A stretch of 64,000 nt of DNA from Eledone cirrhosa (Eukaryota): the NCBI GenBank assembly GCA_964016885.1, contig OZ024742.1:150846001-150910000 (forward strand), written 5' to 3'. The notes beneath the pieces were generated by a model. It was not told where the DNA came from, made no database searches, and was given only the letters and a program-made list of their open reading frames with translations. A program made the position numbers and the translations under genes. Positions 1 through 64,000 of the stretch are shown here, in pieces; position 1 is the first letter of the stretch, and every line of letters starts with the position of its first letter.

Positions 1-166
1 CGATACAATCGACTTTCCTACAAATTGCTGGCAATTATTTGAAATACATAAGCAGTGTCTTTCATTAGATATATGGTAAAAAAAGTTTAAATCTTAGAAA
101 TAGCATATACTATTTGTTTCTTGTTTTGCATTCATTTGACATTATTCTAATTAGTGGGATACAAAT

Positions 167-229
167 TTTCATAGGAATTATTATAGTAATAAAATATTTC
201 ATAGGAATTATTATAGTAATAAAATATTT
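167..229. repeat. 30-bp tandem duplication
   Basis: tttcataggaattattatagtaataaaata x2. Confidence 0.9.
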
Positions 230-1242
230 TCTAATATTAGCAACACACTCATGCACACTTAGGCCAAACTGAAACAAATCATACTTATATTTCTTTGCTT
301 CTTTTTTTTTTATGTACTCAATTATGAAGGTATCTATATATTACTAAAACTTTGTGATTGTGTGCTTGTCTGTAATTTAATACAGCCAAAACGACGCATA
401 ATGGGAAAATACTTTGAAAGGAAGTTGCCTCATAAACAGAAGGAGAGAAAGGGAGAGTGGTTGTGAGGGAGTAGATTGAAAGACACCCACATATGTATGA
501 ACCTGACCTGGCATTGCCCACAACAGGACAACCCGTCTAACCCATGCTAGCGTGGAGACATCAACGTAAAACGATGATGATGATATATATATATAGGCTT
601 TCTAATTTCATTTTACATTATATACATGTATATGTTTATTTTAATTATTTTTAAGTGAACCTGATTTTTTAAAAAATATTTTTAAGTTAACGTGACCCGT
701 GTCATAGGTGGTCTAGTTATTACTAAATTTCTCAATGTGTCAAATGACAACATTTTAATTTTATTTGTAGTCACCACCCTTTCTGTCTGGTAACAAGATT
801 TCTCTTCCCACCCCATACATTTATGTTTTAAAATTGTCCTTATCAGGTGGTTTATTTCTTGTTTTTATAAGCACCCTTATTAGTTTAATTGGCTGCTGTT
901 GTTGGTACCTGATGACCTCTGTCTTAACATTGATAATATCTGCCTTGCCAGTGATGAGATATTGCAAGTGTCACCAGAGAGATGCAGGGAAGTCAGGTAG
1001 ATTGAGTGAGGATGGTATACTGATTGCCAGTTCAGAGGAACAGAAACTAATTTAGTAATGACTAGCAGAATGGCATGTTTGTATCATGAGTTATTGCCAA
1101 CATAGAAGCTATTGCTTCGGTTTTTGTCATATGTATTTTCATTTTGTTCCTATTGAAGAACAAAGCAATATTAAAGAGAAAGTCGTGTAAGGCATTGTAA
1201 GAAGGTAAAAGCAGCAAGATATATTGTTTCTAAACGTAAGAA

Positions 1243-1375
1243 TATTAAAATGCATCATTTGGAAATATATAGAAATTTGTTACGTGTTGCAATCTTCTCT
1301 TACGATACATTAAAATGCATCATTTGGAAATCTCTATAAATATGTTATATGCTGCAATCTTCTCTTTACGACATC
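1243..1375. repeat. ~65-bp diverged tandem duplication
   Basis: attaaaatgcatcatttggaaat...tgcaatcttctct twice. Confidence 0.8.
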
Positions 1376-1811
1376 AACATTTCCTAAAAATCAGAGTTAC
1401 ATCCCAAAATGGATCAAAGCCTTTTCCAAAAAATGTAAAATCTTATTGTAAAGCTGTCTGTGCTTTCGTGAAATAAATACGTTTGTTTATATTTTGCTTT
1501 TGTGTATGCAAAAATATCTGTACACGAATATATAATTATATATATATATTAAAATAACAGATTAAAGTTTAAGCAAAGAATCGCTGCTTTCACCCTTAAC
1601 AGGATCTTCTGAAACTAAAAAAATCAATCTGTGAACGCAGAGGTAAATATTTCGATAAACGTTGCAACCGAAGGCAAACAGGAAGACAATACTTGGGTTC
1701 GTGAAGACGTTCCCTGGCAATGAATGGAAAATAGCGAACATAATACGTCAGCAATGAGAAGAATGTATTGCAAGCAGGGAAGAACGGATGATGATTATAT
1801 ACGCGCGCGCA

Positions 1812-2603
1812 CACACCACACCACACCACACCACACCACACCACACATATTATATTATATTATATTATATTATATATTATATATTATATTATATTATATT
1901 ATATTATATTATATATTATATTATATTATATTATATATTATATTATATTATATTATATTATATGTATGTATGTTATGTTATGTTATGTTATGTTATGTTA
2001 TGTTATGTTATGTTATGTTATGTTATGTTATGTTATCTTTGCCTTTCATCCTTACGGGGTCGATAAAATAAAGTACCAGTAATGAACTGGGTAATTGCTG
2101 GCCTTGTGCCTAAAGTAGAAACAATTATATTATATTATATTATATTATATTATATTTATTATATTTTATTATATTTATTATATTTTATTATATTTATTAT
2201 ATTTATTATATTTATTATATTTATTATATTATATTATATTTATTATATTATATTTATTATATTATATTATATTTATTATATTATATTATATTTATTATAT
2301 TATATTATATTTATTATATTATATTATATTATATTTATTATATTATATTATATTTATTATATTTATTATATTTATTATATTATATTTATTTATTATATTA
2401 TATTTATTTATTATATTATATTTATTTATTATATTATATTTATTTATTATATTTATTTATTATATTATATTTATTTATTATATTATATTTATTATATTAT
2501 ATTATATTTATTATATTATATTTATTATATTATATTATATTTATTATATTATATTATATTTATTATATTATATTTATTATATTATATTTATTATATTTAT
2601 TAT
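1812..2603. repeat. Compound pentanucleotide microsatellite (CACAC, TATAT, TGTTA, TTATA) surrounding a SINE 3' part at ~2036-2127
   Basis: Direct reading; 2036-2127 matches the 3' half of the SINEs at 16263 and 26198. Confidence 0.9.
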
Positions 2604-4879
2604 AAGGGTCCAACATTGTATCTATCTAAAAAGAAAGACTAAGAATTATAGAGAGAGATCGCTTTTTTGCCTAATAGGATCCCTAGGGCATTGAAAATTA
2701 AAATTTTTTTTTTTTATAAAAAGACTCACAGACCATAAGTATTACATGTATAAAGTTTGAAAAAAACTCTGTTGGGTGGTTCTCGAGTTTTAGGGAGACA
2801 GGCAGACATTCTCTGTTTTAGTTATATAGATAAAAGAGGCAGAAAAAAGATATTCTGCAACTGATTGTAGTGTGTTGGTGAGTTTACTTGCGAGTTTTAA
2901 TGAATAGAGAGTGGAAGTTGTGAGTTTTATTGAATAGAGAAAGAACATTTTATGTGTTTTGATGTTTGTAATGCCTATCTTTTGATACTTTTAAAATAGA
3001 AAAAATTGTTGTGTCCGCAGGGAGTTAAAAAAAGAAAAAATACTTTATTTTTTTCTCTCATCGGTACAGAGAGATCTTCAGACTTGCAAAACACTTGATA
3101 ACCTCTCTAGTGATGGTGCCATGGTAAAAGGTATCCAACACACTATATAAAGTAGCTCGCATTAGGGTTGGCATCCAGCTATAGAAATCATATCAAAATA
3201 TGGTACATCTGAGCAAGATATGTGTGTCTGTCCTGTTTTGTATCAGACCATGAAAACTAATCCAACACACACCAGCATAGAAAACACTTATCCATTTTTC
3301 CAAGCATGACTTGAATTGGGTGAGACTTTTTGAAGAAGTTTTTTTTATGACTGAAAGAAGCATGTTTCAAATAGTGGAAAGTATGTAAAGATACAAGGAG
3401 CCTACTTCAAAGAAGATTAGCAATTGAACCTCACCAAATACATAATTTTTTTTCTGTGGCATAAGGTTAGAAATTTTTTGACAGAACTTGTATATCTGTT
3501 GGGGCAAGAGTTTTAAGATGAAAATGTTTTTTCATACTAGTGTATATAGGGTGTGTTTCATGAAATTGTATATTATCATCATGTGTAAATGTTTTTATAT
3601 TCTTCACATTCTTATCAATATTAGCCAGCATAAAATGGGAGTGGTACCTATAATGAGTAACATGTAGTAAGCAGTTTCTTTTGTTTTATTCTTACATGAT
3701 GTACATTGTTTAGTTTAGTTGTTGTTGTTTACTTTGTGTGTGTGATATTTTGTGTTTTGTTTATGGTGTACTATGTATAAGATCATTGTTGCAGCTGGAA
3801 ATCTTTAATAAGAAAGGTAATGGTGGTATTTCCAGTTTTTGGTGTTTTGTTTTGATTCAGAATAACCTTTTTTTTTCTCATACCAGACCACATGAAAGTG
3901 TACCGGATTTATGATAGAAAACTACTCATTTTTAAATATTCATTCTTATATTAAAATCTTTACATCATAATTTTATTTTAGAAATTCTTATTAAATTCCT
4001 ACAAATTTTTGGTTATTTTCAAAATGAATTGGAACACATAGGCAGTATTAGAAGTATGGTAATGAATGCATTAACTGAGTTTGTGGGAGTTCATGTAGTC
4101 CATTTGTATCTGAGTTTTCCATGTTCCCTTTGTTTTATATAGAGTTGTCATTTTGTTTGTTTTTTTTTCTGTTTTCTGTGCTAACGTTTGCTCATCTGAC
4201 TGACATTATAGCTAGGACCACTTATCTTTTTCAGACTTATTGTATCTAAGACTACATTATCCAACCTAGCATGATCTTTATACTCTCATTACCATATTTC
4301 TAATGAAAAAGAATGCTTATTATTTTCAAATAAAACAGATTTGTATCATAAAACTAGGGGTAGTTTCAGGCATTTTGAAATCAAAAGGGTTAAGATGGTA
4401 GTGAGTGATTTGAATATGTTTTGTCTCTTGAATTTGGAGCAACCTCATGTTTTCTTTGTTGGTTTGATACTACTGGTTTCTTTTTACTATATACTATATA
4501 CTAAGGAAATTTTGAGAACTTTTTCAAGAACTACCTGAGAATACTGAATCTCTCAGTGGAGATGGTGGATTATTAATATTCCAAATCTATCCAAACTTTG
4601 CCACTGTGGAGAAAGATATGAAAACTAATTGTTGGTGATAAAAATAACAATAATCTGTAGGATGTTCTGTAGAGTGTTTTTTGGCAACAAAATCCACAAG
4701 CCAATTTTGATTTTTAATCCTTTTGATGAGAAACTGCCTGAAACTGCCCTACATTTATAATACAGAACTGCTCATTTTAAAATGTTTATCCCTATATCAA
4801 AACCATCCATCATAATTCTATTTTAGAAATTTATTTTTTATGTAATGTTCTAAATATAAGCTCACCACATTTACTTTTA

Positions 4880-5460
4880 ATATCGCAGTGCTTGTGCCAG
4901 TGGCCTGGTCTTTTGTATTATGACATATTGCCAGTCCACTTGGTCCGGTGTCTTCTCTTTCATGAGGTTCAGTTTTTTTAGATCATTCTTCACAACTTTA
5001 TTCCATGTCTTCCTTAGTTTCCCTCTTCTACAGATTCTATCTACTTGAAGTGCTTGGCACTTTTTTATTTTTATACAACTCTCAATCTCCCATACCTTTG
5101 CAATCTTGCATGCTACAGTCAATTCCTCTTCTTCTTAACTTTTTTCTAAGTTCACCAACATTACACATCCAGTGAAGTACGCTTACTTCATTTTTTTTAA
5201 GCTGCAGCAAATCTTCTGCACTCAAGGTCCACATTTCACTGCCATGCATCATTGCAGTTCAAACTCACACACCATATAATTATAATCTACGCTTCATACT
5301 GCATGAGAAGCCTTTTTTTGCCAGTAGAGGTAACAAATTATAATCTACGCTTCATACTGCATGAGAAGCCTTTTTTTGCCAGTAGAGGTAACAGCTCCCT
5401 GAACTTCCACCTTATTCTCCTAAATACAACACTTCCAGTACATCCTCTGGACTAAACAAG
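4880..5460 (-). mobile_element. Decayed RTE LINE 3' fragment with an internal 58-bp tandem duplication (~5280-5395)
   Basis: Minus-strand peptide RGKLRKTWNKVVKNDLKKLNL...QKTRP resembles the C-terminus of the RTE copies. Confidence 0.8.
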
Positions 5461-8400
5461 CAGTGTCAACTGGGTTATCCCCAATCAATACCAAAGCTCT
5501 AGATTTATATATTTAGCTAAGGACATTTTTATAGATAAAAAAATACACACACCCACTCACATATATTGTTATACTTTGGGAGGGTCATGTTGCCAGTAAA
5601 AACATATGCACCAGTGAAGTTTCACTTCAATTTAATGTAATTTTCTGCCAGTTAGTGAAATAACCAGATGGTTGTTTAATTGTTGATTGTCAAAGCTCTT
5701 TCAACACACATTCTGTGACTTCTTCAGTGACTACTTTTGTTACTTTGTGTCTCTTCTTTGTTTACACCATCTTGTCTTTATTGAAGTGAAACTCAAATCG
5801 TGCATGTGTTTTTATTGGCTGTGTGGCCCTCCCAAAGTATAACAATATCTGTTTCAACTACATTTTCACATACAAATCTAGCAAAACAAATACAAAAATA
5901 TTAGAGCAAAAATCACGAGCACTCTATCTCAAAATTATTTTTGAAAAGCATAAGAAATGCGCAACCAGTAAAAACTTAAAACTAAAACTGAATACTAACA
6001 ATACTTATTACTAATTTATACTTATTCACTGGGAAAAATTTGTCAGCATTTTCTTTTCCTTTTTACTTATATATATATATATATATATAATTCCATCAAA
6101 GCTGAAGCTGCAATAGGGCAACACCAGTCGAATTATTTGAGGTAGTCCCAAAGCACTCAATGATACAAGAAATGAATTAATTCTTCCATCAGAGTGAACA
6201 CATTAAGTTATACGGGGGAAATGCCATGAATAATATATAAACCATGGGTATGCAACTATAGCATATCACGGCAATGATGAATACCAAAAGGGAAAAAATA
6301 TATATATATATATATATAATAATACTTTGTCTTTGACAATTTATTGTTTTTGTCTAATTAACTTCTCTCTTCCATTTTTTTAACAGGTTTCTTTGTTTTA
6401 TATTTATTTCCAGCACAGCTCCAGCTTCTACAGTTACCTGATTTTTAAATAAAATTCTGAGCGACAGTTTTCTTCAATGTTTACTACCAGCTAGCCTGGA
6501 AATAAACTATAAATGTTTCAAAAATTAAGTAAGTTTTTCTTTAATTTGTAATACACTGAATGTTATAGAAATAACAGTCGAACTCCCCCTCAAACCATAC
6601 CTTACTGTCTTAAAAAAATAAAGTGCAGATTGGATAATGTTTATGAAAATAAACTGGGGTTGTCATAGCTGAAGCAGTTTGATCAGTTGGCCAGAGACTA
6701 AATAATAACTCTTCTAGCATTGATACAAGGTCAGCAATTTAGGGGATGAAGAAAGTCAATTATATCGACCCTAGAGTCGTACTTTATTTTATTGACCTCA
6801 GAAAGATGAAAGGCAAAGTTGACCTCAGTGGGATTTAAATTTAGAAGCATTTTGTCTGGTGCTCCCACCACTCAGAGGCTAAAGAATAACATTACTTAGA
6901 AAATATGAACTACTATTCTTTAATCGTTTGTTTGTTGTTGGGAGAGGAGGTTAAAATATCTGCAACATGACAATTTAGACAATTACAACTACTCCAAGAT
7001 ATTGTCAGTAACTCTGCCTGTGGCTGTCAATTTAAACCTGTTAGATTACTTTGAATTTAAAGATACTACATTACTGGAAATTTAAAACAAATGTATTTCT
7101 GTAAGACATAATATCTATTGTAAATGAAGTAGGTTGTGTATATTTTCTAGCGTTACATGAAGTAATAAGGCAACACTTTGTTGGAATCTGTTTACATGAG
7201 ACTTATCATCAGCAGAATTTAGGGTTGGGTGTCACACCATTTGTCCTTGTCCTTTGTCATCTGGCACATGCAGGAGAAAAATTGCCAACCTTTATTGTTG
7301 TGTATATCATGTTTTTTGTTGATTTTCTTTTTTTTTTAGCATGATTTTTAGATGCCCTTCCATCTACTTTACTTGGATTGAGTGCCTTTTATTGTGTCAC
7401 CATCACTAGAGAGCTTGTTTGTGGCAGGACTAGTATCCCTTCTACCTTGTATCAATTTTTCTGTTTTATGTCTTTGCTATAAAATCTATATTGACAGATG
7501 TATCCAAAATGTTCCGAGGGGAGAAGAAATTCTTGTTGGTGCTGATTGTAGTCTGTGCATTTCCAATGTTCCTATTGGTCTACCTTACTGTCAGTACTGA
7601 TGGTGAGTACCTAAATAAATTATTACATTCTGAGATCATAAACTATAATATATCATCATAACCAATTGTAGCTTTCAGATTCCCAGTTAATGATTAGCTA
7701 ATTATAGTCTCTGCTTGGTCAGGGCTTTTATTGGTCCTTCTGACTTCTGTATGAATAATCAAATTGGGAAAGTGCTGGTATATAGGTCATCAGTGCTGAA
7801 CTATGTCTATAGCAAAATCACTAGATTCATACTTGTTTAGTTTGTATGTATGTATGAATTTATAACTCCTGTTGGAAGGTTTTTAGATAAATATGAACAC
7901 TTTCAAATAAACAGTTTGTATCATAGAACTAGGGACAGTGGATGGGTGTCAAAATTGTTAAACTGATATTTGTTTTATACAACTATTTTCCAGCTAACCT
8001 TTTAATAATCAACTTACCCTGTTACATTACTGCTTACAATAATTGCCTGTTATTTAGACTGAAAGTTAACTCTTAACATCCTGTAATGCTTTAGTAGAAA
8101 ATATTTTTAAATGGGTTTATTTATTTAAATATTTATAGTATCTTTATTGTGGACTGGTGGACTGTTGTGAAATGTTGTAGTATTAGAGAAAAGACTTCAA
8201 TTTTTAATGTAATGCAGTTTCGTGATACCGGACATTAAGAGTAAAAATGAAAACTTATTTTTATCTTGTATTCAAACAGAACCAAAGCTAAGATGCAGCA
8301 GTTTTAACCTTTTTTATACTTAACCACCTCTAGTTCTATTATAATAATCTGCCCATTTTAAAATGACCATACTTATATTAAAGCCTTCCTTCATATCGTT

Positions 8401-8960
8401 ATGTAAGGATTTTTGTTAAGTAATGCTCCAAACATGAGCTTACTAATGAAAAATTAAGCTATTTTACTAAATCCCTCCAAAGTTTTGATTATTTTCAAAA
8501 TTAACTGAAACACGTTGATATTGTATTTCATGAAAAATATGGTAACAAAAGGTTTAAAAGAGAAATTTGGCAGGACTGGGTTTACATATTTCAATGAAAT
8601 AGAATTCAATATTAATGCTGTGAACCACTAAAGCACTTATCAGATTTCATGTCAGTGCAAATGAATTTTTTTAATTTATATATATATATATATATATTTT
8701 TTTTTGTTTGGTGGAATAGGCTGTACTTATGGCTTTCACAGACCCATCAAACACTAGTTTTACTCACTAGTTAGCAGGCTGAGCTCTTATATACTAAGCT
8801 ATCTCAACTCATATACAGACATGGTCACGTGTCCTGTTTAACCTCAGAATGTAACTTGTCTAACCCATGCAAGTATAGAAAATTGACATTAAACTGTGTT
8901 GATGGTGGTATTGATTGTTCTGTTTGAAGCATCTGTTTTCATCTTTCTAATTTATTTCAG

Positions 8961-9063
8961 ATTATATTTCTTACGGGGACAATAAAGCTTATGGTGTCAA
9001 TCGCTTGGCACAGCGTGTTCGGGAAACAGAAGAGAAGAACCAGTTTCTTCAAAAGCAGTTAAG
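8961..9063 (+). CDS. LARGE1: LARGE exon (coiled-coil stem region)
   Basis: tttcag|at...ttaag|gtttgt; [33 protein letters not shown] resembles the LARGE coiled coil; phase fits the next exon. Confidence 0.85.
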
Positions 9064-12000
9064 GTTTGTCTCTTTTATTAAATATTCTTCATAACTAATT
9101 ATTTTCATGTCACTACAAAACCCTACTCTCTAGGTAACAGGTTAGGTTTTTTTTTTGGGGGGGGGGTAATGATTTCGGGTGGAGGTTGTGTGTGTGTTGG
9201 GGGAGGGGGGGTAATAATTTGGTCTGGAGTCCCTTTACACTCTAGTTTTACTCCTCAACTAGCTGTGGAACCTGGCATTCCTCAGACCACCTCCTTACTG
9301 CTGTCGAGGCAGTAAGGAGGTGGTCTGAGGAATGCCAGGTTCCACAGCTGACTACCTTGCAGGAATGAGCCCTGCAATCCTCCAGGGCAACATTTTCTCC
9401 ATTCTGGCCACTGGGTCCATGATGCAGCTTTCATTTGTGCTTCTCCACACCAGAGAGCATTCTCTTACATTCTCTGGGCTCATACCATTAGTGTAGCAAT
9501 ATTTGAGTATTCTTTCTCTTAATTTTGTTGTGTAGATGTGAGAACATCAAACAAAAAGTTATTGTAATTTTAAATTCATATTTACCTTTATTTATATATA
9601 GAGAGGCTCATATTGTTATATTGCCAGAAATATATGATAAAACACACTAACTATTTGGTTTGGGTTGGTTTTTGTTTCCGTATATTTGATATCTTTATAG
9701 TTAATTTAGCTGGCAATCAATGTTTATCATTGATTGACCAACAGTTAAAAATATATATATATATGTATATATTTATGTACCATAAATGTAGGCACCCTAA
9801 AGGGTCGCGCTAACGAGGTTGTAGAAATGCTTGAACGTAAGGAGGTCGATGTTTGTTGTATTCAAGAGACCAGGTGGAGGGGTGGGTCTGCTAGATTCAT
9901 TGAGGGTAAAAAACGATGTTATAAGCTTTTCTGGGTGGGAAACGACGATGGGCTGGGTGGAGTAGGAATCATGGTAGCAGAAAAGTGGGCAGATAAGATA
10001 ATAGACGTAAATAGAGTGAACGACAGAATAATTAAAATAAGACTTGTCCTCAATAGAACTACGGTGACAGTAATATCTGCGTACGCACCCCAATCCTGAC
10101 TGCCCGGCACAATAAAAGACAGATTCTATGAGACACTGTTGCTAACTACCTCCCAAATATCTGACAGTGACTATATAATTATTGCAGGCGACCTAAATGG
10201 TCACGTTGGACAACATTGTGACGGCTACGACGAAATCCATGGAGGCTATGGGTTTGGTACTAGAAATGAGGAAGGCTCCAGAATCCTGGAATACTGTGAT
10301 GCAAATAACCTAACTATCTGTAACACTAACTTCAAAAAACGTGACAATCACCTGATCACCTATAGATCCGGGGAACACACAAGCCAGGTAGATTATATCC
10401 TTACCAGAAGACGTGACAGAGTGTCTGTTGTAAACACTAAATCCCTCCCCCATGAAGAATGCACCTCCCAACATAGACTGATAATTAGCGACCTCATAGT
10501 CAGGACGAGACGTACGCGACAGCAGAAGAGGACTATCCTCAGGAGAAAAATATTGAAGCTAAAGGACCCCACAGCCAGAAATAAATTTCAAAGCATATTA
10601 CTTGATGCTTTCGACAGTAAGGAAGAGCATCTAGAATCGGACAATATAGAGGGACAGTGGGAATTTCTGAAAGCAAACCTGCTGTTGGCGACAGACGAAG
10701 TCTGTGGCTGGAGCAGGCCTGTAGGCAGGAGGAGAGTAACATGGTGGTGGAACAGTAGGGTGGAGGGGTCAATTAAGGCCAAAAAGCAGGCTTGGAAAGT
10801 ATGGCGGGATGGGGGAAGTAGAGTAGACTATCAAGTGGCCAGGAGGGAAGCTAGGAGAGAAGTGTACTTAGCAAGAAGGGAAGCTGAGGAAAGAAAGGTC
10901 AAGCATGTTCTACAACGCGATGACCAAAAACGTGAGGTGTTCAGGATTGCCAGGCAATGCGTCAAGGAAAACCGTGATATTGTCGGGGAGAAGTGTGTAC
11001 TTAACGATGATGGCATACTTGCCATCACCGACACTGATAAGAAGGTAGCTTGGAAGTGTCAATATGAAAGGCTACTAAATGAGGAGAATAAATGGGAGAA
11101 AGACAGTCTCCCCCATATCGACCCGATAGAGGGACCAGCAGTGTTAGTCGAGGGGAGTATAATAAGTAAGGCAATCAAGGATATGAAGACTGGTAAGGCG
11201 GCTGGGCCTTCGGAAATAGTTGCTGAGATGCTGAAGGCATCTGGCACGGTGGGACACACCATGGTCACCCGCATAGTTAACCAAGTCGTACAGAATGGGG
11301 TTGTTCCGAAGGACTGGCATAGCAGCATCATCGTTAACTGTTATAAGGGTAAAGGAGACGCCCTAGATAGGAGTAACTATAGAGGCATTAAATTAATCGA
11401 CCAGGTCATGAAGGTCACGGAAAAAGTAATAGCGCAACTAATCAGAGAGAGAATTGATCTAGATGAAATGCAGTTCGGGTTTGTGTCAGGCAAAAGCACC
11501 ACAGACGCTCTTTTCATAGTACGACAACTACAGGAGAAGTACCTAGCTAAAGGTAAACCCCTCTACTTAGCTTTTGTCGACCTGGAGAAAGCCTTCGACA
11601 GAGTCCCCCGCTCCATTATCTGGTGGGCTCTTAGAAAACTAGGCGTTGACGAATGGCTTGTGAGGGCTATACAAGCCATGTATAAAGAAACAGTCAGCAA
11701 GGTTAGAATTAACAACGAATATAGTGAAGAGTTTAGCGTAAAAGTTGGCGTCCATCAGGGCTCTGTTCTCAGCCCCCTACTATTTATTATTGCCCTTCAG
11801 GCTATAACAGAGGAGTTCAAGACAGGCTGCCCATGGGAACTCCTATACGCAGACGACCTGACACTCATAGCGGAATCAATGGCCGAGCTAGAGAAGAAAT
11901 TCCAAACATGGAAGCACGGCCTAGAGTCAAAAGGACTTAAAATTAACCTGGCTAAGACCAAAGTTCTAGTTTGTAGGAAAGAAAACAAGGCGGCGGTCCC

Positions 12001-15000
12001 TTCTGGGAAATGGTCGTGCTCGGTATGTAGGAAAGGCGTAGGTAGAAACTCCATCTTATGTCCTAAATGCAAAGTATGGGTGCATAAAAGATGTAGTAGG
12101 ATCACAGGTAAGCTAACTAAGAACATAGACTTTACATGTGGCCGGTGTTCTGGTGCAATAAGTAGCAGCAAGTGCCCACAAAATACTAGCTCTTTCAATT
12201 GCGCAGAGGGTTCTATAGAAATAGTGGACAGCTTCCGTTACCTGGGCGATAAAATCAGCAGTGGGGGAGGGTGCTCTGAAAGTACTGTAGCTAGAGTCAG
12301 AACTGGTTGGAAAAAGTTCAGAGAGCTTATACCACTATTAGCTGCTAAAGGGTTCTCCCTAAAAATGAAAGGCAGGTTGTACGATGCCTGCATACGAACA
12401 GCAATGTTGCATGGTAGTGCGACCTGGGCATTGTGTGCAGAGGATATACGCAGACTAGAGAGGAACGAAGCTTGCATGCTCCGCTGGATGTGTAACAGTA
12501 ATATACGTGAACGGCAAAGCATAAACGAACTAAGGAAAAAATTAGAGATAAGAGGGATCAGATGTTGTTTACTCGAGAGAAGTCTGCGTTGGTATGGACA
12601 CGTGATGCGCATGAAAGTCGATAGCTGTATTACAAAGTGCAGGGCAATAAAGATAGACGGTAGCCACGGAATAGGCAGACCTAGAAAAACATGGGATGAG
12701 CTGATAAACTCCGACCTCACACACTTACACCTCTCCAAGACAATGTCACTGGACCGTGACCTCTGGCGGTACTCAGTAACAGAGAAGACCCGCCTTGCCA
12801 GTAGGCATCTCTAACAAAATACACCCCGTCCCGCCACCACCCCCACCCCATCCACACCACCCCGTTCTATGTAAAGTTATGTTGGTGCCGCGCCATCCAG
12901 GCCGAAACAAATGAGATCGTGTAGGTGTCACGACAAAAAAACACACAGTCCACGCTGTAATGTGGTCGTGTAGGCAACACGGTAAAAACCTCCCAGACCC
13001 ACACTGTAAATGTGGTTGGTGTTAGGAAGGGCATCCAACTGTAGAAAACCTGCCAGACAGTCCTATGCGAGCAAGACAATCACTCTTGCCTCAAGTGGGA
13101 CTACCCCCGTCCAAACCCATGCAAGCGTGGAACACGGACGTTAAACGTTGATGATGATGATGATGATGATGATATAGTCTCTGAGTTCTTTTGTCATACA
13201 CCAGTGACATCATCAGTGATACTATTGTTTCCTCCCATTGTATTGCTGTAATGTTTACTTATTCTATTTTATTTATTTATTTATTTATTTATTTACTTAA
13301 GACAATAGAGGTAGTTCGAGTTAGTAATCGAATAATTAAGCTTAGATTAGTTGTAGGTAGGAGACTACTGACAATCATCTCAGCCTATGCTCCCCAAGCA
13401 GGCCTAGGCAAAGATGAGAAAGACTGCTTTTATGAGCAACTTTTGCAAACAACCGCAATGACAGAGGACGGAGACATCGTTATGCTAGCAGGAGACTTCA
13501 ATGGTCATGTTGGACAGCTCCAGGATGGTTACACTGGGGTACATGGTGGGCACGGTGACGGTTCAAGAAATGAAGGAGTGAGATTCTTGAATTTTGTGAT
13601 GCAGGTACATTGACTATTTGCAACACAAACTTCCAGAAACCTGCCAATCACCTAATAACCTACAAATCTGGTGAGCACATAAGCCAGATTGACTTCTTAC
13701 TAGTTAGGCAGCGGGATAGGCAGATAGTGTCTAATACCAAGGCATACCCTGGGGAAGAATGTACCCCACAGCATAGGTTAGTTGTTAGTGATATCTCAGT
13801 AAGCAAGAGATGGAATGAGACATATAGGAAGGTGTGGAGAAGAAAGGTCTGGAAGCTAAAAGACCTTTCACTAAAATACAAATTTAGGAAAGCCCTTCAA
13901 GATGTATATGACGAAAAAGAAGACGATTTAGAGACGTATGACATAGATAATAACTGGAATTTCTTACGTGACAACTTGCTGCAAGCTACTGATGAAACTT
14001 GTGGCTGGAGCAGAGCTCCAACCAGACAGAGAGTGACCTGGTGGTGGAACAGCACAGTAGATAAGGCTATTAGAGACAAAAGACTAGCATGGAAAGCTTG
14101 GAAAAAGGGTGGGAGTAGGGAAGAATATACAGCCACTAAGAGAGAAGCTAGACGTCAGGTGTACTTAGCACGCAGGGAGGCAGAGAGTAGGAGGTTTGCC
14201 AATGTTCTGCGACGGGAAGATCAGAGGCGTGCGGTGTTCCACATTGCAAGGCAGTGTGTCAATGCAAATCAGGATGTTGTTGGAGATAAATGTGTCCGGG
14301 ATGATGCCGGTGTACGTAGTGTCACGAATGATCAGAAAAAGGAGGCCTGGAAATGTCATTGTGGAGAACGAATGGGAGAGAGAGAGAAATTACCCTTGGT
14401 AGATCCGACAGAGGGACCAGCTATTGAGATTGACGAATATAGGGTCCAAGAGGCGATTAGGGAAATGAAAAATGGTAAGGCTGCCGGACCATCAGGAATA
14501 GTTGCTGAGATGCTGAAGGCATCAGGGGACGTAGGCACTAAACTGGTTGCACGCATCATCAATCAGGCTATATTTGGTGGTGTCATACCCAAAGACTGGT
14601 GCAGCAGTATTCTCATAAATTGCTACAAAGGTAAAGGGGATGCTTTGGAGAGGAGCAATTATAGGGGTATAAAACTGATAGATCAGGTTATGAAAGTGGC
14701 AGAAAGGATTTTAGCACAACTAATTAGAGAAAGGGTCAAACTAGATGAGATGCAGTTTGGTTTTGTGCCTGGGAAGAGTACAACAGATGCCCTCTTCTTG
14801 GTGAGAGAATTGCAAGAGAGGTTCTTAGAGAAGAATAAGCCACTATACTTAGCCTTTGTTGACCTAGAAAAGGCCTTTGATAGGGTACCCCGATCTGTCA
14901 TCTGGTGGTCCCTAAGGAAGCTAGGTGTTGAGGAATGGCTTCTGAGGACAGTGCAAACTTTGTACAGAGGTACTCTCAGTAAAGTCAGGGTAGGAATGGA

Positions 15001-18000
15001 GTTTAGTGAGGAATTCCAGATAGAAGTAGGAGTACATCAGGGTTCGGTCCTCAGCCCGCTCTTGTTCATTATAGTCCTCCAAGCCATAACAGAGGAGTTT
15101 AAGACTGGCTGTCCATGGGAACTTCTCTATGCTGACGATCTGGTTCTTATAGCAGAATCAGTAGAGGAGCTGGAGAATAAATTCTGGCTATGGAAACAGC
15201 AGTTGGAAGCAAGAGGACTGAGAGTGAATCTAGCTAAGACAAAAGTGTTGATGAGTAGAAAAGAGGACAAAACCCTGATTCCGTCAGGGAAATGGCCATG
15301 TTCGATATGCAGAAAAGGAACTGGCATAAATTCTATAAAATGCACACAATGCAGATCCTGGGTACACAAGAGATGTAGTGGGATAGCAGGCAAACTAACA
15401 GGTAGGGAGAAATATGTATGCAGTAGATGTACAGGGAAATTAGACAGTAGAAGTTGCATTGATAGACACATTTTTCAGATGCAGGAGGGCGCTATAGAAG
15501 TGGTGGATAGCTTCCAGTACCTAGGAGATCAGATTAGCATGGGAGGCGGGTGTTCCGAGGCCATAGTATCTAGAATAAGGACGGGTTGGAAGAAGTTTAG
15601 GGAGCTGCTTCCTCTGTTGACGAAGAAGGGTTTCTCCCTGCGTACGAAAAGCCGGTTGTATGATGCCTGTGTGAGGAGCGCGATGCTGCATGGTAGTGAG
15701 ACATGGGCAGCAACTGCAGAGGATATGCGACGGCTGGAGAGAAATGAGGCAAGCATGCTCCGTTGGATGTGCAGTGTAAATGTGCGTGAACGACCCAGCA
15801 TAAATGTGTTGAGAGAGAAACTGTGTCTGAGAGGGATAGAATGTAGTGTACGGGAGAGGAGACTGAGGTGGTATGGACATGTGATGCGCATGGAGGATGA
15901 CCGATGGGTGAAGAAGTGCCAGGAATTGCCAGTTGAAGGAAGACATGGTAGAGGTAGACCACGAAAAACATGGGTGGAGGTGGCGAGAACAGACCTCAGA
16001 TCATTGAAGCTCACGGAGGAGATGACGAGGGACCGTGACGAGTGGAGAGATGCTGTGCTGAATAAGACCCGTCCCACCCTTGCAAGCAGGGAAAAGCGGA
16101 CGTAAAATGATGATGATGATGATGATGTTGTCTCTGTTTGCGCATTCTATGTGATAATGTTACTGTTAATGATTTTCATATCCCACCCCCAACTATACTT
16201 ATTGTTATGATTAAATAATAAAGAAATCATTATTATTGTTATTATTAGTATTATCATTGTGAAGGGGGGATTGGCAGTATCGGTAGAGAGTCGGACGCCA
16301 TGCTTTGACGCATAGTTACGGCCCTTGCCAATCTGAGTTCAAATCCCGCCGAGGTTAACTTTGCCTTTCATCCTTACGGGGTCGATAAAATAAAGTACCA
16401 GTAATGCACTGGGTAATTGCTGTCCTTGTGCCAAAAGTAGAAACAATTATTAGTATTATCATTATCACTATTGCAATTTTATTATCAATTTTCCTACTTT
16501 TCTTTATTTTCATCTTTTCATTTTACCCACATGTTATGCATGTTCTCTATAAACTCCCAAGTTAGCTGATTCATTTGAAGCATAAATTTGTATACCTATA
16601 TGCCATATATATGTATATATGTGTGTATATATATCTTTTTATATCATCATCATAATTTTTCAGCAATTTTTCCATGCTGGCATGGGTTAGGCAGGATAGG
16701 TTTGGGTATCATCTTCCATTTGAATACATTCCATTTTGGGTATGCTTCCTTATACCAGCCACTTAGAGAGTGTACTGGGTGCACCAGAAAAGTTGTCTTG
16801 TCCTTGATGGAACTGAAGTATCTTCTCTACCTCTTTTGATTAGGTTTCTATGGTAGTATGATGCCCTTACTAATATCAACCACCTTGCAGAGACTACTGG
16901 GTGCATTTTATTGTGGCACTAGAGATGTCATGCAATCTATATAACTGAGAAGTATTTTCTCATGCAGGTATACAATGTACTTATTCTAAACTGGATGTAC
17001 ACCTGTATGGCAGCAATAGCATATTATATCCATTGGGTATCTAAGTCATGATCTTATACTCAACTGCTGTCCACAGTGGAGATGTCAATATGGATTTAGT
17101 GGTTTTAATCTTGATTCTTTGAATTCATGAAAGTTAGTGTGCAACACAACACACAATTTGGCTGAGTTTGCAGCTATTTAGGTGTGTGAATTTATTTTGT
17201 ATTCCAGACTTATCTGAGAGAGAGAGATATTCATTTTAAGGTGTTGTCAATTTTTGTATAGTGTTACTAATATTTATCTATATAAATTGGAGCCAGCTGT
17301 AGCCATGAACTATGTTTTTAGCCTATTTAACACTTTTGACACCAACCCAATCTAACCAAAACCACCTATTTAATGGTTCGTATTTGAACCATTAAACTTT
17401 TCCAACATAATTTCATATAAGAACCATATGTTACGTTACTATGTTTATAATGAAATATTGATTTTTAGTAAACTGCTCTAAATTCTTCACTAATCAATTG
17501 AAAAAGAGTTGCTAATTTTAGTGAGGTAAAACATTCACAAAAAGGTATTTCTAAAACATGTCTGGAGGGTAAGGTTCAGTCATGTTAGTGTGCAATCTGC
17601 TGCAGATAGAGACAGTGAATGATGATCATTAGAAATATGGTCACAAAAGTGTTAAATGGTTTTTCAGTCTTTCTATTTCATTTTTTTTTAATCTCATTAT
17701 GGTTTGTGCAACTTTTTAATACCAGATTAGTACTGGGGTAAATTCTTCCTCTGTATCTCTCTCTCACTTCCCCTCTCTCACTTCCTCTCCCTCACTTTCT
17801 ATCCTTCTCCTGGAGAAAGCTGCTGTGTTCAGATTTGGAGAGAGATGGGCTCTACCAGGTTTGAAATGCCCAAGAAATGTTGTATGTTTCAAAGGTGCCC
17901 CAACAACTCCATCAGGAGTTACGGGACCATACCTACTATACTATAGAAGCTATTTTAGTTGATTTGTAAAAATTTGAGATTTGAGGCAGCAAATGAAACA

Positions 18001-21000
18001 GTGGTATTGGGTCCCTATTTTTATAGCGAATTTATTGCAGAAGAACTAACAAAGAATGGATGGATACAGTGGAGAGTATTTCCAAGGAAAATCTTTTTAT
18101 ATTTTGTTTGCCACAGTTAAAATCAAGTAAAAACAGCATGGAAAATGGACCTAAAAGGATGAGGATGATACCCTGTAATGTGAGTGTCAGTACCTCGAAA
18201 TGCACCCATTACACTCTGTAAAGTGGTTGGCATTTGTATGGAAACAATATGTGTCAGTGCCACAATAAAATGCATACTGTAAACACTGTAAAGTGGTTGA
18301 TGATGAAACAAGTAATATAGGGTAGAGAGGATTCTCCAGTCTGACCGAGCATATAACAACTCCTCTAGTGTTGGTGCCATAAAATGTGCCCAGTACACTC
18401 TGTAAAGAGGTTGTTGTTAGGAAGGACATCCAGCCATGGAAACCATGCCAAATATGGAACATATGAACAAAATGAGGTCTCAACTACCCATCTAATATCA
18501 GACTATGACAACCCACCCAACCATTGCCAGCATGGAATACAGGCATAAATGTTGAAGGTGGTAGTGATGGTACCACAAGAAAACAAACTCAGTACACACT
18601 GAAGTAGTTGGCATTAAGGACATCCTGCCATTAGAAACCATGTTAAATGAGCAAGAAACAGCTGTCTGACCTGTCTGTCATTGTGACAACCTTTCTAACC
18701 CATGCAAATCTGGAAAATGGACATAAATACGGTGGTAGTGTTGATGATGATGATTAAAAACTGATTTCTCTCAATTTCTGGTCATTGGGTGCCTATATTG
18801 GAGAGAGGAGACCATTCTGTTGTAAGCATTTTGGTTAGGTCTTCACTTTTTTTTTCCATCCCATACTCATATCTGAGGTTTGGCGGTCATGGACTTATGT
18901 ACCAGCACTCTCCATCTTTTCCTGTCTCTTGCCATTGCTGTACATCTCATAATTAAAGAACTTTAACCCTTTAGCATTTACATTACCCTATATTCACTAT
19001 TATATTTTTGTGGTAAAGGCTTTATCTTCCATAATATCGAATCTGAGCATTTGATGTCATTTATTTTGAGAAGAATACTTTAACATCAGTATGAACAGCC
19101 TGTTCCGGCCAGTTAAAACAGAAAGAGATGAGATAATTCTGGCCGGATATGGCCGGTTTAAATGCTCAAACATTTTACCTACTTTTTTCAATAAAAAATG
19201 ATCTCATACATTATCATTGTTGTTATAGTTTGTCACAGAATCAGTTACTAAATCTTCAGATGAGCTTTGCTGCTGAGAATGATACCAAGTTTGCTTCATA
19301 CAAAAATCGCATGAATGGTACATGTCTTTGTTGTCTGAATAATGAGCCTGAAGTCCCAAAATGTGAGGTATGAGGTCTTCCTTTAATCTTTTCTTTTTAC
19401 CATATATCTATGCAAAATACACCACTTATGTGTTTATTTCATTATGAAAACAACAAAGAATTTGATTGGATTTAATAAAGTAATTAAAACTGGTGACATA
19501 TTATTTGCCCAGTCTAGTCTGCAAAGTGGAAGGGCATCCAGCTGTAGAAATGAGACCAAAGGGTAGAGTAAGCTCTTTAGTAACTTCAAGGACATGACAA
19601 TCTCTCTGGTTCCTTAGAAAATAATCATATTGTTATAAGTTCAAATTTTACTACAGTATTAGGTGAAGAAAAAAAAATAACTCCACTATATTAATGTTTT
19701 ATATATTGCTTTTACTATTTGATGTATTTTACTTCAGTTATTGCCATAGTGGAATACACTATATTCTTGTACAATATTTGAAGTTGAGGACATGAGGGTG
19801 CTTCTGTGCAGTCATTTGTTCTGCTAGAAATAGTAGCCAAAATCTCCCTCAAATCACACACTGTCCTTTTAAAAAGAACACATTGGATAGAGTTTTGATG
19901 TAGATACAATATCTGCTCTATCAGGGCTGACATAGAACAAATTTGCTGTGAAACACTGAAAGAATGAATTGTAACACAATTTGTATTTATTTTTTACAAT
20001 CTGATATGAATTGTTAAAGATATTTCGGCTTTAGAGCTTGCCAATCCCGAAATATTGTGAAAATGATGTAAATTTAAAGATTGTCTAAAATTCTCAAATA
20101 TTTCTTGTTGTTGGACTTCTAACATTACTGTTGATTTCTCCAGTTGATTCCAATCAATGGAATTGTCTGCTTATGAAATTAACATTGTGAGTGGCTGAAC
20201 ATTCCAGACACGTGCACCATTAACATAATTCTCAGGTAAATGTGTGACAAAGCTGGCTCCATGAATTACAGGTAGAACTCATTTCAGCCAGCTGAATGGA
20301 CTGGAGCAACATAAAATAAAGCATCTTGCTGAAGAGCACGACATGCTGCCCTGTCTGGGAATCAAACATGTCACCTTTTGAACGTGAGCTGAACATTCTA
20401 ACTATTGAGCCACAAGCCTTCACTCAATTATATAGAATATCATATTCACTATAAAAAGAAATATTTTTCGTTTTTTTTCTTCCAGATTATCCATGTTGCA
20501 ATTGTATGTGCTGGACACAATGCTACGAGAGATGTTGTCACATTGATCAAAAGTATTCTCTTCTACCGCAAGAATCCTCTTCACTTTCATTTCATATCTG
20601 ATAGTGTCGCTCACCTTATCTTACAGAAGTTATTCAAAACATGGAATGTTGCTGAAGGTCTAAATCCATTCTCTTCTCTCTCTCTCTGTAAACTCATACT
20701 AAACATCATAAACATTTTAAAAACATGAATATTATGCCTCAATGGCCTTATAACACCACCAAACATTTTAAGGCCATCTTCCCTACTGTAGCAGGGGATA
20801 GGTTTGCAGGCCTCTTGACAAGCTTCTCCATTTTCCCATATCATCTACATCCCTCCTCACCAACCCCTGTTATGGGGAGGGTCTTGCCAGTTGACTGTGC
20901 CAGACGTTACTCATATGCGACTGCATTATGACTGGTGATGTACATATCTTTTCATGTTTGCTACTGGTGCACATGCAAACACTCTCTCAGATTCAATTTC

Positions 21001-24000
21001 ACATGCATGCACATTATTCTGTATGTGCACAAAAATACCTCAATTGCATTCTGACACAAAAGGCATATATTTTTGCTTTTCTCTCACATAAGAACCCAAT
21101 GTGTATGTTTCAAAATAATCAGATGCCTTATTTTTCTTTTTCATTTTTCTGTGGTTGTAAGGATGAGGTGGTTTACTGATTATAATGAAGTTTGATGCCC
21201 ATCTTACTGATAACCATTTTTTAATGAAGTAAAAGTAGTCAATTTTTTATGCTAGGTCAGGCAAAGTTAGGCACCTTGTTCAGGAATCTAAGACAGTGAC
21301 TGTAGTATGATCTACACTTATGACTTTAGTCATACACCTTAACACTGCAGTCATTGTATCTTAAATTTTATATATATATATATCATCATCATCATCGTTT
21401 AACGTCCATATTCCAGCTTGCATAGTTAAGTCTTCTCCCTTGTTGAAGATCCAGGATTTGGCTATTGTGATTTACCGAATCATCACTGTTTAGCTTCTGT
21501 TTTCCATGCTAGCATGGGTTTGACGAGTTGTCCCATTGTGAGACAAGTCAAATCAAATGACTGTATCTTGCTCATACAAAACAGTTTCTGGCTTGGTTTC
21601 TACAGCTGGATACTCTTCCTAACGCCAACCACATTTACAGTGTAAACTGTGCGCTTTTTATTGTGGCACCAAAACGACCACTATACAATGTGGGCTGGAT
21701 GCTCTTTTTGTGTCTATATATGATGTGTGTGGATGGTCTGTGGTGTGAAGACTGTGCAGACCACAAATCAGATTAGTACTCGATGCATGAGGAGATACAG
21801 ACTGGGTATATTAATGAGAGCATACCCTACATATGGGTGACAAGAACTGCAACACACACACAATTGACACTTCATACTTCACACATGCAGGCACATATAT
21901 TTATTATTTGTTTTCTATTTCAGTTCAAGTTAGCTTCTATTCTGCCAATGAAATCAAGGTAAAGTCATTTTAAAATAGTTTATAACATTATCATATGATA
22001 TTGTGTTCTTAATATGTACAGGGTTATTCAAAAAGAATGAACCGATTTCATTACACAATATTTTAATAAGGAAAAGCAATAGAAAACTCCAGCTAAGTCA
22101 CAATTATTCTACTCACAATCAACTTTTATTTCCTGTCTTACAAGTGTTCAATGTGGCCACCACCTGCAGCACGGGCAACATCAATGTGATAAGAGAATTC
22201 CTCCCAGACGCGTATCAGCATATCACGATCCACTGAGTTGATTGTTGTTGTTATTCAATGTTTAAGGTCATCGAGGTTAGTGGGTAGCAGTGAATCATAA
22301 ACGTGATCTTTTACATATCCCCACAAGAAAAAATCGCATATGGTGAGGTCTGGGGATCTCGCTGGCTAAGCACAAAGACCAATCCATCGCTGGGGCACTT
22401 TTTCATTTAAAAAAGTTCGAACCATCAGGTACCAATGGGGCGGTGCTCCATCTTGTTGAAAAATGAAGTCATGCGAATCTGCTTGCAGTGAAGTGAAGAG
22501 CCAGTTTTGGAGCATATCGAGATAGGTTTGTCCTGTAACGGTGTTTCCTTCAAAGAAAAAGGGACCATAAACCTTGTCCTGAGACACAGCACAGAAGATG
22601 TTCACCTTAGGGGAATCTCTTTCATGCTCAACTGTTTCTTGTGGGTGCTCTGTTCCCCAAATATGCACATTGTGACGATTGACTGTGCGGCTCAAGTGAA
22701 AAGTCGTTTCAACGTGAAATGAAGGTTTCGTCTTCCGTCATCTCCAGCATCGATTTGCAAAATTCCATCCGCTTCCTCTTGTCATCATTGGTAAGTGCCT
22801 GAATGAGGCATAGTCTGTATGGTTTCAAATGTAGACATCTTCTTATCACACGCCAGATAGTGGATTGAGGGATCGCAAGCTCACAGCTAGCTCGATTTAT
22901 GGACTTCCACGGGCTCCCCTCAAACGCAGCACGGATTCTCGCCACTTGTTCCTCCGAAACTCGTGGTCGTCCTGGACTTTTTCCTTTACACAGACACCCA
23001 CTCTCTTGAAACTGTTGAAACCACCGTTAAATGTTCTTAGGTGAGGGCAGATTAATGTCAAATCATTTTCAAAAGGCACGCTGCTCCTTGACAACTGAAT
23101 TTGTTTTCGCGAATTCGAGAATGCAGAACACCTTTTGCTGAGGACTCGCCATTCTGAGGGTAAACAAACAACTGAACGTTGCCAAAGGAACGATGCGACC
23201 ATTCAAAATGGAGAAACAATGCAGCCATTCAAAACTTAGAAAACTCCTCTTTCAAATGGTCACTGACTCATTTCATGACTGCTTGAGAACTGAAGCAATG
23301 CGTCATGAAATCGGTTCATTCTTTTTGAATAACCCTGTATTGTCATCATCGTCTTTACATCAGTTTTTCCATGATGGCATGGGTTGGACAGGACGTTTTG
23401 AGGCTATTTTTGCAGCCTGTTGCTCTTCCTGACACTAACACTCTTCATGTTGCTTCTTACAATGCACAGAGATACAGTGTACCTATTCTAAACTGAATAC
23501 ACATGGTTCGATATTTATTATAATGTAGTGTTTTAATATCTTGTAACATAAAGGTTTAAAGATGCATGTGAGGTATATGGTTCCTCAGCATTCAATTCTT
23601 ACCTAAGTGTTTAAGTGTTAAAAGTAATTTGGAGATCATTACTAAATAACATTGCAATCTGTTAAACTATCTCAAGACAGCTATTGTTTTTATTATAGAC
23701 TGATATCTATTCATCCATAGTCTAGAGCTGGACTAGATGGTGTATAAAATTAGCTATCTAACATCTGTGTTTGTTTTTCTTCTTTCAAATAGAAAAAAAT
23801 AAACACCTATAATATTCTGGAATCAATTCAATCCACTATTTTCTAGAGCATATAACTACTATATTTTATAAAATAACCATATTCTAATGTCCACTTATTT
23901 ATAAAATTGGCCTCTGTATTAATCAAAAGATATTTTATTTCAGTCTGAAATAGCTTGGATTCCAAACAAACATTACTCCGGGGTATACGGTCTGATGAAA

Positions 24001-27000
24001 CTGACTCTCCCCAAGTTACTACCCTTAGAAAAGGTAATATATTTTTCCTTTTAATATCACTGTATGAAGGCATAATGGTTAGGGTGTAGGACTCACAATC
24101 ATAAGAGCATGGGTTCAATTCCTTGATCTAGTGGTAAATTTTGTTCTTGAGCAAATTTTATTTTGCATTGCACTTTCTGTTAGAAGTTGAAACCTACATA
24201 TGGTTTCAGCAATGTAAATATCCAATGGAGACATTATTTCCTTGGTCCAATCTAATGATTAGCTCCTTTAATATTCCTTTGTTTCTATCTACATTTGAGT
24301 AATTAATAGAAGAATGGATTCCCAAGTTGTAAATACCTTTGCTCCAACAGGTATGCTGTTAACAACATGTCTATATAAGATACTGAAGTGTTCACCCAAA
24401 ATTATTTGGACCACAATGCAATGCACTTCATTCTATTTTAGTGACTGGACTTATATGATCGTATCTTTTTATGGCTGAGCTTGAGATGGATATTATGATG
24501 ACTTTTATGACTATACTTGTGCTGTTATGATGTCTTTTATGACTGGACTTGTGATATTGTGATGTCTTTTTTATGACTGGATTTGTGAAGATGATGGTGA
24601 TGCTTTTATGACTAGATTTGTAATATTATGGCGTCATTATGACAGCTTGTGATGATGATGATGACTTTATGACTGAACATGTGATATTATGGTGTCTTTA
24701 TGACCAGACTTGTGATTTTATGATGTCTTTACAACTAGACTTGTGATATTATGATGACTGGAATTATGATATTATGTTTTTTGTGGCTGGACTTGTGATA
24801 TTATGTCTCTATGACCAGACTTTTGATATATCTTTTTTATGGTTTGCTTTAGGTAATTGTCCTTGACACTGATATCACATTTGCTACAGATATTGCAGAC
24901 CTGTGGAAAATATTCAGAATATTGAAAGGAAAACAAGTAAGAGAATGGCCTTTTCTTTTCTTTTCTTTTTTTTTTTTTCCTTTCCCTGTATGTCTTCTGA
25001 AAAGTGATTACTCAATACTATGTACATGTCATCTTTCTTTTTTAATTATTTAAATTCTTATTTAGATAATAACAGTGAAGAGTATATTTACATCTGTTGA
25101 TATATGTATATATATATAAGTATATATCATCATTTTGTATCTACATCTCGATGCTTGCATGGGCTGGACAAAACCTTTTGAGGCAATTTTTTTCTACAAC
25201 CAGATGCCCTTTGTTATACTTTATTTTAAGTGTTGTATATATCACTGACATTCACTGAACCACTACTCTAAGGGACATGTTATTTATGTGGGACATAAAC
25301 CAACATTGCTGCTTGTTTTTCAGATGGTGTTGATGTGAAAACATTCATGGTGAATGGCCCACAGTTTCCGTCTACTAAAATTTACTCAGAAGTCATTATT
25401 AGAAGAGTCTTGCCCATGGTGCCACACAGTTGGACTGAACCTGAAACCTTAACGACATAGTCATGGCTGTGCCTATACAGGTCTAATATAATCCCAGTAA
25501 GATATTTAGAAAAAAAAATAACACAAAAAGGCAAAGACTAGAAGACTTGGTAAGAATAATATTGGACGTAGAAATAGGAATATCATAAGAGTTTCTGTAT
25601 CAATTGAAAGACACTTAGTTTTACTTCAGATGTTAGCAGTAAGATATCCATTTAATTATATAATAAATACTCTTCTAGCAATGTACAATTTTGCAAATCT
25701 ATACCACCTATGTGAGAACGTATGTGATTGCTAGACCTGCTAGAAATAGCAATCATGTCTTCAAATCATTCCTTAGGTGAATGTTACATTAGATAATTGT
25801 TTCTACTTTTGGCACATGGCCAGCAATTACACAGTGCATTACTGGTACTTTATTTTATCGACCCCATAAGGATGAAAGGCAAAGTTAACCTCAATAATGC
25901 AGACCTGAATGTATTTATAATTTTTGTGTCTACTTTTCCATTTCGGCATGGGTTGGATGGTACTTTTTTGAGGCAATGGATTCCCTTATTGACAAAAAAA
26001 CAAAGAAACAAACAGAAAAACCTAAGAAGTACTGCAGGAACATGAATTTCTGTAACTAGCTTATACTTCTCTCTGATGACAACCTCTTTTAATTTCAGCT
26101 TCTTTTTATTTCATTGTATTCTTTTCCATTTTCTTTCCTTCACTGCCTCATTCACCATACAGAGGCTTTTATGTTTTGGTTGTATTATTTTTAATTTGGC
26201 GGTGGATTAGCAGTATCGGTAGAGGGTCGGACGCCATGCTTTCCAGCATAGTTACGTCCCTTTACGATCTGAGTTCAAATCCCGCCGAGGTTGACTTTGC
26301 CTTTCATCCTTACGGGGTCGATAAAATAAAGTACCAGTAATGCACTGGGTAATTGCTGGCCTTGTGCCTAAAGTAGAAACAATTATTTTTAATTTGTTTT
26401 TGTATGCATTGGTATTATAAAGTTTGGTTTAATCCTTTTGTTATCATATTTCTCATGAAACACACTGCCTATGATTTCCAAATAATTTTGAAAATATGTA
26501 TGGATTTAATAATATAACTACCTTTCTCATTATTAAAATGGTGTTTGAAACATAACTTAATAAAGGTTCTTACATAGAATTCTAGTAGGTTTTTACATAA
26601 ATATGAATATGGTGAATAAACAGTTTTGTATCATTAGAACCAGGGGCAGTTTCAGGCATCATCATTATCATCATAATTTAACATCACATCCCCCTGCTAG
26701 CAAGGCTTATTGAAAATGTTAAAATATTTATGATGTTAAAATGCTTATGTTACTAGACATTTAGTATAGATGAACTGTAAAGGTATGTTGCCTAGTGGTT
26801 AAGGTGTTTGACTAATGATGTCATGGGTTCAATTCTTGGACCAGGTGGTATGTTGTGTTCTTGAGCAAAGCACTTAACTCCACATTGCTCCAGTACTCTC
26901 AGCTGAAAAATGCATACCAGCAGTAAGTGAGAGTTAACTCTGCATTGGACTGACAACCTGTCCAGGAGGGGGATTTTGTACTCTCAGTTGCTTGACACCG

Positions 27001-27670
27001 ATGAAACTAGGGTAACCCATGGCCTAATGAGCTTCCAGGCTTGGAAAAAAATGGATTACCTCTCACTAAATGGGATATTTATGGTCCAAAAATTGTTTCC
27101 ATATTATGATTTTTTTTTTTTTTTTCTTTTTAAATTTTCTTTAGGCAATTGGTCTTGTTGAGAATCAGAGTGATTGGTACCTTGGAAAATTATGGAAAAA
27201 CCACCATCCATGGCCTGCTTTGGTAAGATGCAATATTGATAAATAGATTCTATTAAATTTTCTATATATGATTTTCAGTAATTCTTCCTTTCTCTTAAAA
27301 TAATAGTTTCTAACATAGGCACAAGGCCAGAAATTTTGGAAGTGGGGCATGTCGAGTAAATTCTTCACAGTACTTGATAAGTAATATATTTTATCGACCC
27401 ACAAAAGGATGAAAGGCAAAGTTAATTTCAACAGAATTTGAACTCAAAACATAAAGAGCCATAACTAAATACTGCAAAGCATTTTGTTCGATGTTCTAAT
27501 GATTCTCCCAATATAATAATAGAGGTTGCTCTGTTGGTGAAATAACAAAACAAAGAATAGATGGAAAATTGATTGGCATCTTTCAACTAAAGGAAATAAA
27601 TATGTGAAAAATTGCAACTAGAATTGTAGACAACAAACTGTGCATATATGTATGTATGTATATATATATA

Positions 27671-27722
<52 letters not shown>

Positions 27723-30700
27723 CATGTCCCCCCCCACCCCACCCATTACCAACCCCAACAAACTCTGCCATTACTACTACTACCTACCTCTCCCCTCACC
27801 CGTCCCAGCCCCAACAAACCCTGCCATTATTACCACCACCACTGTTCTAGGCCTGAATTCTCCTACCATTATGTATGGATGAGCTGAGAATAAATGGAGC
27901 AACACCGAATTAAATGAATATGAATCCGCAAGCTACCAAGCACCCATGTGAAGCTTCAATTCAGAGACAGGAAGCATACACACACCCCTGCAAAAATCGA
28001 CCCTTTCCCACGAATGTTGACAAATGCCCAAAACTCCGAGTTGGAACCATCAATGTAAGCACAATGAAAGGAAGAGCAGGAGAAATCGTAGAGATGCTAG
28101 AGCGAAAGGAAATTGACGTATGCTGTGTGCAAGAGACTAGATGGAGAGGAGAGTCTGCTAGAGTCCTTGTAGGAAAAAGTCAGTGCTACAAATTTTTCTG
28201 GGTGGGAAATGACGATGGGATGGGTGGTGTAGGTATACTACTAGCTGACAAGTGGGTAGATAAGGTAATCTCAGTGAACAGGGTGAATGCAAGAATCATT
28301 AAACTCAGACTAGTCCTGAATAAAACAATTACCACAATAATATCAGCTTACGCACCCCAATCGGGGTTGCCAGATGAACTTAAGGATAGGTTTTACGAGT
28401 CCCTAATGCACACTACTGCTCTAACAAACGACAATGACTTCCTAATCATTGCAGGAGATTTTAACGGACACGTAGGTAAACACAGTGACGGCTTCTATGG
28501 AGGCCATGGGGTTGGCACAAGAAATTAAGAAGGATTCAGGCTTCTAGAATAATGCGACGCCAATGACATGTCGATATGTAGCACAAACTTCAAAAAACCC
28601 GACAACCACCTGATCACCTATAGATCAGGGGAGCATTCTAGTCAGATAGATTTTATCCACATCAGAGGACGTGACAGATGGACGGTCGTAAACACAAAAG
28701 CCTTCCCTAGTGAGGAATGTACCTCCCAACATAGCTTAGTTGTCAGCGACCTCACCGTCAGAACTAGACGAACCTGGAGAAGAAAGATCTGGAAGCTGAA
28801 AGACCCCTCGGCCAGTAACAGATTTAGAGATATTTTACTCAACGCCTATGACAATAAAGAAGAACAGATAGAGACATTCAATGTAGAAGAGCACTGGGAG
28901 TTCCTAAAAAATAACTTACTAAAGGCGACAGATGAGATCTGTGGCTGGAGTAAGACCACAGGCAGGAGGAGAGTGACTTGGTGGTGGAACAATAAGGTAG
29001 ATGAGGCAGTTAAGGCCAAGAGACAGGCATGGAAAGAATGGAAGAACGGGGGAAGCAGGATACATTACATAGAGACCAGGAGGGAAGTTAGGCAACAAGT
29101 ATACTTAGCTAGGAGGGAAGCAGAGGATAGCAAATTCAAGCATGTTTTGCAACGTGAGGACCAGAAACAGGAGGTGTTCAAGATTGTCAGAGAGAATTGT
29201 GATGTCATTGGAGAGAAGTGTATCCGGAATGATAAAGGTGAGCTTGCCCTCACAAGTGCTGAGAAGAAAGATGCGTAGAAGAGCCATTATGATAGATTAC
29301 TAAATGAGGAGAATGTATGAGAAGAAGAGACCCTACCCCAAGTAGACCCTATAGAGGTGTCAGCAGCAGTGTAGTAAGTAAGGCAATCAAAGATATGAAG
29401 ACAGGCAAGGCAACCGGTCCATCGGGTATAGCTGCCAAGATGCTGAAGGCATCTGGGTTAGTAGGTCACGCCATAACCACACGTATTGTTAACCAGGTAA
29501 TACTAGCGTATGTCATACCAAAGGATTGGTGCAGTAGCATCATTGTCAACTGCTACAAAGGTAAAGGGGATGCACTAGATAGAGGAAACTATAGAGGTAT
29601 AAAGCTGATGGACAGGGTCATGAAAGTAACAGAAAGAGTTATAGCACAGTTGATTAAGGACCGGGTGAAACTAGATGAGATGCAATTTGGGTTTGTGCTA
29701 GGAAGAGGCACCACTGATGCCCTCTTCCTTGTGAAGCAGTTACAGGAAAAGTACCTAGCTAAAAGTAAGCCACTCTACCTGACATTCGTCGATCTCGAGA
29801 AAGCCTTTGACAGAGTTGCCAGTGCTACAATCTGGTGGGCTCTTAGAAAACTAGGAGTAGATGAATGGCTTGTAAAAGCTGTACAAGCCATGTATAGGGG
29901 AGCAGTCAGCAATGAGTATAGCGAGGAATTTAGCGTACAGGTCGGTGTCCACCAGGGCTCTGTTCTTAGCCCTCTCCTGTTCATCATAGTCCTGCAGGCA
30001 ATAACAGAGGAGTTTAAGACCGGATGCCCATGGGAACTCCTGTATGCAGATGACCTCGCATGTATAGCTGAATCTATGGTAGAACTAGAGAAGAAATTCC
30101 AAACTTGGAAGCAGGGACTAGAAAGAAAGGGTCTCAAAGTCAACCTAACAAAGACTAAGGTCCTTGTAAGTAGACGAGAAAACAGAACCCAGATCTCCTG
30201 GAAATTGCCTTGCTCAGTATGTAGGAAAGGTGTAGGTAGGAACTCCATTGTCTGCCCCAAATGCAAACAATGGGTACACAAGAGATGTAGCGGGATCACA
30301 GGAAGCTTAACTAAGAATGTAGGCTTCATATGTAGCAGCTGTGCTGGGACAGCAAACAGCTACAGGAAACAGCTACAGGAAACAAGTACCACCAAACTTG
30401 GGGGGGGGGGGGGTCTGTAGAAACAGTAGACAGCTTCTGCTACCTAGGTGACCGAATTAGCAGCGGAGGTGGGTGTTCGGAAAGTACAATAACTAGGGTA
30501 AGAACGAGATGGAAGAAGTTCAGAGAGCTATTGCCACTGCTAGCTGCAAAAGGCTTTTCCCTGAAAGGCAGACTGTATGATGCGTGTATACGAACAGCAA
30601 CGTTACATGGTAGTGAGACATGGGCGCTGTCTGTGGAAGACTTGCATAGATTAGAAAGAAACGAAGCCTGCATGCTCCGATGGATGTGTAATAGTAATAT

Positions 30701-33700
30701 ACGCGAATGGCAAAGCATCAATGAATTGAGAGAGAGACTGAGCATAAGAGGAGTCAAATGCTGCGTGCAGGAGAGGCGGGTGCGTTGGTATGGACATGTG
30801 ATGCGTATGAAGGATGACAGCTGCATAAAAAGGTGCAGAGCACTAGAAGTCGATGGAAACCGCGGAGTGGGGAGACCCAAGAAGACCTGGGATGAGGTGA
30901 TAAAAGCCGACCTTACCCAATTACACCTCTCAAAGGCGATGACACACGACCGTGACCTCTGGCGTCACGCAGTAATACAGAAGACTCGACCCCCCCATGG
31001 GTACAAGCCGAAGCTGAAGCATATAGACAATATGCCCCCACACCCTCCCACTGCAAAGTGGTCGTGGAGGTGCCACGGTAAATACCACCCAGCCCAGACT
31101 GTAAAGTGGACGTGTAGGCGCCACGGGAAAAAGCACCCAGCATTCACTGTAAATGAGGTTGGTGTTAGGAAGGGCATCCAGCTGTAGAAATCAAGTCAGA
31201 ATCGGTTCCCGTAGGAGCAAGACAAGGTCAGCCGACTGGATACTGCCCACAACAGGACAACCCGTCTAACCCATGCTAGGATGGAAAACGGTGATGATGA
31301 TGATATATGTATGTTGACTTGTTCTTCTTTTTGGTACATATCATTTTTTTTTTTTTTTTTTTTTTCTCGTGCAATGGCCATACTCGATAACGAGGGGGCA
31401 GCCATGATGTATGTATGTATGTATGTATATATGTCAGGTCACCAGTTGGTGCTACTGGTAACATGTATCCCAGTACAACCTGTCTCATGGTCGGGTCGTT
31501 GGCGACTAAACTGGCAACCCCACCAAGGTTTCTTGGTGAGGAGGGTGACTTTGGACATCCTGCAGGACTAAAAACAAAACCTGTCAAAGGGCAAAGGAGC
31601 TCTTAAGAGTCAATGGCCATCCAAAATCACCGGGAGAGATGACCCCTTAGCCTTTGTCAAGGCAGAATTCTAGGAGAAGGAAAACTCTGATATAACACCT
31701 GCAACCCTGATGGTATCCAATGATGTTGACTTGTTCTTCTTTTTGGTACATATCATCTTGTTTAAGAGAGTGGGACTGGCTTTGTGCAGTGCCTTTGCTC
31801 ACTATAAAAGCTTCACGGCACAGGCATTGCTTTATATCTGGAGATCTCTCTGCACTTGTCGTCAGATGGTACCATGGGCCCAGCACTATGTGTCAATAAT
31901 TGTCAAAAGTGTAGTGTTTGTACCAGAGTTTTCAAATCGCTGGCTGGACTAAAAAGTCACACTCGTTCAGCGCATCCGTAGGGGTTCTCCTACATGGATA
32001 TAAAGTAGTGGCCGTACTCGAAAACGAGTTGGCAGCCACCATGTATGTATATATATAAATATTATATGTATAAATAAATAGTAACGTATTTGTGTATGCA
32101 GTTATATAGAAGAGTGCTCAATTTTTTTTCATGTTACTTCTTGAAGTTTCATATTTCCAACTCATGTATCTGGAGATCAGAAATGTGAAGCTTCAAATAA
32201 TGATTCATAAAAAATTCTGTGCTGAATAAAATATTTCATATATGTCGACCTTTCCCTACTAGCATAGGTTGAATAGCTTGTCACATTCCAAGTCCTTTTT
32301 TAAAGTTACTACTGTCTTAGACAAATCAGGGACTCATCTTGTTCATATGTTCCAATTTTTGGCATTATTTGTATTGCTGGACTTGATCACACTACATGGT
32401 ACTTTACGAAAATGTCATTTATAATAGCTTCATAAATCATATGGGTGAGGTAAGAGTAGATGGTTATTGTGCAGAAGTCAGTCAGATGGATTGTACCAGT
32501 TCTTAAGTGGTAGACTTAATCCAAATACTTACTTTGCATTTCTATATTTAACATGAAAGTAATAAAATAAAATTTGACATTAAAATTTGTTTATCCTAGG
32601 AATTTTAGAAATAAAGATGGAGCTCTCTTTTTTTTCATTACATGAAAGTCAATGCCTAAGAAGACAGTTGTATTGATATGTTGTCTTTTGACTTATTTCT
32701 TAGGGCCGAGGGTTTAATACTGGCGTAATTCTGTTGGACATTCGAATGCTACAAGAATTAAATTGGATGCAAGTATGGCGCCTCATTGCTGAGCGTGAAC
32801 TTATGAGTATGCTTTCAACATCATTAGCAGATCAGGTCAGTAAAAATTTTATTTTTGTAGTGTGTACAGTGTTGTAAGAGTGGCATAAATGTTTGTACCA
32901 CATTCAATTTTGCTCTCTCTCTCTCTTTCTTACACTATATATATATAGTTTAAGATCTAGTTGGTGGCCTGTTGCCCTAGACTTTTTCCTGTGTGTAAGT
33001 GGCTCATCAAAAAGTGATTAACTTAAGAAACTCCAGTGCAATTAGCCACTGATTAGATCTTAAAACTATTAATCTCTACTATGTATTGAGTACTCATTCT
33101 TCCATTCATCAGTACTAAACTTTATGTATATCATCATCATATGTTTAATGTCTATTTTTCCATGCTTGCATGGGTTAGACAGTTAGATAATTCAGGTGAC
33201 CATGCCTTGCTCCTACATTCTGTTTTGAGCTTGGTTTATGTGACTGGATGCCCTTCCTAACATCAACTACTTTACAGCATGTACTTTACATGACACCAGC
33301 TCAACCATCTTACAAGGTGGATTGTATAGTTTTTATTGTGGCACCAGTGTTACAAACTTACAGGGTAGAATGAGTGTTTTTTTATAGTGGCACTAGTACT
33401 ACCACCTTATAGGATAGGCTGGGTGCTTTTTATTGTGGCACCAGCACTACCACCTTACAGGGTGGACTGGGTTCTTTTTATTGTTGCACCAGCACTACCA
33501 CCTTACAGGGTGGACTGGGTGCTTTTTATTGTTGCACCAGCACTACCACCTTACAAGACAGACTGGATGTTTTTTTATCATATATATATTCCAGTGACAT
33601 TTCCTCACAAACGGATTACATTGAAAAGTAGAAATAAACTCTGTTTATTTCAACAATGTGTATTCCAGTTCTTTGATGAACTGAACTCTACCTACTCATT

Positions 33701-36700
33701 GTAGGAGTGTGTAAGTGGCTGAGTATTCCACAGATACCTTAACAGAAAAGAATCAACAAGACACTGTATTACAAAGCTGGCCCTTTGAATTACAGGTTCA
33801 GTTCATCTTTTTGCCCAATTTCGCTTAAATGGCTTCAATTGATCTAAGGGTATGATAGATATCCTCTATTTATAACCATTTCATTTAAACAGAGGACACA
33901 GTGTTTGTGTTTGTCAGTCAAATGGAGACAATATAAGGTTTGATAGGACTCTTCACACTGACATAGAATGTTATCTCTCTAGTGCAACTGCCATGATGTC
34001 ACGTAAAACACACCCAGTACATCCTATAAAGCTGTTGACATTAGGAATGACATCCAGTTCTAGAAATCATACTAAATATGGAATGAAATAAGCAAGATGT
34101 CTTGTCTGGGACTGTGACATCTATCTCACTCATGCCAGCATGGAAAGTGGGCATAAAAATGGTGACGATTATGATTACAACTGCACAATTTTGTTCTTGA
34201 CTTTATATTCCTTAATCAAAATATTTACTTTATATAATTTCAGGATATCTTCAATGCAGTCTTAAAGCAACATCCTTATTTAGTGTATCGACTGCCTTGT
34301 CAATGGAACGTCCAACTCAGTGACAATACTCGTAGTGAACAATGTTACAGCGAAGTAGCTGATCTAAAAGTTTGTACCTAGTTACTAAATTATTATGGTT
34401 ATGTTGTTGTTGTTGTTATTCTACTTGTTCTTCTTTCCAGCCATCTTGCTCAGGGCCTACCTGGGTCTCCTGCTGTTTGGTTTTGCCTGTAAAATCTGTC
34501 CAGCGATTCTTTCCTGAGACATTAACCACATGTCCGTATTGAGAGATCACCGCTCCGATACTCTGGGCAACTAGCAGTTCTACCTAGAGTGACTCTTAAC
34601 TTCGAGTAACGTTACTCCAAAGACCCTTCGGAGGAACTCCATTTCGGTTGCTTATATTCACGATCATATTCTTTCAGTCATTACCCAAGATTCATAACCA
34701 TAGGTAAGGGTTGGCACGAATACCTAATTGAAGATAGCGAGTTTGGCTTTTATGCCTACCTCCTTTCTTCTAATTACCAATTGTTGAAACTGATGCATTA
34801 TTGTACCAGCTCCTGCAATACTTAATTCAGCTTCCTGCCTTCCATCACTCATGAACACAGCCCTGAGATACTTGAACTTCTCCACTTGCTTCAGTGGAAC
34901 TCCATTTACATGTAGAGTGCACTGCACAGGCTTCCTTGTTAAGAGGTGCTGAGCTGTCAACTGATCACCATCTAGTTATCTGTAACTTGAGACTACCTAA
35001 AGCCAAAGAAGCCCACAAAACTGGCAGGTCCAGGATAAAGTGGGAAGCATTCGTGGATAAGGAAGTCAGGACCAGGTATGCAGATACTATTGCATCCAAA
35101 TTCAGAGAACTTCCTAAGCAAACTGAGGACATTGAGGCAGAGTGAAAATTGTTCAGCTCAGCAGTTTTTACTTCAGCTGTTAAATGCTGTGGGGCCAGCT
35201 GGTATGAGGATCCCTTGGTTCAATCAAGAGGTCAAAGATGTCATCCGAGCAAAGAAGGAAGCCTACAAAGCTTGGCTTGGAAATAAGTCCTCTTTCTTGC
35301 ACTTGCAGTGCAAGCAGGCATGAAGAATTGCAGCAGAGGCGGTATAGGTATCCAAAGTTAAGGCATGGAAGAACTTTGGGCTTAAACTGAAATCCAACTT
35401 CAGATCAGCAAATGGAGTAAAGACTAATTTTTAATATAATAATAGTGCTGTTTTGTACTTTTCAAGAATGTCTTGTTGATGCAGTTTTATGTGGTACATA
35501 ACGTTAAGAGTTAAAGGTATTCATCTACACTTTTTACTTCTATAAAATAAGTATATACTTTTAATCGTCTTGTTTGTTTTGTATTCTTCCATTAGATTAT
35601 ACATTGGAATTCTCCAAAGAAACTAAAAGTTAAGAATAAAAACGTTGAGTTCTTCCGGAACCTTTATTTAACATTCCTAAAATACGACGGCAATTTACTA
35701 CGTCAAGAATTGTTTGCTTGTGGAACCACACGTGTAGGACCACGCTTCCAAGATCAGGTTAGTACATTCAAAATATGTTTGTTTAATGTCATTCTCAGTT
35801 CTACTAAACTAAATAAAAGAGCATGCCATCTTTATAACATACTCAACACCTTGAGGACTTGCTTAACATCATATTCTTTATTAATTTGGCAAGGTTTGTG
35901 TCTATCTACAATTATGTTTAGACCTTATTTATGCTGCATAGTTTAAGTTGCCTCTTTAAAATAATTTTATATCCTTAATTTATTAAATTCAATAAATTCA
36001 TAATTTATTGTAATCATTTCAAAGAATTACGAATAAATTCAATAGGAATTATTATCATCATCATCATCATCGTTTAACATCCATGATGATGATGATAATA
36101 ATTATATATATACCTAAAGAAAACAACAATGGAATCTTTGTTTTGGAGGCAAGGGATGGCTAGGGACATTTTTTTTTTTATCTGAACTTCAACCGCATCA
36201 GCATAGCACAGTCCTTTTTGCCTTGTATCAAATTAACAGCTAAACCTGCATTTCATTTTTTTTTCTTTGCATGCTAATCTTTAATATGTGTTAATCCTAT
36301 ACATTGTATGTTTATCTTTACTAGTGTAGACATCTTAAGCTTATACATAACATGCTAATATATACTGCATGCTAACTATATATTGCATGTTAATACTAAC
36401 TGTTGTAAACATGCTAATTTTTACTGATGTATTTCTTTCAGTTAAGTGCTATCAATGAAGATGATGAATGCTATGACTTTCGTCGTGAACAGATTATCAT
36501 TCACCGGACTCATCTCTACTATTTAGACTTTGATTATCAACCAACAGACTATGATGTTACCTTGGTGGCACAGCTAAGTATGGATCGACTACAGATGCTT
36601 GAGACAATCTGTCGGCACTGGGAAGGTCCTATAAGCTTAGCTCTTTATATGTCTGATGCAGAAGTACAACAGTTTCTGCGATATGCTGTCAGCTCTGGTA

Positions 36701-39700
36701 TTTTGATGTCTCGCAAGAATGTCGGTTACCATGTTGTATATCGAGATGGGGTAAGTTTTAATTGTCTCTTCTATTTTTAATCTTAGCAAAATCAGTAGAT
36801 CAGTAGGTTCTCTAACATAATGTATAAGGGCCTAACAAAATACTGGGAAATTGAAATATATATATATATATATGAGAGAGAGAGCATTTTACTTTGTCAG
36901 TTGTATTTCAAAATAATGATAATGGATTGAACAAATATATAGTGCATCAGAAGTCTCTGTCTTCTGTAAATATGGTGTTTATAACTAAGCTTTCACATTT
37001 TTTTAAAGTCTCTAATCTTGGTACCTAATAATACAAATAATTTGTTTGACAAATGTAGTAGTACTGGTTCCATAATAAAAATTTGCTCAACCCAAACTGG
37101 AAAGTAGAATTGCCGATGTTACGATAAAATGCACCCGGCCCTCTCTATAAATTGGTTGTTCTTGTGCCACAATAAAATGCACCCAGCCCACACAGTACAG
37201 TGGTATTGTAGTATCGCAACAAAATGCACCTATTTGGCACTGTAAAGTGGCAGTGTTGGTACTACAAAAAAGCATCCAAACCATTCTGTCAGGTTGTAGT
37301 GAATGCTATGAGAAAATAAACTCAGTACATGCCATGAAGTGGTTGGCATTAGAAAGGGCATCCAGCTGTAGAAACCATGCCAAAATGGAACATATAAGCA
37401 AGACAGTTGTCTGACCAGCCTGTCTAACCTCAGAACATGACAATACCTCTAACCCATACGAGCATGGAAAATATACATAAAATGGTGATGTTGGCAGTAA
37501 GACTAATGACAAATGGATATAAACCATGGCTGACATAGTATTAATTTACAAAAATTAAACTTCAGGTAGATGTTCTCTGATATTCTAGGTGTCCTATAGC
37601 TGATTAACCCTATTATTACCATATTTCTATTATATTGACTACATCACTTAACTAGTACAGTAAGGCAGTAGTGCTGGGGCCCTGAAAAAGGCAACCAGTT
37701 CACCTTGTAAGGTGGACTTAATGGTGCTACATCAAAATATAACCAGTTCACTCTGAAAGGTTGTTGGCATTAGGAAAGGCATCCAGCCATAGAAAACTAT
37801 GCCAAAAATGGAGCATATGAGCAAGACATGTATCTGGCCTCATGATGTGACAGCTCATAAAACCTATGCAAGCATGGAAAATAGATGTTAACAAAGATCA
37901 TTGTTATGAATCATCATCATCACCGTTTTTACGTTGGTTCTTCCACGCTAGCATGGGTTAGACGGATTGTCCTGTTGTGGGAATGTCCTGCTCATACGGG
38001 AACTGATTCTGGCTTGATTTCTACAGCTGGATGCACTTCCTAACACCAACCTCATTTACAGTGAGTGCTGGGTGTTTTTTTTCCATGGCAACTCCACGGC
38101 CACTTTATAGTGGAATGATAGGGACCCCAGTCCTATCATCTCATTTCTACAGCTGAGCAAACTGGAGCAATGTGAAATAAAGTGTCTTGCTCAAGGAAAC
38201 AACATATCACCCGGTCCTTTCAATTGCAAGCTCAATGCTCTAACCACTATTAGAATATTTTTTGCAATTTCTATTATTTTTATACCTACTGTTTTCTCTT
38301 GAGTGATGTCCCCTTTCCTTTACTGAATATCTTGTTTTTGTCCTTGTATTGTCCCAAATGGCCTTGTCTAAATCAGAAACCACTGTTATTACTTTGCAGC
38401 AATTCTACCCAGTCAACTACTTGCGAAATGTGGCATTACAGCAGGTGATAACCCCTTATGTCTACCTTTCTGACATAGACTTCCTCCCTATGTATGGCTT
38501 GTATGAATACCTGAAGAAAGCTGTGTCTATGATGGACATGAAAGACAGTAAGAAAGCTCTCATTGTTCCAGCCTTCGAGACCCAGCGCTATAGACTGACT
38601 TTCCCAAAATCTAAAGCAGAACTACTTTCTATGCTTGATGTTGGTACTCTTTTCACCTTCAGGTAAGCTTTTTGGGAGAGCTTTTGCATGTGAGTGTCTG
38701 CGGAGTAGTGTGGTGTTGTATATATTTAAGGTGGTTGTGTGTGTGATGTACTTATAAGAGAGAGGACTAGATTGTTGGTATTGTTTAGCTCATGTAGTCA
38801 GCCCTGATCGATTAGACATATAATTAAAGGCGTTCCAGATGTGACCATCCTGTTTTGTTTTTTCAGATGAAGCCTGCTTGAGATTACTTTATTCAGTGTG
38901 TCTTTTCTTTCTTAAGATGATGGGCTATACCCTGAGAACAATTTGGCTGCTATTTCTAGTAGAACAATCAGCCATGTAAAGGCTACCTAATTGGCTCATG
39001 TGTGGTTGTGTGAGTGTATATGTATGATGTGTGTGTGTTTTATGTGCTATCTTTATGTTTCATGTGATTATGTGTGTCTAGCTAAATCATAAAGACTCTT
39101 CATAGAATATGATCTCAATAATTACATTTCAGATATCATGTATGGACTAAAGGTCATGCTCCAACCAATTTTGCCAAATGGAGGACTGCCACCACACCAT
39201 ACACAGTAAGTTATTTCATTCAGTAGACAGTTTTCCTTAACAGAAGGACATTTTGATTTCTATATTTTCCTTCTTCTTCATTACCATCACTTTCTTCTCC
39301 TCCTCCTTCTTTTTGGCCAGTAAAGTAAATAAGTTATTCTCCTCTTCTTCCTGAGCGTGTCATGGGGGCATAGTCCTCAATTATGCCTTCCAGAGGGAAG
39401 CAACCATCACCAAATCATCCAGCTGAATCCCCAAGCGAGACCATTCCTTAAGCTTCCAAATTTAGCTCATCTTCATTCTACAGTTAATTAGCACTGATCT
39501 ATGCTTGCTAAGATATTCTTCATCGAGGAAGGATTTTCTCTTCACAAACATCTACTTCATTCATTTTTTTCTTTCGTACAAGTTCAATCTGCTTCTCCTA
39601 TCTACAGAAAGTAATCAGTTGGATATCTGATCTTCTGTATGTACTCTTGTAAAATGGATAGCCCATTTTGATCACAAAACTCCAGAGAAACTTGATTCTT

Positions 39701-42700
39701 TTTCATTTCTTCTGCTATGGCCATAGTTTCCATATACACCAGTCAAACCATCCCGGTGTGTCTTGACATTACCATTGAAATTGACACTCTTGTGATTATA
39801 TCAGTCATCAGTTGTTGAAAAAGCCTGCATAGGGCCCTCATAGAACTGATCTTTTTGCTCATCCCTAAAATGTACTCATGGAGGATACACAGACATAGGT
39901 ACTGTTTGTATTGCCTATTATATGTCTGACTTAAATTATTTTATCACCTTTGGCAGGTTTTCTACGGCTGGATGCCCTTCCTAACACCAACCACGTTTAC
40001 AGTGTGGACTGGGAGGTTTTTACCGTGTTACCTACACGGCCACATTACAGCGTGGACTGTGTGTTTTTTTTGTCGTGACACCTACACGACCTCATTTATT
40101 TAGGACTGGATAACATAACTTTACAATGAAAGGGGTGGGGGTAGAGGGATGGGGGTCTATTTTGGTTAAGAGGTGCCTACTGACTGTAGGTTTCGCTTTG
40201 AACTTAGGCAAGGTCTTCTGTATTACTGCGTAGCGCCAAAGATCTCGGTCCAGTGAAATTGACTTGGAGAGGTGTAAGTGTGTAAGATCGGAATTTATCA
40301 GCTCGTCCCAGGTTTTACTAGGTCTGCCTACTCCGTAGCTACCGTCTATTTTGATTGCCCTGGCAATCTTTTATACAGCTGTCGTCTTTCATGCGCATCA
40401 CGTGAATATACCTACGTAGTCTTCTCTCGAGTAAACAACATCTGATCCCTCTTATTCCTAATTTCTCACTTAGTTCATTTATGCTTTGCCGTTCACGTAT
40501 ATTACTATTACACATCCAACGGAGCATGCAAGCTTCGTTCCTCTCCAGTCTGCGTAGATCCTCTGCACACAATGCCCAAGTCTCGCTGCCATGTAACATT
40601 GTTGTTCATATGCAGGCATCATACAGCCTGCCTTTCATTTTTAGAGAGAAACCTTTATTGGCCAATAGTGGTATAAGGTCTCTGAACTTTTTCCATCCCG
40701 TTCTGACTCTAGCTACTGTACTTTCAGAGCACCTTCCACCACTGCTGATTTTGTCACCCAGGTAACGGAATGTGTCCACTATTTCTATAGAACCATCTGT
40801 GCAATGGAATGAGCTAGTATTCTGTGGGCACTTGCTGCTACTTATTGCACCAGAGCACCGGCCACATATAAAATCTATATTCTTAGTTAGCTTACCTGAG
40901 ATCCCACTACATCTTTTATGCACCCATACTTTGCATTTGGGACATAAAATGGAGTTTCTGCCTACTCCTTTCCTACACACTGAGCATGGCCATTTTCCTT
41001 CCTACATACTAGAATTTTAGTCTTAGACAAGTTAATTTTAAGGCCTTTTGATTCTAGGCCATGCTTCCATATTTGGAATTTCTTCTCAGTTCCGCCATTG
41101 ATTCAGCTATGAGCGTTAGATCATCTGCGTATAGAAGTTCCCATGGGCAGCCAGTCTTGAACTCCTCTGTTATAGCCTGAAGGGCTATAAATAGGAGGGG
41201 GCTAAAGACAGAGCCTTGATGAACACCAATTTTTACGCTGAAGTAATCGTGTTAAAGAATTAAATAGTTCTAAGCTCTTGTCTAAGTCTATCATCAGTGA
41301 AGGTGCATGACTTAATGGCTAGAGAGTTGGATTCACAATCATGAGGTTGTGAGGTCAATTTCCAGGACGATACACTGACTTTGAGTAAGACACTTTATTT
41401 CATGTTGCTCCAGTTTACTCAGCTTTAGAAATGAGTTGTGATGTCACTGGTGCCAAGCTATATTGGCTTTTGCCTCCTTTCCTTTGGATAATATTGGTGG
41501 TGTGGATAGAGAAGGCTGGTATGCATGGGTGACTGCTGGTCTTCCACAAAGATACTGTGCCTAGGCTTGCACTCCAGAGAAGAACTTTCTAAGTGCAAAA
41601 ACCATGGTCATTTGTAACTGTGGGGGGACTTTAATCTAAGCAATCATCCATATGATAAACAGTAGGTAAATATGTGTCAATATATTTAACATGCAACATC
41701 TGTTTGTTTTTAGATTCAATGGGAGTCTGACTTTGAACCATACATCGTAGTTGCTGCCAATGTACCTGGCTATGATCAGCGCTTTCTTGGTTTCGGATGG
41801 AATAAAGTTTCCCACATTATGGAATTAGATGCCAAGGGGTATGTCTTTTTATTGTTTCACCATTTCTCATCAGAGCCTTGCGTTTCAGCATATTTGTTTG
41901 TTTCAATCACCAGCAAATCGAACAAATTCTTATTAAATATGTAAAAGCAAAAAAATCTAATTCTTCTCAGCATCCAAAATATTTACTAGTCCAGGATTTC
42001 CTACAAAGGCATCAATATTGACTTCAGAAAATCAATCACTCCATTACAGCGTGGGTTCGCTATCGTCTTCATTTTCACTTGAATTCGTCAATATATCATC
42101 AGAATCAGAGTTAGATTCTGACATTAAATCAATATCTGATAGATTCTGTACATTATCAATAAAATAATCATATATCTTTTGTGCTACAATTAAATTAGTT
42201 TTAGTAAAGCCTTAAAAAAAATTTTTTTCACTTTCTGATGCCATATTTGTTGATGTAAATTTTCATTATTAAAACATGTTGCTTTCGCTTTCTCTCTCAA
42301 AAAGGGACCAATTAATTGTGAATTGCCCTGATATTAAAAAATTCTTTATAAACCACTCCAACTAGTTTCCTAATTCATCCATATGGGATGGATTCAGCTA
42401 TCAGCTGAGTCCATCATGAAGATCGCCCTGCCAACTTCCTTTAGTCAGGAAGAGCAAGCAGTTTTTATATACCTGATGGTCAATCCCTCATTATCATTTT
42501 CAAGTTTCACTTGAAAAGGAAAATGAGGGTGAAGAGGGAAGTACTGCTTTCTTGCCATTTTGTTGAAAGATGGACAAGGGGGCAAGCATAGTCCAAGTGA
42601 ATGGACCTGTCCTGAATATACACCTGTAAATCAAAGCAGAAGAACTGGGAGAGGGCACTTACCCTAACAGCCAGGGTAATCATGGTTTTTATGGTGATGG

Positions 42701-44340
42701 TGGGGAGGGGGGTTCCATGAGTGACACTCAGAAATTTCTTCTATTAAGGAATTTTTTTATTATAATTTTACTATTACCTTCATTTTTTATTTTCATTTTA
42801 TCTGTTTACAGGCAAAGCCCCACCTCACACACTCAACGTTTTGTCCTGTGCTTCATGTTTTTTTCATGTGAACCCATCATGGTTAATAAAGAAATCATTA
42901 TTATTTTAATTAAGGGCAGTGGATAGTAGAATTGTTAAGTTTCTAACAAAAAGTGCCTTTGGGTATTTAGTTAAGTCCTTTTACACACTGGGTTCGGATT
43001 CTGAGCTGACTTTTAGTTCCTGAAAAAAAAGGCTGTGGGCACTGACCCTCCCTCCCTGATTAAACAGCAAAAATAAAGTCTAATCAGTTAGCTTATAAAT
43101 TCTATGACCATAATTCTATCTCAGCCTGTTTTGATTTTACACTATTTTTCCCCATTCAGCATATGCGTTTGATGCTAAAATTAAAATTATGTTGAAGATG
43201 ATATTAACAGAATGTTAGCCATTTAATTCTTAAGTGGTTCAATTTATTTATTTTTTCATTTAATACAGGTATGAATTAATCGTCCTGCCAAATGCTTTCA
43301 TGATCCACATGCCACATGCTCCTAGTTTTGATATTGCCAAATTCCGTTCTAGTTCAACATATCGTAGGTAAGTTGACTAATTTCATATGCTTGAGGGTGG
43401 AAACCTAGTCCATGAAGTGAATCTCTCTTAATACCCATATCACAACTTCACACGGAACCCTATCAGAAGCCTTTTCCAAATAAACAAATCCCAAGAAACA
43501 ACTGCTTTTTGTCCCTGTAATCCTCCTGTAACTGCCTTACAATAAAATTTGTGGTCATTCCTATTCCCATCATAAATTCAAACTACTTTTCAATACTTTT
43601 CAATTCCATGATTCAATAACTTAATTGATTCATATGAACTGCAGTCTATAAAATTGCCTTTCACCTTGTACAGACTATTGAGAGTTCTCGACTCCCAATC
43701 CACTGGAATAGTCTTCTTTCACCACCAACATACAGATTTCCGTCTTTTTCTTCACACCTCAACTCCCCACTGCCTACAAAATCTATCAGCCCTCCTGCTT
43801 TTCCATGCCCCATTACTCTTTCTTCTTTCTCAATTATCTCCTCTACTAGTCCTAGTAATTAATTGCTTTCCATCTTCCCTTAACCCTTTAGCATTCAAAC
43901 CGGCCATATCTGGCTAGAAATATCTCAACTCTTTCTGTTCAAACCAGTTGAAACTGGCTGCTTATACTGATGTTATGGTATTGTTCTCAAAATAAATAAC
44001 ATCAAAATCTCATAGATTCAATATTATGTGCGATAATTATGTAAGATAAAGTGTTTACTACAAAAATACAATAGTATATATAGAGTAATGTGAATGCTAA
44101 AGGGTTAATTCCATTTGAGTCCTCAACAATTTGTCCCACTTTTAGGCAACTCATCCTTATCACATCTTATCCCTTTTGCTATCTTAAATGCTTCTCATTG
44201 ACCTGCCTTTGAGTTAATCATACCCAAGAGGGTTATCGACTACATTTGTTTGTAATTTTGTTAATTTTCTATGTGCAGGCTTGAAATTTCGTCAGTAGAT
44301 GTTTAGATATTAATAATCTACAATTATCTATTTTTTACCT

Positions 44341-44373
<33 letters not shown>

Positions 44374-46915
44374 CTGTTAAATGTGACTTTTATGAGCAGG
44401 TGAAATTAACAGGTATAAAAGTAATGACTTTATGGATAAACAAAAAAATTTAAACTTTGTGCCTTACCTGTTAGATTTGTTACAAAAATTATCTAACAAT
44501 GACCTAGATGTTGACTTCCAACAATTTTAGTACTTTTACAAACAGGTGAATTAATTTAAAATGCAGATATAATCAGTGCAAGGTTTTAGTCTTTCTCTAT
44601 ATTCCATGTAAATATTTTCATTGAAAAAAAAAAAGTATAAAACCCTTTCACCAGTGAAAATAATATTGGCAATGTACTGGGTAGATTTACATAACAGAAT
44701 GTGCCCAATATTAACAGGTGTGATGCAGGTGTGACACAGGTGAATGCAGGTGTTTTTGCATATAGCCAAAGTTCCCTTTACATAATGGCACTTTGCAAAA
44801 GGAACACATAAAAGAGATTTCAATTTGGTAACTTTTAGCAGATTTTCTCTTTTGCAAAGAGAACATTCGGCAAACCTTCTTTTTAATTTTCTCTATTTTA
44901 TGAAAATCAATATTTTCTTTGTTTACCTCAGATAATTTTGATTTTCTCCCAGCACTGTGTTTGCGAGAAGTATATCCTCCACATAGCCGAGATGCAATGT
45001 CCACACAAAATTTAATGTGGGCCCCCACCCATATATTTATTGAAAGAGAGGCTAACTAAAGGTATACCTTCATCCCCAACACCTGGTTGTTGGTTTGAAG
45101 ATAGGAATAAAATTTGCCATTTGTCTCTGTACAATATGGCTAGCATGTTCCCTTTTTGCACCTAGAGAATGTCCCCTCTTTCTTTTTTAATTTTGATAGT
45201 TTTATTTCTTGGGGTAGCCCTTTGCAATTCCTCATTATTGTACGGCAGGTGTATATATTTACAAGGCCAGAAGCACCGAAGAAAAGAAAAGTCAAAATAT
45301 GTATGTGTTGAGAGTGGAAGGGTTCAGTCAGAGACCACAGAACATTGTATCCCAATCCATTTTTGCTCTCTCCATTATGTTTTTTCCCCATGTAAATATC
45401 AAAATTTGCACATTAGCCTGTGTCCAATTCACCATGTTCCCACACCTTGATACCCCATTTAGTGGGTTTAGCTGGCATATACTGTCTGAAATGTACCCTA
45501 CCCATATACTCAATTATTGCTTCATCAACACTGAGATTTTTTTCTAGGTATATACAGTTTTAAATTTTTCACATAATACATTAATTAATGGTTGAACTTT
45601 ATACCAGGGGGCATTTGAAGTATCGACCAGGTGCAAATATTGATTTAATTTTAAATACCTTGTTTTCGGCATAATACTAGATATATACAGGTCACTAAAC
45701 CTTATATCAGCGCTCCAGTAATTCCACAGTCTTGTTGAAAATTGCTTTACACCTAACATGTTTATAGTAAAAAATGATTGAATTTCAGCAGCATCTGTCA
45801 GTTGCCATAATAGATAGGGTTATTCCCGATTTGAAATTTGTTGTTGAGCATATCAATTTGTCTCTTTTGTCACAACCTCGAAGAAAGTTTGTGGCAAAAA
45901 GAAAAAGAAATAATCCAGTGCTTTAGCATCGGGAGGTAATGTGTGTTGTGGACCAGTATTTTCAATAATATCGGGAGCATATATTAGTGTGGTGTTTTTA
46001 TACCATGTTGCTGTAACATTTTCAATGGCATCCTGGAGATCTTCTTAACTTTCACTATCAAAACAACAATCATCATTGGATGAAAATCCAAAAATATATA
46101 CATCTAATTCATTTGAAGATAAATCTCTGATATTTTCTTTTATTTCTATTTCATTTTGAACATTATTATCACGTGTAAAATCTTCAAAGTCAGTATTGCT
46201 ACTTTCATAGGCCATGTTGATACACACAAAAATCTTTTGTACTTCCAACGTTAAAAACCATGTGTTGTTCCTTATATTGTGTTATTTTTCACAGTAATCT
46301 CAAATCGACAAGATTTTGATGATGTTATTGTTTATTTTTAGAACGGTATCTTAGTGTGGGTGTCTTTGGTTGGTTTGGATGCTAAAAGGTTAAATGCCTC
46401 TCTTTGACCTGCCTTTAAATGTTCCCCAAAGGTATTCTTATGTGCTTCCTGTGCTTTTGCTACATCTTTCTTTGCAGCCTTCTTAACTGACTTGTACTTT
46501 TCATATGTCCTTTGAATTTTTTCCACTTCTAATCAATATTCTTTTCAACTGTATCAAGTGTTTTGCTGAGCTCTTCTACAGCCTTTCCCCCTCAAGCCAT
46601 AAGTAACTATATTGTGTAACAACTTCCTCTCCTGGAATTACCTTTGTATTTTGAATTTGATCCTGTCTTATCTACGTACCATCTGGTAGTCAGCAGTGAG
46701 TGATATAGAAAGTTTTATATCTGTATTCTGAGACCAAGTATTACAAATTAATGATTAACCATGCAATAAAATGAAGTTGATATAAATTGATAAATGTTTT
46801 AATTGAACTATTTTTTTTCTTTTTCAGATGTTTAAAAGTTTTAAAAGGAGAATTTCAAAGGGACCTGTATCGAAAATATGGCATAAAAGCATTGAAATAT
46901 CTGTCTGTAGAGTGA
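8961..46915 (+). CDS. LARGE1: LARGE xylosyl- and glucuronyltransferase (GT8 + GT49 domains), spliced gene with 16 coding exons seen; 5' exon(s) not identified
   Basis: Manually spliced exons give a continuous ~691-aa frame with LARGE motifs ([80 protein letters not shown]) ending KYLSVE*. All introns are GT-AG and phases match. Confidence 0.97.
9261..9349. repeat. Perfect 41-bp inverted repeat with a 7-nt loop
   Basis: 9261-9301 is the exact reverse complement of 9309-9349. Confidence 0.98.
9777..13173 (+). mobile_element. RTE-clade LINE copy 1 (APE + RT + PHD-type finger), slightly 5'-truncated, one nonsense codon
   Basis: APE motifs ([23 protein letters not shown]), RT motifs ([28 protein letters not shown]), in-frame TGA at 10097-10099, ORF end 12814, (GAT)n tail. 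Confidence 0.97.
13299..16127 (+). mobile_element. RTE-clade LINE copy 2 (different subfamily), 5'-truncated, frameshift near 13590
   Basis: ORFs 13191-13613 and 13610-16105 carry APE/RT/YADD motifs; the ORF runs directly into the (GAT)n tail. Confidence 0.97.
16263..16450 (+). mobile_element. tRNA-derived SINE, family A
   Basis: A box-like TGGCAGTATCGG, B box GAGTTCAAATCCC, body gcctttcatccttacggggtcgataaaataaagtaccagt, ATT tail; near-identical copy at 26198. Confidence 0.85.
18967..19166. mobile_element. TTAA/piggyBac-type MITE with one degenerate TIR
   Basis: TTAA-CCCTTTAGCATT start; reverse-complement relative of 43884-44104. Confidence 0.75.
19229..19367 (+). CDS. LARGE1: LARGE exon (stem)
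   Basis: ttatag|t...tgtgag|gtatga; [10 protein letters not shown]...EPEVPKCE joins in frame to IIHVAIVC. Confidence 0.88.
20160..20420 (-). mobile_element. tRNA-derived SINE, family B (diverged)
   Basis: Reverse complement resembles the heads at 24065, 26780 and 41300 (ttgagcaag...ttgctccagt core). Confidence 0.6.
20486..20657 (+). CDS. LARGE1: LARGE exon (start of GT8 domain)
   Basis: ttccag|att...gaag|gtctaa; [35 protein letters not shown]...WNVAE. Confidence 0.95.
21924..21958 (+). CDS. LARGE1: LARGE 35-nt mini-exon
   Basis: tttcag|tt...aag|gtaaag; [12 protein letters not shown] fills the expected gap and restores phase. Confidence 0.9.
22019..23337 (-). mobile_element. Tc1/mariner DNA transposon (rosa/DD41D-like) with a pseudogenised transposase
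   Basis: Perfect 33-bp TIRs (cagggttattcaaaaagaatgaaccgatttcat), TA flanks, minus-strand motifs [48 protein letters not shown]; stops and deletions. Confidence 0.95.
23944..24033 (+). CDS. LARGE1: LARGE exon
   Basis: tttcag|tct...aag|gtaata; [30 protein letters not shown]. Confidence 0.95.
24440..24845. repeat. Degenerate ~31-34-bp minisatellite
   Basis: About 12 units like ttttatgactggacttgtgatattatgatgtc. Confidence 0.85.
24853..24936 (+). CDS. LARGE1: LARGE exon with the GT8 DXD motif
   Basis: tttag|gta...caa|gtaaga; [28 protein letters not shown]. Confidence 0.95.
26198..26386 (+). mobile_element. tRNA-derived SINE, family A
   Basis: Near-identical to 16263-16450; B box GAGTTCAAATCCC. 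Confidence 0.85.
27145..27222 (+). CDS. LARGE1: LARGE exon
   Basis: ctttag|gca...ttg|gtaaga; [26 protein letters not shown]. Confidence 0.95.
27720..31303 (+). mobile_element. RTE-clade LINE copy 3, near full-length, with multiple stops and frameshifts
   Basis: [17 protein letters not shown] start; ORF pieces at 27914, 28568, 29317 and 30531; YADD; PHD-type finger; 3' UTR; (GAT)n tail. The 5' boundary is approximate. Confidence 0.95.
31310..31425 (+). mobile_element. Short internally deleted relative of the 605-bp element
   Basis: atgttgacttgttcttctttttggtacatatcat (identical to ~31723-31756) + poly-T + ggccatactcgataacgag..ggcagcca + (ATGT)n. Confidence 0.75.
31436..32040 (+). mobile_element. 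605-bp non-autonomous bipartite RTE-derived element, copy A
   Basis: Same length as and highly similar to 60680-61284; RTE 5'UTR-like motif ctaggagaaggaaaactctg; C2H2 remnant [23 protein letters not shown] at 31910-31981; ctcg-aaaa-cgag stem-loop and ATGT tail. Confidence 0.85.
32704..32835 (+). CDS. LARGE1: LARGE exon
   Basis: tcttag|ggc...cag|gtcagt; [12 protein letters not shown]...[16 protein letters not shown]. Confidence 0.95.
33130..33575 (-). mobile_element. RTE-3'-end-related SINE-like element with an expanded 48-bp tandem array
   Basis: (ATC)n tail and ggatgcccttcctaac core, then repeats of gtggcaccagcactaccaccttacagggtggactgggtgctttttatt. Confidence 0.8.
34244..34369 (+). CDS. 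LARGE1: LARGE exon
   Basis: tttcag|gat...aaa|gtttgt; [42 protein letters not shown]. Confidence 0.95.
34427..35418. mobile_element. Expander/Rex3-like RTE fragment with an internal inversion
   Basis: Minus strand 34427-34937 encodes a C-terminal part ([10 protein letters not shown]); plus strand 34938-35418 encodes the APE end and linker ([34 protein letters not shown]). Confidence 0.8.
35596..35757 (+). CDS. LARGE1: LARGE exon
   Basis: cattag|att...cag|gttagt; [43 protein letters not shown]...QDQ. Confidence 0.95.
36442..36750 (+). CDS. LARGE1: LARGE exon (start of GT49 domain)
   Basis: tttcag|tta...ggg|gtaagt; [16 protein letters not shown]...[16 protein letters not shown]...GYHVVYRDG. 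Confidence 0.97.
37085..37490 (+). mobile_element. RTE-3'-end-related SINE-like element with ~5 diverged ~48-bp units
   Basis: Repeated aaaatgcacc...gtgg units followed by ttagaaagggcatccagctgtagaaacc and a 3' aacccatacgagcatgg stem. Confidence 0.7.
37912..38115 (-). mobile_element. Short 3' fragment related to the 3' UTR of RTE copy 3
   Basis: Reverse complement matches ~31090-31300. Confidence 0.75.
38400..38662 (+). CDS. LARGE1: LARGE exon with the GT49 DXD motif
   Basis: ttgcag|caa...ttcag|gtaagc; [12 protein letters not shown]...SDIDFLP...VPAFE...GTLFTF. Confidence 0.97.
39133..39205 (+). CDS. LARGE1: LARGE exon
   Basis: tttcag|a...aca|gtaagt; [24 protein letters not shown]. Confidence 0.96.
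39951..41241 (-). mobile_element. RTE LINE copy 4, antisense, truncated, close relative of copy 1
   Basis: Minus ORFs 40339-40599 and 40606-40980 are nearly identical in protein to the copy 1 C-terminus; 3' UTR also matches. Confidence 0.95.
41300..41630 (+). mobile_element. tRNA-derived SINE, family B
   Basis: tRNA-like head followed by ttgagtaagacactttatttcatgttgctccagtttactcagct; relatives at 24065 and 26780. Confidence 0.6.
41714..41838 (+). CDS. LARGE1: LARGE exon
   Basis: ttttag|att...gg|gtatgt; [13 protein letters not shown]...[18 protein letters not shown]. Confidence 0.96.
43269..43367 (+). CDS. LARGE1: LARGE exon
   Basis: atacag|g...ag|gtaagt; [32 protein letters not shown]. Confidence 0.96.
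43390..43770 (-). mobile_element. Old RTE-type RT fragment
   Basis: Minus-strand [12 protein letters not shown]-like motif at ~43455-43490. Confidence 0.55.
43884..44104. mobile_element. 221-bp TTAA MITE (piggyBac-type)
   Basis: TTAA|CCCTTTAGCATTCA...TGAATGCTAAAGGG|TTAA. Confidence 0.9.
44700..46250 (-). pseudogene. Decayed piggyBac (PGBD4-like) transposase
   Basis: Minus-strand fragments: acidic N-terminus, YWS...[50 protein letters not shown], and a Cys-rich C-terminus CSFCKVPLC; many frameshifts. Termini not found. Confidence 0.85.
46828..46915 (+). CDS. LARGE1: LARGE terminal coding exon
   Basis: tttcag|a; [28 protein letters not shown] then TGA. Confidence 0.95.
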
Positions 46916-47040
46916 GGAGAAATTAGTTTTATTGAAACTGAATACAAAGATAATCATGGCAATTATATGAATACTAATGACAATTAGTATAATTGAGACT
47001 GTAATTATTATTATTACAGTTCAATAATAATAATGATTTC

Positions 47041-47046
47041 AATAAA
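47041..47046 (+). terminator. Candidate polyadenylation signal for LARGE (alternatives at 47869 and 47878)
   Basis: AATAAA about 125 nt after the stop; weak evidence in AT-rich DNA. Confidence 0.3.
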
Positions 47047-48029
47047 CCATCTTGTGTGATCAGAATGAACAAGGAATATTAGAGTGACCATAATGGTTGA
47101 AACAGTAGACTAAATGCAATATAGTATTTAGTTTCATTCCTCTAGGTTCTGGGGTCAATATTGCCTTTCATTTCTCTCTAGGTTGATATAAATATCAATG
47201 ATATACTAGGGTTTCATTCAATTGACTTATATATCTTCACCACAAATAGTTAGGCCTTCTATCAAAACAGAAACCATTACTTTCATATATTTATTTTAGT
47301 GAAATGGTTTTAGTTGCTGATATTAATGTAGTATTTTTTCCCCCATAGCCAAAGGATCATTCTGAAACATACGATTTACTTCATACAAATTAACAAAACA
47401 CATTACTTCATGAATGACTGAATAATTGACTGGCTTGATTAATGAGTGATATTAATTTCAAACTTGGAATGATAAAGAAGACATCTATTGAAACACAAAA
47501 TATACAAAAAAAATGTTTAATAGATCTTCGAAAATATTTTCTTCCTGCCATCATGTACAGCTGCTGAAATTCTAACCACCTCTATGATGGTGTTTGCTGC
47601 TACCACTACTACAACTGCTGCTACTATTGCTACTATTATTTCTCGATACATATAATCATTTATTTATTCATATCGCGCACCACGAACACTCCTTCATAAG
47701 AATCATTTTTATTAAAGCGAAGCATTTCATACTAATAAGCAAAAGAAGAATGATAATGAAGAAAATTTATTTCCTTCTAGTCATAGGAAATGAAATATAA
47801 TTGTCACCAAAGGAAGACATTGTTTTTTTTAAATATTAATTTTTCATTAAGAATTAAATTTAATTTTAAATAAAACAAATAAAACATTTGTTTCGGTTCT
47901 TTTTTTATTTTATGTAATTGAGTATAAAGTTGACAGTTAGTTTCTTTACTGGACTGAGTATGTTATTATTCTGGGATTCACTTTCATGAACGATTGAAAT
48001 TCTTTCTAATTTGGCTGTAATATATATAT

Positions 48030-48265
48030 ATCATCATCATCATCATCATCGTTTAATGTCCATCTTCCACGCTATCATGGGTTGGACGGTTTTGTCCCAC
48101 TTGAGGCGAGAACTGTCTTTAGCAGGTTTTCTACAGCTGGATGCTCTTCCTAACACCAATCACATTTACAGTGTGAACTGGGAGCCTTTTTACCATGTCT
48201 CCTACATGACCACTTTACAGTGTGGAGTGGGTGTTTTTTGTCGTGTCACCTACACGACCACTTTA
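48030..48265 (-). mobile_element. Short 3' fragment of the RTE copy 1 type UTR
   Basis: Reverse complement resembles 12915-13170, including the GAT tail. Confidence 0.8.
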
Positions 48266-48380
48266 AATATATGTGTGTGTACATATGTTTATTATAATCA
48301 TTGTTGTTGTCATTACTTTTCCTTCTACGTTTCCATAATAGCGTTGGTTGAATGGGATAACTGTTTCCTTTGTGTATACA

Positions 48381-48510
48381 TGCTTTAGCACTATTGGTAA
48401 TATGTAACCCAATACAACTTGTCACATAGTTGAGTCGTTTGACTAAGCTGGCAATCCCACTAAGCTTGCTTGGTGAGGGGAGGAACTCGGGGAAGTCAAC
48501 AGCCAACCAA
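48381..48510 (+). mobile_element. Diverged relative of the 5' end of the 605-bp element
   Basis: Aligns by eye to 31448-31545 and 31607-31624. Confidence 0.75.
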
Positions 48511-48512
48511 TA

Positions 48513-48559
<47 letters not shown>

Positions 48560-51500
48560 TATATTTCAAAGGAAGTGACCAAAGGCTTTATTCAGTTAAA
48601 ATCATACAGAATTTTCATCCTTTTGAGGTCAATAAAATACAGTACCAGTAATGAACTGGGGTTGATTTAATCAACTTTCCTCTCTCCCCCAAATTGTTGG
48701 TCGCCTGCCTGAATCAGAAACTATTATTAATGTCTGCTTTATGGCCTTATAAATAATGTTGAGTATCAATGAGCTGTTTCCACACTTGATTGCACTAAAG
48801 TATATGTTGGAACAAACAGTTAGTGTTGTAGACAAGATAACTCGTCCTAATATGTTTGAACTCTTTTCCAACACTTCATAACTTTAAAGCTAGATGAGTT
48901 TACTAGTTTATTGATGTGACGTTTGTCAATCATTCATATGTGTTAATAAAGGGTTTTTTTTTAAATAGTTATTTTACTGAAAAAACAACCGGCACAGTAA
49001 CTGTAGCTGTGTAAAATATACATGGCAGTCAACAGGTTAAGAAAGAAAAATTAGAAAACTCTACTTCACTTGGATTATTCCTTCAACTGGATTATTTTGA
49101 ATGTTGCCCGGCTAACTCAAATGCAATCTTTGTCACCAAATAAAGTCTGACTTACCAATTTTAGTAAATGTTTTTAGTAAAATTTTGGCTTAATTTCTAA
49201 TAAACAATGTTTGGAAGGTTTTGAAGAAATTAAAAAAAAAAAAAATTCCAGCAAAATTTTTGTTTAAAATTTTTTTTATCTGAGTTGTATAAGTTATCCA
49301 ATCAACCACAAGGAAACGTGTATTTGATGAGTATATATATCCATTCATTCTTAGTATTATATTCTAGAAACAATGTTTTGGAAAGTTCTAACACTCACTG
49401 TAACCCCACTTCTACTATGATTTGAACTCACAGCCCATACATCTATACCTAACGCTATACTTATACCTACACTGATTTAAACTCACAGAGACAGAATCAA
49501 TATAACATTCTACCTGACACTAACGTGTCTTCTGCCCATTAGACTCTTGGAAAAATCATCATCATCTTTGTTTAACGTCCATTTTCCACGCTAGCATGGA
49601 TTCGTCTATTTTATTGACTTATAGTTAAAATAAAAATCATGTATTCGCTCTAGAAAATAAGGTACAATTAGTAGGAGGAGCTAGATATAGTTTTAAGAAT
49701 TTTTCACTCCTGATTAATCTCCCCTTCTTTCTTCTCCTGTGAGGAAGGTACAATTTATTTCTGAGAAGACGATGTTCATATGGTTAAATTTTTAATGATA
49801 TTCAAGGTACAGACAGCTAGGTAATGTGAAATCACTACACTAGGAATGTACAGTTTTCCACTGCTATTTTGAATATTACATTTATGAAAAGTTTTATTTG
49901 CCATGTCATGTTAGGATACCTTTGTATTATTTTAAATTCGTAGAACCCTACCCTGGAACGTTTTACCTATTTTAAGAATATACAAGAACAAACACTGTAT
50001 CACGATTACTGGCTTGTTTCTTCATGGCCAAAAAATCTATGGGTTCTTCTTATCATTGTATATCCAGTATATTTCTACACTATGAAATAACAGTAGTGCA
50101 ACTAATCATTGCTGCCACATTGTGTGGTATATTCCACAAATATCTAGTATTTTTATACCCTTGTATATTAGCCTCTTCATATGCAAATAAAACATTAAAC
50201 CGCAGAGATATATTTTAACATTCGATTGTCTGTTCACATAATATTTGTGTCACAATTAATAGGCCTTCGATATATATTGATTGGATAATGTGTAGTTACC
50301 GAAAGGAGTCGGTATGATAAAGAAAATACAGTATGAAATCCCTACAATGTTATGTGGGATATTGCAATTATCTGAAGTTTTATTTGTCATCTAGACTCAT
50401 TTGAACTCAGACACAGAATGAGATATATATATATGTGTACTTTTATATGTATATATAATTATGTAAAATAGAGATTCCCAACTTTTTGTACAACATACCC
50501 CACCTCAAAATCTAAAAAATTGTTAAGCAAATTGGCATGTAGGTGGTGCCAGCTCCACAATAACGTGTGGAGGTGATGAGACAGTTTCTGAGAGTAATGT
50601 GTACCAAAATTACATTGATGTAATAGTATTGCACACCTGGTGTTTGTAGTCCCATTTGTAACAGTGACACTATTGCATTGCTATTTTGAATATTATTGTT
50701 TGTCATATCATATTAGGGTACTATGGCTCTTTAATTCATAGAACTCCCTTCTAAACATTTTAAATATATTAAGAATAAATTAGAACAAACACCATATCAC
50801 AATTACTGGCTTGTCTCTTCACAGTCAGAAAATACTCCATTCAGATAATCCAAATACAGTTCTACGTAGCATTGTATACCTCGTATATTTCTTCACTATG
50901 AGATAATGAATTATCTCTCACAGTAGTTTTCGACAGAAATATGTACCGCATTCGTGTAAAAGTAATAAGGTAAAACCTAAACTTTCTTCACATTAATATC
51001 ATTATCAAATTGTTGGGTGTGCGCTAGGCATTGGGAAGTACTGATTTAAACTCTCACCATAAACACACACAACCTTTAACTGAAACAATTTATTTCTTGA
51101 ATGATGAATTTAAACCGGACACAATTAGTTTTACACTGCTATTTTGGATATTTCATTTCTGAAAGTGGTATGTAAAAGAGATTAAGTTTTATATATATAT
51201 ATATGTAAACCCTCACCCTAAACACACACATAACAGTGATCAAAGTCTGACTGCTATTGTAGGTCTGTACTGTGGTGGCGATCAAAGTGACACTGCTATT
51301 ATTGTTATCGGTCGGAAGCGGTGGTGAATATGCCCTCATAGGTCAGATTTCTCTAAGTGGCCTTTGGTGAAGAAATAAGAATAAAGTTAATGAGTATTTA
51401 ACTTTTTGTTGATAAAGAGGTATGTTTTTATGGTTGGTTTGGAAAGGGTGGTGAAAATGCCCTCATAATTACATACATATCTCCCTACATATAAACATAT

Positions 51501-51849
51501 GCAACATCCACACACAGTTTCGTACACACGTTTATATAGACCATCATGTCGGTCTGGACTATGTGGCGGACGAATTTAGGGTAGGAGTAGGCTGGCTGTC
51601 TTCATATGAAATAGTTAATAATGCAGTGAGATAAACTTGTGTACAGCCTACTCAAACAAGCCAAATGCTGTCCTATCAATAACATTAATATATATAACTC
51701 ATCAAATTCATTTTAGTAATATCAAGTAATATATGGTTTCAATTTAGCACCATTTATCCGAACACAAATACTCAGACATTCGTATAGAGACATTAGGGCA
51801 GGAAGAAGCTGAACATCTGTCCCATACTCCTGCAGAACTTTCCACAGCA

Positions 51850-52185
51850 GGTTCTGTGGAACGCGGTCGTATGGTTTTCAAGGTCTATAAAGCAATTGCG
51901 TGACCCATAAATCAGAAAGTCGCTCCGGGTAGAGCTGCTACTTCTCCAAATTGAGAGATCACAGATCTGGTACTATGGACATGTAGTTAGAATGTCTCAG
52001 GAAAGAATCGCCGGATAAATTTTACGGAGACCCATGGGTAGACCCCAAGCAAGATGGTTGGATAACATCCAAGAGCTTGGCTAATCTCGCTTGGGGATCC
52101 AGCCAGATTAATTGGAGAATGGTGTTTCTGACAGGAACCGCTGGAAGTAGTGTTTGACTCTGCCCACACGACTCTCTCAGGATTC
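51850..52185 (+). mobile_element. Expander-like RTE 3' fragment
   Basis: ELLLLQIERSQIWYYGHVVRMSQE-type peptide; same family as 59420-59800. Confidence 0.7.
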
Positions 52186-52399
52186 CGTGTGCGAAGAAGT
52201 AATATATTCTACACTCAAGTAAAAACACTGTGTTAGCTGTCTCCAAGGAAAACACTGCGTTAGTTGACTTCCTTGAAAAGTAATTTTTGTATAATGATAA
52301 TAATAATGAAAATATTGTGTACAGTGCTCAGGTGCACTACAACTCATCAAAAGGTGTATGTATAGTACATAGGGTAATGTACAAACGTCAGGAAAATGA

Positions 52400-53675
52400 A
52401 CAGTGCATGAGTCATGATATACACATGTGTGCATGTGTATGGAAGGGGGACATCAGGTGTAGTTTTGACGAATTTCGGGAAGCATGAGGGTTTTAAAGGA
52501 TGCAGTGTCTCGGCAGCTAACAACTGACGCAGGCAGTTTGTTCCATGCTTCAAAAATGTTTCCGAAAGTCATGGGAGCTGTGCTGTTTTCTGATTTTGTA
52601 GGCATGTCCACATGTGTTAGACACATGGAGATCAAAAAGGTGCTCAGGGTTGTTGTTGGCAACATGGTTAATAACTTTGTGGGTGTTTACCAAGTCCATT
52701 GCCAGACGTCGGAGCTTCAATGAATCCATGCCCAGGGAAGCAAGGTGTTCAGAGTATGGTAGGTGTCTGGTGGAGGGTATGCGCTTGGTTGCACATCTTT
52801 GAACAGTTTCCAGGAGGTCAATGTTCTGAACAAGATAGGGGTTCCAGACTGATGATGCGAATTCCAAGTGTGGTCGTACCATAGCTGCATACAACTTTAA
52901 ATAGATGGCTGGAGAGTGGCTAACAAAGGTCTTGCTGAGTGATGCCAAGACACCCTCGGCCTTCTTGACAATCTTAGAGACATGCTTTGTCCAACGCAAA
53001 TCGCTGCTGACAGTAATGCCCAGGTCACGTTCACAAGAGGACTTCTTGATATCAGTGTTGTGGAGGGAGTATGTGGACGCTGGATTTTTCCTCCCAAAAT
53101 GCATGGGGGTACACTTGTCCACAGCCAGCTTCAGTTGCCAGTCTGTGATCCATTGCTGAATTGTGTCCAGGTCTGATTGTAGGAAAGAGTTGTAGATTTC
53201 AGGATCAGTCCTTTTGATTTCAAGGTACAGCTTGATGTCATCTGCATATTTCAGTACCGTGGCATAAAATGACATCTCATATGGTGAAGAATGCTGTCCT
53301 AGAACCGTGACTACCTCTTTTCGGCTGAGAATGAAGGATTTCAACCAGTTAAAAAGATCATCCCTCACACCCATTGCAGTGAGTTTCGCCATAAGTCTTT
53401 TGTGTGGCACAGAATTAAAAGCCTTAGCGAAGTCAAGGTAAACAACATCCACCCATGAGCCGCTTTCAGTGATCCGGGTAATGTCTTCAAGGAACTCGAT
53501 AAGCTGATCACAACAGCTGGAGTTAGGGATAAATCCAAACTGCAAGGGCCGGATGAGGCTGTGAGAGCTCCAGAAGTTCCAAAGTGTTTCTCTGACACAG
53601 GATTCCATCAGTTTGGCAATACAGCTAGTAAGACTGACTGGACGATAGTTGACAGGTGACGCCCTTTTTGAACAA
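52400..53675 (-). mobile_element. CR1-group LINE, 5'-truncated RT with an internal deletion
   Basis: ORF 52550-53713: NYRPVSLTS, QFGF, VYLDFAKAF, YADD, RDLGI, VRPHLEFASSVWNP; the GVPQG segment is missing. Confidence 0.92.
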
Positions 53676-53814
53676 TAGTGTTCATATGCACACTGTCTCT
53701 CACACGCACACAATCACACAAACACACACACACAAGATTAACCAAATCTCAAATAAAAATTATATAACTACAAATTAATGAAGCAGAAATCTTTTCACTA
53801 ACTTCTATATAAAT

Positions 53815-56625
53815 GCAAACACATTAAATTAAATTTAGTCTATAAAAATACCATATTTATAATAGACGGGGAGCACTAAAGCCTAACACTAAATATGGTA
53901 AACGTCCGGTTTGATGAAAGCGGAAGGCAACATACCGCCTTACCCATCAGACATTGCGACCTCGGTCACCGGTTTCCAGTCTCATTGACCTTGACGGCTT
54001 TTCTTTCGTCGCTGATATCTAGCCATGACCTCATCAACAGGGTTATCCACAACACAACTGAACCTACTCGGGGAACATGAAGCGGCTTACGTGACATGGA
54101 ACCAGCTCAGCACATGACCGTCCATTCGCCTCTCTCCTCCGTAGACATCCAGTCAATCCAAAACAAATAGTACACCATCCAGTGCAACATGACCTTAGAC
54201 AGGCTGGTGAGCCGGCTCGCCCAGTAGTTTCTGGTATATTTTCGCTCGGCTTCTCAACCCCACAGGGGTGCCTGGCTGAATGTAGTATCATCAGTTGTGA
54301 GTGCCACCCAGCTAGATAGTGACTGATTGTGCATCCGTGTTTTCCCGATGCTCAGCCCCCGGATTTATGAACTCCACATATGCCATTGTGGTTTCATTTT
54401 GGTTTCTTTTGCTCTCTAGCCACTGTCATGCGCGGCTTGCTGCTCTCAACAAGATAAAAAAGCATGTCCTGGGTGACGCAGGATTCTCTTCCCAGCTCGA
54501 GACAGTGGGACCAGACTGAGGTGGCGTCAAAAGGCCAGACGGCATGATAATTTCCCCGTTCTGTGGGGGTAGGCCACTCATCTGGGATGCTACATATTGT
54601 GAGACTTAGTCTAGCGGCAGTCTGGTACGTTTGGTTACCAGCCCAGGCGACGCTGCACATCAGGCCGAGCAGGGCAAACTGTTAAAGTATCGGCTGCTCT
54701 TTGTGTTTGAGCCTGTACTAGTGGAGACTTCTGGCGTTCTTGACCCCCAGACCACATCCTTGCTCACTATTATCGGAGCAGAGTTGTCTGACCGCAGATA
54801 CGAGTTCCGCGAAGACGAGTGGCTGTTCCAGTGCGTCTCCCTCACCATCCTCCTGGACATGGTCTTCTCCAGCCTTTCAGCCGGGATCACGAGGTGGACA
54901 ACATATTAAGGTAGGAGTAGGGTATCAGTAGGGTTAATAATCTACACACACAGTGCTAGATAACTAATCATTAATGCAGCTGAAAACACACATATATTTG
55001 CAAACACATTAAATTTAGCTATAAAATTACCATATTTATAATAGAAAGGGGGATCACTAAAGACTAGCGCTAAATATTGACACTAAACTTAACAGCTAAC
55101 CCCTAAATTCAAAATATTAACTCTAAACTTAACAGCTAATCCTTAAATTCAAGTCCTAACAAACTCTAACGCTAACCTTAAACAATGGCGATAAACATTA
55201 AGACTAACTTTAAACCAGCATTCCTAAGCCTTAAACACGCCGGTATTCTAGCAATAACCACAACCTATATAATTTCCCTCGCATCAAATAAAATCCTGTG
55301 TCAGGTCTAATATTAATTCTAAACTTAACAACAAAACCCCCAAAACTATAATGTTAAGCTTAAACTTACTTCTAAAAGCACCCACTGTCCTAGCATTAAT
55401 CATAACATATATAATTACAAATACATGAAATCAAATTTAGTAGATGCTGCCACAGTGTGAAACTGCTACCACTATCATAGTGGAGTTAAGTTTTTGCTCT
55501 GCCAGCATATTGGATAAATTTCCTTGTTAAAATTAGAACTGAACTCCGCCGAAGATTCGCCCCGTCGGTCCTGGCTACGTGGTGTTTGTAAAAAAATTTC
55601 GGAAATACCATGTGGTTTCTGTGCGTAATGTTTGCTAATGCATCAATTGCGCATAGGTCGTGTTGATTAAACTGTACAGGTTGGAGCATTCTTTGTGTTC
55701 CCACACTTATCCGTTTATCCACTATGTAACCACTCAGCAAATTCGCATTTACAACATACTCTTTTTGTTAATTCATTGAGTGGCTAGTTATAAATGCACG
55801 GGAGATTACTCTGAGAGATTTTTAGCTGTATTCTTTTAGAATTAGCTGCCCGTCAAAAAAATTTGTTGGCATGATTTATAAACAAGATGTTTTTTACACA
55901 CACGCGCGCGCACACATAAGAACAATCAAATGTGTAACAAAAAGAAGATAACTCTAAAAGCATACAGCTAAAAATCTGTAGGCGGAAACTCCCCTTTTAA
56001 AGTTAATTAGCGTGTTTTTTAACAAAATAGTTTTGGTATTTACACACACGCACGCACACACACACACACAAGAACAACTCAAGCTTCTTTTTGTTAAAAG
56101 GGAGATAACTAATGTTGCTAAAAACTTGCAGTTACTGCTCTATATAATTGCAAATAATAAATTTAATTTATCCAATAAAAATACCCTATTTATAATAAAA
56201 GGGTACATTAAAGCCCAACACTAAATATTGACACTAAACTTAACAGCTAACTTAACATACACACCCCAACAAAAACTAATACTAACCTAAACCTTGACCA
56301 TGAAGATTAACGCAATTCTTAAACCAGAAAGCCCAAGGCCGCTCTAAAACCCTCCGACGTCGTAACAATAGCCATAACATATATAATTGTTTTGTATTCA
56401 CACACACCCGAGAATAACCATATTTCTAATAAAAGGGATGTTTGAGGTTTGCTGGATGAGGTTTCATGGTTATAGTTAAAGTGTGAAGTTAGTGTTTGTT
56501 AGGCGTTGAAATTAGGTGTTAGCTGATAAAATTTAGAATCAATATTTAGTGTTTGTCTTTAGTGCACCTCCTTCTATTATAAATATGATACTTTTATACA
56601 CTAAATTTAATTTAATGTGTTTGCT
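53815..56625. repeat. Dispersed ~80-bp AT-rich repeat (direct at ~53818, ~55002 and ~56160; inverted at ~56540-56622) with CTAA-rich tracts
   Basis: aaacacattaaattt...ataccatatttataataga..gg.gcactaaag...actaaatat recurs. Confidence 0.7.
53900..54910 (+). mobile_element. Decayed CRE-like non-LTR retrotransposon C-terminus (restriction-like endonuclease)
   Basis: GC-rich island; RPDGMIIFPFCGGRPLIWDAT at ~54532-54594, then AAHQAEQGKLLKY..FVFEPVLVETSG..WLFQCVSL. Confidence 0.7.
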
Positions 56626-56694
56626 CTATAACTGAATCAATCTCTCTTGTCTCCTTTTTTGAAAATTGGGATTCTCACTCCCGATTGCCATATC

Positions 56695-56900
56695 TTAGGT
56701 GCATTTCCAGAGATTCAGGTCACCCGGCACACATGAGTCAGCCGGAAAATACCTTTTTTTATTTAAAGCTTTTAACATCTTGGACCGAATTTCATCTTCT
56801 CCAGTGGCCTTACCACATTTGTGTTGTTTAATTGCCCTTGTCACCTCAGCTTCCAATAGGTTAGTCATTGTTCCCAGATGCACTTCGTGTATATCAGAAG
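56695..56900 (-). mobile_element. Expander-like RTE internal fragment
   Basis: EAEVTRAIKQHKCGKATGEDEIRSKMLKAL. Confidence 0.7.
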
Positions 56901-59419
56901 ATGCTGGGGTTTACGAGATCAGCAAAGTATTATCTCCACTTCACAATGATACACCTCTCTGAAGAGAGGAGAACCCTAGACGCGTTCCTGATAGCAGGTG
57001 TGAAGGAGAACTTCTTATTACGAAGTTGGCGGATGGTCTACCAGAAAACTTTATTAAAGCTGCTCAAGTCAATAAAAGAAAGAAGAAAAGCAAAGGATCA
57101 AGCTAAGGAAAATATTTTCTATCTTAGTGTAGTCGTCTATGCAGTTATCCAGTCAACAACGGATACATGCTTTGATTGCCGTAGGTGGTTCTGTCAGATT
57201 TTTACTGACCCACTTATGCCAACATGGAAAAATGGATATCAAATGATGATTATAAACTAGGGATAGTTTCAGGTGGTTTAGTAACAAAAGAGTTAAAAAG
57301 TCCCCAAGATATAAAATCCATGAACCTCATTAATTTCTCTTGATATAATAATAAGATGCAGTGAATTGGCAGTCATTAGAATATATAGGATAGAATGATT
57401 TACAGTATTTGTTCTGGTTCTCTGAGTTCAAATCGTATCGCTAAGTTTGCCTTTCATCATTTCGAGGTCAATAAAAAAGGTACCAGTTCAGGACTGAGGT
57501 CGATTATTCCTCTATATCTCTTTCTTTCTTCATTGCTCTTACTCTTTCTACTTCTATGGAAGAAATCGACTATATTCAGACTTAAAGAGGGTTGATATAC
57601 GTCAGGTTAAAGATGCCCCTCAAACCATGTACATTACTTAGAAAATAACAAGAACAGCAAGACACGATAATTGAAAAATACAAAAACGAATTTATTAAAG
57701 CTGATATTTACTATGTTGTTTATCAAACATTTTATTTTTCCATATTTATAATGAAAAACACTCCCTGTGGTGTTCAAATAATTTTGAAAAAGACAAAGAA
57801 ATTTGGAGGGATTTAATAATATAATTAACTTTCTCATTATTAAGCTGGTCTTTTATACAAAACGTTTTATTTTAAAGTGTTTATATTTATCTAAAATAAA
57901 CTTCCATCATATGGTAAAGTTAGTTATAATCATAAATCCCGCCAATGTTTTTATTATTTTTAAAATGACATGAAAACAGTTGAAATAAGTAGTTTGTTTC
58001 ATTAGAAATATAGTAACAAAAGGATTAACAAAGGTTCTTATATAAAATTGTGATAGGAGGTTTTAGATAAATATTTAAATAAACAGCTTTGTATAGGGAT
58101 GGTTTCAGGCTTTTTGGTATAGAAGGGGTTGATTTAGAATGTTATCTGAAATTCGTACTTTACAAAGCACATGAGGTTTGATCTAACGATGGTTTATAAT
58201 TTTTGTACAAGGCCAGCAATTTTGGAGAGAAGTGAAAAACCTATTAAATTAACTCCTAGTACTTAAATGGCACTTTATATTTTTGACCTTGGTAGATTGA
58301 AAGGCAAAAATGACTTCAGAAGAATTTGAATCCAGAATAAATGCAGCAAAGCATTTTGTCCGATGCCTTAATGGTTCTGCCAATCCACTACCTGTTATGT
58401 TGTAATAATGGTTTCTACATTTGGCACAAGGCCAGCAATTTGAAGGGAAGGCAAAAGTCGATTAAATCGACCCCAGTACGTGACTGGTACTTTATTTTAT
58501 AAACCCCTGAAGGATGAAAGGCAAAGCTAACCTCGGTGCGATTTGAAATCAGAGCGTAAAGGGACGTAACTCTATGCAGCGAAGCATACGCAGTAGCTTC
58601 CTTGTAGATATGATATATTGAGGTAATCATGTAACTTACAATGTTCATACAAGGATTTTCAAATAGCTCTAATTGTGTATAAGCTAGCGTGTTTTCTCGG
58701 GCATGTATGTATGTGTGGTTGCTTGTCTATCACTTACATCATGTAATATATATTGTAGATATGTAGCTACATATGATGGCAGTAGTAGTTAGTATTAGGA
58801 AGAGGAGTTAGAGAGGAAGGGGTAGTAGTTGATGACATCATCACCATGCTGGCATCGATGAAAACATAGTTATGAACACTGGTCATACAACATTCCAAGA
58901 ACGACAACTCATGTTTTCGTATCGGCGCTTTATTAAAGAAATACAAAAGTTGACAATCCTACTTTGGTTAATGTTTCATTACATTCTAAGAAATTAGTTT
59001 TTACAGAAAATGTGTGGATGTGCCTCTCAAAGAGCTAAGTCTATGTAAGCGTTATATATTTTTGTATGCGATAGTCAAATTTCAGCAATGAGTTCGGTTT
59101 CAGTAGGAATATTATTGAGTTTATGATGTTTCTTGGGGAATCCATGTTTCTGGTATGTATACAGGTGTATGAGGTTCTGGTGGGATATATGGTTCATCTA
59201 ATAGGTCTCAGAGTGTGGGTTAGTATAATCTAGATTGTGATATTTTTGCTGCTTGGTCCTATGTGTTTTCATTCCTATATCAGTACAAGAACCTAAGAAG
59301 TGTCCATACTATTTTCTACAAAGGACCAGCAACTGTGACGAAAATAATTTTGTTGGTCACATGACCTTCTTCTTGGGAGGATCATGGGAGAAAATTCCTC
59401 AAGCAGTCCTTTAAGCAAC

Positions 59420-59800
59420 CGTCTCCAGTTGATCTGGCTGGATCTCCAAGCGAGACCAGTCGCACTCATGGATGTTATTCAATCATCTTGCTCGGGATCC
59501 TCTCATGTGCCTCCCGTCGGTTAGTTTTGTCTGTAAAATCTGTCCAGGGATTTTTTCCTGAGACATTCTAGCCACATGCTCATAGTATCGGAGCTGTGAT
59601 CTCTCAATTCGGAGAAGTAGCAACTCTACCTGGAGCGACTCTCTGATCTCCGAGCTACGCACTTTATCGAGTAACATAACTCGAAAGACCCTTCAAAGTA
59701 ACTCCATTTCGGCCACTTGTATTTGTAATTGTATTCTTTCGGTCATTATCCAAGATTCATGACTACAGGTAAGGGTCGGCACGTATACCGAATTGACGAT
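59420..59800 (-). mobile_element. Expander-like RTE 3' fragment
   Basis: LDKVRSSEIRESLQVELLLLRIERSQLRYYEHVARM. Confidence 0.8.
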
Positions 59801-60600
59801 AGAAAGTTTATTTAGGGAGATTCTATCAAAATTTAGCATATTTGCCTTGAAGTAGTAAATTTAAAGGGAAATTCATGCAGTTGATATTGCCCGATATTTG
59901 ATCTACTTAGAAGAAATTTAGCATATTTGTTTTAAAGTAATACATTTTAAAGGGAGATTCCTTCAGCTGGTGCTGGTCCTTTGTAGAAATTAGTATGCGT
60001 ACTTCTTTCTCTAATGACTGATCTTAGGTTCTGCTGGCCGATATTTGACCTAAATGCCTTGGGCTGGTCATATCCTATGGATAACTGGGAACCACACACC
60101 CAATGTACTATTATACAGTCAACGGCATAATGGTGCACATAATGTAGGAAGGCCATTACTCAGATATAAAGACAAAACTGAAGTACAATCTTAAATATAT
60201 ATACATACCTTTTACTTCTTTTAAAGCCCTAGCTGCTGACTGTGGAAAATGGAGAACTGTCTGCCATGAAAGTATAAAGAACTTTAAAAAATATTGACTG
60301 GTCCATCTTCGTGATATAAGATCTTACACCAAGATCCGAACAAACATTCCATTCTGCTCCACTCAATATCCTGTCATCTGCACTGATATGTGGCTTGATG
60401 TGTAAATCAACAGCTGGACTAAAGTGTCATTTAAGGCATAATCATAAAAAATTAAACTGGGAAGACTGTTGAACCCTCATACATCGATATACGACGGGAG
60501 AGTCCATCATACACACACAGACACAGACAAACACAGGCAGACAAACAGACACACCCATAATATATATATATGTGTGCGTGTGTGTGTGGATGTATTGAAC

Positions 60601-60674
<74 letters not shown>

Positions 60675-60679
60675 CATAT

Positions 60680-61284
60680 AGGTCACCACTTGGTGCTACT
60701 GGTAACATGTATCCCAGTACAACCTGTCTCATGGTCGGGTCGTTGGCGACTAAACTGGCAACCCCACTAAGGTTTCTTGGTGAGGAGGGTGACTTTGGAC
60801 ATCCTGCAGGACTAAAAACAAAACCTGTCAAAGGGCAAAGGAGCTCTTAAGAGTCAATGGCCATCCAAAATCACCGGGAGAGATGACCCCTTAGCCTTTG
60901 TCAAGGCAGAATTCTAGGAGAAGGAAAACTCTGATATAACACCTGCAACCCTGATGGTATCCAATGATGTTGACTTGTTCTTCTTTTTGGTAAATATCAT
61001 CTTGGTTAAGAGAGTGGGACTGGCTTTGTGCAGTGCCTTTGCTCACTATAAAAGCTTCACGGCACAGGCATTGCTTTGTATCTGGAGATCTCTCTGCACT
61101 TGTCATTACATGGTACCATGGGCGCAGCACTATGTGTCAATAATTGTCACAAGTGTAGTGTTTGTACCAGAGTTTTCAAGTTGCTGGCTGGACTAAAAAG
61201 TCACACTCGTTCAGCGTATCGGTAGGGGTTCTCCTACATGGTTATAAAGTAGTGGCCGTACTCGAAAACGAGTTGGCAGCCACC
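60680..61284 (+). mobile_element. 605-bp non-autonomous bipartite RTE-derived element, copy B
   Basis: Collinear near-identical match to 31436-32040; flanked by TA-rich microsatellite on both sides. Confidence 0.85.
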
Positions 61285-61332
61285 ATATATGTATATGTAT
61301 GTATGTATATATATATGTATATATATATATGC

Positions 61333-61487
61333 AGGGACCACAGTGTGGTATAGTTCACTATACAGTATCTATGACCAAGTCACTTAAGAGTCAACAGCCC
61401 AGTCCACCTAGATGTAAGTAGGGACCACAGTGTGGTATAGTTCACTATACAGTATTTAAGACCAAGTCACTTATGAGTCAACAGCCC
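61333..61487. repeat. 68-bp direct repeat, period 87
   Basis: agggaccacagtgtggtatagttcactatacagtat...gagtcaacagccc at 61333-61400 and 61420-61487. Confidence 0.9.
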
Positions 61488-61593
61488 TCTCTATAACTCT
61501 GAGTTCAGAACCATGTCCATTCTAGTTAAAAAAAACCCAACACATCTTCTTCATAAGATGTTTATAAATATGTATGTGCGTGTGTGTGTATGA

Positions 61594-61826
61594 GCATGTG
61601 TATTTGTGCAGGCTCGCACGTGTATTTGTGCAGGCCCGCACGTGTATTTGTGCAGGCCCGCACGTGTATTTGTGCAGGCCCGCACGTGTATTTGTGCAGG
61701 CCCGCACGTGTATTTGTGCAGGCCCGCACGTGTATTTGTGCAGGCCCGCACGTCTATTTGTGCAGGCCCGCACGTGTATTTGTGCAGGCCCGCACGTCTA
61801 TTTGTGCAGGCCCGCACGTGTATTTG
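61594..61826. repeat. 22-bp minisatellite, ~10.5 copies
   Basis: Unit gcacgtgtatttgtgcaggccc, nearly homogeneous. Confidence 0.95.
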
Positions 61827-61986
61827 GATGGGAAGCATAGCTTTGCTGTTTTTGTTGTTATTACCAGGTCTGGAATGTTATTGTTAGTGTTGTGGGGTGT
61901 GATAACTTAGTTGGTGGATAATAGATATAACTATTAGCCTCTTTGTTGGGAGGATGGTATCTAAAACAACACACATATAGGTACTA

Positions 61987-62062
<76 letters not shown>

Positions 62063-62566
62063 TATGTTCATACTCGTTCACACACACACATACTCACACA
62101 TACACTCACACGTATGTATATACATTACATGATTGAAACTGGGGTAGTGGGTGGGAGCAGCGATTTTCGGAAATTTATAATTTAACAGTGTTATATTACA
62201 AACCTGGTCGTTTGGTTGGAGGGGGCGGGGCGACATGCCTAGGACAGAATTTCTGAAGTTGACCACAGGGGAACGGGCAGGCGAACACCAAGAACACACG
62301 CCTTGTCCGTTCCCTCGTCGTTTCTGTTTGGATTGCCTTGGGAACGTAACCTTATTATATAAGAAGCTGCCCGATGATGTCACGGCACTGGGTACACAGA
62401 ATCGTTGGTCCACTCTCGTCATTGAAATATGTATCACAGCATTACCAATAAAGGACTTTAACATCTGAAACTACTTCGCATTTTCTCATTCTAAATATAT
62501 TCCGTTTTTCCTGTGGAAAAAAATGCGTCGAGTGCTTCATTTGAAGTGCATCAATATTTACCGTAG

Positions 62567-62616
<50 letters not shown>

Positions 62617-62815
62617 CATATATATATATATTTAATACATAAACAGAAAAAGCCTTAAGCGATACTCTGACCAACTCCATCTCACTCAACAAACATTAGG
62701 ATATACCTAAGTATTCTCCCAATTTAGTGTTTGGGGTGCTAACTAATCAGTATTTCGTGGATAGCTGGTTGTATTATCTTATATGAGACATAATTAAATA
62801 AATATCTCTTTCCTT

Positions 62816-62937
62816 CCAGACGATCGTTTCGTTATAAGATTTCTACAGTTTGAGATAAATAATGTCCAGGTTATGTAGAAACTTGTATATTATCCATAGT
62901 CTTATACACAAGCGGGCTCTTATAAACTCATCAGTGG
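62816..62937 (-). ncRNA. Type I hammerhead ribozyme with an extended, branched stem II
   Basis: Minus strand reads CCA-CUGAUGA-GUUUAUAAGA-(insert)-UCUUAUAAC-GAAAC-GAUC-GUC-UGG: all core nucleotides, stems I, II and III, and a GUC cleavage triplet. Confidence 0.85.
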
Positions 62938-63334
62938 CTGCCCAAATAATATCGATATAAAAATTACATCGACATTAATAAATTAGTGATGGTCTCCTTC
63001 AGCGCTAAAGAGACTGCTAGATTCGAAAGGCCAGCAGTCCTTATAAAGATAAGATACACGCTGCCCTCAAGAGGGTAAGGGGAGGGAGGTCATCTTAAAA
63101 TATAAAACAATATACACGCTGGTCATTTAAACCTGTTAGGTATTATAACCACGTGTTTAAGAACTCAATTGGATATTAAAAGAATAAATATATGTATACA
63201 CGATCGATGCACACATAGAGATATTAAAATATAATAAATACATGTATGGACCACCTACACACACACATATATATATATATATACATATCTATATACACAC
63301 ACATATATACGTATGTGTTATATCGAATATTAAT

Positions 63335-63495
63335 AATTGTTTCTACTTTTGACACAAGGCCAGCAATTATCCAGTACATTACTGGTATTTTATTTTATCG
63401 ACCCCGTAAGGATGAAAGGCAAAGTAAACCTCGGCGGGATTTGAACTCAGACTGAAAAGCATGACTCTCTACCGATATTGCCAATGCACCGCCAT
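63335..63495 (-). mobile_element. tRNA-derived SINE, family A
   Basis: Reverse complement of the 16263-type SINE (gggatttgaactcag, atcgaccccgtaaggatgaaaggcaaag); further diverged copies near 6700, 25800, 27300, 57360, 58190 and 58410. Confidence 0.8.
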
Positions 63496-64000
63496 ATCGA
63501 ACATTAATAATAATGTTTGATTCATTTGTACACAAACGGCCCGATTTGAAGCTGTGCCACGTCAATGACCAATCGTCACCTGTTTGTTCAACACTGGCTT
63601 CGAGGAACAATCAACATTTTTCTGGGTCACAACCATTCATCAGGAGTGTATACCTCTGCCAGTATGTTGAACGGTTGAAAATATATAGTATTTTCTTAAG
63701 TACACATCGGCTGAGTAGCCTCATTTGCATACCGAGCAGTTTAAGGCTGGCCTTAAATATAATTATAATTTTATTTCTCGCCCTAGCACAGCTGATACAT
63801 AAATGACACAAATTTAAGTATACACACGTACAGACAGACACATACACACATATATATAAAATTGCAATATATACACTGTCTAGGAACTTTCTTAAACCGG
63901 CCACCCGACTAAGGAAACTTATTCAAACTTATTCAAACGTTAAAACTATCCTCAAAACAGAGTACTCAGAATCTCTAGCTTGATTACCTTAAACGGTACC

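Follow-up and report, generated by a model that had tools for sequence, protein, structure and literature searches.

A conserved three-way junction carrying the sequence marks of the subclass-1a exoribonuclease-resistant RNAs (xrRNAs) of flaviviruses was found at the extreme 5' end of both autonomous and non-autonomous families of an RTE-type retroposon in Eledone cirrhosa. The first 60 nt are predicted to adopt an xrRNA fold that is likely to stop 5'-to-3' exonucleases and, in doing so, likely to define and protect the 5' end of the element RNA; a roadblock of this kind, rather than a self-cutting ribozyme, likely gives the element its 5' end and protects it. Positions are those of the window, the whole 64,000-nt stretch of DNA that was analysed. 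An earlier note on this DNA had described a multi-hairpin RNA at the 5' end of a non-autonomous RTE element and proposed a new ribozyme or regulatory motif. We retain from it a structured 5' RNA that is probably tied to 5'-end processing, and we regard a known fold in a new place, that of a subclass-1a xrRNA, as likelier than a new ribozyme.

The element, its copies and its surroundings

The RNA stretch flagged in the earlier note is the head of a ~615-bp repeat (copy A, 31430-32046), which matches the consensus of its family (family A) over 209 nt. Nucleotides 20-403 of the element have a 71% identity to the 5' UTR of EN-RT elements and its 3' part encodes a homologue of the last C2H2 finger of these elements; the element is therefore bipartite and, as the note had held, non-autonomous. 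It has the 5' UTR and the 3' end in common with a single-frame EN-RT element, together with an internal deletion, a microsatellite tail and TSDs. Its putative assignment to the RTE clade is based on this architecture and on a word in the UTR that also occurs in the RTE-derived part of OegopSINE. In 24 of 29 other EN loci the head with its motif is also present, ~560-670 nt ahead of the endonuclease frame. A related frame contains Exo_endo_phos and RVT_1 domains, and the relatives of that frame are mostly single frames of 1,050-1,200 aa on contigs of ~4 kb; two damaged EN frames gave no family in a Pfam search.

The element resembles bipartite RTE elements and the Ceph-SINE RTE 5'-UTR domain (PMC5786205) in combining the 5' UTR and 3' end of an EN-RT element and in its mid-UTR motif, and the 23-bp RTE-like word given in that paper has a close match in family G. 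The available text of PMC5786205 describes no structure for the first 200 nt, and four short words from the element head found no homologous 5' end in the available part of its supplement, among the matches listed. RTE-2_OV of Octopus vulgaris (PMC9115989) is similar to the autonomous families in its single EN-RT-C2H2 frame, ~600-nt 5' UTR and microsatellite tail; this comparison is by description, and the available text of that paper does not describe a 5' structure.

The 45-nt core of the element is present in 6,768 exact copies in the 3.0-Gb genome, and stem P3 of the fold plus its loop in 14,315 exact copies genome-wide. Clustering of 190 of 294 profile hits gave seven families (A, 83 copies; B, 29; C, 11; D, 11; E, 19; F, 13; G, 12) with copies 2-11% from their consensus. 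The old families G and D were grouped by hand, and the family-D consensus takes in one family-A copy and two fragments that passed the score filter; the other 104 hits were left out, either lacking the 5' region or stemming from one tandem array. Copy B is 95% identical to copy A over ~610 bp. Two distinct homologous heads from another source came from a metagenome scan, in which a pattern returned five matches (four homologues at two distinct loci and one chance match). Pattern scans of prokaryote genomes returned two matches, both chance, and those of viral contigs zero, one (chance) and zero; a pattern written for variant 3' flanks matched nothing but mutated or truncated copies. One contig of high depth from another source (run X5, record 3) aligns over 31450-31513 alone; it is preceded there by a longer P2-like hairpin and followed by a different one, and is probably a further family with the same core. 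This variant was not found in the E. cirrhosa genome. Heads of family G also occur in local tandem arrays (L202-L205, G000:C17:10115839-10119935, with units of ~107 bp; L197; L179), with the whole xrRNA-like fold in each unit, reminiscent of the tandem xrRNAs of flaviviruses. The 3' tail of copy A at 32012-32041 (a 4-bp hairpin, then a short G-rich word) resembles by eye 31496-31525, which spans the third hairpin of the earlier note and the next word.

Directly upstream of copy A, head-to-tail, lie an internal piece and the 3' end of a related element (31298-31410), which follow the tail of a long RT copy. The window also holds four copies (9779-12814, 13185-16146, 27914-31190 and 39950-41242) of a different EN-RT family that has a PHD-like finger and a CAT-type tail; this family is not the partner of the element, and no xrRNA-like site was found in the four copies by pattern. 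A glycosyltransferase-49 (LARGE-like) exon is encoded on the + strand at 36418-36780 (PF13896, E 1.5e-11), and a second, read from translation only, at ~32704-32835 (+). The window further contains a near-perfect inverted repeat, in unique sequence, with arms of ~40 bp and a sub-threshold miRNA model match (9261-9349), and two fragments recognized by eye, one DDE transposase-like (22366-22737) and one CR1/L2-type RT-like (52550-53713). The region of copy C has a segmental duplicate ~3 Mb away (L092, G000:C3:147788457-147791483).

Table 1. Features of the element and its copies in the window
Feature	Position	Strand	Details
Copy A, full-length bipartite non-autonomous RTE-type retroposon, family A	31430..32046	+	TATG-type tail at end
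Leader preceding the fold; predicted halt point of exonucleases and inferred 5' end	31430..31432	+	TATG/TGTG flanks, TSD offsets
S1	31433..31434	+	G31433 predicted to pair with C31476 (PK1), U31434 predicted to form a triple with A31454-U31474; invariant in 9/9 rows; aligned to conserved RF01415 positions
Three-way junction	31435..31482	+	P1 31435-39/31478-82, P2 31440-51, junction C 31452, P3 31453-58/31470-75, L3 31459-69, S3 31476-77
PK2	31462..31489	+	L3 31462-65 with 31486-89; 4-6 bp possible, by family
Hairpin region after PK2 (P4 position)	31490..31520	+	two alternative pairings, both 90-94% paired; 23/31 positions invariant
Four further 5' UTR helices	31521..31618	+	31521-38, 31542-61, 31563-83, 31590-618; two-sided changes between families in each
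Conserved mid-5'-UTR RTE motif	31670..31690	+	identical word in the RTE-derived part of OegopSINE (supplement of PMC5786205, available part)
Copy C, old, truncated and internally deleted	48381..48500	+	nearest to family D
Copy B, 5'-truncated inside S1/P1	60681..61290	+	ring predicted not to form; 0 subclass-1a pattern sites

The predicted fold and its support

The junction was derived by comparison of nine rows (seven families and two metagenome copies from another source) before the Rfam match was known, and the fold predicted for the first ~60 nt is very probably correct. P1 has 5 bp (93% paired), P3 6 bp (97% paired) and P2 4-6 bp, and minimum free energy (MFE) folding of the first 59-61 nt returned the three-way junction in five of the nine rows. 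P1 and P3 are nearly invariant and real covariation is absent within the set; because these stems hardly vary, their support is conservation and MFE, not covariation. Compared to the RF01415 consensus, P1 and P3 of copy A differ by two C-G to U-A swaps, with both pairs kept. The P2 hairpin (31440-31451), absent from the earlier note, does covary between families, its sequence and length differing while the pairing is kept: one of its 12 positions is conserved, against the G and C of PK1, the U, A and U of the triple (U31434, A31454 and U31474, assigned by sequence only) and the junction C31452, all invariant in 9/9 rows.

PK1 would pair two invariant bases (G31433 and C31476) without covariation, and a second pair is possible in some families only. 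PK2 is possible in all rows, with 88% of cells paired; its two-sided change rests on the two decayed metagenome copies. The kissing of loops 1 and 2 suggested in the earlier note survives in altered form as PK2, which taken alone lies within the range of shuffles (p 0.03-0.54).

Over the whole 200-nt domain, 92% of 926 cells were paired in 18 real copies and 16 of 53 pairs showed a two-sided change, pair counts that overstate independent events because the families are related; slid-partner controls gave 29-42% paired. The first 70 nt alone were 93% paired, with a two-sided change in three of 18 pairs. The earlier note was right in its claim of a conserved structured RNA. Folding energy on the + strand was no better than that of shuffles (z -0.3 to -1.2). 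RNAalifold gave the 3' strand of P1 a second possible partner at 31492-96, and a candidate long-range pairing of the 5' end with 31580-86 was rejected since it breaks in families G, D and C.

All stems of the earlier note can be written in copy A, and its third hairpin is one of the two alternative pairings at 31490-31520. The four-hairpin fold with its closing helix is not conserved across families: the closing helix CCAGUU/AACUGG is complete in family A only, with 47% of cells paired in the 18-copy alignment, and the CAACC/GGUCG hairpin has an A.C or U.C mismatch in all nine family rows. The double changes in copy C, read in the note as compensatory, are explained by neutral decay. Exact genome-wide counts of the P3 stem were 14,315 unchanged, 330 with a change on the 5' side only, 201 on the 3' side only and eight on both, where independence predicts 4.6 (P(>=7) = 0.19) and two of the eight are one segmental duplicate; of the 15 positions at which copy C departs from the nearest family consensus, 13 show C>T or G>A. 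Given a count near independence and this mutational bias, the changes are those of a dead copy, and the covariation cited in the note is accounted for by the neutral C>T/G>A decay that the note itself had named as the outcome to count against it.

Likeness to subclass-1a xrRNAs and position of the 5' end

In narrow scans, the Rfam search suggested in the earlier note gave no ribozyme model at E<=10, and its usual best match, below threshold, was RF01415 (Flavivirus_SLIV). In a narrow scan of copy A this match covered 31428-31499 (24.5 bits, E 0.029; gathering 54.5). RF01415 was the best match in nine of 11 narrow scans, at model positions 1-75 and always below the gathering threshold of 54.5 (13.5-24.5 bits, E 0.029-8.8); it ranked first for seven of eight family representatives and for one metagenome copy out of two. 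Rfam scans of the whole window and of six loci left the fold itself unmatched and returned mostly microsatellite matches. The Flavivirus_SLIV stem-loop is an xrRNA of the subclass-1a kind, as in mosquito-borne flaviviruses. Because the element scores below the gathering threshold, it is not filed under RF01415.

Subclass 1a is described as a three-way junction with a five-pair P1, a P3 of four to eight pairs, a PK1 of 1-2 bp and a PK2 of 2-7 bp, with a U-A-U triple and a conserved C between P2 and P3 (PMC8374639, PMC8571300, PMC7527734, PMC7749634), this C being single (PMC8374639, PMC7527734). The subclass is also marked by a ring of 15-16 nt that encircles the 5' end and by resistance to Xrn1 that needs no protein. 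The element head has a predicted P1/P2/P3 junction, a 5-bp P1, a P3 within 4-8 bp, the single C between P2 and P3, the U-A-U bases, the PK1 G-C, a possible PK2 within 2-7 bp, a hairpin region after PK2 and, in genomic copies, a 5' boundary ~5 nt before P1. It differs from RF01415 in C-G to U-A swaps in P1 and P3, in a longer L3 and in a score far below threshold, and whereas flavivirus xrRNAs lie in a viral 3' UTR, this predicted fold heads a retrotransposon of an animal genome. On every feature that a sequence can show, the head would work like a subclass-1a xrRNA; we claim no class membership, the Rfam threshold being missed. The candidate 5' RNA is rather likely to resist nucleases.

A subclass-1a pattern, built from literature features and written after the fold was known, found one site each, at the 5' end, in all seven family consensuses and a single site in the window, at 31433. 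Its background was four chance sites in 1.2 Mb and two in 13,500 shuffles, and it found neither of the two decayed metagenome copies.

The 5' flank before the triple U reads TATG in 65 of 103 copies and TGTG in 15 of 103. Among the 28 copies whose flanks are non-repetitive, the four positions preceding the triple U were 93-96% conserved and conservation one step further out was at most 36%; for this profile 104 of 138 copies had been dropped as repeat-flanked and six family-G copies set aside. The filtered flanks keep a residual repeat periodicity (T 71% at -6) and the leader resembles the microsatellite target. Extra TATG-like letters stand between TSD and element at three loci (L003, L011, L040), the TSD overlaps the leader at three others (L024, L180, L196), and family F has T at -5 in seven of 10 copies. 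The likeness to the target repeat, the overlapping TSDs and the T of family F together mean that the 5' end is fixed only to ~2 nt. Copies A and B had been thought to start at the same base, 31436; the start lies near 31430, copy B is 5'-truncated, and in 23 of 30 loci the first base is the G of 31433, with TATG-like letters ahead. Published halt points of Xrn1 are ~5 nt upstream of P1 (PMC7749634) and two positions upstream of PK1 (PMC13161572), distances which, applied to copy A, give 31430. Genomic copies, as DNA copies rather than RNA ends, start ~5 nt before P1, to within ~2 nt.

Rival readings, proposed mechanism and significance

The discrete 5' ends would also suit an internal RNA polymerase II promoter, with the conserved letters acting as DNA promoter elements, a capped start, and an xrRNA-like fold that protects only after decapping. 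Five of 103 flanks end in ATGG, the extra G expected from cap copying. A promoter role has been proposed for another 70-bp LINE head, the LP-SINE head common to Nimb-17_LMi, I-3_DR and RTE-9_CPB (PMC4758252), which is similar in that its conservation between LINEs and SINEs is confined to ~70 bp at the extreme 5' end; the 'Nimb-17 homology' stretch given in the supplement of that paper differs by eye in sequence from the element head. Two-sided changes and changes in length, in P2 as in the helices further down, argue for RNA structure instead, and a promoter leaves the subclass-1a marks and the start ~5 nt before P1 unexplained. We consider this reading unlikely, while a promoter and a protective xrRNA could coexist. 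The 200-nt multi-helix domain is kept in non-coding copies, as would be expected if an RNA structure bound by the RTE protein, or a translation-initiation element, resembled xrRNAs by coincidence; the 5' RNA of R2 is bound by the R2 protein, and IRES activity has been proposed for HDV-like folds (PMC6765202). Coincidence is hard to reconcile with a subclass-1a pattern present in only two of 13,500 shuffles and with a fold and a halt distance that both match xrRNAs, which makes this explanation very unlikely, and a protein-binding or translation role may fall to the downstream helices.

An undescribed or strongly divergent self-cleaving ribozyme cutting just ahead of the fold, the idea of the earlier note, would accord with the discrete 5' end and the invariant core, and RTE elements with 5' ribozymes are known (PMC5786205, PMC8501958). 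Pieces of an HDV-like layout can be drawn, with a 5-bp P2 after a C-U-A-A strand. A strict HDV-like pattern, for the nested double pseudoknot P1/P2/P3/P1.1 with its catalytic C and conserved L3 (spacing from PMC3774820), had no match in the nine rows, and relaxed matches fell at no common site and at about the rate of shuffles. The HDV-like layout was tried in several registers, none of which passed. No Rfam ribozyme model matched at E<=10 in narrow scans, nor did any for twister, twister-sister, pistol, hatchet or hammerhead, which were covered by Rfam scans only; the observation in the note that the fold is neither HDV-like nor twister was thus correct. As the xrRNA model already accounts for the invariant bases, we hold a ribozyme to be highly improbable. 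The 5' self-cleaving ribozymes, HDV-like in R2/RTE (PMC3774820) and twister variants in Perere-3 (PMC8501958), are close comparators: the element is like them in that a structured RNA marks the exact 5' end of an RTE-type element and could plausibly act in release from a co-transcript, and unlike them in having no HDV-like or twister fold and an end that would come from host exonuclease trimming.

In the xrRNA roadblock that we favour, a copy would be transcribed inside a longer host or tandem-array transcript, and decapping, cleavage or intron debranching would provide a 5'-phosphate entry upstream. Xrn1 or Xrn2 would then trim the upstream RNA and stall at the ring, and the surviving trimmed RNA would serve as template for target-primed reverse transcription, so that new copies would start at the halt point. 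Trimming would in this way replace the job done by HDV-like and twister ribozymes in other RTE and R2 elements. Copy A is probably within an intron, upstream of a glycosyltransferase-49 exon and on the same strand; a 6-nt word of the family-A tail occurs within 150 nt upstream in 31 of 190 copies (a raw count, not set against chance), and a viral xrRNA is reported to make RNA past a poly(A) site stable against XRN2 (PMC6938672). The host-gene strand, the upstream tail words and the protection against XRN2 fit a context of read-through and trimming. We put the chances that the element 5' end is set by exonuclease trimming at about even. Equally balanced is the broader proposal that RTEs of at least two animal sources carry a working subclass-1a xrRNA at the 5' end, with host Xrn1/Xrn2 carving their RNA from read-through transcripts.

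According to the available text of a 2021 review, xrRNAs had been characterised only in viruses and cellular examples were an open goal (PMC8374639); among the literature matches listed, none reported an xrRNA in a retrotransposon. If the fold works, it would explain how a promoter-independent retrotransposon obtains a precise, stable, uncapped 5' end without a ribozyme, and would represent a non-catalytic alternative to 5' ribozymes. It would also mean a class-1 xrRNA acting in cellular, non-viral RNA at >14,000 sites, with thousands of exonuclease roadblocks in introns and 3' flanks of host genes that could affect termination and RNA decay. Finally, it would suggest a possible evolutionary link between retrotransposons and flaviviruses and raise the question of the origin of flavivirus xrRNAs, by shared ancestry or by convergence.
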